Positions 1 through 64,000 of a stretch of 64,000 bases of DNA are shown here, piece after piece. Position 1 is the stretch's first letter. Every line of letters begins with the position of its first letter. The notes beneath the pieces are model-generated. The model was not told where the DNA came from. It was given only the letters and a program-made list of their open reading frames with translations, and made no database searches. Source of the stretch: Anaerolineales bacterium (GTDB lineage Bacteria > Chloroflexota > Anaerolineae > Anaerolineales > UBA11858); assembly GCA_049644605.1 (NCBI GenBank), contig JBARSF010000017.1:7805-71804 (forward strand). Direction: 5' to 3'. The position numbers and the translations under genes were made by a program.

Positions 1-2994
1 GGTACCTTTTTTTGCATAGCGTTTATCTACAAACGCCTGACCAAGGAAGTACCCCTCACTATCCGTGGCGCAGCTGGTCACTTTACCAATCACCCGTCCC
101 TGCTCATCCATTACTGGATCTCCATAATGCGCTTTGCGAACTCGTTTTTCACTGAAACGGAACCGGGCGATAACATTTTCTCGTTCCTGCTCCTGAGCCA
201 GGTAGGCATCTCTGCCAATGAACCAGGGTTTATTTGTTTTTACATAAGATCCAAATCCAGATCCTCCAACACCAATATTCATCTCTCCAGCCATTTCATT
301 TCCGTATAACGGCAGCCCTGCTTCAGTTCGGAGAGAATCCCGGGCGCCCAATCCGCAGGGTTTTATCCCAAATGGTTTGCCCACCTCCAATAACTTTCTG
401 AACAATGATTCAGCAAGATCTGGATGAACAAAAATTTCAAAGGCTTCTTTTTCCCCTGTATACCCGGTTCGGGAGACAACCAAATCATAGTCACCGCTCT
501 TTACTTCACAAAGTTCTGACCACCGGAGATGATTGATCTTGCGTTCGTCATCCGCATTAAAGCCTAAAGCCAACACGATCTCTTTTGATCGGGGGCCCTG
601 CAAGGCCAGGTCTACGCGTTGATCCTCCCCCTCCTGCGGATCACGCAAGTTGCGAAGGATAGTTTTCCTGCCGTAAACTTTTGCCCAGGGGCGCTGGTTA
701 TCCACCTTAACAGTACCTGCCTGTACTTCATTGAGCCACTTCCATACTTTTGGTTCATTGGAAGCATTAACAACTATCAAATATTCCAGATCTCTCCGCC
801 GGTATATCAGCGTATCATCCAGGACATTCCCTTCAGGATCCAGAAAATGGGTGTAAACGGATTCGCCAACTTCCAGGGATGAGATATTGTTTCCTGCTAC
901 GCTATCTAAAAACGCCATTGCATCAGGTCCCTCAACCTGGAAAACACCCATGTGGGTGACATCAAATAATCCCGCGTTTTCCCGAACTGCAAGGTGTTCC
1001 TCAAGAACAGAATCATATTGAACCGGCATTTCCCACCCAGCAAAAGGAACCATACGGGCTCCTAATTCCACATGCAGATCATAGAGAGCAGTTCTTCGGA
1101 TCGGGGCGTCTTCTGGTTCTGTCCAAACAAAATCCGGTAAGGCTTCCCCTTCTTCTTCTCTCATACCCAGGTAAAACGGTTTTTCCTTACTATAGGGGTC
1201 ACCTTCTACTAAGGAGTCATACTCCCTGTCGGATTCGCGGACAATAACCGGTCCGGGGATCTTTTTCAGTACATCCTCGTCCACTCGTACATAACCATCC
1301 GAGACAGCCCTGAGCCAGGTCAATACCAGGCCTGATTTTTCTGCAGGCACTGTGAGGTGGAAACTTTGCAGTTCATCACAAGTAACCATACCGGGTACAC
1401 GCCCCTCCGGTGTATATAAGAGTGTTGCTTGATTCATTCCGCATTCCAGGGTTTCTATATTACTGCTGACGATGTAATCCAGGAATTCCCTGGATTTATC
1501 CCCACTGATAATATAGGAAGAAGTAATTTTTCCTTCATTCACCTCATCATCAAGATAATAAAAATGGGGGTATCCATGTTTGCCTGGTTTGTAATCAATA
1601 CCAGCGCTCTCTGAAAGATCGCGCACTTTCAACTTGGCATCTTCCAGTGTTTTAAAATCAACTTTAGCGCGTACCTGTCTGCCCTGATAGTACGGCTCGC
1701 AGGAAAACAGGACATCTGCGATAATATCCGCCAGTTGTTTGGTTTGTTCTTCCTTAAATCCACGCTGTGTAATCCAGGGAGTACCCAGGCGGACTCCAGA
1801 TGGATTAAGAGCCGATACATCTCCCGGAATGGTATTCCGGTTGGTAACAATCCCGGCAATATCCAGGATTCTGGCCGCCAGATCTCCACTCAGCCAGGCG
1901 TCATCCTTTCCTCTTACAGATTTTGTATCAATATTTGTAAGATGGGTGTTTGTGCCTCCAAATGGTATCCTGAATCCACGTTTTTCCAAGTGATCATTCA
2001 GAACCTTACAGTTAATTACAATTTGTTTCATTAATGCTTTGAATTGATCTGTCTGGGTCAGTTTAAATGCCAGCGCCATAGCTCCAAAGACATTAACATG
2101 GGGGCCGCCTTGCTCTCCTGGAAAAACAGCCCGATCGATGGCCTGGATAGTATCCAAATCTGTACTCATCAAGATCGCACCCCGGGGACCGAGGAGCGTC
2201 TTATGCGTTGTGGAAGATATGATATGGGCATGTCCAATCGGGGAAGGATATTCTCCAGCAACGATCAACCCGGCCACATGGGAAATATCAGCCAGCAGAT
2301 ATGCTCCAACCTTGTCAGCTATCTCCCGGAAACGAGCCCAGTCCAACTGCCAGGAATACGAGGAAACCCCGGCGATGATCATTTTTGGCCGATGCTGGAG
2401 AGCAAGCCTTTCTATATCATCATAATCAATCATTTCCGTCTCAGGGTCGACTGAGTAAGAGACAATATTGTAAAATTCCCCGGATCGGTTAACCCGGGAT
2501 CCATGGGATAAATGGCCACCGTGCAATAGATTCATCCCCATCACGGTATCTCCGAGCTTCACCAATCCATGATAAACCGCATTATTGGCTGGACCTCCTG
2601 ACAGCGGTTGAACATTTACATAAATATCCAGAGCTGTTTTATCATTGGCAGCAAAGGCTTGGGCGGCTCGCTGGCATGCGATACCCTCCAGGATATCCGC
2701 GTACTCCACTCCCTTGTAATAGCGGTCATCTGAAAAACGCCGGTACTCTGTAAGCAGTTTGTCGTAATCAAATAACTCTTCTTCTGAAAGGCCGCCAGTT
2801 AAATCAAACGAATAGCCTTCAGCATATATATTGTGGAAATAGGACCCAAGTGCTCTCCTGACGGCTTTTGGCGTCATGCTTTCGCTGGGAATGAGAATAA
2901 GTCTCCTATACTGCCGCTCTTGTTCTATCTTCAACAATTCATATAATTTTGGATCAAGGTCTTCAATAGTACCTCGAGTTAAAAAATCATTCAT
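1..2994 (-). CDS. Fused serine hydroxymethyltransferase / aminomethyltransferase (GlyA-GcvT fusion); C-terminus runs off the window edge
   Basis: Absent from the ORF track because it has no stop in the window. I scanned + strand triplets 1-3, 4-6 ... for TTA/CTA/TCA and found none until TCA at 2998-3000. Start ATG (cat) is at 2992-2994 behind GGGAG. The N-terminal half has SHMT motifs (LIPSES, VQPLSGGPAN, SSTTHKTLLGPRG). The C-terminal part has GcvT motifs (RRTALYDLHVELGARMVPFAGWEMPVQY, LFDVTHMG). Confidence 0.85.
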   Translation of the reverse strand, partial: MNDFLTRGTIEDLDPKLYELLKIEQERQYRRLILIPSESMTPKAVRRALGSYFHNIYAEGYSFDLTGGLSEEELFDYDKLLTEYRRFSDDRYYKGVEYADILEGIACQRAAQAFAANDKTALDIYVNVQPLSGGPANNAVYHGLVKLGDTVMGMNLLHGGHLSHGSRVNRSGEFYNIVSYSVDPETEMIDYDDIERLALQHRPKMIIAGVSSYSWQLDWARFREIADKVGAYLLADISHVAGLIVAGEYPSPIGHAHIISSTTHKTLLGPRGAILMSTDLDTIQAIDRAVFPGEQGGPHVNVFGAMALAFKLTQTDQFKALMKQIVINCKVLNDHLEKRGFRIPFGGTNTHLTNIDTKSVRGKDDAWLSGDLAARILDIAGIVTNRNTIPGDVSALNPSGVRLGTPWITQRGFKEEQTKQLADIIADVLFSCEPYYQGRQVRAKVDFKTLEDAKLKVRDLSESAGIDYKPGKHGYPHFYYLDDEVNEGKITSSYIISGDKSREFLDYIVSSNIETLECGMNQATLLYTPEGRVPGMVTCDELQSFHLTVPAEKSGLVLTWLRAVSDGYVRVDEDVLKKIPGPVIVRESDREYDSLVEGDPYSKEKPFYLGMREEEGEALPDFVWTEPEDAPIRRTALYDLHVELGARMVPFAGWEMPVQYDSVLEEHLAVRENAGLFDVTHMGVFQVEGPDAMAFLDSVAGNNISSLEVGESVYTHFLDPEGNVLDDTLIYRRRDLEYLIVVNASNEPKVWKWLNEVQAGTVKVDNQRPWAKVYGRKTILRNLRDPQEGEDQRVDLALQGPRSKEIVLALGFNADDERKINHLRWSELCEVKSGDYDLVVSRTGYTGEKEAFEIFVHPDLAESLFRKLLEVGKPFGIKPCGLGARDSLRTEAGLPLYGNEMAGEMNIGVGGSGFGSYVKTNKPWFIGRDAYLAQEQERENVIARFRFSEKRVRKAHYGDPVMDEQGRVIGKVTSCATDSEGYFLGQAFVDKRYAKKGT

Positions 2995-3058
2995 CAATCA
3001 CTCCCAATAAAGATCATCACTATACTAATGGTCATTTGTAATTCGCCAATTTATTAAA

Positions 3059-5290
3059 CTAGATTTTTTTTAATCCCCGTAATACTCTTTCCGGGGTTAA
3101 GGGAAAATCGTCAAACCAGATTCCGATCGCATTATGAACCGCTGCGGTCACAGCAGGTGCCAGAGGGATATAAGGCATTTCTGCCATCCCCAATGCCCCC
3201 CAGGGTCCATTAGGATCGGGGTTTTCCATCACGACCGATTTAAGAACTGGAGGGACATCCATGACAGTTGGTATCAAATAGGTGGAGAGTTTATCCGTTT
3301 TGACATATCCTCCTTCTTGAATAAAGTTCTCCGTCAGAACATAACCAAGCGCCTGAACGACACCCCCTTCAATTTGACCGACAACCTGACTTGGATTTAT
3401 TGCCCGTCCAACATCATGGGTGGAGATGACATTCTCTACACTGATTCGTCCGGTTTCGATATCCACCAGCACTTCGACGGCCTGGGCAACATATCCGTAG
3501 GCAAAATTTGGATTGGAAGCGCCGGTTTCCGGGTCAAATTTGGTAGTTTTGGGTGCCAGGTATTGATAGGTAGCGATCGCTGGCCGTTCTTCATCTTTCC
3601 ATTTCTCTAACGCAGCCAGAGCAGCCCCGTGGACACTGTTGCCGGACATGAACGTCATTCTGGAAGCAGATACACTGCCGGAATCTTTGGTTTCTCCCGT
3701 GTCAGCGCTGATGATCTTCACTTTTTCATAAGGAACTCCAACAGCATCGGCAGTCATCTGCGTGATTGCGGTATGAGCGCCCTGCCCTACCTCCGCAGCG
3801 GCGTGGCGGATGATCACTTGCTCAATTTCGTCAGTCCCATGAAGCTCAACGGTTGCCCAGGAATTCTCCTGATAGCCCATTGAAAATCCAATATTCTTAA
3901 AACCACAGGCAAACCCGATACCCCTCTTAAGGAAACCATTCTCTTTCTCAGCATCCTCTGTCTTTTTAATCCATTCAGTTCCGGTATTCTTCCAGAAAGA
4001 TTCCTCAGCGCAGCGCTTCAGAACCTCTGATACATTGGCCAGTCCCGGCAGGGGAGATTGAACAGATGTGAGAGAATCCTTTTTCAGTACATTCATTAAC
4101 CGAAGTTCCACAGGATCCATATCCAGCATTTGGGCCAGTTTATTCATTTGGCTTTCCGCCGCAAATGCGCCTTGCGGACCGCCAAATCCTCGGAAAGCTC
4201 CCCCGGGAACTTTATTGGTCGCCACAGCCCTGGTGTCGACCTTAATATTGGGAATTTCATAAGGACCGGTGCAATTTAGGGTGGCATTCGCAAGAACCTT
4301 ATTTGAAGTGTACATGTATGCCCCGCCGTCCGCGGTGATATCCACTTCAGCCCCAGTAACTTTACCCTCCCGGGTAGCTGCCCATCGGGTTTTTATATGA
4401 TAGGCATGGCGCTTATGATGCCCGATAATCGATTCTTCCCTGGACCAGACAATTTTCACAGGCCGGTTAATCCCCTGTTCCCGGAGTCGGAGTACGGCTA
4501 ACCCAAGCACAATCTGGACCGAAAGATCTTCCCGTCCGCCAAAAGCGCCGCCTATCGCCGGATGAATCACCCGCACTTGTTCCAATTCCAATCCCAACGA
4601 ATGCGCGATTTGCTCTTGCTCTTCATGAGCCCATTGTCCCCCTGCTGCAACAGTGATCCGGTCCTGTTCATCATAAAAAGCAAATCCAGCTTCTGGTTGT
4701 AAATAGGCATGCTCTTGTACCGGTGTGTGGTATTCGCTCTCCACGATCAGATCGGCTTCTTGGAAAGCTTTTTTTACGTCACCTTTTCTGATCCGGTATT
4801 TTTCATATATATTTGATTCCCGATCAGGATGAAGTAAAAATGCGCCTTCTTCCCCCGCCTCGAATGGATCCAGCATCAGTGGCAAATCTTCATATTCCAC
4901 CTCGATCAGGTCACGCGCTTCAGCAGCAATCTGCTCAGACTCAGCAACAACAACTGCAACCTGGTCGCCAATAAATCGAACTCGATCTGAATAAGGGATG
5001 ATAGAGCCGGGTCCACACAAGACAGGTTGATCAGAAATCTGAAGCCCATATTCATTAACCGGGACATCTGCTGCAGTTAAGACAAGAAGGACACCTTTCA
5101 CCGCGAGTGCTTCTTCGGTTTTTACAGATTTCACAATAGCATGAGGACGTCCTGCAAATAGGATCTTCATATAAAGCTGATCCGGGCTGTTCAGGTCACC
5201 TGAATATTCAGCCCTGCCAGTTACTTTATCCAGCGCATCAATCCGCTTTTCAGACTTTCCAATAGAATTCATAATAAGACCTATCACCAT
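3059..5290 (-). CDS. Xanthine dehydrogenase/aldehyde oxidase family, molybdopterin-binding subunit (stand-alone)
   Basis: 743-aa ORF. N-terminus KRIDALDKVTGRAEYSGD, then GGAFGGRED and RGFGGPQG type motifs typical of the Moco-binding subunit. Start could be M1 or M7 (5272). Confidence 0.9.
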   Translation of the reverse strand: MVIGLIMNSIGKSEKRIDALDKVTGRAEYSGDLNSPDQLYMKILFAGRPHAIVKSVKTEEALAVKGVLLVLTAADVPVNEYGLQISDQPVLCGPGSIIPYSDRVRFIGDQVAVVVAESEQIAAEARDLIEVEYEDLPLMLDPFEAGEEGAFLLHPDRESNIYEKYRIRKGDVKKAFQEADLIVESEYHTPVQEHAYLQPEAGFAFYDEQDRITVAAGGQWAHEEQEQIAHSLGLELEQVRVIHPAIGGAFGGREDLSVQIVLGLAVLRLREQGINRPVKIVWSREESIIGHHKRHAYHIKTRWAATREGKVTGAEVDITADGGAYMYTSNKVLANATLNCTGPYEIPNIKVDTRAVATNKVPGGAFRGFGGPQGAFAAESQMNKLAQMLDMDPVELRLMNVLKKDSLTSVQSPLPGLANVSEVLKRCAEESFWKNTGTEWIKKTEDAEKENGFLKRGIGFACGFKNIGFSMGYQENSWATVELHGTDEIEQVIIRHAAAEVGQGAHTAITQMTADAVGVPYEKVKIISADTGETKDSGSVSASRMTFMSGNSVHGAALAALEKWKDEERPAIATYQYLAPKTTKFDPETGASNPNFAYGYVAQAVEVLVDIETGRISVENVISTHDVGRAINPSQVVGQIEGGVVQALGYVLTENFIQEGGYVKTDKLSTYLIPTVMDVPPVLKSVVMENPDPNGPWGALGMAEMPYIPLAPAVTAAVHNAIGIWFDDFPLTPERVLRGLKKI

Positions 5291-5304
5291 ATAAAATATT
5301 CAAT

Positions 5305-7035
5305 CTACCCGGACGTTTGCAGACGGTTTTTTTCCAGCTGAATGATTCTTCTGATGATCGCGATAGATCCAGCATAAGTCGGGTCCATCCCATAATAAGA
5401 GAGTGTGCCCGCCCCCAGGTTTTTCCCCTTACTCAGGGGACGATCAGAGGCATAATGGAGTATGCCCAAGTCAAATGGCAGCTGGTCCAGATTTACAATT
5501 TCATCAATCGGGTGTCTTTTTGGTCGGAACATTTCAAACACAGCTGAAAGATAAGGGCCCGCCTCCATTTCAATACCTGTGTACCCTTCCCGGTAAAACA
5601 CATCCATATAGGTTTGATTCTGAAGGAATGTTCCCCGAACCGTGACCGCTTTTTGGTTATCAAGGACAGTTCCGTATATCAGGTAAGGACTTACATCCCG
5701 AGCCTCAAACGCCCGGGGACATAAGTAAGTATTCCTCGAGTGTTCATCGTGAACCACATAGGGAATCATTACATCACCGACAACACCATTCAGTGTAGCC
5801 GCTTTCCCAAGGCAGTATACCCCAAGCATTTTGCCAGCATTTTCAGCCACTTCCATCAGGATATTGTAAGCTGCCAATCCCAGTGGGTAATCAATATTTA
5901 AGATCAACGCGTCACTCTTTTTCAAAAAAGTCAGTTCACCCAGGCCGCCTTTCACCCGCTCATCCATCCAATCAGGGATTAATTCTGAGAGGCGGATCAC
6001 CTGGGCATCCACATCAAAAGAGTGTTCACTATCAATTCTTTGAATGCCGCAAGAAGATTCGTGCTTATTTCTGCGTTTGATAATCTTTTCGGTGTTGGGT
6101 TCCTGTAAATATTTCTTTAAAGCGTAGTACCAGAAATTTTCCCTGCTGGAAGGAACTGTATGGGTTTGGATTTGACGCCACTCATCAATTAGTTCCTGTT
6201 GATCGGCATCGACAAGATATTGGTTGATTTCTTTCTGATTCTGCGAGGCAAACCCAGAAAGAAGATTCATAAAGCTGTGTGTATTGCTGGAGATAAAATA
6301 TATCGGTCGGGATAACAAGTCGGGGACCCGGTCAGCTATAACCCTCCACCAGGCATTGGTTGCCCGGTTGTACTCAATCAGGGAACCGTTTAATAAACGC
6401 ACCTGGAAATAGTGCTCTTTCTTCTTTATTTCATTAACGCGTTGTACAAAATCACACCCGCAGACAGAACGCCAGCGGCTGAGATCGCTGACTGACATCA
6501 TCAACGCTTCGGCGAGATTGTACCAGGTATCGGTTTGTTTATGCGCTTCAGACAGGTTTATATCGTCCGGTAGATGCTGCAGCAGCCGGTGAAGTTTATT
6601 CCACTCGATTTGATAAGCAGTCAGCATGGGAATCACATCATCAATATCCGATCTGCTGGCAATGATACAGGCAAGGATTTCTTTTTCCGCGCTATAAAAG
6701 CAGCGCCTGCGGCGAGCTATCCCATTTACCTGCTCCCAGGACCAGACCTCTCCCATTCCGGCTTCCCGGAATGTGCTCCCGCTCTGTCCCAGGACAACTT
6801 CTTTAGTCTTTCTCACACAATCGGGAAGTCTTAATAGGGAATAAATAAAAGCAGTCATGTCGGGAGCTCGATCCCTGGCATGCTGGTGAAGCAGCGAGTT
6901 CATTCCGGAGTGGACTTCTTCTAAAGAACGGATCTGGACAGCATCGGAAGTTCGCAGGAGAGAATAATAAGTCCGGAGGTATAGTTCTACTTCCTCAGAA
7001 GCAGTATCTGGCACGGTTCTTTCCATAACAGTCAC
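5305..7035 (-). CDS. Hypothetical 576-aa protein; C-terminal part resembles the PNP/UDP nucleoside phosphorylase/nucleosidase fold
   Basis: Long ORF overlapping the upstream sulfotransferase gene by 4 nt (ATGA). The C-terminal segment has NIDYPLG ... GVVGDV ... GIEMEAGPY, reminiscent of PNP_UDP_1 enzymes. I do not recognise the N-terminal ~350 aa. Confidence 0.5.
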   Translation of the reverse strand: MTVMERTVPDTASEEVELYLRTYYSLLRTSDAVQIRSLEEVHSGMNSLLHQHARDRAPDMTAFIYSLLRLPDCVRKTKEVVLGQSGSTFREAGMGEVWSWEQVNGIARRRRCFYSAEKEILACIIASRSDIDDVIPMLTAYQIEWNKLHRLLQHLPDDINLSEAHKQTDTWYNLAEALMMSVSDLSRWRSVCGCDFVQRVNEIKKKEHYFQVRLLNGSLIEYNRATNAWWRVIADRVPDLLSRPIYFISSNTHSFMNLLSGFASQNQKEINQYLVDADQQELIDEWRQIQTHTVPSSRENFWYYALKKYLQEPNTEKIIKRRNKHESSCGIQRIDSEHSFDVDAQVIRLSELIPDWMDERVKGGLGELTFLKKSDALILNIDYPLGLAAYNILMEVAENAGKMLGVYCLGKAATLNGVVGDVMIPYVVHDEHSRNTYLCPRAFEARDVSPYLIYGTVLDNQKAVTVRGTFLQNQTYMDVFYREGYTGIEMEAGPYLSAVFEMFRPKRHPIDEIVNLDQLPFDLGILHYASDRPLSKGKNLGAGTLSYYGMDPTYAGSIAIIRRIIQLEKNRLQTSG

Positions 7036-8213
7036 CCCTCAAATTGTTTCAGCAATTCCTCCCTCAGGGGGAGGTTTAAATCATAGTTCTCAAGAACAGG
7101 TTTAAAATCCTGGATGATTTGATCCTTATCCAGCCTCATCTCAGAAAGTGAATAATTACTGCCGCCGTTGAAATTCCTGGCGAGGATTGTTTCTTCTTCC
7201 AGGATCTTTTGATATTCCGGAGTTAATTCAAATCCAAATTGATTGTAAACTCGCTCAATTTCCTGCTTGGGATCCACTACAAATTTCTCAAATTCAACAA
7301 CCTGGTATCGATCAGGGGGCAAATCAGATAACCGATCATGGGGATACTGATACCAATGTCTGGCATGTTCCTGAAGGATATCCACCAGCGGATACGCCTC
7401 TACAGGAGAACCATATGCCCGCCAGTTATTTGCCCATAGGTTAATCGTAGAAGGCAACATTTGCTCTGGCGGTCTGACAATATTGATAAACTTTGCATTG
7501 GGAAAAAAATCCATAAGCGTTTCGACAGCAGGTGAGAAATCCGGGTTCTTGGAGATATATTGTTTTTCCGGATGGAGATACAAATGCCGTTTTAAGACAT
7601 TTCGATAATATGTAAACTCCTTTTTTCGCCGTTTTTCCGGTACTTGTTGGTCATAATATATATACTTTTTTACCAACTCTGGAAAAGGAAAAACAGCAAA
7701 TAAATTATAAGAAGACCAGCTATGATAGAACAGCTGAGAATCCTGTTCGTAGGTAAACAATCCAGTTCTATGCATTGAATAAATCTCATTCAGAGATCGG
7801 TCAAATGCATTAATGAACTTTACTACTGGATTCCCGATTAATCGGCTAATACGATTGATCAATCGCAGAAATTGTCTCTGGATTATCGCAGGGGAGAAAT
7901 AAATCTCCCAGGCTTTCAGGCAGGTAGATTGCTGATCACGTAATAATAAGCGGTGAAAGAATGTTGATCCAGAGCGATAATTACCAATAATAAATACCGG
8001 ATCTCGATATCGACCCTGTTTATAGGCAGAATAGAATATTCTATCCAAGAAATATCCCAGCCGGATATATACATTCCAGATTGGATAGACAAAAAACAGG
8101 AAAACCAACAGGAAAAACCTCTTTAATGATAAATTTCCAGGAGTCCCTTTCGAGTGAAAAAAGCTGTAATAAAAAAAAGTCAAATAATCAACGATATTAA
8201 GCGGCATAGACAT
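7032..8213 (-). CDS. Sulfotransferase family protein (PAPS-dependent type)
   Basis: 393-aa ORF with a 5'-PSB-like motif GNYRSGSTFFHRLL and a 3'-PB-like IVRPPEQMLPS. There is an N-terminal hydrophobic segment. Confidence 0.75.
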   Translation of the reverse strand: MSMPLNIVDYLTFFYYSFFHSKGTPGNLSLKRFFLLVFLFFVYPIWNVYIRLGYFLDRIFYSAYKQGRYRDPVFIIGNYRSGSTFFHRLLLRDQQSTCLKAWEIYFSPAIIQRQFLRLINRISRLIGNPVVKFINAFDRSLNEIYSMHRTGLFTYEQDSQLFYHSWSSYNLFAVFPFPELVKKYIYYDQQVPEKRRKKEFTYYRNVLKRHLYLHPEKQYISKNPDFSPAVETLMDFFPNAKFINIVRPPEQMLPSTINLWANNWRAYGSPVEAYPLVDILQEHARHWYQYPHDRLSDLPPDRYQVVEFEKFVVDPKQEIERVYNQFGFELTPEYQKILEEETILARNFNGGSNYSLSEMRLDKDQIIQDFKPVLENYDLNLPLREELLKQFEG

Positions 8214-8385
8214 TAGTATTGGTAAAGATCATATAGTTATTAATTCAGGATTCAGTTCCGGCTTTTGTACTTTTTAGAAGAAAACTCTCTACCAGCAGTT
8301 CTATTCCGGGACCACCGCTGCCTGATCCAGACTAATATGAAAGTCAAGAGAGGGGGGTGGAGTTGCTAGAATTTCCCCTGAAGTT

Positions 8386-8715
8386 TTATTTCAGGAGTTT
8401 AAACAAATCGCGGGGACGAGATACTTTATAGATCAGGGAATAAACGATAGTCATGATTCCGAATCCAATCAATATCAGAAAAAACGTAACTATCAGCTCC
8501 GCATACAAATCTGGAGCCCATGAAACGCCACCCTGAATGCCATATGGGACGGCAACCCAGCCCCTGGTTTTATTTGCTTCCACAAGCAAATTTGCTCCGG
8601 CATAAGACATGACTGCAATTATTCCCATCAATAAGAACCCAATCCCACGCCAAATTGGGTGTACCCCTTCAGATGTTTCTTTAGTTTCCCTTTCGTACTG
8701 TTGGTATCGTCCCAT
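8386..8715 (-). CDS. Small membrane protein (2-3 predicted TM helices), unknown function
   Basis: 109-aa ORF whose ATG abuts the stop of the upstream FAD/FeS subunit gene (8716). Hydrophobic stretches are GIGFLLMGIIAVMSYAGANLLV and LIVTFFLILIGFGIMTIVYSLI. Confidence 0.6.
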   Translation of the reverse strand: MGRYQQYERETKETSEGVHPIWRGIGFLLMGIIAVMSYAGANLLVEANKTRGWVAVPYGIQGGVSWAPDLYAELIVTFFLILIGFGIMTIVYSLIYKVSRPRDLFKLLK

Positions 8716-10137
8716 TTAAGCACCTTCTTTTTTACTAGCTTCTTCAATTGCACTGACGATTTTATAATAACCGGTACAGCGGCATAAATTTCCGGAGATC
8801 GCCGTGTGAATTTGAGATACGGAAGGATGAGAATTTTCTTCTAATAATTTTGTGGCAGACATGACAAATCCAGGTGTGCAGTATCCACACTGAACTGCAC
8901 CTTCCTCGATGAAGGATTCCTGAACCGGGTTTAACTGATCCCCATCTGCCAATCCCTCAATTGTGATAATTTCTGCCATGTGCGCTCGCGGTGCAGGCAC
9001 CAAACATGACATGACTGCTTTTCCATCCAGAAATACCGTGCAAGCACCGCATTCCCCTTCTTCACAGCCAACTTTAGAACCTATCAGACCAGCATGATCC
9101 CTCAACAAATGAAGCAAGGATGTTCCATGACCTTCCTGAAAGGTGTATTCTTTTCCATTGATGCGGGTGATAATCGGTTTTTTGCCGGACACCAATCTTG
9201 ACTCTGTAAATTCAGTTGGATCAGAATGCTCCAGTTTTCCCCAAAGCAGGACTGGGGCTTCGGGAAGACGGGCGTCCTCTTCGCCAAGCATAATCTGGGT
9301 TAATCCCCGATTTACCAGAACCCGGGTAATTTCCTGACGGTACAGGGCAGATCCCCGGATGTCATCTATTGGTTTGGCAGCATCTTTCGCTAGTTCAGCC
9401 ACATAATCAATAATATCGCTGGTTAGCTGTTTCCCTTTCAGAAATTCTTCCGCTTTTTCAGCATGGATAATCGTCGGCGCAACCGCTCCCAGGGTTATCC
9501 TGGCATCCCTGACAACATCACCATCAATGGATATGATCGCTGTCATGTTTACAAGGGAAATTGCCTGAGCTTTCCGTAATCCCATTTTTAGATAAACGCC
9601 ATACTGATCTTCACCCATTGCCGGGAAGATCACCTCAGCAACAATTTCATCAGGTCGTAAAACGTGTTTCCTGACTCCAGTATAAAAATCCTTCAAGGAT
9701 ATTGTCCGCTGACCCTCCAGGGATTGGAGAACCAACTCAGCATCCAGCGCAATCAGGGGTACGATAGCATCATTGGCGGGTGAAGCTGTCACAAGGTTTC
9801 CCACAATTGTCCCCGTATTTCGGATCTGCGGAGCGCCAACCTCCCAGGCAGCCAGGGCAAGAGGTAGGGCTTGATTGCGGATCAAATCAGAAGACACACA
9901 ATGATTGTGTGTGACTGTTGGTCCAAGGTGGATCCACCCCTTCTGGTCCAGGGTTATCTTGTCATACTCTTCAATCCGTGAGATATCAATCAGGGTATCA
10001 ATTTCTTGATGAGATCCCTGGCGCATTTCCAGTACCAAATCAGTACCCCCGGCGATGATTCGGGCTTGCTCTCCTTTTTCAGCCAGGATCTTGAGCACTT
10101 GCTTAGTTGAAGCTGCATTGATGTACTCTTTCCACAT
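8716..10137 (-). CDS. XDH-family fused FAD-binding (CoxM-like) + [2Fe-2S] (CoxS-like) subunit
   Basis: The N-terminus has IIAGGTDLVLEMRQG (FAD_binding_5 type). The C-terminus has CEEGECGACTV ... QCGYCTPG ... CRCTGY, the two ferredoxin cluster motifs. Confidence 0.9.
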   Translation of the reverse strand: MWKEYINAASTKQVLKILAEKGEQARIIAGGTDLVLEMRQGSHQEIDTLIDISRIEEYDKITLDQKGWIHLGPTVTHNHCVSSDLIRNQALPLALAAWEVGAPQIRNTGTIVGNLVTASPANDAIVPLIALDAELVLQSLEGQRTISLKDFYTGVRKHVLRPDEIVAEVIFPAMGEDQYGVYLKMGLRKAQAISLVNMTAIISIDGDVVRDARITLGAVAPTIIHAEKAEEFLKGKQLTSDIIDYVAELAKDAAKPIDDIRGSALYRQEITRVLVNRGLTQIMLGEEDARLPEAPVLLWGKLEHSDPTEFTESRLVSGKKPIITRINGKEYTFQEGHGTSLLHLLRDHAGLIGSKVGCEEGECGACTVFLDGKAVMSCLVPAPRAHMAEIITIEGLADGDQLNPVQESFIEEGAVQCGYCTPGFVMSATKLLEENSHPSVSQIHTAISGNLCRCTGYYKIVSAIEEASKKEGA

Positions 10138-10165
10138 AAAACAATCTCCGGTAAATCAACTCCAA

Positions 10166-10963
10166 TTATTTTCTTTCAGAAAGCGAAGTGCCTGTTCCAC
10201 CCCGTTTCACCAATAAGATTTCTGATAATATACTGAGCGCTATCTCTTCCGGCGTATCAGCATAAATATCCAAGCCAATCGGGGCATGGATCCGCTTCAG
10301 CTCATCTTTCTTAACACTAGAATCAAGTAGTTGTTTCTCTGTCAACTTCCATCTTCTTTGAGAGCTGATCACACCGATGTAAGACGCTGGCTCAGCCAGG
10401 ATTTCTGGAAGCCCACTAATATCCACCTGATTATTGCGTGTGGCCAACACAACTGCTGTTTGAGCCGAAAATCTATATTTTGAGGGTAGTTCCTCTAGTT
10501 TACAATGGATATACTCATCCGCCCCGGGCACTTCTTCAGCATTACAATACTCCTGGCGGTCATCGGAAAGGATAACACGGAAACCAAGCCAATTTGCCAG
10601 GTGGACAACCGCCCGGCCAACGTGTCCACCGCCAACAACCACAATATCATCAGGCCGCTTCAGTGGATCAATAAATATCTCCATGGTACCGCCGCAAATT
10701 CCCGGGTCGCCTTTATCTGAGTTGACAAGGTCATAGGAGAGAATTTTCGATTCTCCCGTTCGCAGGGTATCGACTGCTTCCTTAATAACTCTGCTTTCTA
10801 CTTCTCCTCCGCCGATTGAGCCCACGATTTTTCCATCGGGATAAACCAGCATTTTACTGCCCTCTCTCCGGGGAGTGGACCCTTTGGTCTTTATGATTGT
10901 ACAAAGGGCTCCTGAGGTTCCCTTCTGGGATAAATCCGCTAAAGAAGCAAATACTTCATTCAT
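10166..10963 (-). CDS. xdhC: XdhC/CoxI family molybdoenzyme maturation protein
   Basis: 265-aa ORF with ALCTIIKTKGSTPRREGSKMLV and a VVVGGGHVGRAV Rossmann motif, typical of XdhC. Confidence 0.85.
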   Translation of the reverse strand: MNEVFASLADLSQKGTSGALCTIIKTKGSTPRREGSKMLVYPDGKIVGSIGGGEVESRVIKEAVDTLRTGESKILSYDLVNSDKGDPGICGGTMEIFIDPLKRPDDIVVVGGGHVGRAVVHLANWLGFRVILSDDRQEYCNAEEVPGADEYIHCKLEELPSKYRFSAQTAVVLATRNNQVDISGLPEILAEPASYIGVISSQRRWKLTEKQLLDSSVKKDELKRIHAPIGLDIYADTPEEIALSILSEILLVKRGGTGTSLSERK

Positions 10964-10978
10964 AAAATATTCAGCTCG

Positions 10979-12337
10979 TCAGGATAAGGTTTCCAATAAA
11001 CTTAAGATCACGGGCAACAACTGTTTCTTCCGGGAGACGACTCCCTTGGCAAAACGGGTTCCATCCTGGCTGCCAGGATAAGGCAAATCATCAAAAGCTG
11101 GTGGTGGATTGTTGAAAATCAACCGGCTTGATCCCTGAACTACATCCGTCACCATTAAAATCGTAAAATCCAGGCCGCGGTTGAGCCGCAGCCGTTCGAG
11201 GGCTTTCTCCAATTCTTCCAGACGTTTATCAACCTGCATTAAATCTGTCACTTCTGCCTGGGCAATCCCAAAGTCTAATCCACCGGAAGAATACGTTTTC
11301 GTATCAGAGGATACAATCTCATCCGGATCCCTGGTCGAGATACCGGCACCAGCTTTAATAACTGCTTCACCAAATGAGTCGGTTGTTTCACCTTTAAGGG
11401 GGCTCTTTCCCGTAAAAGCCCAGCGTCCCAAACGCTCAACAGCCTTTTTATCTCGGTCAGTGGTAGTTGGAGATGTAAAAAATAAAGTATCGGAAAAAAT
11501 ACCTGCCAGCAGTATGCCTGAAATTTCAGCTGGAGCGCTCAACCCGGCTTCCAATATTCGTTCAGAAATGATTGTGCTGGTGCTTCCTACAACTTCAGTA
11601 GTAAAACGAATTGGCGCTCTCGTAAAGAGATTCCCGAGTCGATGGTGATCAATAATCTCCAGTAATTCAGCCTCTTCCAAGGCGCCAACTGCCTGTTCTT
11701 TTTCATTATGATCAACAAGGACAACCTGGACGCGAGGGGGATTGAGGATATCTCGCTGGCGGGAGAGACCTACATAAAGTCCATCATCATCCACAACAAA
11801 GAAGTAATTCCGCTCTTCCCGTAAAATCCGGTTGACTCCATCTCGAATTCGGCTTCCAGATTTAAATTGAGGTACTCCTGTATCCGCAGCCTCAAGACAG
11901 GGCGTTTCCAGTAATTCTGAGATGCGCATTTCCTGGCGTTTTGGGTGAGGACCAACCATTTCAGCCAGGAAAGTAAACAGGGTTAACCCATTAATTAAAC
12001 CGTAGGGTGTACCGTCATCGTTTACGATAGCGGCAACTCCACCGGTCCGACTGGCAATATCCCAGGCATCTCTGAGGGGTTTGTCAGGACTGGTCGTATC
12101 CATTCTCCTGGCGACAGATTCAAAACGGGGAGATACGTCTGTTAGCAAACAAGGCGGCTCAAGTTTTAAGCGATCCAGCACCCAGCTGGTTTGTGGATTT
12201 ATGGAACCCGCTCGGGCGGCAACTGCATTCACGCCATCCCGCTCTCGCAGCAACCAGGCATACCCAATTGCGGATGCAATGGAATCAGTATCAGGGTTTA
12301 CATGTCCAATAACATAAGTAATCTTTTCCATAGACAT
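10979..12337 (-). CDS. Family II (DHH) inorganic pyrophosphatase with CBS-domain insert (CBS-PPase type)
   Basis: GHVNPDTDSIASAI (DHH motif I), VDHNE, IIDHHRLG (DHH), an inserted CBS-like region and a DHHA2-like C-terminus. Confidence 0.75.
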   Translation of the reverse strand: MSMEKITYVIGHVNPDTDSIASAIGYAWLLRERDGVNAVAARAGSINPQTSWVLDRLKLEPPCLLTDVSPRFESVARRMDTTSPDKPLRDAWDIASRTGGVAAIVNDDGTPYGLINGLTLFTFLAEMVGPHPKRQEMRISELLETPCLEAADTGVPQFKSGSRIRDGVNRILREERNYFFVVDDDGLYVGLSRQRDILNPPRVQVVLVDHNEKEQAVGALEEAELLEIIDHHRLGNLFTRAPIRFTTEVVGSTSTIISERILEAGLSAPAEISGILLAGIFSDTLFFTSPTTTDRDKKAVERLGRWAFTGKSPLKGETTDSFGEAVIKAGAGISTRDPDEIVSSDTKTYSSGGLDFGIAQAEVTDLMQVDKRLEELEKALERLRLNRGLDFTILMVTDVVQGSSRLIFNNPPPAFDDLPYPGSQDGTRFAKGVVSRKKQLLPVILSLLETLS

Positions 12338-12454
12338 TTCCTAGCCAAAACAAGGTCTATTAGTTGATCTTTAATCAAAGTTAAACAACTAGGATTTAAC
12401 TACTAAATTATAACAGATTGATAAAAATCCCGCTTTTTCAGCGGATGTTGTTCT

Positions 12455-12492
12455 AAAAAAAACCGCCCGGGAAAATCTTCTCCCTGGGCGGT
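12455..12492 (-). terminator. Intrinsic terminator after the 12510-15518 gene
   Basis: 10-bp stem accgcccggg / cccgggcggt. On the minus strand it is followed by 8 T (A-run 12455-12462 on +). Confidence 0.8.
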
Positions 12493-12509
12493 TTTCCTGG
12501 AATCCAAGT

Positions 12510-15500
12510 TTACCTGTTTTTTATCAATTCCCTCCAAACTTTCTCCGGTGTGATGGGGTTTTGATCAATATCAGCTCCACAGGCATTATACACAGCATTG
12601 CCAACAGCCGGTGCAACACCATCCATTGGTATTTCCGCCACTGCTTTCACACCAAAGGGATGGGAAGGTTCAAATATTTCAATGAACAAAGTTTCCAACA
12701 CTGGCATTTCATGGGCTTCAAAGATATGATAGTCCCTGAAATTTTTCTCCCGTGCTCTTCCCAGCTCATCATAAACCATTTCTTCTGATACCGCATATCC
12801 CAAAGCCTGCGTCATACCACCTTCTACCTGACCGGAAGCAGTCACCGGGTTTACAATCACACCGCCGTCCAAAGCCATTATCAGTCGGTCAACGACAACC
12901 TGCCCGGTTTCCAGATCAACAGTCACTTCAGCAAATTGAGCAGCAAAAGGAGGAGGAGATACAGGAGACATAAACGAACCAACGGCCATGATTTGTTCCT
13001 GGTTGGCATGATGTAAAGAATGCATAGCAATTTCCTCCAGGGAAACCGCCTTCCCGTCTGGCGCAATTGCACAACGGTTGGAAAGTTCAATATCCGCAGG
13101 GTTGTAGTCTGATTTCCCTGTTCGGGACTCCAGGATCATAACCGCCCGGTCTCGTAATTTATCCGACACCTTAATTGCAGCATCTACAACCGCTGCGCCA
13201 GATATATAGGTGGTGCTGGAAGCATATGCTCCCTTATCAAAGGGGGTAAAATCAGTATCCGATGAATAGACAATCATATCCTCCAACGGAACTCCCAGGA
13301 TTTCAGCTGCCATCTGTGCCAGCACAGTATCAGAGCCTGTCCCTAAATCCGTCGCGCCTACCAGCAGGTTAAATGACCCATCGTCGTTTAATTTAAGACT
13401 CGCCCCGCCCATGTCCAGGTAAGGTATCGCTGTGCCCTGCATGACCAGGGCTGCGCCTAGTCCCCGTTTCAGATAGGGTTTCCCGGGAACATCTTTCCAG
13501 GTTTTGTCCTTCAATTTCTGGTCCCAGTCAATCGCTTCTCTTCCTCGTTGAACACATTCAGCAAGCCCATTGGTTTGAATGATTTCCAGTACCGGTTTCC
13601 GACCTTCACTCCAGGCGATGCTGAAGGGATGACTCTCTCCTGCTCGGAGGGCATTCTTAAGCCTGAACTCAAGGGGATCAAGATTAAGCTGGTGGGCGAT
13701 CTTTTCCATATGCCGCTCTACCGGCCAGTAACCCTGCGGCACACCATATCCTCGATAAGCACCTGCGGGAGGTGTATTGGTATAAACAATATCTGCATAA
13801 AAACGGATATTGGGAGACTCCCGGTACGGTCCACTCCCCACATAAAGCGCCATCGCCTTATGTCCGGTATTGCCAGTAACAGTCAGAGCATGAGCGCCAT
13901 TTGCGCCAGTATCACTGAGGGCATACATCTCGTTGGCTGTCATCGTGCCGTCTTTCTTTACCCCGGTTTTCATGCGGATGCGCATTGGATGCCGGGATCG
14001 GGATGCAATAAACTCCTCTTCCCGGGTGTAAACAAACTGCACCGGTCTTCGGGTGGCGATGGTTAAGTGGGCGGCAACATCTTCAATCAATATTTCCTGT
14101 TTCCCGCCAAATCCTCCCCCTATCCTGGGTTTGATCACCCGGATGCGTTTAATCGGCAAACCCAGGATCGGGGCAATCATCCTTCGCACATGAAATGGGA
14201 CCTGGGTACTAGTCCGGATAACCAATCTATCGTCTTCATCCCAATAGGTAATCACGGCATGCGGTTCAATATGCGCCTGCTGCACCTTGGGAACCTCATA
14301 TTCCCCTTCAATAATGTGGTCAGCCTCCTTAAACCCTTTTTGCACATCACCGATATCAATCCTGATCTCAGCAGCCAGGTTCTTTTTGGGATCGGAATCT
14401 GCAAAATTTACATAATCCTCTTCATCATGAATTATCGGCGCACCAGTTTTCATTGAGTCCCGGGAATCCAGAATTGCATCCAGCAATTCATATTCCACTT
14501 CAATTTTTTTGAGTGCTCTTACAGCAATCTCTTCCGATTCGGCAGCAACAAAAGCAACCCGATCTCCTACAAAACGAACCTTGTTATCCAGTGAAAAACA
14601 ATCCAACGGACCCGGAATCGGATCAGATTGACCAGCGGTTGAGTAGGCTACTCGGGGTAGATCTTTATAGGTCAAGACTGCTGCGACGCCTGGGATTTCC
14701 AGCGCTTTATCTATCTGGATAGATTTAATCCGGGCGTGTGCATGAGGACTGAAAAGCACCTTAGCATACAGCATATCCCGACGCTCAAAATCAGCTGTGA
14801 AGGCAGGTTTACCTTGAACTAATTTCACCGCATCTACTTTTTCTTTGGGTTTTCCGACTTGCTGCCAGAACTCCGGTTTGGTGCTTAATTTTTGTTTTGT
14901 GACTACTTTTTCAGCAGTTAAGGTTCCGCTATCAATCTGGAAGGGTTTTTTCGGGGGAATGGAGCCATCCGGCTGAGAATTGATCCATTCCGGTGGTACC
15001 TGAATGGGGTCCTCGATCGGCGGCACTTCAAGACCTCTTAGTCTTGCAGCAGCTCTGATCACTGCCTCAACAGGCTTTTTGTATCCCGTACAACGGCATA
15101 ATACACCAGACAGCGCATCCCTTACCTGGTCTTCTGAAGGGTCAGGCTCTCGGGAAATTAATTCCTTGGCAGCCAAAAGCTGGGCTGGTGTACAATATCC
15201 ACACTGAATCGCACCGGTTTTTACAAACTCTTGCTGTAAAATATGAAGTCCGCGGGTGTCTTTCCAACCCAGATCAGGATGCTCACCCATTAACTCAATC
15301 GTCTCAATCTCATGCCCTTCTGCCTGGGCAGCTAATACCAGGAAGGAATTAACGGGTTTGCCATCCAGTAAAACCGTATCCGCCCCGGATTTTCCATGTT
15401 CATCGCCAAATTTCACACTGCTGAATCCCAATCTCCTCAGAATTGTGAATAAGCGTTCTCCCGGTGGCACCTGCACATAAAAAGTCTCTTTATTGATAAT

Positions 15501-15518
15501 AAGCTCAAGATCCAACAT
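12510..15518 (-). CDS. XDH-family fused [2Fe-2S] + molybdopterin-binding subunit (1002 aa)
   Basis: N-terminal QCGYCTPAQ and CRCTGY ferredoxin motifs, followed by the a/b-hammerhead and Moco-binding regions (GGGFGGKQE, AYRGYGVPQG). Confidence 0.9.
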   Translation of the reverse strand: MLDLELIINKETFYVQVPPGERLFTILRRLGFSSVKFGDEHGKSGADTVLLDGKPVNSFLVLAAQAEGHEIETIELMGEHPDLGWKDTRGLHILQQEFVKTGAIQCGYCTPAQLLAAKELISREPDPSEDQVRDALSGVLCRCTGYKKPVEAVIRAAARLRGLEVPPIEDPIQVPPEWINSQPDGSIPPKKPFQIDSGTLTAEKVVTKQKLSTKPEFWQQVGKPKEKVDAVKLVQGKPAFTADFERRDMLYAKVLFSPHAHARIKSIQIDKALEIPGVAAVLTYKDLPRVAYSTAGQSDPIPGPLDCFSLDNKVRFVGDRVAFVAAESEEIAVRALKKIEVEYELLDAILDSRDSMKTGAPIIHDEEDYVNFADSDPKKNLAAEIRIDIGDVQKGFKEADHIIEGEYEVPKVQQAHIEPHAVITYWDEDDRLVIRTSTQVPFHVRRMIAPILGLPIKRIRVIKPRIGGGFGGKQEILIEDVAAHLTIATRRPVQFVYTREEEFIASRSRHPMRIRMKTGVKKDGTMTANEMYALSDTGANGAHALTVTGNTGHKAMALYVGSGPYRESPNIRFYADIVYTNTPPAGAYRGYGVPQGYWPVERHMEKIAHQLNLDPLEFRLKNALRAGESHPFSIAWSEGRKPVLEIIQTNGLAECVQRGREAIDWDQKLKDKTWKDVPGKPYLKRGLGAALVMQGTAIPYLDMGGASLKLNDDGSFNLLVGATDLGTGSDTVLAQMAAEILGVPLEDMIVYSSDTDFTPFDKGAYASSTTYISGAAVVDAAIKVSDKLRDRAVMILESRTGKSDYNPADIELSNRCAIAPDGKAVSLEEIAMHSLHHANQEQIMAVGSFMSPVSPPPFAAQFAEVTVDLETGQVVVDRLIMALDGGVIVNPVTASGQVEGGMTQALGYAVSEEMVYDELGRAREKNFRDYHIFEAHEMPVLETLFIEIFEPSHPFGVKAVAEIPMDGVAPAVGNAVYNACGADIDQNPITPEKVWRELIKNR

Positions 15519-15531
15519 CGTTGTTTATTCC

Positions 15532-16302
15532 TTAATTACTCTCAGTAATTTGACTGAGGCAGCGGAGGACAAGAGCTGCCCCGGTATCTGCCCGATACTC
15601 AGCAGTCGCCCACTGGTCACCAGCCCCACTGTAAGCATCCCTGGCAGCAGGTTCTGCTCCTTCCCCATCGGGTCCGTCCAAAACCAAAACCGGTTCAGTT
15701 CCATATCCAGCTAATACAATCCTGGTCCTCCCGGAAGGCCATTGAGTTACCGCAGCGGCAATAATTGGCTGATCAGCTGGTGAGCGGGCGGCATAATGAT
15801 ATGCGGTCTGGATCTGGGAAGGGATTGTAAGCCTGGTTACCAGCTTACCCTGCAGTGTCTCTTCCCGCAAAGGAAAAAAATCTCCCAGGCGAATCTGTTG
15901 AGTTTGATTCTTTTTCCCAACCAGCTCCAATTCAGCGTCCATTGACAATAAAACCGCCCCTATAGGAGAACGTCCATTGGCAGTGATTACTGTTCCTGCT
16001 AGGGTTGCTGCCTGTCGGCGGTTATAGGTTTCCTGGTGTTTGATGCTGCTGGTCAGAGCCGCGGGAAGCCCTTCATGATCAACCAGGTTTTGCAGTTTTA
16101 CTCCAGCGCCCAGGAGATGATTCTTTCCTTTCTTCTCAATCGTATCCAGTCCCAAATTCTGGATATCAACTACTGCAATGGGTCCCTCTTCCTTTTCATT
16201 CAGGTACAATCCGCCTCCTAATACCACTGTACGGGGATCCTTCCTTGTTAAGAGGGAAATCGTTTCCTCGATAGTATTGGGGCGGTGATATTCAATAATC
16301 AT
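15532..16302 (-). CDS. XDH-family FAD-binding subunit (CoxM-like)
   Basis: 256-aa ORF with RTVVLGGGLYL and a CO-dehydrogenase flavoprotein-like C-terminus. It lies 13 nt upstream of the FeS-Moco gene. Confidence 0.8.
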   Translation of the reverse strand: MIIEYHRPNTIEETISLLTRKDPRTVVLGGGLYLNEKEEGPIAVVDIQNLGLDTIEKKGKNHLLGAGVKLQNLVDHEGLPAALTSSIKHQETYNRRQAATLAGTVITANGRSPIGAVLLSMDAELELVGKKNQTQQIRLGDFFPLREETLQGKLVTRLTIPSQIQTAYHYAARSPADQPIIAAAVTQWPSGRTRIVLAGYGTEPVLVLDGPDGEGAEPAARDAYSGAGDQWATAEYRADTGAALVLRCLSQITESN

Positions 16303-16387
16303 GGTTAATATTCCTCATGCGTTGAGCCCTAGATAGATAATTCAAATCCAGGGGATAAACTGCTACCCAGGGCTGTCCCAGGTCTAT

Positions 16388-17386
16388 TTACTCGGCCGCA
16401 AACGTATCAATTAACAGTTTTGGATCGCCGCCAACATCATAGAGGATGGGTGTAGTGCATCCGTTTTCTTTGTATTGGTTAACTTTGGCTTTTGCCTCTT
16501 CCGGTGTTCCGGATGCAGTAATACGGTGAATTAGATCATCCGTAACGAGGTGTTTTGCTGCCTGGATCTGCTCATGAGTGGCCGGCCACCCTAAAATCGA
16601 TTGAATCTCATCCACGACATCATTAGAGACTCCAGAAGCCATGGCAATATGCGGCTGCTGTGCCAAGTATTGTGTTAACAATTCTCGACTGGAATCCATC
16701 GCTTCTGCACCATCCTCAGCAACTGAACAGACAACCAGCTGCGGGCGGTCAATATCATCCAGGGTCTTGCCAGCTCGCTTGGCACCAATTTCAATATTTT
16801 CCAGAGCCATTTTATTATACTCAACTGGCACACAATAGTTCATCACTACCCCATCACAAATCTCCCCGGCCAACTGGAGCATTTTTGGACCTGTGGCGCC
16901 AATCATGATCGGCACATTTCGGGGTTCTGTCCGTCCATGCACGACATCTAATTCGATATTCTTAACCTGGACAAATTCTCCATCAAAGGTGACATTTTCC
17001 ATATTCAGCAAACGTCGCATGACCTCCACCGTTTCACGCATGGCCGTGAGTGGTTTCCTTCGCTCTATGCCCACATTTTCTGCCAGCGGGTCCCACCAGG
17101 CGCCAATCCCGCAAATCATGCGGTTTGGAGCCAGATCATCCAGGGTCAGGAAAGTGGAAGCCAGCAACCCGATATTTCTGGTCCAGTTATTGATCACGCC
17201 AGATCCAATTTTGATTTTTTCGGTTACTGCTGCATAGGCTGCCATGGGCACGATTGCATCCCTTACCAGGCGGGATTCCGCCTGCCAGACAGCATCAAAT
17301 CCCTTCTCCTCAGCATAACGGACATATTCCAGTCCATCCCTAAGGTCATGGGCATCCTGCAAATACAGTGCAACTGGGTCTTTCAT
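16388..17386 (-). CDS. Luciferase-like (LLM class) oxidoreductase, probably F420-dependent
   Basis: LLM-type sequence ([16 protein letters not shown] ... GAWWDP). Start moved to the ATG at 17384-17386 because GGAGG lies 5 nt upstream of it. F420 dependence is inferred from the adjacent cof genes. Confidence 0.7.
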
Positions 17387-17416
17387 GTTAACCTCCATAG
17401 ATCTAATAAAAATTTC

Positions 17417-18028
17417 CTATTGTTCACTTACTCTTAATTCAGCTTCCATTAATGCGAAATCTTCCGGTTCGTCTAAATCCAATTCCAATGAGGGCAAATT
17501 GCATATCTCAAGCCTTGCGCCAGTTTCTCGGGCGCCCTGGCAGTGTTTTTCAAAAGATCCTTTTCCGTATTTAAAGTCAATCAAATCGGGAGGGCAGACA
17601 AACAGCACATTGGTTCCCAGGTTTTTGCGGTCCGGGGCAATCACAACCACAGGTGGATCATTTCTATAGGCCAGGATTGTCTTAATATCCTCTGCAGACA
17701 AACGGGGCAAATCTGCCGGGATGACCAGGATCCCGCAAGTTTCATAGGATTTTGCCACTTCTACAGCCCTGGAAAGGGCGGTATTCAATCCTGGACGACC
17801 ACGCTCCAGGACAGTTCTTGCGCCTAGATCCCGTGCTAAAGCCAAAGCCGCGGTGTCTCTGCTGATCACCAGGATATTATCTATCTCATCAATCGTATTT
17901 AATACACGAATCGTATGGTCTAACAAAGACTGATTTAGATCTGCCCTTTCATCAGCAGATATTACCTTTGCTAAACGTGATTTCCCCCTGCGCAGCGGCT
18001 TAACAGGGATTATTGCCCATAAAGCCAT
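17417..18028 (-). CDS. cofC: 2-phospho-L-lactate (or EPPG-forming) guanylyltransferase
   Basis: MALWAIIPVKPLRRGKSRL N-terminus typical of CofC/FbiD. AGGAGG RBS. Directly downstream of cofD. Confidence 0.8.
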   Translation of the reverse strand: MALWAIIPVKPLRRGKSRLAKVISADERADLNQSLLDHTIRVLNTIDEIDNILVISRDTAALALARDLGARTVLERGRPGLNTALSRAVEVAKSYETCGILVIPADLPRLSAEDIKTILAYRNDPPVVVIAPDRKNLGTNVLFVCPPDLIDFKYGKGSFEKHCQGARETGARLEICNLPSLELDLDEPEDFALMEAELRVSEQ

Positions 18029-18045
18029 CTTTATACCTCCTTCAA

Positions 18046-18978
18046 TTATCGCTGACCAAAATTCAGCACTTCATCTGCTAAACGGACCCGATCTTCCCTG
18101 GTTTTCATCCAGGTATCTGTACATAATACCTTTAATGATTTTGCTGATATACCTTCGATTTCACTAAGTAACTGATGATCTTGTTCATCAATCACAAAAC
18201 CGTCCAACAGCTCTCCATAATGGTGAGCAACTGCAGCTGCTGAGGGGGAAATCCCCATTTCGCGATACATTTTTGCAGCCGGCCCCTTCACTGCTTTTCC
18301 ACCAATAATCGGGGAAATTGCCATGACTGTCCCCTCTTCCAGCGCTGACCGGATTCCAGGGACTGCCAGGATAGGTCCAATGCTCACCCAGGGATTTGAA
18401 GGACAAATGACTATCAAATCTGCGGATTTTATAGCCTGAACGATTCCTGGCGCGGGTTGAGCATGTTCCGCTCCCTGATATGTAAAACCCGACACTGCAG
18501 GTTCACAAGCCGACCGAACAAAATATTCCTGAAATGCCAGTTCTCCCTGATCAGTCAGCACGGTGGTGGGGATTGGATCATCGCTCATGGGAATAACTTC
18601 GGCGCCAACACCCCAGGTTTGAATAAAATCAGCCGTAACCCGACTCAAGGATTCACCGGAACTCAATCGGCGAGTCCTTTCCAGGTGGGTAGCGAGATCT
18701 CTATTCCCCAGGCTGAACCAATCCGGACCGCCCAGCTTCTGTAGTTCCTCAAGTGTTTCCCAAGTCTCATCGGCTCTGCCCCAGCCAGTTTCTGGCCCTT
18801 CAATTCCAGCCAGTGTATAGCAGACAGTATCCAGATCAGGGCTGATCTTTAAACCATAGAGCGAAAAGTCATCTCCAGTATTAACAATCACCGTTAAGTC
18901 AGGCGATGAGCTCGATCGGGCTAAGCCATCGGCTAACTTTGCTCCACCTACACCACCTGCCAGGGCAACAACTTTCAT
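18046..18978 (-). CDS. cofD: 2-phospho-L-lactate transferase (FO phospholactyl transferase)
   Basis: MKVVALAGGVGGAKLADGL N-terminus and overall CofD-like length (310 aa). Confidence 0.88.
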   Translation of the reverse strand: MKVVALAGGVGGAKLADGLARSSSSPDLTVIVNTGDDFSLYGLKISPDLDTVCYTLAGIEGPETGWGRADETWETLEELQKLGGPDWFSLGNRDLATHLERTRRLSSGESLSRVTADFIQTWGVGAEVIPMSDDPIPTTVLTDQGELAFQEYFVRSACEPAVSGFTYQGAEHAQPAPGIVQAIKSADLIVICPSNPWVSIGPILAVPGIRSALEEGTVMAISPIIGGKAVKGPAAKMYREMGISPSAAAVAHHYGELLDGFVIDEQDHQLLSEIEGISAKSLKVLCTDTWMKTREDRVRLADEVLNFGQR

Positions 18979-19077
18979 GGACCAAATACCTGCTTTCTCC
19001 CACTGATTTTATTTCATTATAACTGACGGTCAAAACCACTATCCAGCCTATTAAGGAGGCAGCATTCACCATTTGCC

Positions 19078-19863
19078 TCAACGGAACAAATCTCTGGATT
19101 TATCCCGCTTTAATTCCTCAAAAGAACCATCCCGCAAGGGATAAGGAAATCCTCTGACATGCACTGCAGGATATCCTTCATCCGCCTGCCCCATCAAAAG
19201 CGAAGCAGCTGCCGCCAATTCATCAACGGCGCCGATCTGGGTAATTCTTAACCGGTAATCAAACAGATCCGGTTCTCCGCGCAGATCCACAACCCCTGGC
19301 AAACCTGACAACCCAATCGAGATTCCTACCGTTCCTACCCGCCAGGCTCGTCCATGGGAGTCGATAATTAACACACCAATAGAGACATTTTTCTCAGCTT
19401 CAATTTTCCAGCGTATTTCCTCTGCTGATTGATCCGGATTTTCCGGCAGCAGCAGGACCAGATCCTGGTTATTATCTTCACCTGGACCCACATTGGAATG
19501 ATCAATCCCGGCGTTGGCACAGACAAATCCACGGCGATGCTCCACAATAATCAAGCCCGGGCGACTGCGCAGCACTTCAGTGCTCTCCCTCAGGACCAGT
19601 TCCACTTCCCGGGGATCTTTTCCTGTTTTATCAGCCAGGTCTAAGGCCAGTTTTGAAGGCGAAACAGTCTGCAGGTCAACCATCCTTCCTTCAGCTTTCG
19701 AGACAATCTTCTGGGCAAGGACCAGGATATCACCATCCTTTAAGTTAATCTGGCTTTCGTCCAGGGCTCGAAGCAGGATCTCTGCCAGGTCATCACCGGG
19801 GTGAATTAGCGGAATCCCTTCCAGGACTGTCAGAATAAGTGGAGACCTTTCTCCGGATCTCAT
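19078..19863 (-). CDS. cofE: Coenzyme F420-0:L-glutamate ligase, single-domain form
   Basis: AQKIVSKAEGR ... KDPREVELVL ... GFVCANAGIDHSNV motifs. At 261 aa there is no fused nitroreductase-like domain. Confidence 0.85.
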   Translation of the reverse strand: MRSGERSPLILTVLEGIPLIHPGDDLAEILLRALDESQINLKDGDILVLAQKIVSKAEGRMVDLQTVSPSKLALDLADKTGKDPREVELVLRESTEVLRSRPGLIIVEHRRGFVCANAGIDHSNVGPGEDNNQDLVLLLPENPDQSAEEIRWKIEAEKNVSIGVLIIDSHGRAWRVGTVGISIGLSGLPGVVDLRGEPDLFDYRLRITQIGAVDELAAAASLLMGQADEGYPAVHVRGFPYPLRDGSFEELKRDKSRDLFR

Positions 19864-19874
19864 ACCAGGGACCT

Positions 19875-20525
19875 TTAGGTACCAATTATTTTAATACTGG
19901 CGTGTTTTATGTCGTTGTATTTATTAAGATACACCAGCACTGCTGTTATCCCTTCCAGGGTGATCGCGATATCCAGGTCACCCGCAAAATAAGCATTCAT
20001 TCCAGCGCCCCGGATTAACTCCATCACCTGGGCAGCATCCTCCTGCTGATCAGCACAAACCAGCACATCACTATCCAGTTCTTTGTCCAGATTTTTTAAC
20101 GCGCTGGCCGGAATGTTTTGAAACGCAGCTACAACACGGACTCCCTCTCCAAGAATATCCTGGGCAGTGCGAGCTGCGGAGGGTGGTTCGGGTGGTTTAG
20201 GGTTTGGAAATTGAATTCTGGCCGTAGCATCTACAAGGATTTTCCCCTGTAAATCATCCTTCAACCCCATTACTGCCGCTTCGTGCGCGGTTGCAACTAC
20301 AGTAAGCACATTAATATCCGCTTCCTGGGCGGCAGCCCCGTTCTCCATCCCCCGGATCAGGTTCTCTCCCAAAATCTCGTTTAATTCCCCGCTGACTTTG
20401 AGAGCTTTTTCCTCTTTCCGGGAACCGATAATCACCTGATATCCATTGGATGCCCACCGTAAAGCCAGTCCAGTACCTTCATGTCCTGTTCCACCCAGGA
20501 TTGCTATGGTTGGTTTTTTGGTCAT
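19875..20525 (-). CDS. npdG: NADPH-dependent F420 reductase
   Basis: IAILGGTGHEGTGLALRWASNGYQVIIGSR Rossmann N-terminus characteristic of NpdG; 216 aa. Confidence 0.85.
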   Translation of the reverse strand: MTKKPTIAILGGTGHEGTGLALRWASNGYQVIIGSRKEEKALKVSGELNEILGENLIRGMENGAAAQEADINVLTVVATAHEAAVMGLKDDLQGKILVDATARIQFPNPKPPEPPSAARTAQDILGEGVRVVAAFQNIPASALKNLDKELDSDVLVCADQQEDAAQVMELIRGAGMNAYFAGDLDIAITLEGITAVLVYLNKYNDIKHASIKIIGT

Positions 20526-20572
20526 TCACACCTCTCCTAACTACTTGTTTAACGATTAATTATTCTGATTCC

Positions 20573-21913
20573 CTAGGAATATTTACCAACAAAAGACTCA
20601 TACCTTTCCCAGATAGCAGGAGCAAGGGCTCTGGATTCGGAAGCGATCTTCTCTTCATCCAGGGTCAGTAATTCTTTTTCTTTCATAAGGAATTTTCCAG
20701 CAACCATGGTGGAAGTGATCATCCCTTCCTGGAATCCAAATATAATCTGCCAGGGTAAATTCCCCGCGCTGAGGTGAGTATATGGGTGATAATCAACAAA
20801 AATTAAATCTGCGGCCGCACCCTTAGTGATTACACCCAGGGTAACCTCTGGCAAATAGACCTTTGCTAAAGCGGCGTTATTCCTGATACCCATCTGGATG
20901 ATATCCATGGCATTCATCCGGCGAGGATCCCGATGGTGAACCTTGTGCAGGAAGTAGGCAGTTTTCCATTCCTCCCACATGGCGTGGTAAAACCCGTCGG
21001 TTCCAATTCCTACCTTGATGCCCAGGCGCAAAAAATCTTCTATCGCGGCGACACCCACGGCATTGTTCATATTCGAGCGAGGTTGGTGGGTCAACCAGGT
21101 TCCAGATTCCGCGAGCAGGACTGCTTCCTGCTGATCCATGTGAACGCCATGGGCGACAATCGATTTCGGTCCCAATATCCCGTGTTTTTTCAGGCGATCA
21201 ACCACCCGCAACCCGCTTCGCTTAAGGCTGTCATATTCATCCGCCTGGTGCTCAGCAACGTGAATATGAAAACCGGCTTCCTCACCGATCGCACCCCTGC
21301 AGGCATCCAGAGTTCCATCATCTACTGTCAGACTGGCATGCAATCCAAAGGCAGCGCCTAAACGATCATTCCTGGCTGCTTTTTTTATCATACGAACATT
21401 CTCTTTAATCCCCGCTTTCGCGCCCTCTCCGCCGTTGCGGTCTGTGACTTCATAACATAAAACGCCGCGGAGTCCTGCATCCTCGATGACATCACCAATT
21501 ACATCCAGAGAACCGTCGATAAAGGATGGTGAGGCGTGATGGTCAAATAAAGTCGTAGTGCCGTTTTTAATCGCATCAACGGCAAAAACAAGAGCGGAAT
21601 ACCGCACACCATCCTCATCTAAAGCCATATCCAGCGGCCACCACAGTTTTTCCAGAATCTCGGGAAAGTCCTTCGGGGCATCACCAGGAATCCCCATTCC
21701 CCGGGCATAAGCGCCATAAAAATGGGTGTGGGCGCAGATATTTCCTGGCATTACATACTGGCCCCGGGCATCGAACACTTCTTCCCCAGGATGTTTCTTT
21801 TCCAGGTCCCCTCCGATTTCGCTGATCAATCCATCTTTGATAAGCAGAGAAGAATCTTCAAGGATCCGATTTTCTTCTTCCCAGGTAATAAGTTTCGCAT
21901 TCTTAATAATCAT
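20573..21913 (-). CDS. ssnA: Amidohydrolase of the SsnA / chlorohydrolase-aminohydrolase group
   Basis: CAHTHFYGAYARGM metal-binding motif and LEKLWWPLDMAL. Start set to the ATG at 21911-21913 (GGAGGG 6 nt upstream); the track start is a TTG. Confidence 0.75.
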   Translation of the reverse strand: MIIKNAKLITWEEENRILEDSSLLIKDGLISEIGGDLEKKHPGEEVFDARGQYVMPGNICAHTHFYGAYARGMGIPGDAPKDFPEILEKLWWPLDMALDEDGVRYSALVFAVDAIKNGTTTLFDHHASPSFIDGSLDVIGDVIEDAGLRGVLCYEVTDRNGGEGAKAGIKENVRMIKKAARNDRLGAAFGLHASLTVDDGTLDACRGAIGEEAGFHIHVAEHQADEYDSLKRSGLRVVDRLKKHGILGPKSIVAHGVHMDQQEAVLLAESGTWLTHQPRSNMNNAVGVAAIEDFLRLGIKVGIGTDGFYHAMWEEWKTAYFLHKVHHRDPRRMNAMDIIQMGIRNNAALAKVYLPEVTLGVITKGAAADLIFVDYHPYTHLSAGNLPWQIIFGFQEGMITSTMVAGKFLMKEKELLTLDEEKIASESRALAPAIWERYESFVGKYS

Positions 21914-21963
21914 CTTCAACCCTCCTAAATTGATAATAGAATCTGTCCAAATATTCCTTATAC

Positions 21964-22461
21964 TTAAATACCGCTATGATAATTAATTACAAATTGCTCC
22001 TGGATCCTGTTTTCCATTGCTCCAGGAATTGATTCCCGCACCCAGAGGATTGCCTCCTCCCCGGACAACCCCAGATTTTCCTTTGCCAGACAGGCCATGA
22101 AAGTTCCGGTACGGCCTATTCCAGCCAAACAGTGAACAGCGATATTTTTCCCATCGTTTGCATTCTGGGCTGCTTCTTTAAGTCCCTGATCCCATTTTTG
22201 GAGATCTTCCGGGATTCCAAAATCAGGGACCGGGATGTGGAGTACATCCAAACCGTTGGACAGGTAAAATTCAGGCAGATCTCTTTTAGCATAAACCAGA
22301 TATTCTTGGAGTTCAGTCAGCAGAATAACCAGGTTTATGTTCTCACTCAGGTATGACTGCCAGACATTCCCTCCATCATAAGTGCTATAAGGCATTGGAG
22401 ATCTGAAAATCCGACCCGGAAATATAAAGGGAAGCTTTGTCATCATGCCGTTTATTCTCAT
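21964..22461 (-). CDS. Dual-specificity / protein-tyrosine phosphatase family protein
   Basis: CX5R active-site loop HCLAGIGRTGT. 165-aa ORF; start uncertain (M1, M6 or M7). Confidence 0.7.
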   Translation of the reverse strand: MRINGMMTKLPFIFPGRIFRSPMPYSTYDGGNVWQSYLSENINLVILLTELQEYLVYAKRDLPEFYLSNGLDVLHIPVPDFGIPEDLQKWDQGLKEAAQNANDGKNIAVHCLAGIGRTGTFMACLAKENLGLSGEEAILWVRESIPGAMENRIQEQFVINYHSGI

Positions 22462-22767
22462 AAAATTCCTGAAGGAACTGCCTTAAATCCTGTTCTTCTT
22501 TACCCTGGAGCAAACCTTTGCTCCAGAAAACAAAAATCACAGGAAAATATCCTGTGACACAGTTGATCCAATATCAATAGGTAATATGGCAAGTGGATAA
22601 TTAATCCAATATGATTAGTTGGAAATAGTTTACTTCGATTTTTCATGGGATCGGCGACATTAGCTGATAAGGACGGTAGCACTTTTCGTCAGGATTTTCC
22701 CGACGCCGTTGAGATTATTCCATAATCCACAACGACCACCGATCCACGTTTCTAAAATTGTACCACG

Positions 22768-22810
22768 GAGAAAACAGGAAGAGGAGATGCTTCAAAACAT
22801 ATCCTCTTCC
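22768..22810 (-). terminator. Intrinsic terminator after the 22852-25632 gene
   Basis: Stem ggaagagga / tcctcttcc (22777-22785 / 22802-22810), followed on the minus strand by tgttttct. Confidence 0.7.
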
Positions 22811-22851
22811 GGTATTATTCCCCGGTTCTCAGGACAATCTGGGTCCTTCCT

Positions 22852-25632
22852 TTAATTTTTCTTTTTCTCTAACTGCAGAGCCAGCCAATCCTGGTCAATC
22901 GGAATCTGTTTAAACCTGACGCCACAAGCGTTATAAACCGCATTCACAATCGCTGGTGGTACAGGCATGGTTGAAATTTCTCCCACACCTTTACCACCGT
23001 AAGGGCCTTCTGTGGTTGGATCTTCAACGATAATCACCTTGATTTCTTCCGGGACGTGTTTAATCGATGGCATCCGGTAGCGCGCTAAATAATCTGTGAA
23101 GATTTCTCCATCCTCAACGATGAATTCCTCTGTTAAGGCATGTCCTATTCCCATGATCAATCCGCCCTCGACCTGCCCTTGCAGTCCCAGGGGATTAATC
23201 GCTTTCCCGACATCGGTTGCCCCTACAGCGCGAACTACCCGAACTTCTCCGGTATCAAGATTTACCTCTACTTCTATTGCCTGTGCGGCAAATGAATAGG
23301 CAAAGTGTTTATCCCCTTTTTCACCAAGTGGTGTTGTTATTGGAGATTTATAATCATAAATCAACTTGGGATCGCGGCCTTCCGCCCGTATTAATTGGCC
23401 CACCTCAGCAAAGGACAAGGTTTGGCCATTGACCTGGATCTTTCCATCCTTAAACTGGATCTCTTCTGGAGGAAGGTTATATTTTTCAGCCAGGGTTGAG
23501 AGCATGGTATTTTTTAATGTAATTGCTGCGAACCTGGCGGCATTCCCAGAAATATAGGTCTGCCTGGATCCTGTGGTTGGTCCGCCATCAGGAGTAAGAT
23601 CAGTATCAGATAGATACACATTCACTTTTTCCAGGGGCAATCCAAGCTCCTGGGCTGTAATCATTTGCAGCACAGTAACCAACCCCTGTCCGATTTCCGC
23701 TGACGAGATCCTGGTTTCCACTGAGCCATCCTGCAGCAGCTCTATCTCGGCGGAGGCATTATCAGGAGCGCCCTCTCCCAAGCCTGTGTTCTTAAAGGTA
23801 ACTGCAAATCCCCAGGCCCGGCGCTTATTGGGTTCTCCTTCTACTTCCCGGGCTTTAAAGGGATCTTTTCCTTCGGTGTACTTAAGCATTTCCTGGTGAG
23901 TTTCTTCAATACAATCCAGTAAACCGACACTTTCTTTCAGATGCTGACCAGTGTTGGTTACAGCTCCGGTTCGGAGCGCATTTTTACGACGTAATTCAAC
24001 TCGGTCAATCTTCAGCTCTTCAGCTACCTGGTCCATCAGGCATTCAATTGCGAAGGCCGCCTGTAAAGCACCAAATCCCCGGAAAGCACCGGAGGGAGGA
24101 TTATTGGTATACATGGCATAACAATCGATTTTTACGTTGGGTACAATATAGGGTCCGGTTGAGTGCGTGGTTGCCCTGCCCATCACCTTTGCACCCAAGG
24201 ATGCATAGGCGCCGGTATCTCCGTAGAGTTCAGTCTGGGCAGCGGTGAGGGTTCCATCCTTTTTAAGACCCAGTTTCACTTTAATTTGAGTTGCATGCCT
24301 TTTGGGATGGACAAGTAAACTTTCATGACGGTCATAGAGGATCTTGACTGGTTTTCCTGTGACCTGGGCCAGCAAAGCGGCATGGATTTGGCCCACGATG
24401 TCTTCCTTTCCGCCAAATCCCCCGCCGATCAGTGGACCCCGCACCCGCACCTTCTCAAGAGGAAGATCCAGTGCAGCTGCGACTTGATCCCGGTCCTCGT
24501 AGGGGATTTGTGAACCAACATATATTTCTATCTGGCCATTCTCCAGCGGCCGGGCGATACTGCATTCCGGTTCCATAAAAGCGTGTTCATAGGAGGGAGT
24601 GAAATAAGTATCCTCAATAACGATTTCCGCCTGCTCAAAACCCAGCTTGATATCTCCCTTATTTACCTTGATGTGTTTCAGCAGGTTGCCATCATTATGC
24701 ACCCGGGGAGCATCCTCTGCCTTGGCAGCTACCGGGTTGGTAACTATCGGCAATGGTTCATATTCCACAGCAATTAAGTTGAGGGCTTTCCGGGCAAGCT
24801 CCTGGGTATCCGCAGCCACGATCGCTACTGCATCACCTACGTAGCGGATTTTTTCTCCAACCCCCACCAAAGCAGGCCAATCCTGAATAATCAAACCATG
24901 GTTAATTCGTCCAGGGATATCGGCAGCCGTAAGGACTGCAATAACACCAGGCAGTTCTTTTGCTTTCGCTGTGTTTAGTTTAACAACGCGTCCGTGGGGG
25001 ATCCCAGCTCTGAGTGTAGCTCCGTACAGCATATCCGGGAAGCTGATATCATCGGTGTAGATTGCTTCTCCGGTAACTTTATCCCTTGCTTCCGGGCGAG
25101 GGACCACCTGCCCAACAACTTCCAGATCCCCTCCAAAATCAAAACTGGGAAATTCAATCGGTGTCCCATGGTTGATCTTATCCGCAGCGGCCTGGATGGC
25201 TTTGGTGATCATCGGGTAAGTACCGCACCGGCAGAGAGTATCATTCAAGGCATATTCAATATCTTTGTCTGTTGGATCAGGTTTCTCATTTAATAAGGCG
25301 GTCGCGGTCATGATTTGACCGGGTGTACAAAATCCACACTGGACCGCACCATGTTTTACAAATGCTTCTTGCACAGGATGTAATTCCTCGTCTTTGGCCA
25401 ATCCTTCAATTGTGGTAACCTGTTTTCCAGCGGCTTTTAAGGCAGGATAATTACAGGATAAGATCGGTTCTCCATCGACCAGTACTGTACAGACCCCACA
25501 TTCTGATTCCCCGCAGCTGATTTTGGTCCCGGTTAACCCCAACCGGTAGCGCAATACATCGGACAGCATTTCCCCGGCTTTAATATCCAGGGTATATCTT
25601 TGATCATTGACAGTAAATGTTAAGTTTGTCAT
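22852..25632 (-). CDS. XDH-family fused [2Fe-2S] + molybdopterin-binding subunit (926 aa)
   Basis: N-terminal CGESECGVCTV, QCGFCTPG and CRCGTY, then Moco-binding motifs GGGFGGKED and AFRGFGALQ. Confidence 0.9.
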   Translation of the reverse strand: MTNLTFTVNDQRYTLDIKAGEMLSDVLRYRLGLTGTKISCGESECGVCTVLVDGEPILSCNYPALKAAGKQVTTIEGLAKDEELHPVQEAFVKHGAVQCGFCTPGQIMTATALLNEKPDPTDKDIEYALNDTLCRCGTYPMITKAIQAAADKINHGTPIEFPSFDFGGDLEVVGQVVPRPEARDKVTGEAIYTDDISFPDMLYGATLRAGIPHGRVVKLNTAKAKELPGVIAVLTAADIPGRINHGLIIQDWPALVGVGEKIRYVGDAVAIVAADTQELARKALNLIAVEYEPLPIVTNPVAAKAEDAPRVHNDGNLLKHIKVNKGDIKLGFEQAEIVIEDTYFTPSYEHAFMEPECSIARPLENGQIEIYVGSQIPYEDRDQVAAALDLPLEKVRVRGPLIGGGFGGKEDIVGQIHAALLAQVTGKPVKILYDRHESLLVHPKRHATQIKVKLGLKKDGTLTAAQTELYGDTGAYASLGAKVMGRATTHSTGPYIVPNVKIDCYAMYTNNPPSGAFRGFGALQAAFAIECLMDQVAEELKIDRVELRRKNALRTGAVTNTGQHLKESVGLLDCIEETHQEMLKYTEGKDPFKAREVEGEPNKRRAWGFAVTFKNTGLGEGAPDNASAEIELLQDGSVETRISSAEIGQGLVTVLQMITAQELGLPLEKVNVYLSDTDLTPDGGPTTGSRQTYISGNAARFAAITLKNTMLSTLAEKYNLPPEEIQFKDGKIQVNGQTLSFAEVGQLIRAEGRDPKLIYDYKSPITTPLGEKGDKHFAYSFAAQAIEVEVNLDTGEVRVVRAVGATDVGKAINPLGLQGQVEGGLIMGIGHALTEEFIVEDGEIFTDYLARYRMPSIKHVPEEIKVIIVEDPTTEGPYGGKGVGEISTMPVPPAIVNAVYNACGVRFKQIPIDQDWLALQLEKKKN

Positions 25633-25656
25633 TTAGTTTTCTCCCATCTCAACCAG

Positions 25657-26535
25657 CTAAAGATTGGCCCTCTCAACAGCAGTATCCAGAACCTCCCGAA
25701 GCAATACCGGCAGCAATTTATGGCGATATTCTTTGGTTGCCCGGTGAGCGCTGGTTCGTAAACTAACTTCCTTTCCCAGAATATCAGCAGCTTCTTGATG
25801 TACGGCTCCACTCCAGGTTTTTCCAGATAAAAATTCTTCCGTCTTCCTGGCCCGGAACGGTTTTGGTCCTGCCGGTCCACACGAGATCCGGACTTTCTCC
25901 AGGCTGCCTTCTTCCTTTAATTTCACCCAGGCGGCCATATTCAGGATCGCAATTGCCACGCCTTGAGGACGCATTACCCGCTGAAAAGCAGATGCCTCGC
26001 GGGACCCTTTCTTTTTAAAACGAAAGCCAACAATCAGTTCCTTCCCCCGATCAAATGTGACCTCACCAGGACCGACATAGATTTCGATCAAGGGCTGCCA
26101 TTTGATACCATCCGGGGAGGCTATCTGGACTTCCGTATCCAGCGCTAATAATGAAACAGTCCCGTCTCCTGCCGGCAAGGCATGGGATACATTGCCGCCA
26201 ATGGTGGCGACATTTCTAACCTGCGGGCCACCGATTAACCCACAGCCCTCCACCACACATTGAGCGTGTTCCTGCATGAGCGGATTGCCGATGATTTGTT
26301 TATGGGTAACCCCTGCGCCCAGGTATAGATAATCACCATCCAGGGTCACTTCCTGCATTTCAGGGATCCCGGATACATCAATCAATTGGTTTACCGGGTC
26401 ATGCCGGCCCTGCCGGATATCCAATAAAAGGTCTGTTCCACCAGCGATAACAGCCGTGGTCCCAGGTGCGCTTGACAGGTTTTCCAGCGCTTCTTCAACT
26501 GTAGCGGGTTGTAAATATTCTTGAAATATAGACAT
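25657..26535 (-). CDS. XDH-family FAD-binding subunit (CoxM-like)
   Basis: VIAGGTDLLLDIRQG and IGGNVSHALPAGD motifs. It lies 24 nt upstream of the FeS-Moco gene. Confidence 0.85.
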   Translation of the reverse strand: MSIFQEYLQPATVEEALENLSSAPGTTAVIAGGTDLLLDIRQGRHDPVNQLIDVSGIPEMQEVTLDGDYLYLGAGVTHKQIIGNPLMQEHAQCVVEGCGLIGGPQVRNVATIGGNVSHALPAGDGTVSLLALDTEVQIASPDGIKWQPLIEIYVGPGEVTFDRGKELIVGFRFKKKGSREASAFQRVMRPQGVAIAILNMAAWVKLKEEGSLEKVRISCGPAGPKPFRARKTEEFLSGKTWSGAVHQEAADILGKEVSLRTSAHRATKEYRHKLLPVLLREVLDTAVERANL

Positions 26536-26807
26536 AATCTACCTCGTTAATAATATTCATTTTGCCGTATACTAACCGGGTTGGTGTTAGAAAATACCAA
26601 TTCCGGTTGAAAATTTAGCGCAATCCATTATACCTGAGATAGGGTTATCCTTGCTTGAAAAGTAATACTCAATAATTACTGCCGAATGTAACCCTGGATA
26701 TTATCAAATCACGAGGCAAAATCACTTCAGTTCACACAAAGACAGACCTGCGGTAAAATCATGCCAGTGTCAAACAGACCGAGAACAAGTATTGGAGGAT
26801 TCATCCG

Positions 26808-28178
26808 ATGACTGATCACCGAAATAATGCTTTAAAGTATGCTCAGGATCATAAAGAACAATCCCTGGAAAAAATGAAGGATATTATTTCCATCCCCTCA
26901 ATTTCCACGGATCCAAAGAGAAAAGAGGATATCAAAAAAGCTGCCGAATGGTTAAAAAAGGAACTGCTTGAACTGGGCATGACCCGGGCGGAGATTTATC
27001 CTACACCCCGGCATCCTATTGTGTATGCGGAAAACCTGACCGCTGGAGAGAATAAACCCACGGCTCTAATTTACGGCCATTACGATGTACAGCCAACAGA
27101 TCCAATTGATGAGTGGAATTCGGATCCGTTTACACCAACCGAAGTAGGAGAGTTCCTCTACGCCCGGGGATCAACGGATATGAAAGGACAGATCATCGCC
27201 ACCATCAGCGCTGTGGACGCCATCCTCCAAACCGGTGAGCTGCCTGTAAATATTAAATTCCTGATTGAAGGGGAAGAAGAAATTGGCGGATCTTACTTGG
27301 AAACATTTATCAAAGAAAATAAGGAGCTGCTGGCCTGTGACTTTTTCCTTAATCCGGATACCGGGATGCTCGGGCCGGAATCACCCAGCATCACCTATGC
27401 TCTGCGGGGTATTTCCTATTTTGAGCTCCGTGTTCAAGGAGCCAAACAGGATTTACATTCAGGAACCTTCGGCGGTGCAGTGCACAATCCTGCCCAGGTG
27501 ATGACCGACCTCTTATCTGGACTTCATGATGATAAAGGGCGAGTTACCCTGCCGGGGTTTTATGACAAGGTTCAACCCATCGAAGACGAAGAGCGGGAAG
27601 AGCTCAGCCGATTACCTACCACTGAGGAATTTTTTATCAATCAGGCAGGCGTGAAGAAGTTGTGGGGTGAGGAAGGCTACACCCCGGTAGAAAGAACTGG
27701 CGCCAGACCTACCCTGGAAATCAACGGACTCTATTCAGGGTTTATCGGGGAAGGTCAAAAGACTGTCTTGCCCGCTTATGCCATGGCAAAGGTGTCTACT
27801 CGCTTGGTTCCTGATCAGGTCCCAAATGAAATATATGATATGTTTAAAGTCTATCTCGAAGAAAATGCGCCTGAGACGGTTACCTGGCAGCTTGATAAAC
27901 TGGCTGCGGATTTTCCATCAATCAGCGACAGGAAATCTCCCTGGATCACCGCCTATGTAAAAGCCGCAGAAACGGTCTGGGGTTCACGACCACTCTTTGA
28001 TCGCTCCGGCGGCAGTGTGCCCGTTGTGGTGCATATCCAGCAAAACTTGGGAGTAGATTCAGTGAATATCGGTTTTGGTATTCCCGGCGGAAACCTGCAT
28101 GGTCCAAATGAGAATATTCACCTGCCGACATTCTACAAAGGCGTGGAAGCCCTGGTTCACTTTTTCTTTAATCTATAA
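26808..28178 (+). CDS. M20 family dipeptidase / metallohydrolase
   Basis: YGHYDVQPTDPIDEWNSDPF, RGSTDMKG and EGEEEIGG motifs of M20 peptidases. Confidence 0.85.
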   Translation: MTDHRNNALKYAQDHKEQSLEKMKDIISIPSISTDPKRKEDIKKAAEWLKKELLELGMTRAEIYPTPRHPIVYAENLTAGENKPTALIYGHYDVQPTDPIDEWNSDPFTPTEVGEFLYARGSTDMKGQIIATISAVDAILQTGELPVNIKFLIEGEEEIGGSYLETFIKENKELLACDFFLNPDTGMLGPESPSITYALRGISYFELRVQGAKQDLHSGTFGGAVHNPAQVMTDLLSGLHDDKGRVTLPGFYDKVQPIEDEEREELSRLPTTEEFFINQAGVKKLWGEEGYTPVERTGARPTLEINGLYSGFIGEGQKTVLPAYAMAKVSTRLVPDQVPNEIYDMFKVYLEENAPETVTWQLDKLAADFPSISDRKSPWITAYVKAAETVWGSRPLFDRSGGSVPVVVHIQQNLGVDSVNIGFGIPGGNLHGPNENIHLPTFYKGVEALVHFFFNL

Positions 28179-28181
28179 ACT

Positions 28182-29072
28182 ATGAAAAACCAATTAAAAC
28201 AAACAACCAAACTGCCTAACTACGGTGGCCAGGCAGTTATTGAAGGTGTGATGATGAGGGGCAAAAAAGCAGCGGCGATCGCTATGCGTGCCCCGGATGG
28301 GGAGATCACCATTCACACGGAAGAGCTGAACAAAATCTACCAAAGCCGGATGATGAAGATTCCTTTCCTGCGAGGATTGATTGGTCTTTATGACGCACTC
28401 GTCCTGGGCATGAAAGCATTGACCATCTCCGCCAATATTCAAACGGGGGAAGAGGAAAAGATTGAAGGCCCTGCCCTGTTTTTTACCTTTGCACTTTCAA
28501 TGTCAATCGCAATCCTGATCTTTTTTCTAATCCCTGCGGGAGTCGGACAAGCCGTTGAACGTTTCTTCGGCTGGACCACCTGGGTAGGAAACTTGCTGGA
28601 AGGGTTAATCCGTCTGCTGCTGCTGATCACCTATATGTGGGGGATCGGAAAGATGGAGGATATCAAACGGGTATTTTCCTATCATGGAGCAGAACATAAG
28701 GTAATCAATACCTATGAGGCTGGTGAAGAGCTGGTCCCTGAAAAAGTGAAACCCTTCAGCCTGGAACACCCCCGCTGCGGCACGGCGTTCTTGTTGATTG
28801 TGGTGCTGTTCTCCGTTTTATTATTTACAGCCCTGGGACCGCTGACTCTTTTCTGGCGTTTGGTCAGCAGGATTTTATTGCTGCCGGTTCTCGCTGGTGT
28901 GGCGTATGAATATTTACGCTGGACTGCAGAGAATCAACACCATCCCCTGGTCAAACAGCTGATTAGACCTAATCTCGCCTTGCAGCGGCTGACTACCAAC
29001 GAACCATCCCTGGATATTATTGAAGTCAGCATCGCGGCATTTAATGCTATGCGGGAAGCGGAAGAAGGTTAA
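28182..29072 (+). CDS. DUF1385 family membrane protein
   Basis: YGGQAVIEGVMMRG ... YHGAEHKVI ... HPRCGT motifs typical of DUF1385, plus several TM segments. Confidence 0.8.
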   Translation: MKNQLKQTTKLPNYGGQAVIEGVMMRGKKAAAIAMRAPDGEITIHTEELNKIYQSRMMKIPFLRGLIGLYDALVLGMKALTISANIQTGEEEKIEGPALFFTFALSMSIAILIFFLIPAGVGQAVERFFGWTTWVGNLLEGLIRLLLLITYMWGIGKMEDIKRVFSYHGAEHKVINTYEAGEELVPEKVKPFSLEHPRCGTAFLLIVVLFSVLLFTALGPLTLFWRLVSRILLLPVLAGVAYEYLRWTAENQHHPLVKQLIRPNLALQRLTTNEPSLDIIEVSIAAFNAMREAEEG

Positions 29073-29086
29073 ATTTTTAACTAAAA

Positions 29087-29124
29087 GGGACCAAATCCAT
29101 TAAAAGGACTTGGTCCCTCTTTTG
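29087..29124 (+). terminator. Intrinsic terminator after the DUF1385 gene
   Basis: Stem gggaccaa / ttggtccc followed by tctttt. Confidence 0.7.
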
Positions 29125-29165
29125 AAAATCTCCCGGAGTTTATAGAAACTCCGGGAGATTTTTTG
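29124..29165. terminator. Bidirectional terminator hairpin between DUF1385 (+) and trxB (-)
   Basis: 13-bp stem atctcccggagtt / aactccgggagat, flanked by gaaaa on the left and tttttt on the right. Confidence 0.75.
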
Positions 29166-29193
29166 AATCGATAATCCTTCAAGTTGATTATTT

Positions 29194-30129
29194 TTAGTGC
29201 TCTTCTTCCAGAAACTCTACCACTTCCATGGCTGCGGCCGCACCCATTCCGGCAGAGATCACTACCTGCTGGAAATGAGGATCGCCAACTTCGCCGGCAG
29301 CAAACACGCCCGGTAAATTGGTATGCATTTTATTATCAATGACCAGGTAACCTTGCTCATCCGTTTCTAATTGATCTTTAAACATATCTGTATTGGGAAT
29401 ATGACCAATGAAAATAAATACCCCGTCAATTGGCCTGGTCTCTTCTTGCCCGGTCTTTTTGTTCTTTAACCGGACAGCATTAACTGTTCCGTCACCAAAA
29501 ATCTCGGTCACTACAGTGTCCCAGACAAACTGTATTTTGGTATTTTCTTTGGCTTTCCCTTCCAGATAGGGACCTGCCCTGAGTTCATCCCGCCGGTGAA
29601 CGATGGTCACTGATTTGGCGAAACGGGTTAAGAAAATGCCTTCTTTTAAGGCGCTATCTCCACCGCCCACCACAACCAGGTCTTTATCTTTGAAAAAATG
29701 CCCATCGCAGGTGGCACAGTAGGAAACTCCCTTGCCGGTAAATTCTGTCTCGCCAGGAACGCCAAGCTCCCGGACTGCAGCGCCAGTTGAGATTATCAGG
29801 GATTCTGCCAGGTATTCACCACCGTAGGTTGTAACCTTAAAGGGTCGTTCAGAGAGGTTAACCTCGGTTGCTGAATCAAAGACAATTTCCGCACCAAACC
29901 GTTCCGCCTGTTGTTGGAAGGCAGACACCATGTCTGGTCCATCGATACCATCAGGAAAACCGGGATAATTGTCAATTAGGCCAGTTTTTGATACCTGTCC
30001 TCCCAAATCCATGCCGGAGAGGACAATTGGTTTTAAATTTGCCCGGGCAGCATATAAGGCTGCGGACAATCCCGCCGGACCAGAACCGATGATTAAACAT
30101 TGGAGAACGGTTTTTGGAGATTCAGCCAT
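29194..30129 (-). CDS. trxB: Thioredoxin-disulfide reductase
   Basis: IIGSGPAGLSAALYAAR and the redox-active CATCDG motif; 311 aa. Confidence 0.92.
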   Translation of the reverse strand: MAESPKTVLQCLIIGSGPAGLSAALYAARANLKPIVLSGMDLGGQVSKTGLIDNYPGFPDGIDGPDMVSAFQQQAERFGAEIVFDSATEVNLSERPFKVTTYGGEYLAESLIISTGAAVRELGVPGETEFTGKGVSYCATCDGHFFKDKDLVVVGGGDSALKEGIFLTRFAKSVTIVHRRDELRAGPYLEGKAKENTKIQFVWDTVVTEIFGDGTVNAVRLKNKKTGQEETRPIDGVFIFIGHIPNTDMFKDQLETDEQGYLVIDNKMHTNLPGVFAAGEVGDPHFQQVVISAGMGAAAAMEVVEFLEEEH

Positions 30130-30137
30130 CTCAAAAA

Positions 30138-30425
30138 CTACTGCAAAATGGCCAGGACTTTCTCAAAGTCCATAATGATATATTCCTCACTGCCCAATTT
30201 GATATCAGTACCGGTGTACTTAGGGAAGAGGACCTTATCGCCGACTTTGACCGTGATGGGAGTCTCTTCGCTTCCCTCACCAACAGCAACAACAACACCT
30301 GTCTGCGGTTTTTCTTTGGCGGTATCAGGAATGTATAATCCGCTATCTGTTCTGCTTTCTTCCTCGACCGGTTGAATCACAACGCGTTCACCCAAAGGTT
30401 TAATGCCAAATTCTTTCTTGCTCAT
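30138..30425 (-). CDS. groES: Co-chaperonin GroES
   Basis: IKPLGERVVIQP ... GLYIPDTAKEKPQTG.VVAVG ... GDKVLF.KY.G, the classical Cpn10 sequence; 95 aa. Confidence 0.92.
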   Translation of the reverse strand: MSKKEFGIKPLGERVVIQPVEEESRTDSGLYIPDTAKEKPQTGVVVAVGEGSEETPITVKVGDKVLFPKYTGTDIKLGSEEYIIMDFEKVLAILQ

Positions 30426-30663
30426 GCTTTTTACTCCTTCTTCTTATAGTTATTGAATAACAATTACACTCCCCAATTTTACCAAATTTAAATGAAAATA
30501 TGAGGGTTGTAAGCCAGCCAGGAACAATTTTTTATAAATATTATATACAAGGTACTGGACCGGAAAATCTCTTTAAGGCCTATTAAATTCACTCTTTTGA
30601 TAATTATCCAGCTCCAGAAATAGTAATTTTCTGATGTAATTTTATTGCAGCGTTTTTTAGGAT

Positions 30664-30697
30664 AAAAAAAGGTCCAACGGGATTTTCCGCCGGACCT
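30664..30697 (-). terminator. Intrinsic terminator after pnp
   Basis: Stem aggtcc..gg / cc..ggacct. On the minus strand it is followed by 7-8 T (A-run 30664-30670 on +). Confidence 0.7.
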
Positions 30698-30723
30698 TTT
30701 GCTTTTATAAAATCCTGGTCAAT

Positions 30724-32853
30724 TTATTTCTTTCGGTCGGCTTGTTGGGCTTCTTCCAGAGACCAGCCTTCCAAAACCGCCTGTCTCGATAGCCGGATTT
30801 TGCCGTCTTTGCTGATATCAGTCACCATTACCGTGATCTCATCACCAAATTCAACTATATCCTCCACATTCTTTACATGGCTGGATTCCAGCTGGGAGAT
30901 ATGAACCAGTCCATCGATGCCGGGCAGGATTTCAACGAAGGCACCAAAGGTTTTGATACCAACAACCCTGCCGGTATAAATTCGGCCAACTTCAGGTGTA
31001 GCAGTCAAGCCTTCTATGCGCTCCTGGGCCATCCGGGCGCTCTCACTATTATCCGATGAAATGAATACGATGCCTTCATCATTGATATCAATCCTGGCAC
31101 CTGTTGTCTCCTGGATATCACGGATAGTTTTTCCGCCTGGGCCAATAATCGCACCGATTTTATCCACCGGTACGCGAATGGACTGGATGCGCGGAACATG
31201 GGGTTTCAGATCATCATTGGGCTCTGCAATCGTTTTTAGCATTTCAGCCATAATTTTTGAGCGAGCTACCTTGGCCTCTGCCAATGCTTCTGACATCACC
31301 TGGGAAGAAAGTCCTTTCAGTTTAATATCCATCTGCAGGGCAGTAATCCCAGCTTCTGTTCCGGCAACTTTGAAATCCATATTGCCGATATGATCTTCCA
31401 AACCCTGGATATCGGTCAGGATGGCATAACGGTCACCTTCCATTACCAAACCCATTGCCACTCCGGCTACAGGGGCTTTGATCGGTACCCCAGTATCCAT
31501 CAGGGATAAGGTGGATCCACACACAGAAGCCATGGAGGAGGAACCATTGGAAGACAGTACCTCAGATACCAGGCGCAGTGTGTAGGGGAATTCTTCTTCA
31601 GATGGAATGACGGGCAGCAGTGCCCGTTCAGCCAGGGCACCATGACCGACTTCGCGCCGGGAGGTTCCTCTCAGGAAACGGACTTCTCCCACCGAGAAGG
31701 GGGGGAAGTTGTAGTGGTGCATATAACGTTTGGTTTCCTGGGGGGAAAGATTGTCAATCAACTGGGCATCCCGCGGGGTGCCAAGTGTGGTTAGAGTCAT
31801 CACCTGGGTTTGACCCCTGGTGAATAGACCGGATCCATGGGCCCGGGGGCTGGTACTAACATCACACCAGATATCTCGGACAGTTTTCAGATCTCTACCA
31901 TCAGGTCGTTTCCTGGAATCCAGGATGCGCGCTCTAATGGCCTGTTTTAGGGTTTCTTCAAAAGCTTCTTTGACGTCACCGGAGGAAACATCCTCATCTT
32001 CAGCATATCCTTCGAGAATTTGTTCCCGGAGAGCATCCAATGCTTTCCGAAATTCAACTTTCTCCAGGTCCTTGGCAAGAATATCGTTGATGGGTCCAAG
32101 CGTTTTTCCGTGAACCTGTTCTTTCAGCTCTTCACTGAGTTTAAAGGATTCGTATTCTTTTTTGGTTTTTCCCAGTTCCTGGGCCATTTTTTCCTGGGCG
32201 TCAATCAGCGGTTGAATGGCTTTCTGCCCAAATTCAAGGGCTTCCAGGATAACCTCTTCAGATATTTCTTTTGAATTGCTTTCAACAGTCAGGATCGCTT
32301 CCCGGCTGCCAGCCATGATTAAATCCAGGTCTGATTCTTGAATCTCATCATAGGTCGGATAGGCGATGAATTTTCCAGCAATCCGCCCTACCCTGATAGC
32401 GCCGATAGGACCATCCCAGGGAATATCAGAAATCACCAATGCTGCAGATGCGGAGATGATTCCAATAATATCCATCGGTTGTTGGCCATCAGCAGACAAG
32501 GCATATAAGATCAACTGGACGGAGTTCCGTAAATCTTTGGGGAAAAGCGGCCGCAGCGGTCGGTCAATTAAGCGGGCAGTAAGGGTTGCATCTTCCCCAG
32601 GGCGTCCTTCCCTGCGGAAGAAGCCGCCAGGAATGGTGCCACTGGCGTACATCCGCTCTTCGTAGTTCACAGTCAGCGGGAAGAAATCCGCCCCTTCCCG
32701 GGCATCGTCGCTCATGGTAGCGGTTCCGAGCATCACGGAATCTCCCAATTGGACGGTAACTGCTCCACCGGCCTGACCCGCCAGGGTTCCGGTTTCAATG
32801 ATAATCTCTTTATCCTGCACTACTGCTTTGTATTTTTTTGATTCTGGTTTCAT
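30724..32853 (-). CDS. pnp: Polyribonucleotide nucleotidyltransferase (PNPase)
   Basis: Two RNase PH-like halves plus KH and S1 regions (GRIYTGRVVGIKTFGAFVEI). Start moved to the ATG at 32851-32853, which has AGGAGG 7 nt upstream. Confidence 0.93.
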   Translation of the reverse strand: MKPESKKYKAVVQDKEIIIETGTLAGQAGGAVTVQLGDSVMLGTATMSDDAREGADFFPLTVNYEERMYASGTIPGGFFRREGRPGEDATLTARLIDRPLRPLFPKDLRNSVQLILYALSADGQQPMDIIGIISASAALVISDIPWDGPIGAIRVGRIAGKFIAYPTYDEIQESDLDLIMAGSREAILTVESNSKEISEEVILEALEFGQKAIQPLIDAQEKMAQELGKTKKEYESFKLSEELKEQVHGKTLGPINDILAKDLEKVEFRKALDALREQILEGYAEDEDVSSGDVKEAFEETLKQAIRARILDSRKRPDGRDLKTVRDIWCDVSTSPRAHGSGLFTRGQTQVMTLTTLGTPRDAQLIDNLSPQETKRYMHHYNFPPFSVGEVRFLRGTSRREVGHGALAERALLPVIPSEEEFPYTLRLVSEVLSSNGSSSMASVCGSTLSLMDTGVPIKAPVAGVAMGLVMEGDRYAILTDIQGLEDHIGNMDFKVAGTEAGITALQMDIKLKGLSSQVMSEALAEAKVARSKIMAEMLKTIAEPNDDLKPHVPRIQSIRVPVDKIGAIIGPGGKTIRDIQETTGARIDINDEGIVFISSDNSESARMAQERIEGLTATPEVGRIYTGRVVGIKTFGAFVEILPGIDGLVHISQLESSHVKNVEDIVEFGDEITVMVTDISKDGKIRLSRQAVLEGWSLEEAQQADRKK

Positions 32854-33125
32854 TTTTTTCCTCCTGCCGGTCATTCTTTTGGTCAGGGATTGGGAGCTAG
32901 GGACAATTGATTGTCTTTACCTCCCAATACCCAACCTGACTAGAATGCACGGCTTCAGTACAATTCTAAGATTGAATAAGTAGATAATATAACTTCTATT
33001 ACAATATTCAGTTTTTTGTCCTTGGTGAGAAAGTGATCCACCGCTTTGGCTGGGTCCCCCTTGTATCTCATCCTGCCCGCACCAACTACCGCACTTCCCC
33101 GTAAAACTATATTTCATAAAATCTG

Positions 33126-33168
33126 CAAAAAGAAACCGAGGGGGTGAGATTTTTTTGCACCCACTCGG
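33126..33168 (-). terminator. Intrinsic terminator after rpsO
   Basis: Stem ccgagggggtg / cacccactcgg (one mismatch), followed on the minus strand by tttcttttt. Confidence 0.7.
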
Positions 33169-33178
33169 CTCAGAATAC

Positions 33179-33451
33179 TTATTTTCTTCTTAAGCCCAAA
33201 CGATCACTGATCGCTATATATCTCTGGTAGTCTTCCCGCCGTAAATAGGCTAACAATCTCCGGCGCTGTCCCACCAATTTCAACAATCCCCTCCGGGATG
33301 ATTCATCATGGGTATGACCCTGGAGGTGCCCAGTGAGGTCTGCAATCCTTGTGGTTAACAGGGCAATCTGGACTTCCGGTGAACCTGTATCACTCTGGTG
33401 ACGGCCAAATTCTTTGATGATTTCTTCTTTCTGCGTTTTCGCAATGCTCAT
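33179..33451 (-). CDS. rpsO: 30S ribosomal protein S15
   Basis: 90 aa with [27 protein letters not shown], the S15 signature. Confidence 0.95.
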
Positions 33452-33584
33452 GACGTCTGCTATCTCCTACTGATATATTATTATTTGCTTTCTAGCAGGT
33501 CTCCTAATCCGCAGCAGATGCCGCAGATTGGTCTAGTCAGCACGGAAATTATACCAAAGACATCCTGAATGGCAAGGATGTTGG

Positions 33585-34508
33585 TTATTCCTTTAAAATT
33601 TGAAGGGTTTGATCGATATCCGACTGAATTTGAGCCGTTAAAGCACTCACCTGGTCAAATTTCATTTCATCTCGGAGCCGGTCAATAAAACCTAAACTTA
33701 TCTGTTCTCCATAAATATCTCTGGAAAAATCCAGCAGGTGGGCTTCGATCCGGGGGCTTTCTATCCCCCCTCCAAATGTTGGCCTAAAACCAATATTAGT
33801 GACTGCTTTCCAGGATTTCCCTTGAACATCCGCCTGGCAGGCATAAACACCTGGTTTGATATTGACCATTTCTTCCGGAACTTCGAGGTTCGAGGTTGGA
33901 AAACCAAGGCTTTTTCCCCGGTTCTCACCACTGATCACCCTGCCTGAAATTTGAAATGGTCTTCCAAGGAATGCAGCTGCTTCCCGCATATTTCCTTCCC
34001 GGATACTGCGCCGGATCCGGCTGGATGAAACTAATTCCTCCTTGACATAAAACGGGGGGATCTCCATAAGTTCATATCCAAATAATCCTCCAAGTTCTTT
34101 TAAGCGGTCTGGTGTTCCCTCCCGGTTCTTTCCCAGGGCGAAATCATATCCTACCCAAAGCTGAGAGAAATGGAGCTGTTGATGCAAAACACGAATAAAC
34201 GCCTCCGCGCTCAACAAGGAAGTTTCTTTTGAAAAATTGTAGGTCAGGATAAAATCCACGCCAAGCTCAGCCAGGTATTGAGCCCGCTTCTCAGGAAGAG
34301 TAAGATAAAATGGTCGAGTCTCTTCTTTAATAACCAGCAGAGGATGGGGATGAAATGTGACTACAACGGCAGGTTGTTTGTTCTTATGGGCCTGGGCAAC
34401 CAGGGCGTGAATAATCTGCTGGTGGCCCAGGTGAACCCCATCAAAACTGCCAATGGTTAACCAGGAGTCTTCCAGCTGAATTTCTTCTACGTTGTGGAAA
34501 TGCTGCAT
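33585..34508 (-). CDS. ribF: Bifunctional riboflavin kinase / FMN adenylyltransferase
   Basis: IGSFDGVHLGHQ N-terminal motif and a C-terminal riboflavin kinase part (GFPT.N, IEAHLLDF). Confidence 0.9.
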   Translation of the reverse strand: MQHFHNVEEIQLEDSWLTIGSFDGVHLGHQQIIHALVAQAHKNKQPAVVVTFHPHPLLVIKEETRPFYLTLPEKRAQYLAELGVDFILTYNFSKETSLLSAEAFIRVLHQQLHFSQLWVGYDFALGKNREGTPDRLKELGGLFGYELMEIPPFYVKEELVSSSRIRRSIREGNMREAAAFLGRPFQISGRVISGENRGKSLGFPTSNLEVPEEMVNIKPGVYACQADVQGKSWKAVTNIGFRPTFGGGIESPRIEAHLLDFSRDIYGEQISLGFIDRLRDEMKFDQVSALTAQIQSDIDQTLQILKE

Positions 34509-34532
34509 TTTAAATCCTGCATCATGAGGCGG

Positions 34533-35444
34533 TCAGGTTGTAATAAATACCTTTCGGGGCTGCCAGGTACTTTCCCCTTCGGTTACTTCTAAGAGGGCGA
34601 TCAGATCGCCTTGTTCACTTAATCCCCTCGCCCAACCAGACGCGCCTGGTTCAGCTGAGATGCGGAGCCCGTGTTTGATCTTATCTGTATCTTCTGCAGA
34701 CAATTCAATTGTGTGCCAATCTGCCAGGGTTTCTGCCGCAGGAATGAGGTGTTTATACCAATCCCCGGCTTCAAAGGAATCTTTTAACTCCTGCAGTCGA
34801 ACTGCGTCCCGGAGAGTAAATTGACCGTTTTTGGTCCTTCTCAGGCCGGTCAGATGGGCTCCCACCTCCAGGTCATTGCCAAGATCATTCGCCAGCGATC
34901 GCACGTAGGTTCCCGAAGACGCATAGACATCAATCACTGCCTCCGGAGGAGACCACTCGAGCAGCTCCAGATTATAGACATCAATCATCCTGGGTTCCAG
35001 CTCAACTTCCTCTCCCTTGCGGGCAAGCTCATAGGCTTTTTTCCCATTGATCTTTACAGCAGAGTGAGCTGGTGGAACTTGAGCGATTTTCCCTTCATAA
35101 TCCCGCAGCAGCTGCTGGAAATCATCCTCAGTAATGTGATCAACGGATTTTGTTTCCCCTACTTGTTTTCCTTCCGTGTCATAGGTATCGGTAGCGACAC
35201 CAAATCTAATGATTGCCTGATACCGTTTGTCTGAAGCGGATAGGAATTCACTTAAACGGACAGCCGGTCCAATTAAAACCACCAGCACACCTGATGCTCT
35301 CGGGTCGAGTGTTCCTGTATGTCCGGCTCTACGTATTCCAGTACCGTGCCGAACTACTTTAACAACATCATGGGATGTCATTCCAACTGGTTTATCAATA
35401 ACCAGCGCTCCAGTAATAAAATCTTTTAAATCGTCTTTTTCCAT
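34533..35444 (-). CDS. truB: tRNA pseudouridine(55) synthase
   Basis: IDKPVGMTSHDVV ... GHTGTLDP catalytic Asp motif. Confidence 0.92.
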   Translation of the reverse strand: MEKDDLKDFITGALVIDKPVGMTSHDVVKVVRHGTGIRRAGHTGTLDPRASGVLVVLIGPAVRLSEFLSASDKRYQAIIRFGVATDTYDTEGKQVGETKSVDHITEDDFQQLLRDYEGKIAQVPPAHSAVKINGKKAYELARKGEEVELEPRMIDVYNLELLEWSPPEAVIDVYASSGTYVRSLANDLGNDLEVGAHLTGLRRTKNGQFTLRDAVRLQELKDSFEAGDWYKHLIPAAETLADWHTIELSAEDTDKIKHGLRISAEPGASGWARGLSEQGDLIALLEVTEGESTWQPRKVFITT

Positions 35445-35480
35445 CGTTTTATCTCCCCAGCTTTTTTTAGATGATTTAGG

Positions 35481-36440
35481 TTATCCGCTTCCGTTTAATG
35501 CGTTTTTGGTAGCCTGAAGGACTTCTTCCTGGACCTTTTCCAGTTTTCCCTCTATCTCTGCTCCAGAAGCGGGTATATGTCCACCCCCCCCGAACTGGAT
35601 CGCAATTTTGGATACATCAAATCCAGGGCGAGCCCGCCAACTTACCTTCACAGTCCCATTGGTCTGTTCGACAAAAACCAGACTGATATCAGTATCCCTG
35701 ATCATGGATAGCACATTAATTAAATCCGCGTCATCCCGTCCTGTATAATCAGCCTGTTTCCTGTCATCCAGGCTGAGAGATGTCCAAACCAAGCGATCTT
35801 CCTGGTTTATCTTTGCTAATCCCTGCCCCCAGTATTTAACAGCTTCCAAAGATTTTTCACCAAGCGCTTTGCGATGGAGATCGGGCAGGTCTGCCCCTAA
35901 TTCCTGCAGGTCTGCAGCGATTCTTAATGACTTGGGAGAGGTATTGGAAGTGCGGAAACCCAGGCTGTCGGTAATCAACCCTGTCAAGAGAGCTTCAGCG
36001 ATAGCCTTGTTGAGGGGAAAAGAGAGCTCTTCAGCCAGATCATAAATCATCTCCGCGGTTGCGACAGCGTCCTCTTGAACCAGATTTACACGGGCAAATC
36101 GTGTGTTGGTAGGGTGATGATCAATATTTACATCAGGTTCACCGTACTCATCAAGCACATTGCCAATCCGGTCAATATCGGAACAATCCACAACAACAAT
36201 CAAGTCATACACTCCGGCAGTTTCCCGGAAAACTTTGTCATATGAAGGAAGATGGTGAAAAACTTTGGGCACCCCATCTTCCAGCACCAAATTTACTTCT
36301 TTCCCCAGCTCTTCAAATATCAGGCCTAAGCCAATCAGCGATCCAACGGCATCCCCATCTGGACGAGTATGGGAGATAATCAAAATCCGTTCAGCCCGCT
36401 GTATCAGGCTGTCAAAGGCTTGAATATTTTCCTTATTCAT
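35481..36440 (-). CDS. DHH/DHHA1 family phosphoesterase (NrnA-like)
   Basis: ISHTRPDGDAVGS, DHHP and GGGH motifs. Start set to the ATG at 36438-36440 (GAGGA 5 nt upstream), overlapping the rbfA stop. Confidence 0.8.
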   Translation of the reverse strand: MNKENIQAFDSLIQRAERILIISHTRPDGDAVGSLIGLGLIFEELGKEVNLVLEDGVPKVFHHLPSYDKVFRETAGVYDLIVVVDCSDIDRIGNVLDEYGEPDVNIDHHPTNTRFARVNLVQEDAVATAEMIYDLAEELSFPLNKAIAEALLTGLITDSLGFRTSNTSPKSLRIAADLQELGADLPDLHRKALGEKSLEAVKYWGQGLAKINQEDRLVWTSLSLDDRKQADYTGRDDADLINVLSMIRDTDISLVFVEQTNGTVKVSWRARPGFDVSKIAIQFGGGGHIPASGAEIEGKLEKVQEEVLQATKNALNGSG

Positions 36441-36807
36441 CCAAATCCTCAATCCCTTCTTCCTCATCGAGCTCCGCAAAGATCTGATCTAAGCGGTCCA
36501 CCCGTTCAGGAATGGGATCCCAATGAAATCGCAGTGCTGGAAAGCTGCGTAGGTGAGATAAGCTGTGCGCCAACTGGGAACGGATAAATCCCCCGGCCCG
36601 ATGCAGGGCATCCATAATCTCTTTTTTTCTCTCTGTGCCCTCTATTGCGGAAACGTAAATATCGGCAAAGGTAACTTCTTTGTCCAGATTAACACTTGTG
36701 ACAGTGACACCATCCAGGCGCGGGTCACTAATCTCCTGTAAAAAGATCAGGGATAAATCCCGTTTTATTCTATCGGCTATCCGTACTGATCGCGATTCAG
36801 AAACCAT
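36433..36807 (-). CDS. rbfA: Ribosome-binding factor A
   Basis: 124 aa with R..R....I.R.LS.I...EI.DPRL..VT.T.V....D. pattern; conserved position after infB. Confidence 0.9.
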   Translation of the reverse strand: MVSESRSVRIADRIKRDLSLIFLQEISDPRLDGVTVTSVNLDKEVTFADIYVSAIEGTERKKEIMDALHRAGGFIRSQLAHSLSHLRSFPALRFHWDPIPERVDRLDQIFAELDEEEGIEDLDE

Positions 36808-36812
36808 ACCTC

Positions 36813-38618
36813 TTAGTACTCCGATACCATTTCAATTACATAACTTTCCAGGATATCGCCCTCTTCGAATGCAGAAAATCCTTTTAACCCGATCCCGCAT
36901 TCAAAACCATCCCGGACTTCATTAATATCATCCTGATGCCGTTTTAAGGAAGCGATTTCACCTTCAAAAGCAACTTTGCCTTCCCGGAGTACCCGGATCT
37001 TGGCATTCCGGCGGATCTCTCCAGTATCAACCCGGCAGCCGGCGACTTGGTTGTATTTACCGGAAGGGAATACAGCCAGCACTTCTGCCCGGCCAATCAG
37101 GATCTTCTTTTCCACCGGTTCAAGCATACCTTTGAGGGCTTTCTCAATATCATCAATCAGATGATAAATAATATTGTATTTACGGATTGAGATCCCATCC
37201 GCATCAGCCAACCGTTTTGCAGCGGCGTCCGGTCCAACATTAAATCCAATAATAATCGCGTTGGTGGCGGATGCCAGCATAACATCATTTTCACCTACAT
37301 TCCCGGTTCCCGCGTGGATCACTTTTACGCCAATATCCTGATCCCCTCCACTTTTCAAGTCAGAAACAGAGGAGACGATAGGTTCTAATGATCCCTGAAC
37401 ATCCGCTTTGATAATCAAGCGCAGTTCCTCTTCCTCACCAGCCTGGACCCGCTCAAAGAGCTGCTCCAAATTAGTTACTTGATCCTCTTCCGCTTCTACT
37501 TTAACAGAGCGGATCTTTCGTTTTTCTATCAGTTCCCGGGCTACTTTTTCACTCTCAACTACATTAAAGAGCTCTCCGGCCTTGGGAACATCACTTAAAC
37601 CCATTATAGATACAGGAACTGAAGGCCCAGCCAGTTTTATCTTATTCCCTTTGTAATCAAACATGGCTTTTACTCTACCGCAAGTTGTGCCGGCAATTAC
37701 TGTATCCCCCACTTCTAATGTTCCATTTTGAACCAGCAAGGTAGTCATCACACCTCGTCCCCGGGTAAGTTCAGCCTCAATCACAGTTCCAAATACATCA
37801 CCCTGGGGATTGGCAAATATTTCCAGATCCTCTGAAACCAGCAAGATCGCTTCCATGAGGTCGTCCAATCCTGTTTTCTCAATCGCAGAAATCGGAACAA
37901 TAATGGTATCGCCCTCCCAGTCATCTGGAACAATTCCAATATCAGACAGCTGTTGTTTAACCTGATCAGGTGCGGCGTTATCCTTATCAATTTTATTCAA
38001 GGCAACAATCATCGATACTTGGGCTGCCCGTGTATGCGCGATAGCTTCTTCAGTCTGGGGCATCACCCCGTCATCAGCAGCAACGACCAGGACAACAATA
38101 TCCGCTCCCTGGGCGCCGCGTGCTCGCATAGCTGTGAAGGCAGCATGGCCGGGAGTATCCAGAAAAGTAATGGTTTTCCCATCATGCTCAACTTGGTATG
38201 CACCGATATGCTGAGTAATCCCTCCGGCTTCCCCGGCGGCTACCGAGGTATCCCGGATCGCATCCAGCAGAGTGGTCTTTCCATGGTCAACATGTCCCAG
38301 GATGGCTATCACGGGAGGCCGTCTTTCCAACTGCTCCTGGTCCTCATCCTCTAATTTTTTCCGCCAGAGGGGAATTTCAACCACTTCCTGATCCTCTTCT
38401 TCTTCGATCTGGAGCGGGACAGCTTCAAAACCCATTTCCTCCGATACAATGGCAGCTGTGTCAAAATCAATCTCCTGATTGATGTTAGCCATCATCCCGT
38501 TTGCCATTAAAGTCTTGATTATCTCTATCGGACTGGCATCCAAGGATTGGGCCAGCTCCCGGACAGTTATGCTGATAGGCAGTTCTATTTGTTTAATCTC
38601 TTGTCCGTTTTCACTCAT
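36813..38618 (-). CDS. infB: Translation initiation factor IF-2 (short form, 601 aa)
   Basis: [17 protein letters not shown] and NKID GTPase motifs plus a conserved C-terminal part. Confidence 0.95.
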
Positions 38619-38671
38619 GTATTACCTCATTGGTGGTGGTGTCAATACCAATTTATTCATTGGAATATATT

Positions 38672-38968
38672 TTATTGATCAGATTCCTGCTGGCTCTGCT
38701 CCGAAAGGGTTATCTGGAATAAAAGAAGTCTTTCCTGATCCTGTTTTGAAAATTCTGTTTTCAGGGCTTTTTGAAGCGATTTCTTCAACCCAATCTCCCA
38801 GCAGGAGGGATCGGCATGCAGATAAGCTCCCCTGCCTGCCAGCTTTCCAGTTTCGTCTACAAAAACCCCTTCTTTCGTCCGGACAATCCGGATCAAGGAT
38901 TTTTTGTCCTGGCTCTGCCGGCAAGCAACACACATCCTTTGCGGCTTGTGTTTTCGTCGCGCCATCAA
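38672..38968 (-). CDS. ylxR: YlxR/RnpM family (DUF448) RNA-binding protein
   Basis: RMCVACR....K..LIR.V ... GRGAY motifs; located between nusA and infB as in many bacteria. Confidence 0.85.
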   Translation of the reverse strand: MMARRKHKPQRMCVACRQSQDKKSLIRIVRTKEGVFVDETGKLAGRGAYLHADPSCWEIGLKKSLQKALKTEFSKQDQERLLLFQITLSEQSQQESDQ

Positions 38969-38979
38969 AATATTCCCAA

Positions 38980-40968
38980 TTACTCCTCTTCCTGATCTTC
39001 AGGATTATCCTCAGGCCGATCAGAACTCTCCGGTTCAGGATCTTCATCCCCGGTATCTGCCTCTTCCTCGGCAGATTCTTCTTCTGAGTCAGTCTGTTCT
39101 CCTTCAGCGTCGGATATTGGCTCATCTCCCGGTATTTCTTCTTCTACAACCTCTTCCACTTCAGAATCGGTTTCCTGGTTTTCCTCGGTTTCTAGCTCAG
39201 CTTCCGATTCAGCTTCCGATTCCCCTTCTTGATCATCTTCTAGATCTTCAGGGTCTTCTTCCATTTCAGGTTCGAGTTCTTCACCGTCTTTTTCTGAGGG
39301 TTCTTCCTCATCTGTACCAGGCTCTTCACCCTCAATTTCAGCTTCAGTTCCAATATCGCCTTCTACCTCTGCAGCGGGTTCCTGACCATCCTCATGCTCT
39401 TTTTCTGCGGTCGGGCTTTGATCTTCCACCAGCAAATCTTCCTCAACATCCAATTCCTCTGGAAGCGGTTGATAACCTATCATCACTTCCAGGGCGTTTT
39501 CGATTTGTTTGATATAGGATGGTCCGATGCCGTCGATATCACCAATTGAACTGGGCACCAGGAGCAGCCGATAAGCCAGTTCTCCAACGTTGGCAAACCC
39601 GGCTTCGCCGAGCAGATTTTCCACTTTCGTCGGTAAACCCAGAGTCATGATTGGCAGATCGTAGGCATCATCCGGTACTGCCCCTTTCGCAGCCTGGATC
39701 CTGGCTTGCTGCTGTTTTGTCACTTGCTTTCGTTCTTTAATCAAACCGGTCTCAACTCGATTGTTAAAATAGTGTAGTTCCCGGTACTCTTCCGGTGTAA
39801 TCGGCCTGCCTTCAGCCTTTTTACCCATAATTATTTCGATCCTCGGAATTGTGGTCGCTTCCAGATCCTGGTACTGGGTATACTTGGGATCATTCTGGAT
39901 TTTATACAGCGTATCGGAAATCGCTTCAAAGAGACCTTTGATATCTATTCGCCAGCCGGATAATTTAGCAGCCAGGCGGGCATTTTGGCCGTTCCGCCCA
40001 ATCGCCAAACTGAGCTGATCTTCCGGGACAACCACAGTCGCTGTTGGCATACCATCGGTTTCTTTGTTAAGGAATACACTCAAAACCCGGGCAGGACTTA
40101 ATGCCTTGGCGATAAACTCTTCCGTGTTTGGATTCCATTCGATAACATCGATTTTTTCATCACTTAATTCACGCACAATGGCTTGTATCCGGACTCCGCG
40201 GATGCCAACACAGGCCCCAACCGGATCCACGCCGGGTTTTAGCGCGGAGACCGCAACCTTGGATCGGTATCCAGCTTCCCGGGCGATCGACCGGATTTCC
40301 ACTAATCCCTGGTAAATTTCAGGGACTTCATTTTCCAGCAGCCGGCGTAAAAAATCCCTGTGCGCTCGGGAAAGGATAATTCGCGGTTCGCGGGTAGTTT
40401 CCTCTACATCCAGCAATAAAGCCCGAATCCGGTCATGCACCCGGTAATATTCCTTGGCGATTTGCTGGTTGCGGGGCATTTTGCCTTCGGCATTAATATT
40501 TAACCCAATCGTTAGCTCATGGCGGTGAACTGCCTGAATCACACCAGTTACAATCTCGCCGGTTTTTCCAATGTAATATTCATATTGGGCAAGACGCTCA
40601 GCCTGACGAATGCGCTGCTGAATGACCTGGCGGGCAGTCTGGGCAGCCACTCGGCCAAAATCGTCCGGTGTGCTTTCCACCATTTCCAGATCCCCGTACT
40701 GGGTATCCTTGTTAACTTTTTGGGCTTCAGCCAGGACCACTTCAGTCCGATTATCCTGAACTTCATCAACCACTTCTTTTTCAACAAAAACCGTCACTTC
40801 CCCGGTCTCAAGATCGATCTCAGCCTCAACCTTTTGGGCGCTGGATGCATTTACAGACCGCCTGTAGGCGGAAACCATGGCGTCTTGTAACGCCTCAACA
40901 ATGATTTCCTCAGGAAGGTTTTTGTCATTTAGGACCTGTTTAAAAGCCAAAGCAAATTCTGTTTTCAT
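38980..40968 (-). CDS. nusA: Transcription termination/antitermination factor NusA with a ~200-aa extremely acidic C-terminal tail
   Basis: [13 protein letters not shown]-terminus, then S1, KH1/KH2 and a helix-hairpin-helix region. Start moved to the ATG at 40966-40968 (GGAG 8 nt upstream). The track start at 41022 would include a terminator T-run. Confidence 0.9.
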
Positions 40969-41022
40969 TTCTATTTCTCCAACTACTCTTGATGGGGAGG
41001 AGTTATTTTCCAGCGGTGGCAA

Positions 41023-41046
41023 TAAAAAAAGTGGGGTTGACCCACT
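41023..41046 (-). terminator. Terminator-like hairpin in the nusA leader (possible attenuator)
   Basis: On the minus strand: stem agtggg / cccact with loop, then 7 T. It ends ~55 nt before the nusA ATG. Confidence 0.5.
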
Positions 41047-41097
41047 TTCCGTCGCCGCCAGTATTGCTGCCTCCCTCTAAAAATCATTTTATCACGA

Positions 41098-41130
41098 ACA
41101 AAAACCGCTGGCAAGGCATCCCCCTGCCAG
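41098..41130 (-). terminator. Intrinsic terminator after the DHH-CBS-CCA gene
   Basis: Stem ctggca.gg / cc.tgccag, followed on the minus strand by cggttttt. Confidence 0.6.
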
Positions 41131-41202
41131 AAATATTCCCCGTTATATCCGGGCTTCAAAAACCAGGCTTGTTCTATTCCAAAATGCCTGAAATGGAGGG
41201 AT

Positions 41203-43830
41203 TTATTCATTTTCATCCTCATTATCTTCAGAAAGTAACCTTTTTAACATTGCCTTTTCATCTTTTTTGGTGTTTATTTCTTCATCCAACCAGGCATTTC
41301 GGATTTTGGATAATATCTCTGCGTACTTTGGTCCAGGATCTAATCCAGCCTGTTTCAAATCGTCGCCTGTGACATTCGATTCTACGTGCTGCCAGGAAGA
41401 CAAATAGCGAGACAAAATTCCTTTATATTTCGCTTCTCCCGCCTCCAGATAGACAGCATAAATTGCCAGGTTTGATATCCGATCCAAGGCTGCTGTCACC
41501 TGGCTGGGCGGTTGATTGAAGAGAGCTTTTAGTTTAACCCGGAGCCTGGACGCCTCCCGAATGACCTCAGAAAGTGTGCGTATCAGCTTTAATCGTTTGT
41601 GAACTCCGCTGCTTTCAGGAGCTCTCATCAGCCAAACGGTATAGAGGATCGCCCGGTTGATTGGCAGCCCGCCACTCTGCCCTTCAATTTTCCATTCCGG
41701 AGGATGTTCTTTATCTGGCAGGGACTTAACCAAACGGGTCAGGGATTTATCCCAATCTAAATCCGGATGAATTGCCTTTAATATCGTCAGCTGTTGCAGC
41801 CTGTTCATCATTTTTACGGCATTTTCTTCATTAAAAATCCGGTCCAGTTCATGGCGTATCCTGTCGCCGGATACCCGCCTTAACATTTCCTTTGCTTCCA
41901 GTAATAACTCCTGGGTTCGCTGGTCCAGCTGAAAACCATAACGCTGCTCATATCGCACAGCCCTTAAGATGCGGGTTGGGTCATCAATAAACGACAGGGA
42001 GTGCAGCACCTTGACCAATTTTCCTTTCAGATCGGCAAGACCACCCCAATAATCATACAACTCACCATAATGGTGCCCATCCAGCCGCAGAGCCAGGGTA
42101 TTAATCGTGAAGTCTCTCCGGTGCAGATCCAGCTTGATACTGCCCCACTCCACGGTGGGCAGCGCCGTGGGGTGAGTGTAAAATTCGGTCCTGGCGCTGA
42201 TAAAGTCCAGGTTCTCGGGCAATGATTGGCGAAGTTTTTTGGTGGAACCCAAAATTGTGAGCTGATCCTTATCGATAAACCATTTTGCTGTCCCAAACCG
42301 GTTATGGCTGGTCACCCTGCCCCCATATCGTTCCTGGATTTTCACTGCCAGGGCAATCGCATCCCCTTCCACAACCAGATCAAAGTCCACACTGGGGTGA
42401 TCAAGCAGCAAATCGCGCACAAATCCACCAACAATGTAAAGAGCAGATTTTTGCTCGGCAGCGATTTCGGCTATTTTATTCAAGAGCTCCAATCTACCTT
42501 CTGGTAAGGTCGCTTCCAGGCGCGGGGCAAGATTTTGCCTACCGGGAGTCGGACGACTCGGGGCCAGAATTTTAATCATATCTGTCCGGGTAACAATCCC
42601 AACGATCTTTTTGGACCGGGAACTGACAACCGGGATTTGACCCCAGCCGGAATCAGTCATCACATCCTGGATATGCTCTATGGAGTCGGCCGGGAAAACC
42701 CGGATATTTCCGGCTTCCATTAAACTGGCGGCCGTTAGATTCAGTTCATGCACCAGCGCCTTGTCGACCGCCCGGCGGGTGAGTAAACCAACAATCTTTC
42801 CATCTTCCTCTACCGGAAACCCCTCATAGCCGAACTTCATCATCATTTCAGCTGCTTCTTTTACCGGTGTATCCGGAGAAAGAGTTAAAGGATCGCGGGA
42901 CATAATGTCCTTCGCTCGGACAGCCGGCTTAACATATTGGGGAAGGGTTTTTACCAGCTTATGATACACATCGTCGATGGATACATCATTTATAAGGGCA
43001 GCGGCAGCCCTGGGATGGCCTCCCCCAGCTTCAAAAATTGTTAATACTTCACAAACATCAATATGATCATCCATGGACCGGGCGATAACCTGCACTCCAC
43101 CTGAGGTAGTTAACAGGATGAATACTGCATCAGGATCCAGTAAATCCCTTAACTTATGAGCCACACTGGAGAGTTCTTCATCCAGGTTGGTAGCATCCGC
43201 CTGGGCAATAATCAAGTTATGACCGTGAATGATTAAGCTTTCCGAACAAGCCCTCAAATCTTCATATATTTTCTGCTGAGCCAGCGACAGGGGATGGTTG
43301 ATATAATCCGAGACAATCGACAGGCTGGCACCTCTCTCAACCAGGATACCGGCCGCAAAGATATCCTCAGCTGTGGTCCGGGTATAGGTTAAGGAACCAG
43401 TATCTTCATAAATACCCAACAGCAGCAAGGTGGCCTGGATGGGTGTCAGAAGAATGTCCATCTCCTGGATCGCCTGGACAAAGATGGTTGCTGTGGCTCC
43501 GGTTTCCCGGATGATCTTTTCCCAATTCTCCGGCACATCTACTCGCAGCGGATGATGATCAATGACCTTAACTTTCGGATTCGATACCATGCCTTTGATG
43601 CTGGTCATGGATTGGGTATCTACCAGGCAAACCGACTCAATGGGATCTCCGGTTAAATCCCTGGGATCCAGGAACGGCAGCTCCACCCCGTAGAGCATTA
43701 AGAAAGCTTCTACATTCCTGTTCAACTGGCGGGGTAAAACCGGGATGAGGTTTTTATCGAGCAGGTAGGCTCCCAACAGGGACGCCAGTCCGTCAAAATC
43801 TGTCCGTTCGTGGGTTAGGATGATATCCAT
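41203..43830 (-). CDS. Multidomain DHH-DHHA1 / tandem CBS / poly(A) polymerase-CCA-adding nucleotidyltransferase
   Basis: N-terminal HERTDFDGLAS ... DHH and GGGH. Middle part has two CBS-like repeats. C-terminal part has LYIVGGFVRDLLL ... DFDLVV ... RRDFTINTLA (PolyA_pol head). Confidence 0.85.
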   Translation of the reverse strand: MDIILTHERTDFDGLASLLGAYLLDKNLIPVLPRQLNRNVEAFLMLYGVELPFLDPRDLTGDPIESVCLVDTQSMTSIKGMVSNPKVKVIDHHPLRVDVPENWEKIIRETGATATIFVQAIQEMDILLTPIQATLLLLGIYEDTGSLTYTRTTAEDIFAAGILVERGASLSIVSDYINHPLSLAQQKIYEDLRACSESLIIHGHNLIIAQADATNLDEELSSVAHKLRDLLDPDAVFILLTTSGGVQVIARSMDDHIDVCEVLTIFEAGGGHPRAAAALINDVSIDDVYHKLVKTLPQYVKPAVRAKDIMSRDPLTLSPDTPVKEAAEMMMKFGYEGFPVEEDGKIVGLLTRRAVDKALVHELNLTAASLMEAGNIRVFPADSIEHIQDVMTDSGWGQIPVVSSRSKKIVGIVTRTDMIKILAPSRPTPGRQNLAPRLEATLPEGRLELLNKIAEIAAEQKSALYIVGGFVRDLLLDHPSVDFDLVVEGDAIALAVKIQERYGGRVTSHNRFGTAKWFIDKDQLTILGSTKKLRQSLPENLDFISARTEFYTHPTALPTVEWGSIKLDLHRRDFTINTLALRLDGHHYGELYDYWGGLADLKGKLVKVLHSLSFIDDPTRILRAVRYEQRYGFQLDQRTQELLLEAKEMLRRVSGDRIRHELDRIFNEENAVKMMNRLQQLTILKAIHPDLDWDKSLTRLVKSLPDKEHPPEWKIEGQSGGLPINRAILYTVWLMRAPESSGVHKRLKLIRTLSEVIREASRLRVKLKALFNQPPSQVTAALDRISNLAIYAVYLEAGEAKYKGILSRYLSSWQHVESNVTGDDLKQAGLDPGPKYAEILSKIRNAWLDEEINTKKDEKAMLKRLLSEDNEDENE

Positions 43831-44037
43831 AAAAGTGTCTCAGGTTGTGGAGGATAACCAAGGGTATTGTAACATCTATTGGGGGCCGAATTATCTTCAG
43901 GCGTATGGATCTTTTGAGGGCAAAGAGGGACCGGGGACGGGCCCTTCGATTGCGCGCTTCGCTTCGCAAAGCAATCCGCTCAGGACGGCACAGAAGTCGT
44001 GTGAAAAGCCCTCTCCCAGATAGTTTATAATTGAGCC

Positions 44038-44583
44038 ATGAAAACAATCACTGTCTTCGGCGGATCGTTACCAAAACCTGGATCTGCCGCGTATTTAGAT
44101 GCAATCCGGTTAGGCACTTTACTTGGAGCCGGAGGGTATACGGTCCAGACTGGCGGATATATCGGCACCATGGAAGCCATCTCCCAGGGCGCGGCAGAAG
44201 CCGGGGGACATGTTATCGGGGTTACCTGCGATGAAATTGAAAGTTGGCGGCCCGTTGCGCCCAATCGCTGGGTAAAAGAGGAAAAACGCCGTCAGACCCT
44301 CAGGGAACGCCTTTATGTCCTGATTGACAGCTGTGATGGCGCCCTGGCATTACCCGGGGGTATCGGCACCCTGGCGGAAATCGGCTTGATGTGGTCCCAG
44401 CTCCAAATTCACCCCAATCAAGCTAAACCGCTAATCATGATTGGATCCGGCTGGGAAAACACCGTAAATATCTTTTTTACTGAGTTGGGAGAATATGTGC
44501 CCCCTGCAGACCAAAACCGAATCAGGACTGCACCAGATGTTGAGTCCGCTTACAAAATACTCCAAGAAGTGCTCCCTTTATGA
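44038..44583 (+). CDS. LOG family protein (TIGR00730-like nucleotide phosphoribohydrolase)
   Basis: ITVFGGS ... GGY.GTMEA ... ALPGGIGTLAE motifs. Confidence 0.8.
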   Translation: MKTITVFGGSLPKPGSAAYLDAIRLGTLLGAGGYTVQTGGYIGTMEAISQGAAEAGGHVIGVTCDEIESWRPVAPNRWVKEEKRRQTLRERLYVLIDSCDGALALPGGIGTLAEIGLMWSQLQIHPNQAKPLIMIGSGWENTVNIFFTELGEYVPPADQNRIRTAPDVESAYKILQEVLPL

Positions 44584-45380
44584 CAGCGATTAATCCAGCC
44601 CGGTTAAAGGTCCAATCGGCCGAGTTGAGTGCCCATTTTTCTGATCCGGATACTTTCCTGCCCAAGCTGCATACCCTGCTGGATTTTTATGCTGTCCGGA
44701 TTCAGAAAACCAGCATATCCCGCCCATCGCTGACCCTGAGATCTTATCAGGTCGCTGCTCCGGTGTTGAGAGCGGTGGAACGGGAGTTAAAAGAATCTCT
44801 TAATACAAACCCCTCTCAAGGACTGCTGCTGATTGATGCCCTCTGGGAAGAGGAGTGGGTTGAGACCCAGATCCTGGCCGTCGATCTGCTGGGCGCTCTT
44901 CCGCCGATAAATACAGAATCAATATTCAAAAGACTCAGTTACTGGATCTCTTCCAGCGGGGCGGAAGTGATCCGGAATATCCTGACCACCCGGGGAGTCT
45001 CTCGCCTGAGAAGCAAAAATCCGGATTTGGTATTGGATTTTTTCCAGGATTTGCTGTTATCCCCTGGCAAAGGAAATTGCCAGGCTGTTCTATCTGGTTT
45101 GGTTCCTTTTGCAGAAGACCAAGACTTCGATAACCTTCCGATCATTTACAAGTTATTAAGCACAATTTTGCTGGTTGAAGAAAAAGGATTGATAAAGGAA
45201 ATCCTGGCGGTCCTGAAAGCCTTAATCAAACGGTCTGAACAGGAAACCTTATATTTCCTTGAACGGCAGCTCGCCACAGCCGCAAAACCAAGGATAATCC
45301 GGGCAACCCGGCAAATATTAGCGGTATTTTCAGAAAATAATCAAGCCAAGCTGAAAAAGACACTGCTAACCTACAGCTAA
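44580..45380 (+). CDS. Hypothetical helical-repeat protein (possibly DNA alkylation repair / HEAT-like)
   Basis: 266-aa ORF overlapping the LOG gene stop by 4 nt. Predicted helical and leucine-rich. The family assignment is tentative. Confidence 0.4.
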   Translation: MTAINPARLKVQSAELSAHFSDPDTFLPKLHTLLDFYAVRIQKTSISRPSLTLRSYQVAAPVLRAVERELKESLNTNPSQGLLLIDALWEEEWVETQILAVDLLGALPPINTESIFKRLSYWISSSGAEVIRNILTTRGVSRLRSKNPDLVLDFFQDLLLSPGKGNCQAVLSGLVPFAEDQDFDNLPIIYKLLSTILLVEEKGLIKEILAVLKALIKRSEQETLYFLERQLATAAKPRIIRATRQILAVFSENNQAKLKKTLLTYS

Positions 45381-45434
45381 ATTCATTCATTTTATTCTTC
45401 TTAGATTCCCAACATAATTTAATGGTTAAAATAT

Positions 45435-45465
45435 TCAACGTTAAACATTAAACGTTTAACGTTAG
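45435..45465. repeat. AACGTT-rich palindromic repeat, copy 1 (shares a 20-nt identical core with 49492-49511)
   Basis: tcAACGTTaaacattaAACGTTtAACGTTag. The core ACATTAAACGTTTAACGTTA (45445-45464) recurs exactly at 49492-49511. Confidence 0.8.
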
Positions 45466-45550
45466 TGCTGTTCATTATTTGACCTCTGGCTGGTACATAA
45501 TACAAGGACTTTAGAAATATCTAATAGTGAGTGAACCCTTAAGCTAAACC

Positions 45551-45579
45551 TTGACAATCAAAACCGCATTCCTTATACT
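45551..45579 (+). promoter_or_regulatory. Sigma-70-type promoter of the thiamine operon
   Basis: TTGACA (45551-45556), 17-nt spacer, TATACT (45574-45579), ~15-20 nt upstream of the riboswitch. Confidence 0.65.
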
Positions 45580-45594
45580 GTCCTTAAAGAATTA

Positions 45595-45687
45595 TTAGCA
45601 CGGGGAGCCGAAGTTGAGGCTGAGAGGAAAACAATCGTTTTCGACCCGCGAACCTGATCCGGTTCATACCGGCGGAGGGATGCCTAG
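45595..45687 (+). promoter_or_regulatory. TPP (THI-box) riboswitch aptamer
   Basis: ggggagcc ... ggCTGAGAgg ... gACCCgcgAACCTGATCcGGtTcATaCCgGCGgAGGGA matches the conserved THI element. It lies upstream of thiamine genes. Confidence 0.85.
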
Positions 45688-45692
45688 ACAAA

Positions 45693-45717
45693 ACTCCGCC
45701 GACTGGCGGAGTTTTTT
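45693..45717 (+). terminator. Riboswitch expression-platform terminator
   Basis: actccgcc gact ggcggagt followed by TTTTTT. The aptamer segment ggcggag (45671-45677) duplicates the 3' arm and can form the alternative antiterminator with 45693-45700. Confidence 0.8.
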
Positions 45718-45885
45718 AATACCAGGTTTATGGGCAGTAAATAATCTTAGCCAACATTTATCCAGGGCACGAAGAATAAACAAGAGGAGATTTCCCCATC
45801 CTCCTCCAGCACTCGAGCCCGTCCCCGGGCGAGGACAACTAAGTCAAATATTCCAAGACGAAGCAGCATCGACCAAGAGGACATT

Positions 45886-46539
45886 ATGAAAGCGATAATT
45901 TTTGCTAACGGCGAGTACCGCCCCACCGATAACCAAATCAACATCATCGAGGATGAACTGATCATCGCCGCGGACGGGGGCAGCGCACAATGTGCCTGGT
46001 TGGGAATCATCCCAGATATCCTGATCGGTGATCTGGATTCAACTGACCCTGACCTGATCCAGAAATGGGAAGCTGCCGGCGTAAAAGTAATCCGCTACCC
46101 GGCGGACAAGGATCAAACCGACCTGGAACTGGCGCTTTTACACGCTCAAGCGGAAGGAGCTGACAAGATCGTGGTCTATGGTGCAATTGGAGGGCGGTTG
46201 GACATGACTTTTGGAAATCTGACGTTGCTGGCTCACCCAGCCCTAAAAATATTGGTTAAACTGGTTTATGGGGAAGAAGTAGTTCGACTGCTTCGGGAAG
46301 GTGAGCTCCTCACTTTACCGGGCGCTATCGGGGATACCATTTCCCTGATCGCACTCGACTCGAGGGGCGCGTTCGTCACCACCACTGGCCTGGAGTTTCC
46401 ATTGGACAAGGAAGTTCTGGAATTTGGACTGACAAAGGGAATCAGCAATCGTTTTGTTAAGAAACAGGCCACGATCTATCTTGAGAGAGGGTTGCTGGCT
46501 GTGATTCATTCCCAGCAGGACCCACTAGAGGAAAAATAG
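45886..46539 (+). CDS. thiN: Thiamine diphosphokinase
   Basis: IIFANGEY ... IIAADGG ... IGDLDS ... DKDQTDLELAL motifs of TPK. Confidence 0.85.
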   Translation: MKAIIFANGEYRPTDNQINIIEDELIIAADGGSAQCAWLGIIPDILIGDLDSTDPDLIQKWEAAGVKVIRYPADKDQTDLELALLHAQAEGADKIVVYGAIGGRLDMTFGNLTLLAHPALKILVKLVYGEEVVRLLREGELLTLPGAIGDTISLIALDSRGAFVTTTGLEFPLDKEVLEFGLTKGISNRFVKKQATIYLERGLLAVIHSQQDPLEEK

Positions 46540-46540
46540 G

Positions 46541-47590
46541 ATGAAAAAATATCTTAACCTGGTGTTAGGTTTGTTCCTTATATATGCAGCGGCTTGTACT
46601 CCCCAACCCGGACTGGAAGAAATCCGCACTTTAACGGTGATGACCCACGACTCCTTTGCAGTCTCAGAAGGGGTGGTGGCATCCTTTGAAGAGTTGTACG
46701 GTGCCCAGGTCCAGTTCCTCGAAGTCGGGGATACAGGCACAGCGGTAAACAAAGCCGCGCTCTCCAAAGATAACCCTCTGGCTGACGTTTTTTACGGGGT
46801 GGACAATACCTTCCTGAGCCGGGCACTGGAGGAAGAGATTTTTGAACCCTATCGCTCTCCTCTGCTGGATGAGATCGACCCGGTCTTCCAGCTGGACAAA
46901 ACCTATCAAGCCCTGCCGGTGGACTTCGGGGACGTATGCCTGAATTACCAGAAATCGTATTTCACGGACCAGGGTCTGGCACCGCCAGATTCGCTGGAGG
47001 ATTTAGTAGATCCAGCCTATAAAGGGCTGCTGACAGTCCAGAATCCAGCCACCTCTTCCCCGGGTTTAGCATTTTTATTCACAACCATCGGCTATTTTGG
47101 AGAGGATAGTTACCTGGAATTCTGGCAGGCGCTGGTCGAGAACGAGGTAAACATCGTTAACGATTGGGAAACCGCCTATTATGCTGAATTCAGCCAGGCT
47201 GGCGGACCGGATCCAATTGTCGTTTCTTATGGATCCAGCCCACCTTTTGAGGTGCTGTTCGCGGAAGAACCGCTCGAAGATGCCCCAACCGCAGCGGTGA
47301 CTTCAGCGGGAAGCTGCTTCCGTCAGATTGAGTTTGTGGGTATCCTGAAAGGAACAGCCAATCGGGACCTGGCGGAAAAATGGGTAAACTTTATGCTCTC
47401 GCTTGAATTTCAGGAAGATATCCCATTAAATATGTATGTCTTCCCGGTCAATAGGAATGCGGAGCTGGAGGAAACTTTCCAGAAATTCCTGGAAATCCCG
47501 GAGATCACCGCGGAGGTCAGCCCGGAAATGATCTCTCAAAACCGGGAGAAGTGGATCAATGACTGGACTGAAGCGGTACTTCGTAAATAA
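46541..47590 (+). CDS. thiB: ABC transporter substrate-binding lipoprotein, thiamine (TbpA/ThiB)-like
   Basis: Lipobox LIYAAAC. Fe/thiamine-type SBP fold sequence (LTVMTHDSFAVS ..., NPATSSPGLAFL). Specificity is inferred from the TPP riboswitch context. Confidence 0.75.
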   Translation: MKKYLNLVLGLFLIYAAACTPQPGLEEIRTLTVMTHDSFAVSEGVVASFEELYGAQVQFLEVGDTGTAVNKAALSKDNPLADVFYGVDNTFLSRALEEEIFEPYRSPLLDEIDPVFQLDKTYQALPVDFGDVCLNYQKSYFTDQGLAPPDSLEDLVDPAYKGLLTVQNPATSSPGLAFLFTTIGYFGEDSYLEFWQALVENEVNIVNDWETAYYAEFSQAGGPDPIVVSYGSSPPFEVLFAEEPLEDAPTAAVTSAGSCFRQIEFVGILKGTANRDLAEKWVNFMLSLEFQEDIPLNMYVFPVNRNAELEETFQKFLEIPEITAEVSPEMISQNREKWINDWTEAVLRK

Positions 47591-47658
47591 ATATCTATGC
47601 CAAGGGACCTGGTTTCTTAAACTTACCTTTGTATTCATCAAATCACGTGGAGAGGATA

Positions 47659-47686
47659 AAAACGCTCCCGTCTCCGGGAGCGTTTA
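47659..47686 (+). promoter_or_regulatory. Intercistronic hairpin between the SBP and permease genes
   Basis: Perfect stem aacgctcccg / cgggagcgtt with loop tctc. It has only a weak T tract, so it is more likely an mRNA stabiliser or partial terminator. Confidence 0.45.
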
Positions 47687-47698
47687 GCAAAATATTAA

Positions 47699-49438
47699 AT
47701 GATGGAATCTCGCACACACCAGTCCCTCCGTCACACTTTCTCAAAGTCACCCAGTTTCCTGCTCTGGCTTCTCCCCCTGTTATTCCTGGGGATCTTTTAC
47801 TTTTACCCGCTGGCGGAGATCCTGGGGCTGAGCTTTTCCCGGGCGGAGGTCGGCATCCTGGCCGGTTTTGTGGAATCGGTGACCTCCCCCACCGTTCAAA
47901 AAGTCCTGGGATTTACTTTTAAACAAGCCCTTTTATCTACCCTGCTGACCCTGCTGGTGGGGCTGCCGGGTGCATACCTGTTTGGCCGGCATCAATTCAG
48001 GGGCAAAAAAGTCCTCCGGGCCCTGACCGGAGTCCCCTTTGTGATGCCCACCCTGGTGGTCGCGGCCGGGTTTTATGCCCTGGTGGGTCCCAATGGCTGG
48101 TTAAATCTCCTGTTAATGCGGGTTCTTAATCTTAATCTACCGCCAATCCGCTTTGTTAACAGCTTTGCTGCCATCCTCACCGCCCATGTTTTTTACAACA
48201 CGACCATCATTCTGCGGATTGTAGGAGACTACTGGAGCCGGTTGGATCCCCGCCTGGAGAGCGCAGCCCGGACCCTGGGCGCGAACCGGTGGAAAACCAT
48301 CCGGGAAATCACTCTGCCCCTGCTCCTGCCGGCTGTCGCAGCGGCTTCCCTGCTGGTGTTCATATTTGACTTCACTTCCTTTGGGGTGATCCTGGTGCTG
48401 GGGGGACCCCAATTTGCCACCCTGGAAGTGGAAATTTATTACCAGACCATCAGCCTGTTTAATCTGCCCCTGGCAGCCACACTTTCAGTCCTCCAGGTAG
48501 GTTTCACCTTGGTACTGACCGTGTTGTATACCCGGATCACCGCCGGCCTGAGCCGGCCGGTCAGTCTATCCTCCAGGAAAAGAACCCAGCGTCCCCTTCA
48601 GAGAGGAAAAACCAGGTTGGCCGCAGGATTATTTATCTCGCTCTTATTGGTTTTCTTAATCTCCCCCTTGGCTGCCCTGGCAGGGCATTCAATCACGCCC
48701 CTGGCCGGAAGTGGAGGGCAGGGAGAAGGGATCGGATCCATTTTTACGCTGTCTTTTTATCAGGCCCTAGCCCAAAATCCCCAGCAGTCGCTCTTTTATG
48801 TTCCCCCCACTACCGCCCTGGGTGTGTCCCTGGGGTATGGGTTGATTACGGTGGTTCTGGCTTTGGTCCTGGGGCTGCCGGCCGCCTGGGCCCTGGCAAA
48901 AAAGAATTTGACGTTTTTAGATCGGGTATTGGACCCTGTGTTAATGCTGCCGCTGGGTACCTCGGCTGTGACGCTGGGGTTGGGATTCCTGGTGGCGCTG
49001 GATCACCCTCCGTTAAACTTACGAACCTCCCCCCTGCTGGTACCCATCGCTCACACCCTGGTGGCCTTTCCGTTTGTGGTCCGCAGTTTAACCCCGGCTT
49101 TAAGCAGCATCCAACCGGAGCTGCGCCAGGCAGCATCCGTTCTGGGCGCCTCCCCGGTCAGGATCTTCAGGGAGATTGACCTGCCGCTGATTGGGCGGGC
49201 CCTGCTGGTAGCAGCCTCGTTTGCTTTCACAATCTCAATTGGTGAGTTTGGCGCCAGCTCGCTGATTGTCCGACCGGAATATCCCACCGTGCCGGTTGTG
49301 ATTTACCGGCTGCTCTCCCGACCTGGTGCTCTGAATTATGGTCAGGCCATGGCGTTAAGCACAATCCTGATGGGAGCGGTATTGGTTGGCATGTTAATAA
49401 TGGAACATTTCCGCCTGGGCGAAGTAGGAGAGTTTTAA
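47699..49438 (+). CDS. thiP: ABC transporter permease with duplicated transmembrane domain, ThiP-like
   Basis: 579 aa, about 12 TM segments, two EAA-like loops (ESAARTLGANRW, RQAASVLGASP). No ATPase gene follows. Confidence 0.78.
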   Translation: MMESRTHQSLRHTFSKSPSFLLWLLPLLFLGIFYFYPLAEILGLSFSRAEVGILAGFVESVTSPTVQKVLGFTFKQALLSTLLTLLVGLPGAYLFGRHQFRGKKVLRALTGVPFVMPTLVVAAGFYALVGPNGWLNLLLMRVLNLNLPPIRFVNSFAAILTAHVFYNTTIILRIVGDYWSRLDPRLESAARTLGANRWKTIREITLPLLLPAVAAASLLVFIFDFTSFGVILVLGGPQFATLEVEIYYQTISLFNLPLAATLSVLQVGFTLVLTVLYTRITAGLSRPVSLSSRKRTQRPLQRGKTRLAAGLFISLLLVFLISPLAALAGHSITPLAGSGGQGEGIGSIFTLSFYQALAQNPQQSLFYVPPTTALGVSLGYGLITVVLALVLGLPAAWALAKKNLTFLDRVLDPVLMLPLGTSAVTLGLGFLVALDHPPLNLRTSPLLVPIAHTLVAFPFVVRSLTPALSSIQPELRQAASVLGASPVRIFREIDLPLIGRALLVAASFAFTISIGEFGASSLIVRPEYPTVPVVIYRLLSRPGALNYGQAMALSTILMGAVLVGMLIMEHFRLGEVGEF

Positions 49439-49488
49439 TCCCGGGGCTGTTTAATGAGATTACAGTGTCTGCCAGCTTAGACAGGTCC

Positions 49489-49522
49489 TCAACATTAAAC
49501 GTTTAACGTTAACCGTTCAACG
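49489..49522. repeat. AACGTT-rich palindromic repeat, copy 2
   Basis: tcaacattaAACGTTtAACGTTaaccgttcaacg. It contains the same 20-nt core as 45445-45464. Confidence 0.8.
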
Positions 49523-49575
49523 AATTTTTCACACTAACTCAAGGGGGAGTAATTGTTTAAGTATCTTGACTGGAT

Positions 49576-49603
49576 TATGTGATGTGATAGAATATTTTTC
49601 GCT
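49576..49603 (+). promoter_or_regulatory. Promoter of tRNA-Asp
   Basis: TTGACT (49576-49581), 16-nt spacer, extended -10 TGaTAGAAT (49595-49603), ~10 nt before the tRNA 5' end. Confidence 0.65.
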
Positions 49604-49613
49604 GGGGGCGTGG

Positions 49614-49689
49614 TGTAGCGGTTAACATGCGGCCCTGTCAAGGCCGAGATCGCCGGTTCGAATCCGGTCGTCCCCGCCAGGTAAAGAGA
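49614..49689 (+). tRNA. tRNA-Asp(GUC): tRNA-Asp (anticodon GUC), CCA encoded
   Basis: Folded by hand. Acceptor GGGGGCG/CGTCCCC, D stem GTGT/ACAT, anticodon stem CGGCC/GGCCG with loop CTGTCAA, T arm GCCGG-TTCGAAT-CCGGT, discriminator G, CCA. Confidence 0.9.
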
Positions 49690-49697
49690 ACCACTCG

Positions 49698-49724
49698 AAA
49701 AGAGTGGTTCTTTTGGTTTAAGTC
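49698..49724 (+). terminator. tRNA terminator hairpin (copy 1 of 3)
   Basis: gaaccactc gaaaa gagtggttc TTTT. Near-identical copies occur at 58686-58712 and 60294-60320. Confidence 0.8.
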
Positions 49725-49810
49725 CACACTAAGGACTTTTTACAGATCATGCCGTGAGGGATATGTTACACTGTCATTGTAGGTAATAAATAAATCTGAC
49801 AAAGGGTAAT

Positions 49811-49888
49811 GATAAATACTTATCCTTCACTGAGTCAGAAAATAGCTTATTCATTTATCACGCGTTTGAAAGCTAATTAACGTTAGGC
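49811..49888 (+). other. attI-like recombination site A (two 20-22-nt direct repeats + core GTTAGGC)
   Basis: gataaatacttatccttcac (49811-49830) and gaaaatagcttattcatttatc (49838-49859), then a 22-nt spacer ending taattaac, then GTTAGGC (49882-49888). The same layout occurs at 60421-60506. Confidence 0.6.
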
Positions 49889-49915
49889 ACCGTATCAATA
49901 AAAGGAGGTTAAACG

Positions 49916-50353
49916 ATGAAAAGTGTTTATAACACTGGTGATCGTGCATCAAAATGGATCCGTTGGATTGCACGTATTTGGTCCTCTCCGATCATAATTT
50001 ACTCTCTGATAATGGTTGCCGGCTATGCATGGAACTGGGTGACAACCGGTGTAGCAGACCCCTATGCGGTGGAAGGATATCCCCCCACAGAAGCCCTGCC
50101 CCCCATCTTAATGTTTCTGAGTATCTTGGGATTAGGCATCGCCTGGCGTTGGGAGAGACTAGGGGGAGCGATTACCCTTGTTTTCCTATTAGCAACGGTT
50201 TCGTTGCTTCTTATTCAAAGCCCGATCACTGATGATTTCTATCACTCAGCGATCCCTTATTTTATGTCGGTGGTGATTGCCATCCCTGGAATATTGTTCT
50301 TGGTATGTTGGTGGCGATCGAGAACGGTGCCAATAGTTAAGAACGGTGCCTAA
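49916..50353 (+). CDS. Cassette 1: small integral membrane protein, unknown function
   Basis: 145 aa, 4 hydrophobic segments, AGGAGG RBS. The stop TAA lies inside the R'' core GCCTAAC. Confidence 0.75.
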   Translation: MKSVYNTGDRASKWIRWIARIWSSPIIIYSLIMVAGYAWNWVTTGVADPYAVEGYPPTEALPPILMFLSILGLGIAWRWERLGGAITLVFLLATVSLLLIQSPITDDFYHSAIPYFMSVVIAIPGILFLVCWWRSRTVPIVKNGA

Positions 50354-50422
50354 CCCCCGCTGCACCCGACCCTTCGATCCGCCCTGCGGGCTACTCAGGG
50401 CAGGTGAGCTCTTCCGTTATGC
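50348..50422 (+). repeat. attC1 (75 bp)
   Basis: GCCTAAC ccccgctgcaccc ... gccctg/cagggc stem ... ggtgagctcttcc GTTATGC. The R'' core is the reverse complement of GTTAGGC at 49882. Confidence 0.85.
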
Positions 50423-50473
50423 GCTATCTTTTTTTTGTATGCTAAAGTTCGATGTGTTTGAAGGAGGAAAGCA

Positions 50474-51157
50474 ATGGATTTGTCCTTACTAAAACCATAT
50501 CATGGTTACCAATCATCAATTATTCCATTCTCTAGTGGTTATTATCTCTATCTTGCAAGCTGGGACAGCACACCAACCAGCTTTTCTTCCTTCTCCAATA
50601 TTTGGGTGGTCACGCCAGAAGATAAAAGAATACTATTCGCAGATCCTCCAGCTTCGAGCGAAATTGTCTGTATTTATCATGATTTCCATGAAATCTATGG
50701 AGCGTCAATATCTCTTGATTGGGCTTTAGAAAATCATCTCCGGATTCAATGTGCGTCTCTTAATAATGACAACGAACTGGACGCTGAATTTTACTTACAG
50801 GAGACTCTATCGTCACGATTGCTTGTTTCCCTTGCCAGTAGTCCCCCCACACGGTTCATGGTTTCCAAACCCCTGGTAACAATATCAAACTTCTTGGTGA
50901 ACTTATTTGTAGCCAAGGGAGGCTCGACATTACTTGGAAAAACTGAAACCGGTCAGACTTTCTATAATGGCTCGACTGACCGATTATTTAAAGTCATTCA
51001 AGGTTCTGCAACCTTGAATGGCAAGGATTTGGGAGAGGTTTCAAGACCCACTTGGCCTGTAGAATTTGGTGATGCTATTCCATTTGTTCAGCCTGTGATT
51101 AAGTTGGGAACTCTCTACATACCTTACGAAGAAGAAATGCTGGAGAATAGCGCATAA
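50474..51157 (+). CDS. Cassette 2: hypothetical soluble protein (227 aa)
   Basis: GGAGG RBS. The stop TAA lies inside the R'' core GCATAAC. No family recognised. Confidence 0.75.
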   Translation: MDLSLLKPYHGYQSSIIPFSSGYYLYLASWDSTPTSFSSFSNIWVVTPEDKRILFADPPASSEIVCIYHDFHEIYGASISLDWALENHLRIQCASLNNDNELDAEFYLQETLSSRLLVSLASSPPTRFMVSKPLVTISNFLVNLFVAKGGSTLLGKTETGQTFYNGSTDRLFKVIQGSATLNGKDLGEVSRPTWPVEFGDAIPFVQPVIKLGTLYIPYEEEMLENSA

Positions 51158-51275
51158 CCCCCGCTCCACCCGACAGCCGGTAAAGACGGAAGACGGGGGA
51201 CGGAGGACAGGAAAGGCAAAGCCCGGCTGCGGGTGTCCTTCGTTAGCTCAGGATAATTAAGCTCATCCGTTGGGA
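51152..51275 (+). repeat. attC2 (124 bp, composite 3' end)
   Basis: GCATAAC ccccgctccacccgacagccgg ... cccggctgcgggtg ... GTTAGCT (51242) ... ataattaagctcatcc GTTGGGA (51269). The R'' core is the reverse complement of GTTATGC at 50416. Confidence 0.8.
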
Positions 51276-51288
51276 GGCAACAAAAACT

Positions 51289-52173
51289 ATGTTGATTGAT
51301 CCAAACGAAAATCGTAAAAACATCGAAAAATACTTGAGTAAGAATCTGGGATACCAGGTAGAGTTAGTTCAAGTAACGAAGTTAACGAAAGGCACGCGAG
51401 AAGCCCCCTGGAAATTAGTGATTGAAGCTAATGGAAAAGATGAATCATATGTGCTTCAGTTAGATCAAAAGAGCCTGGATTATGAATATCAAGTTCTAAA
51501 AGTAATGGAACGGATTCCGATTCCCACTCCAAAAGCATATGGACTGGAATTATCAGGGAAAGAAATTGGAGTTCCATGTTACTTTAGTGATTTCATTGAA
51601 GGCGAATCACTGCTAGAGCCAATGCTTGCAGGTGATTTTTGGGCTGAAGAGTTGTACATCAATACAGTCAGTGAATTACAATCAGTCACAGAAGAAGAGT
51701 TAGGAAGTTTTGCCAAGACATTAAAATATGAAACCGCTGAAGATGTGTTGGAAGAAGCATATTCTGACCTGAAAACCGCATCGCGTTCTTTAGTTGATGA
51801 TGCATACAGAGAACTGAAAAACACTATGCTGGAGTTACCCGCAGTACAGTTTAGCAATGGGGATTTATGGCTAGAGAACTTTATCGTGAAAGATAGGAAA
51901 TTAGCGGGTGTTATCGATTTTCCAAACGCAACGTTTAGCGATCCGATATATGAGTTCTTATTGACATTCTTTGTTGCACCAGAACTGCAAGGACGGGGAA
52001 TAGAAGAACGGTATTGTCGCCAAATGGGATATGACCCGTCTGCACTTCATTGGTATCACGGCCTAGAGTATTTTGACACATGGCGCTGGGTCTTAAAAAC
52101 TGGCGAAGGTTTTGTTCATCATACAGCTGAAAGTTTAGAGACAGATTTACGGAATTGGTTAGGTGGTAAATGA
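51289..52173 (+). CDS. Cassette 3: aminoglycoside/choline-kinase-type phosphotransferase (APH family) protein
   Basis: 294 aa with a Brenner-like motif NGDLWLENFIV and a downstream VIDFPNATFSDPIYEF (DFG-like) segment. Confidence 0.7.
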   Translation: MLIDPNENRKNIEKYLSKNLGYQVELVQVTKLTKGTREAPWKLVIEANGKDESYVLQLDQKSLDYEYQVLKVMERIPIPTPKAYGLELSGKEIGVPCYFSDFIEGESLLEPMLAGDFWAEELYINTVSELQSVTEEELGSFAKTLKYETAEDVLEEAYSDLKTASRSLVDDAYRELKNTMLELPAVQFSNGDLWLENFIVKDRKLAGVIDFPNATFSDPIYEFLLTFFVAPELQGRGIEERYCRQMGYDPSALHWYHGLEYFDTWRWVLKTGEGFVHHTAESLETDLRNWLGGK

Positions 52174-52193
52174 CTAAAGAAGCAGACGTTGCC

Positions 52194-52320
52194 GCACAAC
52201 CCAAGTTGCACCGGACTTGGCGATAGCCAAGGGGGTACGTGGCGCGATTTGCTGATTCTAGTTTTGGTTCAAGGATGGATCAGAGCAAATACCGCCAAGC
52301 CAGTGAACAAACCGTTATCT
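52194..52320 (+). repeat. attC3 (127 bp, long family)
   Basis: GCACAAC ccaagttgcaccgg ... gcgcgatttgct ... ccagtgaacaaacc GTTATCT. The R'' core matches the upstream core GTTGGGA at only 5 of 7 positions. Confidence 0.7.
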
Positions 52321-52338
52321 GGCAAAGGAAGCCCTCTC

Positions 52339-53493
52339 ATGAGACTTAATCCATTCAAACTTGAACGCTACTTCGCTAAGCATGAGTTCTCGACCCCGTA
52401 TTTGCTATGTTCCTCGGATTGCGAAAGCATAGAACTGCGGGACCTGCTGGCCCTCGAACCAGGGGCACCAGAGCGGCTATCCGCGCTTTGGCTCGGCTAC
52501 ACGGAGTCACTAGGCAATCCTGAGCTTCGGCATGCCATAACAACACTGTATGATCATATAGAGGCCAATCAGGTTCTTGTGCACGCAGGAGCCGAAGAGG
52601 CGATCTTCAATTTCATGAACGTCGTTCTCAGCCCTGACGATCACGTCATCGTGCATTCGCCCCACTACCAGTCTCTTGGAGAGGTGGCTCGGAGTATCGG
52701 TGCCAACGTATCCGAATGGCAAGGCAATCCGGATAATACGTGGGAACTCGACCTTAAATTTCTGGAAAGTTCTCTCACCGCTCGTACGAAGGTGGTAGTG
52801 GTCAACTTCCCACACAATCCAACCGGGTTTCTGCCTAGGTCCGAGTTCGTACGCGAGCTATCGGCGCTCTCCGATCAGCACGGTTTCATCGTCTTCTCTG
52901 ATGAGGTGTACCGCGGACTGGAACTCGATCCGTCCGACCATTTACCCGCCTTCACCGATCTAAACAATCGCGCTGTATCGCTTGGTGTGATGTCGAAGAC
53001 CTACGGCCTCGCCGGATTGCGAATCGGCTGGATCGCGACTCGTGACGACCGTCTCTTCCGCGAGCTTGCAGCGTTCAAGGACTACACGACCATCTGCAAC
53101 AGTGCTCCAAGTGAGTTCCTGGCGACTCTTGCATTGCGACATGCCGAAGTAATTGTCGAACGAAACCTGCAGATCATCCGCGACAACCTCGATCGCCTCG
53201 ACTCTTTCTTCGACTCTCATACGGATCTGTTCGGCTGGTATCGTCCCAAGGCTGGGTCTATAGCATTCCCCTCGCTGCTACGGGGAGCGGTTGATGAGTT
53301 CTGCGCCGATCTGGCTGAAAAGTCAGGAGTCCTACTGCTGCCGGGAACCCTCTATGGAGAAGAGTACAACTCGTTCCGCATCGGCTTCGGCCGCAAGAAC
53401 TTGCCCGAATCTCTTAAAAGGTTCGAGGCGTACCTGCGAAGACCAGATAACAAGGCTAATTCAGCCGACGTAAAAAGCCGCGCTGCTAATTAG
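52339..53493 (+). CDS. Cassette 4: class I/II PLP-dependent aminotransferase
   Basis: MRLNPFKLERYFAKHEF N-terminus and an SKTYGLAGLRIGW lysine motif. Start moved to 52339 (AAGGAAG upstream) because the track start at 52189 lies inside attC3. The C-terminal codons read into attC4. Confidence 0.8.
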   Translation: MRLNPFKLERYFAKHEFSTPYLLCSSDCESIELRDLLALEPGAPERLSALWLGYTESLGNPELRHAITTLYDHIEANQVLVHAGAEEAIFNFMNVVLSPDDHVIVHSPHYQSLGEVARSIGANVSEWQGNPDNTWELDLKFLESSLTARTKVVVVNFPHNPTGFLPRSEFVRELSALSDQHGFIVFSDEVYRGLELDPSDHLPAFTDLNNRAVSLGVMSKTYGLAGLRIGWIATRDDRLFRELAAFKDYTTICNSAPSEFLATLALRHAEVIVERNLQIIRDNLDRLDSFFDSHTDLFGWYRPKAGSIAFPSLLRGAVDEFCADLAEKSGVLLLPGTLYGEEYNSFRIGFGRKNLPESLKRFEAYLRRPDNKANSADVKSRAAN

Positions 53494-53504
53494 CAGCGTT
53501 AGGC
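53445..53504 (+). repeat. attC4 (60 bp)
   Basis: AGATAAC aaggctaattcagcc ... gctgctaattagcagc GTTAGGC. The R'' core is the exact reverse complement of GTTATCT at 52314. Confidence 0.8.
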
Positions 53505-53510
53505 TGTTGA

Positions 53511-54350
53511 ATGAGTAAAGTGAAAATGATTAGTTTGGAAGAGATACGAATGATACGAATCGATGCTGGACCTTTCACTATGGGAACCAGCGAACGAGAG
53601 ATCGATATAATAGAAAGGCAAGATGATCTCGCCAAGAAATGGAGAATCAAAGGCAACTTCAGTAGAGAACAGCCACAATGCACTATTTCGCTGAAACCAT
53701 ACTTGATATCAAAGTATCCCGTAACAGTTGGGGAATACAGAAAATTCCTAAAAGCAAAAGGATATCAAACACGGCAGTATTGGACAGAAACGGGATGGTT
53801 ATGGGTGCAATCAAATAATAGAAAGCAACCTGATTATTGGAATGAACAAAAATGGACCTGGAATGATAAGCTCCCAGTGATAGGAGTAAGTTGGTATGAA
53901 GCAATGGCATATTGTCACTGGATATGTGAAAGTACAGGAAAGAAAGTGCGCCTGCCAACGGAAGCAGAGTGGGAAAAGGCAGCACGTGGAAGGGATAAGA
54001 GGATATATCCTTGGGGGAATGAGTTTGATGTAAATATGTGTAACACAAGATTGAGTGGACTGAATAAAACAATACCAGTTGATGAAGCTAGCCCAAGTTC
54101 CGAAAGCCCATATAAATGTTGTGACATGGCAGGGAACGCGTCTGAGTGGACGATAAGCGAATTCAAGCCATATCCTTACAAGGGAGAAAATGGAAGAAAC
54201 GAAATTGAAGGAGAGAAATTGCGGGTTGTTCGGGGAGGTTCTTGGTTCAAACCACAAATAAGAGCCAGAGTATCGGCTCGTGGGATGAACGATCCATTCT
54301 TTACAGATAACGATGTAGGATTTAGATTTGTGTGTGAAGCATATGGATAG
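53511..54350 (+). CDS. Cassette 5: formylglycine-generating enzyme (SUMF1/FGE-sulfatase) domain protein
   Basis: [35 protein letters not shown] and RVVRGGSW motifs. Start (53511 or 53526) is uncertain. Confidence 0.8.
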
Positions 54351-54357
54351 AAGCACA

Positions 54358-54481
54358 GCCTAACCACCGCTCCACCCGACAGCCAGGGGCGGGACCGGGG
54401 ACGAGGACGGAAGACCGGGAATAATAATCTGGCTGCGGGTGCCCTTCGTAAGCTCAGCATAATTAAGCTTATGCGTTAGGT
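54358..54481 (+). repeat. attC5 (124 bp, composite 3' end)
   Basis: GCCTAAC caccgctccacccgacagcc ... ggctgcgggtg ... GTAAGCT ... ataattaagcttatgc GTTAGGT. The R'' core is the reverse complement of GTTAGGC at 53498. Confidence 0.8.
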
Positions 54482-54503
54482 CGCAGTTTGTCAGGGAGTG
54501 ACT

Positions 54504-55169
54504 ATGATACGGGCTATTGTAGTGACAGTGGCATTATTCCTCCTCCTAGGAGGGTGCTTATTCGGCGGCGCCGGCACTATGTCATGGCCTATAGCTTGGG
54601 CTGTTCTGGGTATTTATTCCGCCTCCAAGGCGGCTACCTTCGCCTTCGTCGACCCAGCACTCATCAAGGAACGGGCGGCACCCGGGCAGGGCGTGGACCG
54701 CGTTGATAAGGTGCTCGCGACCTTGGGATATCTGGGCCTGTACCCTGGTTCATTTGTGGCCGCTGGGCTTGATGCGGTTCGCTTCGGCCCCTCCATCCCC
54801 ATCCCCCAATTTATCAAGCTGACGGCGCTCCTCATCTTTGCTCTCGGCTATGGCATAGCATTCTGGGCAGTACTTTGCAACCCGTTCTTCTCCACCTTTG
54901 TGCGAATTCAGGATGATCGTGACCACTCGGTCGTCTCATCAGGCGCGTATGCTCTGGTTCGGCATCCTGGCTATGCGGGCGTTCTTCTCGCCCACTTGGC
55001 CCTTCCGCTCGCGCTTGGATCTATCTGGTCTTTGGTACCAGCGGCTGTGGGCACGATCTTGTTCGTGGCGCGAACAGCACGCGAAGATCAAACGCTTCGA
55101 GACCATCTTGTCGGGTACCGTGAGTATCAAACCCGGGTTCGTTGGCGACTTTTACCAGGAGTTTGGTAG
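54504..55169 (+). CDS. Cassette 6: isoprenylcysteine carboxyl methyltransferase (ICMT/PEMT superfamily) membrane protein
   Basis: GAYALVRHPGYAG ... REDQTL ... YREYQTRVRWRLLPGVW. Start set to the ATG at 54504 (GGGAG 5 nt upstream); the track start is a GTG at 54498. Confidence 0.8.
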   Translation: MIRAIVVTVALFLLLGGCLFGGAGTMSWPIAWAVLGIYSASKAATFAFVDPALIKERAAPGQGVDRVDKVLATLGYLGLYPGSFVAAGLDAVRFGPSIPIPQFIKLTALLIFALGYGIAFWAVLCNPFFSTFVRIQDDRDHSVVSSGAYALVRHPGYAGVLLAHLALPLALGSIWSLVPAAVGTILFVARTAREDQTLRDHLVGYREYQTRVRWRLLPGVW

Positions 55170-55202
55170 CCGGATGCCTGCGGGTGAGCTCTTTCGTTGG
55201 GC
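55170..55202 (+). repeat. attC6 remnant (3' half only)
   Basis: ccggatgcctgcgggtgagctctttc GTTGGGC retains the L'/R' half. The expected R'' core (ACCTAAC) and L'' box are absent. Confidence 0.6.
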
Positions 55203-55232
55203 GCGTCTTGGAAACGGTCACGGGAGGTTACC

Positions 55233-55904
55233 ATGAAACATGCCGTTGAATTATTTTTTAGGATTGCCCTTTTGGTGCTCACCTTGTTTATTTGGCTGTG
55301 GGCGCTCAATCAACCGAGTTCAAATACAATGAATCTGATCCTCATTGCAGGAAGTGTATTGTTGGTATTCCCAACCGTTTGGCTCGGGAGGATGATCCTC
55401 GACAGACAGCCAACAACGAGCCGCGCCGCCTGGATAACCATCTTTGTCCATTATGCCGTGTTGATCATATTTGGCATTGCCATCATTCAAGCAGTAACCA
55501 CTCATCAAGATTGGTCTGGCTGGGTACTCCCAGTACCAACTGAAATCGGCTTGTTGTTAGTCATTATTACCGGGGCAGCCGCACTGTTCTCCGTGATAAA
55601 CCTTGCCTTAAAAGGGCTCGGTGCACCTTTTGCGATTGCGCTCAGCAAGAAATTGGCGGTAGATTGGATGTATGCCTGGACGCGTAATCCCATGGTGCTT
55701 GCAACTCTGGCCCTTCTGCTGTCATTGGGAATCTGGTTTCAGTCAGTGCTGTTTGTGCTCTGGGTACTCATCCTGTTTACACCGGCATTGCTTGTCTTCG
55801 TGAAAGTGTATGAAGAACGAGAACTAGAGTTACGCTTTGGGGCATCCTATCTGGAGTACAAATCCAGAACGCCGATGTTGTTTCCAAGAAAGCCAAGAGG
55901 TTAA
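55233..55904 (+). CDS. Cassette 7: second ICMT/PEMT-superfamily membrane methyltransferase
   Basis: MYAWTRNPMVLA ... YEERELELRFGASYLEYKSRTPMLFP. Start set to the ATG at 55233 (GGGAGG upstream). Confidence 0.78.
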   Translation: MKHAVELFFRIALLVLTLFIWLWALNQPSSNTMNLILIAGSVLLVFPTVWLGRMILDRQPTTSRAAWITIFVHYAVLIIFGIAIIQAVTTHQDWSGWVLPVPTEIGLLLVIITGAAALFSVINLALKGLGAPFAIALSKKLAVDWMYAWTRNPMVLATLALLLSLGIWFQSVLFVLWVLILFTPALLVFVKVYEERELELRFGASYLEYKSRTPMLFPRKPRG

Positions 55905-55914
55905 ACCATGTGCC

Positions 55915-56041
55915 GCCCAACACCGGCTCCAGCGGACAGCGGCTCTGCCGCTCGAAAACCGGTGCGATTTGCCAGAAATAGTCCATAATTGAGAAAGAGT
56001 CTCGCCAGCTCCGCGGCTGCGGCTGAGCTCATCCGTTGGGC
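55915..56041 (+). repeat. attC7 (127 bp, long family)
   Basis: GCCCAAC accggctccagcgg ... ggtgcgatttgcc ... ggctgagctcatcc GTTGGGC. The R'' core is the reverse complement of GTTGGGC at 55196. Confidence 0.85.
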
Positions 56042-56084
56042 GGCAATAAATGACTCGCTGGAATATTAGACAAAGGAAGAACAC

Positions 56085-56465
56085 ATGAAGCTGGCAAGAT
56101 GGACTTTTCGAACCGCAGGTATCTTTGGTTTAATCGTGATGGTTCCACTACTTTTTGCTGAGAAGTTGATCGTTCAGATCATGCCACCAGTCGTAAATCA
56201 TCCAGAGTTCTTTTATGGTTTCGTTATTCTGAATATATGCTGGCAGATTTTGTACCTTTTCTTGTCCAAGGATCCGGTCCGATTTCGCCCTATAATGATC
56301 CCTTCCTTTTTCGCAAAAGCAAGCGGACCGGTTGCTTTGATGTGGTTATATTTTCAAGGTCGGATTTCCAGGCAGTGGATTACGACTACAATACTGGATG
56401 GAGTTTTCGCTATCCTATTCTTAATCTCGTTTTGGTTAACAGGGCAGGAAACCAGCAGTGCTTGA
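56085..56465 (+). CDS. Cassette 8: small integral membrane protein, unknown function
   Basis: 126 aa, 4 hydrophobic segments, AAGGAAG RBS. Confidence 0.7.
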   Translation: MKLARWTFRTAGIFGLIVMVPLLFAEKLIVQIMPPVVNHPEFFYGFVILNICWQILYLFLSKDPVRFRPIMIPSFFAKASGPVALMWLYFQGRISRQWITTTILDGVFAILFLISFWLTGQETSSA

Positions 56466-56594
56466 ATACAATAGAGAAGACCAAAAAAAGACTCTAATTT
56501 CGTAGTTGTTTTAAGCAGCCTTCCGGAAGATCCTTATTTCACTTGTTTCTCTCAAGATTTGATTTTGGAAAATAAGAAGTCAAGGGAAAAAGCC

Positions 56595-56651
56595 GCCCAA
56601 CCCCCCAGGCACATGACCGTGCTGCGCTGGGGAGGAAGCGGCGCGTTTTGC
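56595..56651 (+). repeat. attC8 (57 bp, non-canonical R' core)
   Basis: GCCCAAC cccccagg ... ctgggg aggaagcggcgc GTTTTGC. gccGCCCAAC is the reverse complement of GTTGGGCggc at 56035. Confidence 0.7.
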
Positions 56652-57041
56652 AGCATTTGGCTCTGGCTAAACCAGCTTCAGGAACAAAAACGCACGGCAA
56701 ATGATGTCATCGTTAGCCTGGCAAAACTTGCAGATTGAATAATCATTTGGCTGCCTGGACCCGGAATAAGGATTCTGTGAAAATTAATTATGTGGTTTCC
56801 GGAACGATTCGTGCTGGTTATTTTATGATTTATGCTGATCGAGATAAAAATATGGTGGCGTGAATATTCATAAGAAACAATCATTGAATCACCCTTAATA
56901 AATCTCGCTTTTTTAGCTTGATCCCATTTCGGGTAGAAGATGGTGCTGATTATCAGGTTTAAATCCCTTATTCTTGCTATAATCTAGTAGTTACTCAAAA
57001 CCAGATTCTGGATATGTGTTGGACCTCTAGGAGTAATGATT

Positions 57042-58523
57042 ATGGCGCATGATGTGTTTATCAGCTACTCAACCAAAGACAAGACTGTCGCTGATACGAT
57101 TGCAGCCTCACTGGAGGGAAAACAAATCCGCTGCTGGTATGCGCCCAGAGACATCAAAGCCGGGGCCGATTGGGGGGAAGAGATCGCCCAGGCCATTAAC
57201 GCCAGCACGATTTTTTTGCTGATCTTCTCCAGCAGCGCCAACCAGTCTCAACGGGTGCTGGATGAGCTGAATCTGGCCATAACAAAAGAAGCGGTTATTC
57301 TGCCCTTCCGGATCGAAAAGTTGGATCCCAGCGGCGCCATGCAGCTGCATCTTTCTTCCAGGCATTGGTTGGATGCATTCCTACCCTCCTGGGAAAAACA
57401 CATTGATAACCTTGTCAACAGCGTTTTCTCCAATCTGGAAACCGGCGAAAGCACCGCAGCAGTTGATTATGCCAGATCTTTTGATCAAACCTCAAAACCG
57501 AAAAAAAGAAAACTCTGGCTGTTTGGGGCTGTTGGGACCGTTGTTATTGCCGGCTTGGGGGCAATTTTTGGCCTCCCAAAGCTTTTTGGCCCACCTGATA
57601 TCATCCCAACAGAATTAGCACCGACTGTAACTACTCATTCGACGGCGATTATTCCCACCGACACCAGCGTTCCCACACCCATTCTCCCGACCCTGGGCAG
57701 CGCAGAAGCTCCCCTGATCTGGATGTACGTTCCCAGGGATGATATCGACTTTAACGAGGTCAGTACCACAGTTGATGAAATCGTCAAGGATTTTCAAGAA
57801 ATAAATCCGAATTTATCCCTGAAGATTATCCCCGCTACCAATGAAATCACAATAATTGAAGCGCTCTGTGCCGGGGAAGCGCACATCGGATCACTTAATG
57901 CCTTCACATTCATGGCCGCGTCAAGCCGGGACTGTGCTGAAGCCAAATTAATCTGGAGTGCGTACGGCGATATCAACGTTGGAGGTATGATCGTTACTAA
58001 CGCAGACAGTGGGATTACTGATATTTCAGCATTAGAAGGTCAACCGCTTTGCATCCCTAACTATACTAGTACTTCCGGATGGGTATTGCCCTCCCTCGAG
58101 ATTCAAGCATCCATAGAGAGGGATCCTGATTCCTTTTTTAGTGAGATTATCGAAAAAAATGGACATGATAAAGTTATTTGGGAAGTTTATAACGGGAATT
58201 GCATTGCGGGAACAGCCTTTTATGATGCTCGGTTAAATTATTCAGATATCCCTGATATCAATGACCGTGTTGTTATACTCTCTACTACCACCTCTGTCCC
58301 CCTATCAAACTTCAGTTTCAGTAAAATCATTCCACCCGAACTCTCCCAAAAGCTGATTGCCTTTTTCCTCAATTCTGCGGAATTAGATAATTTATCAATC
58401 ATTTGTGGGTATTCCCATCATACAAATCCCATCAAATTAATTGAGATCAATGATTATTACTATAACGAGATCTGGGATTTGTTCCAGCGGGCCGGGGAAA
58501 ACCCGGAAGATTATTTACGGTAG
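57042..58523 (+). CDS. TIR domain - single TM helix - PhnD-like periplasmic solute-binding domain fusion protein
   Basis: N-terminus DVFISYSTKDK ... CWYAPRDI ... IFLLIFS ... VLDELN (TIR_2-like, conserved Glu). KPKKRK then TM LWLFGAVGTVVIAGLGAIFGL. C-terminus ALCAGEAHIGSLNAF, GMIVTNADSGITDISALEGQPLCIPNYTSTSGW (phosphonate-bd-like). AGGAG lies 8 nt before the ATG at 57042. Confidence 0.8.
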   Translation: MAHDVFISYSTKDKTVADTIAASLEGKQIRCWYAPRDIKAGADWGEEIAQAINASTIFLLIFSSSANQSQRVLDELNLAITKEAVILPFRIEKLDPSGAMQLHLSSRHWLDAFLPSWEKHIDNLVNSVFSNLETGESTAAVDYARSFDQTSKPKKRKLWLFGAVGTVVIAGLGAIFGLPKLFGPPDIIPTELAPTVTTHSTAIIPTDTSVPTPILPTLGSAEAPLIWMYVPRDDIDFNEVSTTVDEIVKDFQEINPNLSLKIIPATNEITIIEALCAGEAHIGSLNAFTFMAASSRDCAEAKLIWSAYGDINVGGMIVTNADSGITDISALEGQPLCIPNYTSTSGWVLPSLEIQASIERDPDSFFSEIIEKNGHDKVIWEVYNGNCIAGTAFYDARLNYSDIPDINDRVVILSTTTSVPLSNFSFSKIIPPELSQKLIAFFLNSAELDNLSIICGYSHHTNPIKLIEINDYYYNEIWDLFQRAGENPEDYLR

Positions 58524-58632
58524 ATAACTCTTACCCCTGTGGAATAAAGCGGGAGAATTCAAGCGAAACATCATTCTTATGATCGGCGGGAGCAGAACTG
58601 ATTAAGGTCTGGGAACCACTGCTATAAAATAT

Positions 58633-58677
58633 GGGGCAATAGCCGAAATCGCCGGTTCGAATCCAGTCGTCCCCTCA
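58633..58677 (+). pseudogene. Decayed tRNA-Asp copy (3' half retained, D and anticodon arms missing)
   Basis: agccgaaatcgccggttcgaatccagtcgtcccctca (58641-58677) matches tRNA positions 49652-49689 with about five differences. It is preceded by ggggc, resembling the 5' acceptor strand. Confidence 0.75.
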
Positions 58678-58685
58678 GTGAAAAA

Positions 58686-58712
58686 GGACCACTCGAGAGA
58701 GGGGTTCTTTTT
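58686..58712 (+). terminator. Terminator hairpin copy 2 of 3
   Basis: ggaccactc gaga gaggggttc TTTTT, a degenerate copy of 49698-49724 in the same position relative to the tRNA remnant. Confidence 0.65.
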
Positions 58713-58875
58713 GTGTTAAAGGAGGTATAATGGCAATTCTCCCTAGTAGAATTAGCTGCCCTGCTGAGACCATACCATCACTCAGGGCAGATGTTTGTAA
58801 TCCAAAATCCATAAATGGGGGGATCATCATTGAAGTTATCAGAGAAATTCAATTAAGCAGTCCTTTAGGAGCTCT

Positions 58876-60069
58876 ATGATGGCTAAACAATATTTGAAGT
58901 TTAAGCTTTGGATAATCCCAGTCCTGCTGATTTGGATGGCGATCAGCACATCTTGCGAGCGTGTGGAGGGGGGAGAGGACCAAGAAACCCCGGCATTGCC
59001 GCAGGCGACTGTCCCGGTAGCAACCCTGGAGGATAATCAATCATCCAGCGAGGATGGAGAACCTGAAGATTTATCGACCCCTCAGTCGCCAGAACACCTG
59101 GTTTCCGGGCTTGTCCTTGGAAGTATGAGCGAAACATTCTATGTGGATCTGACCGGCCAGGTTGTACTCCTGGTGGATCAAACTCTTGCGCAGCTCAACG
59201 CTGACCATGATCTAGTTCTTTTTGCCCGTGAGGATCCAGCCAATTATAAAAACGATATCTGGATTTTGGATCTAGAGAGCGGGGAAGAACAAAACTTGAC
59301 CCAAACTCCAGACCGGGATGAAATCTTCCCTCAGTGGTGGCCGGCCCATCCCGAGATGGCTTTTTTTGTATCGGGGGAAGAAACCGGGATGATGAACAGC
59401 GAACAGCCGACAATCGTCAACCTGGATGGTTCTGGATATCAAGTCCTTGATGAGAATCAAGGGGGACCCAATACTTTGGCGTCCGATGGAACAATGATTG
59501 CTTACGGGGGATTTGATCAAGTTGGGGTTATCTATCATTGGGATGGTAAATTTGAAGACTTCTACCCCGAGGACTATGGCTTAAATGTAGAGAAAATATT
59601 CCAACCCGCATTCTCGCCGGACGGGCGCTTCCTGGCCTGGAAAGTGGCCGGCGACTTAAATGGGGATGGCAGCTACGCAATTGGCCTGGCAATCTTTGAT
59701 CTCCAGGAACGAACAGCGATCCTGACCCATGTCTACATCGTGCAGGGAGGAGGTATGGTCCCTCATTATGTCGCCTGGAGCCCGGATGGGAGTTGGATTG
59801 CTTATGTCACTTTCGGCGAGGGACCCGCTGTTGAGCGAGAACCCAATCTGTGGATTCTGCGCCCGGACGGCAGCCAGGAAATGTTTGTTGACATTGGCCT
59901 TGACCCTACCTGGAGCCCCGATGGCTCAAGTCTGGCGTACATTCGCACGACCATGGAAGGTGAGCAAGGACTGCAAATCATGGATCTCAAGAGCTTAAGC
60001 ATCACGCCAATTGATGATCTGTCGTTCCCGGGTGCACTGAATTTCATCATCGACTGGATTCAGCCTTAA
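58876..60069 (+). CDS. Lipoprotein with TolB-like PD40 beta-propeller repeats
   Basis: Signal peptide with lipobox-like ISTSC. Repeated FSPDGRFLAW, WSPDGSWIAY and WSPDGSSLAY motifs. Confidence 0.78.
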   Translation: MMAKQYLKFKLWIIPVLLIWMAISTSCERVEGGEDQETPALPQATVPVATLEDNQSSSEDGEPEDLSTPQSPEHLVSGLVLGSMSETFYVDLTGQVVLLVDQTLAQLNADHDLVLFAREDPANYKNDIWILDLESGEEQNLTQTPDRDEIFPQWWPAHPEMAFFVSGEETGMMNSEQPTIVNLDGSGYQVLDENQGGPNTLASDGTMIAYGGFDQVGVIYHWDGKFEDFYPEDYGLNVEKIFQPAFSPDGRFLAWKVAGDLNGDGSYAIGLAIFDLQERTAILTHVYIVQGGGMVPHYVAWSPDGSWIAYVTFGEGPAVEREPNLWILRPDGSQEMFVDIGLDPTWSPDGSSLAYIRTTMEGEQGLQIMDLKSLSITPIDDLSFPGALNFIIDWIQP

Positions 60070-60255
60070 GATCAGATCATGGGGGTCCTGGCGGCCGCGA
60101 AGCACATCCCGGCGGCTCAACCGAGCGCCATAAGTGACTGCGGTTTTTCGCCCTTCAGCGACGATACCGGCACATCCCGGGAAATCGCCTTTGCGAAAGT
60201 GGCAGCCCGGGTGCAGGGCACCGAGCTGGCCGCGGCCCAGCTGGGGGTTGCCTAA
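60070..60255 (+). pseudogene. Fragment resembling the C-terminus of a cobalamin-independent methionine synthase (MetE-like) family gene
   Basis: Visibly GC-rich 186-nt stretch open in frame from the preceding stop. It encodes ...SDCGFSPFSDDTGTSREIAFAKVAARVQGTELAAAQLGVA*. There is no N-terminal part, and at 58 aa from its ATG it is too short for the track. Confidence 0.45.
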
Positions 60256-60293
60256 AGCCAGTCTCTAAGAGATAAGTTTCATTTAATTAAAAA

Positions 60294-60320
60294 GAACCAC
60301 TCGTGAGAGTGGTTCTTTTT
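60294..60320 (+). terminator. Terminator hairpin copy 3 of 3
   Basis: gaaccactc gtga gagtggttc TTTTT, with stems identical to 49698-49720. Confidence 0.75.
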
Positions 60321-60420
60321 GTGTTTAAGGACAACCCCACGCCAGGTTTTGTCAGCGGCGTAACAACTATGCTACACTGTCATTAGAGGGAGTAGATTTC
60401 GCCGGGTACGATGGATGCCA

Positions 60421-60506
60421 GATAATAACTTATTCATTTAGCAGGAGACATACTGGATAACTACTTATTCAGTTATCCCGCAGTTACAAGATAATTAACG
60501 TTAGGC
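60421..60506 (+). other. attI-like recombination site C
   Basis: gataataacttattcatttagc (60421-60442) and gataactacttattcagttatc (60456-60477), then a 22-nt spacer ending ataattaac, then GTTAGGC (60500-60506). Confidence 0.6.
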
Positions 60507-60550
60507 CACTCGTTTCTGAAAGTGTCTATTCAAGTAAGGATAATCTCAAG

Positions 60551-61501
60551 ATGAATGACAAATTGGATATGAAACGCATTACTATTTTCCTTACCTTCAC
60601 CTTTGGAATCGCCTGGCTCAATGGCTTGATCATCTATCTTACTGGGGGCTTAGTCGATAGCCCGGAAATTATCCCAGGCAGTGGAATCACTATCTCCCTG
60701 GTGCTTTTGGCTGGGGGCTATATGTGGGCACCTGCGTTGGCACACATTCTCACCCGTCTGATCACGCGCGAAGGCTGGAAGGACACTTACTTGCGTCCCC
60801 GAAGGCAAGGATGGCAATACTGGATTGCGGCCTGGTTCATACCGTCTATCATGACTATCCTAGGTGCGGGACTATTCTTTGTTGTTTTTCCAAAATACTT
60901 TGATCCATCGCTCAAAGTGCTTCAAGAGATGCTAGCGAAAACGGGCCAGGACACCTCGACCCCTTTGTGGACGATTGTTATTTTTCAAACTCTCTTTGGT
61001 GTACTGATTGCTCCGTTCATCAACAGCTTATTTTCTTTTGGCGAAGAGTTTGGTTGGCGGGCCTATTTACAGCCCAAACTTATGCCGCTCGGTGGACGTA
61101 AAGCTATACTGTTGATAGGACTGATCTGGGGTGTGTGGCATTGGCCCGTTATCGCAATGGGGCACAATTATGGTCTTGAATATCCTGGTGCACCTTGGCT
61201 GGGTTTGTTGATGATGGTGTGGGTCACAATAGGCCTTGGAACATTCTTGGGATGGCTAACAGTACGGGCAGGCAATGTATGGCCGGCCGTAATCGGTCAC
61301 GCTGCCATTAACGGTATTAGCGGACTGGCTGCCGTATGCGTATTGGGCAACCCTAATCCTTTGCTGGGCCCATTGCCAATTGGTCTAATAGGCTCGGCGG
61401 CATGGGTTTTGCTGACTTTGGCGATTCTCCTGAAGCCTGGTACGCTCGACGCGGGTCATGTTGAGTCGCTCCAGGTGGATGAAGCAAATCCAAAAGTGTA
61501 A
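60551..61501 (+). CDS. Cassette 1': CPBP family intramembrane glutamic endopeptidase (CAAX protease/Abi family)
   Basis: EEFGWRAYLQP, GVWHWP and IGHAAING motifs; multiple TM segments. Confidence 0.82.
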   Translation: MNDKLDMKRITIFLTFTFGIAWLNGLIIYLTGGLVDSPEIIPGSGITISLVLLAGGYMWAPALAHILTRLITREGWKDTYLRPRRQGWQYWIAAWFIPSIMTILGAGLFFVVFPKYFDPSLKVLQEMLAKTGQDTSTPLWTIVIFQTLFGVLIAPFINSLFSFGEEFGWRAYLQPKLMPLGGRKAILLIGLIWGVWHWPVIAMGHNYGLEYPGAPWLGLLMMVWVTIGLGTFLGWLTVRAGNVWPAVIGHAAINGISGLAAVCVLGNPNPLLGPLPIGLIGSAAWVLLTLAILLKPGTLDAGHVESLQVDEANPKV

Positions 61502-61558
61502 TATCAGACGATTCTGAAAATTGAAGAAGTACAAGCAGATTTCGAGAATAGGGGTGCG

Positions 61559-61576
61559 GCCTAACCCAAGTTAGGC
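61559..61576 (+). repeat. attC1' reduced to an 18-bp palindrome
   Basis: GCCTAAC ccaa GTTAGGC, with no inner L boxes. Both cores agree with the cassettes on either side. Confidence 0.65.
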
Positions 61577-61649
61577 CTCATAAATCTATGAATTCTTATT
61601 GTTGATACAATTTGGTAATAAATCGAATAACAAAAATAGAAAAAAAGGA

Positions 61650-61892
61650 ATGAAGGAAATGATACATTTACATGAAAAAGGAACGAAAACTCTAGTAGGA
61701 AATATTAGCGAACAACAGCTACAAGTTTTGATAGATCAGCTCGAAGAAGAATGGTTAGAAGATAAAGATTATTCAATAACACCCTTAATACTTGATGCTT
61801 TTGAAGCTGAAGGTGTTGATTCGGAATTGATCTCAATATTATGGGCTGCTCTTGGGGATCGAGATGAGATCGTGGTTGTTTGGAGTAAATGA
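61650..61892 (+). CDS. Cassette 2': small acidic hypothetical protein (~78-80 aa)
   Basis: ORF rich in D/E (LIDQLEEEWLEDKDY). Start ambiguous (61650 or 61659; the track start at 61599 is unlikely). Confidence 0.55.
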   Translation: MKEMIHLHEKGTKTLVGNISEQQLQVLIDQLEEEWLEDKDYSITPLILDAFEAEGVDSELISILWAALGDRDEIVVVWSK

Positions 61893-61899
61893 ATGTGAG

Positions 61900-62000
61900 G
61901 CCTAACCCCCGCTCCACCCGACAGCCGGTTAAGGACGGACGACCGCGGACGGAGGACCGGAAAGGTAAAGCCCGGCTGCAGGTGAGCTATTCCGTTATGC
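61900..62000 (+). repeat. attC2' (101 bp)
   Basis: GCCTAAC ccccgctccacccgacagccgg ... cccggctgcaggtgagctattcc GTTATGC. The R'' core is the reverse complement of GTTAGGC at 61570. Confidence 0.85.
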
Positions 62001-62004
62001 GTCA

Positions 62005-62610
62005 TTGATCAATACAGGAGTTAAACAATTTCTTTGGAGATTTCTGGTGGAATCAATACTTAGATTAAAGAATCGGAAGATTCGTTTCTTATGGTCCTTT
62101 CTATTCCTTTTTATTACTTCTAGTATTGCTGCATTTCTTGTCTACTATGGAATCATATTGTTGAAAATTGGAAATAATTATGATGCCCCAATCAGGATTT
62201 CTGATGGATATCACGGAGGTTATCTATCGTTGATCTCTGAACACCCTTTCCCTTTTCTTATGTCTATTTCACTAATTCTCGCAATTTCAGGAACCCTATG
62301 GGTTGTTAGTATACTACCTAAATTTCAACGCTTCCAATTCTTACAGATTTTACTAATCCCGTGGATTTCACTAATTATCGCGAGTCCCATCTGGGGTTTG
62401 ATATGGTCAATTTATCGCTGGCCCCCTCAAGGATTTTCAGATTCCTCCGTAATGTGGATGTACTATCGGCATGACTTATTATTCGGGCTTAGATTAGGTT
62501 GGTTATCAGCTCTCCTGTCATTTCCAATTAACATTATCAGTTACGTTTTCGCAGTGGGATTGATCTACCTTAGTTCAAGAATATTCATGATGAAAAACCT
62601 AGACATTTAA
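62005..62610 (+). CDS. Cassette 3': AT-rich integral membrane protein, unknown function
   Basis: About 5 TM segments. The track start is a TTG at 62005; a GTG at 62047 with GGAGA 6-7 nt upstream is an alternative. Confidence 0.65.
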   Translation: MINTGVKQFLWRFLVESILRLKNRKIRFLWSFLFLFITSSIAAFLVYYGIILLKIGNNYDAPIRISDGYHGGYLSLISEHPFPFLMSISLILAISGTLWVVSILPKFQRFQFLQILLIPWISLIIASPIWGLIWSIYRWPPQGFSDSSVMWMYYRHDLLFGLRLGWLSALLSFPINIISYVFAVGLIYLSSRIFMMKNLDI

Positions 62611-62624
62611 CCAGTATTTTATCC

Positions 62625-62749
62625 GCATAACCTCCGCTCCACCTGCGCGCCGGGCAAGCCGGGCGCCCGATCGCTTCTCCCCTTACCAGTTTTTTAATCT
62701 ATAATCAACATTAACTGGCCCCGGCGCCAGGTGAGCTCATCCGTTGGGC
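62625..62749 (+). repeat. attC3' (125 bp)
   Basis: GCATAAC ctccgctccacc ... ggcgccaggtgagctcatcc GTTGGGC. The R'' core is the reverse complement of GTTATGC at 61994. Confidence 0.85.
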
Positions 62750-62788
62750 GGACGTGGCAATCAGGCTGTCACACCAGAGAGAACATCA

Positions 62789-63592
62789 ATGACCACGAAT
62801 ACCAGATTGACGCTAACCCCCGAGCAAGAAACCCTGCTGATTACACTCTATGCTAAGGCGCAACCAGGTAATCCGCTGTTCTTTGACCAGACGGCCCAAG
62901 ACGTTCTGAATCGGGTGGACTATGACTTTACCCGCTTGCATGTCCCCTTCATGACCGTCTTTCTGGTTTGCCAGCGGGCCAAGAAGCTGGATGCCATCAC
63001 CCGTGACTTCTTGGCTGAGCATCCCGGCGGCGTGGTGTTGCAGCTGGGTTGCGGTTTGGATAATCGCTTCTGGCGTGTAGACAACGGTAGCGTCACCTGG
63101 TATGACCTAGATATGCCACAGGTGGTAGAGCTTCGCCGTCAGTTCTTCACTGGAAGCGAACGCTATCACCTGATCGCCGCTTCCGTGACAGACCGGGAAT
63201 GCCTGGCTACAGTCGTGTCAGGTGGGCGGCCGGTGCTTGTGGTGGCGGAAGGATTGCTGATGTATCTGGGCGAGGCCGAGGTGCGGCGGCTAGTGCTCCA
63301 ATTGCACGAGACCTTTCCAGGCTGTCGACTGATCTCGGACGTTTTTAGTCGATTGATGGCACGCTCGGCTTCCAAACATCCTTCGCTAAAATATACCGGT
63401 GCGACCCTCGGTTGGGGCATCGATGATGCGCATGAGTTGGAGGCTTGGGCACCCGGCCTTCGCCTCTTGGAAGAGTGGTATTTCACTGACGACCCCGACT
63501 TGGCTCGTCTTTCTTTTGGGTATCGCATGGCATATAGGCTTTATGGCGCTTTACTGAAACGGGCCCATCGTATCGTGTACTATCAACTGTAA
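62789..63592 (+). CDS. Cassette 4': class I SAM-dependent O-methyltransferase (TcmP / leucine carboxyl methyltransferase-like)
   Basis: LTPEQETLLITLYAKA ..., VVLQLGCGLDNRFWRV and WYDLDMPQVVELRR motifs. Start moved to the ATG at 62789 because the track start lies inside attC3'. Confidence 0.78.
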   Translation: MTTNTRLTLTPEQETLLITLYAKAQPGNPLFFDQTAQDVLNRVDYDFTRLHVPFMTVFLVCQRAKKLDAITRDFLAEHPGGVVLQLGCGLDNRFWRVDNGSVTWYDLDMPQVVELRRQFFTGSERYHLIAASVTDRECLATVVSGGRPVLVVAEGLLMYLGEAEVRRLVLQLHETFPGCRLISDVFSRLMARSASKHPSLKYTGATLGWGIDDAHELEAWAPGLRLLEEWYFTDDPDLARLSFGYRMAYRLYGALLKRAHRIVYYQL

Positions 63593-63601
63593 TCTATGCC
63601 C

Positions 63602-63724
63602 GCCCAACAACCGCTTGCAGCCGACCCCGCGGGCTGCGCGATTTGCTAACAAAGGCACTGGTATGGGACCCTTTAATAGCAAGCCAATATCCGAGCGGGG
63701 CAGCTGAGCTCAAAACCGTTATGC
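63602..63724 (+). repeat. attC4' (123 bp, long family)
   Basis: GCCCAAC aaccgcttgcagcc ... ctgcgcgatttgct ... cagctgagctcaaaacc GTTATGC. ccGCCCAAC is the reverse complement of GTTGGGCgg at 62743. Confidence 0.85.
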
Positions 63725-63754
63725 AGCTTTGAGTTTTTCTTCTGAGATTGATCA

Positions 63755-64000
63755 ATGGATGATACTAAAACCGTTCAGATAATTCACAGATTTGGGCTTG
63801 AGTCTGTCTTATCCTTTGAGGATGATCCTTTCCTTTGGGCAAGTGCTATAAAGAAATATTGGATAAAAGGACGTGGTTTCTCCAATCAGAATCATTCTCT
63901 TTACTTAGATGTAGCGGTCGCAGATCATGAAAGCATGGTCGGCTTGCGAGTAATTGAAAACTGGAGATTTGAACACCGGATGGATGGGCGGTTTAAACCT
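63755..64000 (+). CDS. Cassette 5': hypothetical protein, 3'-truncated by the window edge
   Basis: ATG at 63755, then 82 codons with no stop to position 64000 (MDDTKTVQIIHRFGLES...). It is absent from the ORF track because it has no stop. Confidence 0.55.
   Translation, partial: MDDTKTVQIIHRFGLESVLSFEDDPFLWASAIKKYWIKGRGFSNQNHSLYLDVAVADHESMVGLRVIENWRFEHRMDGRFKP

Follow-up and report, generated by a model that had tools for sequence, protein, structure and literature searches.

A single-pass TIR protein with a PhnD/PtxB-class ectodomain from an Anaerolineales bacterium, a candidate outside-in receptor of a large modular family

The bacterial TIR proteins Thoeris ThsB, AbTir, SPARTA TIR-APAZ, TIR-STING and Cat1 have a TIR fold and a Glu at the catalytic position in common with the protein described here. 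To our knowledge, the bacterial TIR enzymes known so far are cytoplasmic immune sensors or effectors. Toll-like and IL-1 receptors combine a TIR domain with LRR or Ig ectodomains. Among solute-binding proteins (SBPs), PhnD, PtxB and HtxB share a two-lobe fold with AioX and ArrX, which signal to histidine kinases instead of feeding transporters. The STS oxyanion-binding motif and the ligand His of PtxB have been defined (PMC5700983). RyR domains of phage proteins (PF02026), of which RyDEP is one, have been shown to cleave 2'/3'-cADPR or to bind it with nM affinity (2026 preprint, PMC13232231). The 29-type Thoeris survey includes neither RyR effectors nor ectodomain-bearing TIRs, and full-text searches of a literature collection that covers few subscription journals brought up neither TIR-TM-SBP proteins nor a linkage between TIR and RyR genes.

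A gene joining these domain types through one membrane helix was analyzed in a stretch of 64 kb of Anaerolineales DNA, referred to as the window. The ORF list gave it as 57036-58523 on the forward strand, 495 aa. Two in-frame ATG codons could serve as start, and the one at 57042 (Met3) is the better one judged from the sequence, because the AGGAG element stands 8 nt before it (Table 1), all orthologues have MxHDVF as their N-terminus, and 493 aa is the length of the NCBI protein P0001, to which the product is 100% identical. A promoter and terminator scan gave no signal exceeding shuffle expectation.

Table 1. Features of the TIR gene and its downstream flank. Coordinates refer to the window; residue numbers are counted from the ATG at 57036 throughout the text.
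Feature	Position	Strand	Basis or remark
TIR-TM-PhnD-like CDS	57042..58523, stop codon included	+	493 aa from ATG 57042; alternative in-frame ATG 57036 gives 495 aa
Shine-Dalgarno-like AGGAG	57029..57033	+	Spacing 8 nt to ATG 57042, 2 nt to ATG 57036
Cytoplasmic TIR domain (predicted)	57054..57413 (aa 7-126)	+	Pfam TIR_2, AF2 model, Foldseek
Glu77 codon, catalytic-position Glu, motif SQRVLDEL	57264..57266	+	Conservation, TIR-STING alignment
KPKKRK basic cluster, predicted cytoplasmic flank of helix	57495..57512 (aa 154-159)	+	Sequence
Single TM helix (predicted) LWLFGAVGTVVIAGLGAIFGL	57513..57575 (aa 160-180)	+	Kyte-Doolittle, AF2 model
Pro/Thr-rich linker, predicted extracytoplasmic	57591..57710 (aa 186-225)	+	Poorly conserved; sequence
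PhnD/PtxB-class (Venus-flytrap) binding domain, predicted extracytoplasmic	57711..58520 (aa 226-495)	+	Pfam, PDB sequence matches, Foldseek
S345-T346-S347, equivalent of PtxB STS S124-T125-S126	58068..58076	+	Gap-free HMMER alignment to Ps_PtxB
His377, equivalent of PtxB H155 / PhnD H157 ligand His	58164..58166	+	Alignment
Copy of tRNA-Asp 3' end	58642..58674	+	94% identical to 49643-49675; 119 bp after stop codon
Hairpin followed by T-run AAAAAGGACCACTCGAGAGAGGGGTTCTTTTT	58681..58712	+	Repeat search, alignment

The initial annotation, made from the sequence before any database search, had proposed an N-terminal TIR domain with a conserved Glu. Both proposals were borne out. The Pfam profile TIR_2 (PF13676) matched far above threshold (E 4.9e-24, 85.6 bits, the cutoff being 28) over model positions 1-121 of 122, and the AF2 model of the domain (pLDDT 79) had the flavodoxin-like TIR fold. 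In the modelled structure, the closest folds appear to be those of oligomerisation-activated NADase TIRs, as Foldseek returned SPARTA TIR-APAZ (TMq 0.78, rmsd ~2 Å), AbTir-3AD (TMt 0.82), SARM1 and RUN1; the MAL filament was also among the fold matches. The Glu in question, Glu77, was present in 44 of 44 orthologues, was conserved to at least 90% among 99-150 cluster representatives, and was aligned with the alpha-C helix Glu of TIR-STING (6wt6), the helix in which the catalytic Glu of enzymatic TIRs is located. The 44 orthologues had a mean pairwise identity of 68% in the TIR domain, compared to 45% in the ectodomain and 24% in the linker region (aa 136-225), so that by sequence identity the TIR domain is the most constrained portion of the protein. 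CWxAPRD and GAMxLHLSxxHWLDA were invariant TIR blocks among the orthologues, and the predicted interface regions, the BB-loop and the DE region, were the most conserved blocks of the domain. The conserved Glu and the modelled fold suggest that the TIR domain is probably enzymatically active, as an NADase or cyclase. It does not belong to Thoeris as presently modelled: the ThsB_TIR score was 13.3 bits, under the cutoff of 21.2, and the PADLOC ThsB models gave E-values of 0.011-0.036 only. Furthermore, no effector-like gene in a ThsA-type adjacency was found in the window.

A single hydrophobic segment follows the TIR domain, as had been noted earlier. The maximum Kyte-Doolittle value over 19 residues was 2.17 at aa 160-180 and no other segment exceeded 1.5; aa 160-178 were helical in the AF2 model. 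Six Lys/Arg residues were counted in the 15 residues on the N-terminal flank of the helix and none on the C-terminal flank. The same bias was seen in the relatives, with a mean of 5.07 Lys/Arg before the helix compared to 1.08 after it, and with the higher number before the helix in 114 of 116 proteins. Four invariant Cys residues (C278, C300, C339 and C389), predicted to pair in two disulfides, were confined to the C-terminal domain in the 44 orthologues. Because of this charge bias and these four ectodomain Cys, the TIR domain is placed inside and the binding domain outside, in agreement with the orientation first derived from the positive-inside rule. The hydrophobic segment as a cleaved signal peptide was excluded, since it is internal, starting 160 residues from the N-terminus, and has a strong positive-inside bias. 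The architecture and topology of a type-II (N-in, C-out) single-pass membrane protein can thus be predicted from the sequence with high confidence. The linker after the helix had pLDDT values <50 at aa 184-210, while the AF2 model of the full protein had a pLDDT of 80.8 with values >90 across most of the ectodomain.

The C-terminal domain had been described as phosphonate-binding-like, and both its family profile and its fold turned out to be those of PhnD/PtxB-type SBPs. Phosphonate-bd (PF12974) matched aa 262-448 (E 1.1e-26, 94.1 bits against a cutoff of 27). The best structural match in the PDB was apo PtxB (5o2k, E 2.8e-19, TM 0.80), and the sensor SBPs AioX and ArrX, as well as XAC2383, were also found among the Foldseek matches. 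By sequence, the PDB matches were GpxB (9lf9) and PtxB (5o2j). The S-T-S...H ligand motif is retained: S345, S347 and His377 were each kept in 42 of 44 orthologues, T346 being variable. However, the Tyr residues that define phosphite specificity in PtxB (PMC5700983) are replaced in the alignment. The capping Tyr corresponds to N425, with Asn in 43 of 44 family members, and the hinge Tyr that contacts the ligand corresponds to V315, a position occupied among the 44 by Tyr (22), Phe (9), Trp (5) and Val (4). Because of these two replacements a phosph(on)ate-type ligand is not assured; for a small oxyanion as the ligand, the sequence leaves the chances about even. The ectodomain further differs from PhnD and PtxB in the four family-specific Cys mentioned above and in the invariant residues W307, D397 and R399. 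Filing the protein as PhnD was rejected, as its score of 66.1 in TIGR03431 is far under the NCBIfam PhnD equivalog cutoff of 261.1; the cutoff of the other phosphonate SBP model, TIGR01098, was missed as well (102.1 against 112.05). A homology search with the ectodomain on its own gave nine matches, all of them fragments on short contigs.

The first 190 aa matched 1,711 clusters at 50% identity with E<=1e-30, distributed chiefly in Anaerolineales. The window protein has the features of this group, namely the subfamily TIR, a single TM helix whose N-flank is rich in K/R, and an extracytoplasmic C-terminal domain. The C-terminal domains differ widely. Among 99 representatives they included FGE-sulfatase (9), Phosphonate-bd (8), SBP_bac_5 (7), PD40 (6), Bmp (4), Lectin_C (3) and Peripla_BP_6 (2). 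The ectodomains seen on the shared chassis in the family fall into four classes of solute-binding protein and further comprise lectins, BNR, FGE-sulfatase and PD40 propellers. Identity of the window protein to members with other ectodomains was 55-72% over aa 3-187, and a member with a BNR/sortilin ectodomain (P0053) was 72% identical over the TIR domain and TM helix. By sequence, this is a very large uncharacterised family with a highly conserved TIR-TM chassis and swappable ectodomains, and it looks like a family of outside-in signalling receptors. In the window, no ABC transporter gene, neither permease nor ATPase, accompanies the TIR gene, and a gene-by-gene reading of the neighbourhoods of five orthologues gave none either; histidine-kinase genes, the partners of AioX and ArrX, were also absent nearby. 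The only nearby ABC operon lies downstream of a TPP riboswitch, across tRNA-Asp from the TIR gene. The idea of a sensor within one polypeptide, put forward in the initial annotation, is strengthened because many unrelated ectodomains are carried on the chassis, ABC genes are absent and relatives are linked to RyR genes. In such a sensor the two domains would be coupled across the membrane.

RyR-domain ORFs were found within 8 kb of the TIR gene in 11 of 29 species-representative loci, mostly from Chloroflexota, and were immediate neighbours in most of the linked loci. They also adjoin the orthologues P0020 and P0021, and a RyR neighbour was seen in locus L013 too; RyR genes were absent from four orthologue neighbourhoods (L003/L012, L005, L007 and L011). 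The linkage was also seen in the reverse direction. Of 79 metagenome loci that encode a TrkA_N-RyR homologue, 21 had a subfamily TIR in the available flanks, and the proportion was 11 of ~24 when at least 3 kb was available on both sides. Two kinds of RyR partner were observed, a TrkA_N-RyR membrane protein with two N-terminal hydrophobic helices, and a STAND-like NTPase that has a pair of RyR domains. The first could not be assigned as a recognisable K+ channel, as Pfam Ion_trans_2 was undetected even at E<=5. The Chloroflexota RyR domains are homologous to the phage PF02026 domains, with 227 phage homologues, and keep the EH..W, H and D/N positions, which correspond to H75, W78, H100 and D117 of RyDEP by spacing alone. 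Unlike the small phage anti-defence proteins, the RyR domains of the relatives sit in cellular multidomain proteins (2TM-TrkA_N-RyR and NTPase-RyR-RyR). The arrangement parallels the logic of ThsB and ThsA, in that relatives are encoded beside RyR, a domain type that binds cADPR (PMC13232231); binding of a TIR product by the neighbouring RyR domains is putative. No RyR-domain ORF, second TIR or second SBP was detected in the 64-kb window by tblastn and hmmsearch, and a RyR read-out in the source genome is a tentative proposal, with less than even chances.

The most likely mechanism for the window protein, with a probability of roughly 0.5, is ligand-dependent TIR assembly that yields an ADPR-type messenger for RyR-domain effectors. 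The ectodomain would bind a small molecule bearing an oxyanion; its S-x-S...H core is kept, and the residues that set specificity are unlike the ones in proteins that bind phosphite or phosphonate. The packing among the cytoplasmic TIR domains would then be altered, either by closure of the ectodomain or by clustering that depends on the ligand. The clustering step is an assumption. It counts against the mechanism that the closure of a flytrap monomer would have to reach the TIR domain by way of a single helix and 40 disordered linker residues. The assembled TIR domains would cleave or cyclise NAD+, and the product, probably a cADPR-type nucleotide, could be read by the TrkA_N-RyR protein and the STAND-like NTPase with two RyR domains. 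In the source genome such readers would be encoded outside the window.

The surroundings of the gene differ from what had first been described. The gene had been placed at the distal end of a cassette array, after a 380-bp non-coding stretch, without a recognisable attC behind it. The last point holds, since no attC-like hairpin was found in 58524-58660 (z -0.47). The gap is actually 570-576 bp and follows a 126-aa ORF, and the description as the end of an array is inaccurate. The gene is followed not by an attC but by a remnant of the 3' end of tRNA-Asp. The attC-like repeat families stop at ~56047 in a repeat search. For a candidate element at 56590-56722, folding did not surpass that of shuffled sequences (z -0.9). 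The identity of the gene as an integron cassette was rejected on these grounds. The sole intact tRNA in the window is tRNA-Asp at 49604-49679. The copy of its 3' end is likely an att-type boundary of an insert of ~9 kb that ends with the TIR gene, and the hairpin behind it is likely a terminator shared with that of tRNA-Asp, as far as the repeats indicate. No clear compositional break was seen in the GC profile. The location of the gene in a variable island would fit a defence role as well.

Defence is the basis of an unlikely alternative to the messenger mechanism, in which the protein would be an effector of abortive infection or stress that acts on its own. Its ectodomain, perhaps a decoy or a surface sensor, would sense envelope perturbation or phage adsorption, and clustering of the TIR domains would deplete NAD+ and halt growth with neither messenger nor receiver. 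This would agree with the position of the gene in a variable region between tRNA-Asp 3'-end repeats, beside integron-type cassettes, with the absence of a partner gene from the window, and with a modelled TIR fold nearest to those of the NAD+-depleting SPARTA and SARM1. There are also weak hits to TIR-containing PADLOC models, and the ectodomain variety is like a diversifying recognition repertoire. However, orthologues with identities of 41-90% show conservation along the whole protein, unlike rapidly diversifying receptors, and many of the ectodomains are nutrient-type binding proteins with their small-molecule motifs kept. No PADLOC system model was matched in full, the partial TIR hits being at 1e-8 or weaker. 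The recurrent linkage to RyR speaks in favour of a diffusible signal of the ADPR type in this family (PMC13232231).

Less probable still is a TIR domain without enzymatic activity that serves as a homotypic scaffold, like the TIRs of animal TLR, MyD88 and MAL. It would nucleate or enter assemblies of TIR-TM paralogues or cytoplasmic TIRs, and in this way bring ectodomains together or recruit partners, with no NAD+ chemistry involved. The sequence-profile matches of the domain included TLR1, TLR2, TLR6, MAL, MyD88 and Hydra TRR-2, and the MAL filament resembles it in fold. Tandem TIR-TM paralogues occur in relatives, four in one locus (L001), two in another (L009) and pairs in Clostridia loci, and the high conservation of the predicted BB-loop and DE interfaces also suits such a role. 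Against it, a pure scaffold needs no catalytic-position Glu, yet Glu77 is retained throughout the orthologues and is conserved to at least 90% in the wider family. Moreover, the best structural matches are enzyme TIRs, and the neighbouring RyR domains come from a nucleotide-binding family.

Monoderm bacteria commonly have TM-anchored SBPs, and in the NCBI and JGI annotations the protein and the orthologues are named phosphate/phosphite/phosphonate ABC transporter binding protein. But a tethered SBP that supplies an ABC importer with a phosph(on)ate-type nutrient in a periplasm-free bacterium, with the TIR domain as an accessory regulatory appendage, is very improbable despite the PhnD-family fold and STS-H motif, as no PhnC, PhnE or other ABC permease or ATPase gene adjoins the gene in the window or its orthologues in the five neighbourhoods read, the NCBIfam scores are below cutoff, the same chassis bears PD40, FGE-sulfatase, lectin and BNR domains unable to feed transporters, and the binding domain is less conserved than the TIR domain.

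Compared to the known bacterial TIR enzymes, the protein differs in its membrane-anchored TIR domain with a putative sensor facing outside. In this it recalls Toll-like and IL-1 receptors, and the TIRs of TLR and TRR-2 were among its best sequence-profile matches. The order is inverted, with an N-terminal TIR and a type-II orientation, the ectodomain has an SBP fold in place of LRR or Ig domains, and the TIR domain has enzyme-type features. The resemblance is almost certainly a convergent analogy in architecture and not membership.

An outside-controlled membrane TIR would bring a new input mode to NAD+-derived signalling. As a wider proposal, which must be regarded as rather doubtful, many Chloroflexota and some other bacteria may use an outside-in TIR pathway in which swappable ectodomains control a membrane TIR cyclase whose cADPR-type product gates RyR effectors. 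If true, this would be the prokaryotic equivalent of two things at once, the architecture of Toll-like receptors and the cADPR-ryanodine-receptor axis of animals, with a use in environmental or cell-cell sensing beyond phage defence alone. Whether RyR domains serve as the native receivers of TIR products can be tested directly through the recurrent linkage to RyR. With ~1,700 clusters (50% identity) in the family, thousands of proteins that at present bear the label "ABC transporter substrate-binding protein" would gain an annotation from one characterised member. The family also bears on the evolution of cADPR-RyR signalling and of the receptor-TIR architecture.

The ORF list gives the window gene's product 495 aa when read from 57036, the position from which residues are numbered here. 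A start at 57042 is likelier than one at 57036. An AGGAG motif lies 8 nt 5' of the ATG at 57042, all aligned orthologues begin with MxHDVF, and the identical NCBI MAG protein, P0001, which is annotated as a phosphate/phosphite/phosphonate ABC transporter binding protein, has a length of 493 aa. Pfam matches were obtained for TIR_2 at aa 7-126 (4.9e-24, 85.6 bits) and for Phosphonate-bd at aa 262-448 (1.1e-26, 94.1 bits). The only stretch exceeding 1.5 on the Kyte-Doolittle scale was aa 160-180, preceded by KPKKRK, with six K/R in the 15 residues before it and none after. Since 160 residues precede this segment, it is a membrane anchor and not a signal peptide. The initial annotation had proposed a TIR domain joined through one TM helix to an extracytoplasmic PhnD-like domain, and all sequence elements that it named, including the conserved Glu codon, were present at the coordinates it gave. 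The proposal also withstood each of the refuting conditions set for it: the N-terminal domain matches TIR models and keeps the Glu, the C-terminal domain is SBP-like, and the hydrophobic segment is an anchor. For the NCBIfam phosphate/phosphite/phosphonate SBP subfamily, the protein scored 102, below the cutoff of 112. Identity as PhnD itself was rejected (equivalog score 66, cutoff 261), as was assignment to Thoeris by its membership tests; PADLOC models gave only partial TIR matches.

Coordinates of features in the window
Feature	Position	Remark
Window ORF (+)	57036-58523	495 aa
AGGAG	57029-57033
Conserved Glu codon	57264-57266
aa 97-116	57324-57383	DPSGAMQLHLSSRHWLDAFL
TPP riboswitch	45591-45697	64 bits
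Three-gene operon after riboswitch	45886-49438
ABC permease, last gene of operon	47699-49438	579 aa, double BPD_transp_1
Intact tRNA-Asp	49604-49679
tRNA-Asp 3' end	49643-49675
Copy of tRNA-Asp 3' end	58642-58674	33 nt, 94%; 119 bp past window gene's stop
Similar hairpin terminators	49683-49725, 58681-58723	after intact tRNA-Asp and after the copy
Third hairpin copy	60289-60331	after PD40 gene
Leader after tRNA-Asp	49762-49888
Leader repeat	60368-60506	84% similar; before second array
attC-like repeat pairs after successive ORFs	50348-56047, 61900-62751
Stand-alone FGE-sulfatase gene	53511-54350
PD40 beta-propeller gene	58876-60069	hydrophobic or lipoprotein-like N-terminal leader

An AF2 model of the TIR domain only (pLDDT 79) matched best to NADase TIRs activated by oligomerisation, namely SPARTA TIR-APAZ (TMq 0.78, rmsd ~2 A) and AbTir bound to 3AD (TMt 0.82), with SARM1 and RUN1 also among the best matches; MAL filament and Hydra TRR-2 were matched as well. 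By sequence, the TIR-region profile matched TIR-STING, TRR-2, TLRs, RPV1/RUN1 and Cat1, and aligned E77 with the alpha-C Glu. The most conserved blocks were CWxAPRD in the BB-loop region and GAMxLHLSxxHWLDA in the alpha-D/beta-E region; judging by AbTir, SARM1 and MAL, it is through these surfaces that active TIRs assemble head to tail. Residues 97-116 were near-invariant across the whole TIR-TM-ectodomain family, yet their pLDDT reached only 63-83 in the TIR-only model and stayed under 50 when the full-length monomer was modelled; a surface ordered only within an oligomer would fit these modelled values.

The full-length AF2 model, built with 44 orthologues, had a mean pLDDT of 80.8, mostly above 90 in the ectodomain, and a helix at aa 160-178. 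In Foldseek the nearest PDB structure to the ectodomain was apo (open) PtxB, 5o2k (E 2.8e-19, TM 0.80), in keeping with the PhnD-like domain first proposed. Other PtxB structures, HtxB, PhnD, ArrX, AioX, XAC2383 and GpxB followed, of which ArrX and AioX are regulatory sensor SBPs. The conserved STS-H ligand motif of PtxB (PMC5700983) fell on S345-T346-S347 and H377 in a gap-free HMMER alignment to Ps_PtxB. S345, S347 and H377 are each conserved in 42 of the 44 aligned sequences; T346 is variable. The phosphite-specific residues of PtxB were not retained: the capping Tyr position is Asn425 (Asn in 43/44 orthologues) and the hinge Tyr position is Val315 (Y/F/W in 36/44). Invariant residues specific to the family were W307, D397, R399 and four cysteines, C278, C300, C339 and C389. 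The cysteines are confined to the C-terminal domain, a pattern that fits an oxidising, extracytoplasmic site for it.

A full-length search returned about 50 orthologues with the TIR and Phosphonate-bd architecture (43-90% identity), and a far larger set sharing the N-terminal 160-190 residues (50-72% identical) with unrelated C-terminal domains. Among the 120 best hits, 116 had a hydrophobic helix within residues 130-240; mean K/R was 5.07 before and 1.08 after the helix, and 114 of the 116 had the larger count on the N-terminal side. When aa 1-190 were searched exhaustively with HMMER, 1,711 clusters (50% identity) matched at E<=1e-30. C-terminal Pfam matches among 99 cluster representatives included FGE-sulfatase (9), Phosphonate-bd (8), SBP_bac_5 (7), PD40 (6), Bmp/PnrA (4), Lectin_C (3), Peripla_BP_6 (2) and Sortilin/BNR (1). 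Therefore, one TIR-TM chassis bears four SBP classes and several non-SBP binding folds. The TIR was the most constrained part of the PhnD-type orthologues, with a mean pairwise identity of 68%; the figure fell to 45% in the ectodomain and to 24% across linker and TM region. On one-genome-per-species contigs, close relatives were overwhelmingly from Anaerolineales and other Chloroflexota; more distant TIR and TM relatives occurred in Clostridia, Coriobacteriia and Desulfobacterota. Several genomes carried at least two copies, and four were clustered together at one locus (L001).

A protein of about 605 aa with TrkA_N and RyR domains was encoded 19-34 bp before orthologues P0020 and P0021. Following this up, tblastn and an RyR-domain HMM were used to find RyR genes no more than 8 kb from the TIR-TM gene in relatives. 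Among 29 species-representative loci, most of them from Chloroflexota, 11 had RyR-domain ORFs (L013, L014, L018, L020, L022, L026, L027, L028, L035, L036 and L039), as did 3 of 49 loci from other phyla. Two arrangements recurred. In one, TrkA_N-RyR precedes a co-directional TIR gene by 19-35 bp. In the other, the TIR gene is divergent from a set that encodes an nSTAND-like NTPase of about 890 aa (two RyR domains), a 186-aa ORF and TrkA_N-RyR; the distance between the two is ~170-240 bp in the tightest pairs and reaches ~730 bp. The TIR protein at L014 has an SBP_bac_5 ectodomain; the linkage is independent of any single ectodomain type. In reverse, a profile of 11 TrkA_N-RyR proteins found 79 loci on metagenome contigs. 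A subfamily TIR ORF (E<1e-8) was present in the available flanks of 21, directly adjacent in about 17, and at about 11 of the 24 loci with at least 3 kb available on both sides.

The recurrent module, present in mostly Chloroflexota genomes and also on metagenome contigs, comprises TrkA_N-RyR (~600 aa, two N-terminal hydrophobic helices before TrkA_N and RyR), the NTPase with two RyR domains and at least one TIR-TM-ectodomain gene. It was seen at the 11 loci listed, at L001 and L009, and at L091-L160; no description was found in searchable papers. At L013 (MAG 'uncultured beta proteobacterium', MFD03899.bin.2.29) the orthologue, 8001-9294, is split into two ORFs, 136 and 304 aa long, that overlap; it is a pseudogene with a frameshift or else an error of long-read assembly. 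A TrkA_N-RyR gene lies about 1 kb away on the opposite strand. The orthologue loci L003, L007 and L008 (P0023, P0022) share another conserved neighbourhood. Upstream of the orthologue are an aldo-keto reductase gene and small hypothetical ORFs, and the downstream gene encodes a radical SAM protein of 303 aa.

Phage RyR domains (PF02026) bind 2'/3'-cADPR with nM affinity or cleave it; the ligand residues of RyDEP, a phage RyR-domain protein, are H75, W78, H100 and D117 (PMC13232231). In the Chloroflexota RyR domains, for which 227 phage homologues were found, EH..W is invariant, with a His about 25 residues on and an acidic/amide position some 17-19 further. By spacing alone, these positions may be equivalent to the RyDEP residues, the last of them to its catalytic Asp. 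This last position follows a conserved 'EK' near the C-terminus (alignment A6); of 11 TrkA_N-RyR proteins, 4 have Asp there and 7 have Asn, which hints that most of these domains would bind rather than cleave their ligand. A systematic survey of TIR signalling, which covers 29 putative Thoeris types, names no RyR effectors and no TIRs with ectodomains, no paper in the searchable literature was found to combine "RyR domain" with "TrkA", and the TIR-TM-ectodomain architecture is undescribed in the Aravind-group conflict-system papers and in a TIR diversity survey.

The window gene itself occupies a variable, island-like location. Neither its placement at the distal end of cassette array 1 nor the reported 380-bp gap proved accurate: 570 bp are non-coding, and a 126-aa ORF plus these 570 bp separate the gene from the last clear attC. 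As first noted, no attC was recognised 3' of the gene; a tRNA-Asp 3'-end copy lies there instead, followed by a hairpin of the same type as after the intact tRNA-Asp. With this copy and hairpin, the gene ends a segment of about 9 kb between tRNA-Asp 3'-end repeats. The pattern resembles att-type boundaries left by one insertion after another at tRNA-Asp, yet no integrase was found among the genes annotated. The two arrays consist of ORFs with attC-like repeats (GCCTAACCCCCGCTCCACCCGACAGCC ... GGCTGCGGGTGAGCTC.TCCGTTRGGCG), one of which folded better than shuffles (z -2.07), and the leaders before both end in TTAACGTTAGGC. The arrays are CALIN-like, similar to integron cassette arrays but with no integrase seen. 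The neighbours of the window gene are of cassette type: DUF7670, APH, aminotransferase, FGE-sulfatase, two PEMT-like genes and the 126-aa ORF on its 5' side, and genes for a PD40 protein and for an Rce1-like protease on its 3' side. FGE-sulfatase and PD40, which occur on this island as stand-alone genes flanking the TIR gene, are also among the commonest ectodomains on the TIR-TM chassis of paralogues elsewhere.

The window protein is best read as a TIR enzyme of receptor-like kind. What the analysis shows is the identity of the domains, the topology signals, the conservation pattern, the modular family, the lack of neighbouring transporter genes and the RyR linkage in relatives; catalysis, ligand, transmembrane coupling and RyR read-out in this genome we infer. 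The external flytrap would bind a ligand and alter packing of the cytoplasmic TIRs, the assembled TIRs would turn NAD+ into an ADPR-type messenger, and RyR-domain proteins would be its readers. Counting against this reading, no RyR gene was found within the 64-kb window or at several orthologue loci. A stand-alone protein that depletes NAD+ in abortive infection is an unlikely alternative, with odds of about one in four, and a non-enzymatic TIR scaffold is roughly half as probable. That the protein is a tethered SBP of an ABC transporter is very improbable: no ABC transporter genes were found among the annotated neighbours of the window gene or in five orthologue neighbourhoods that were gone through one gene at a time, and the ABC permease across tRNA-Asp belongs to the TPP-riboswitch operon, probably a thiamine importer, which has no relation to the TIR gene. 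The window protein belongs to a TIR-TM-ectodomain family that is very large and uncharacterised, and the genes found beside its members point to signalling of the ADPR type.
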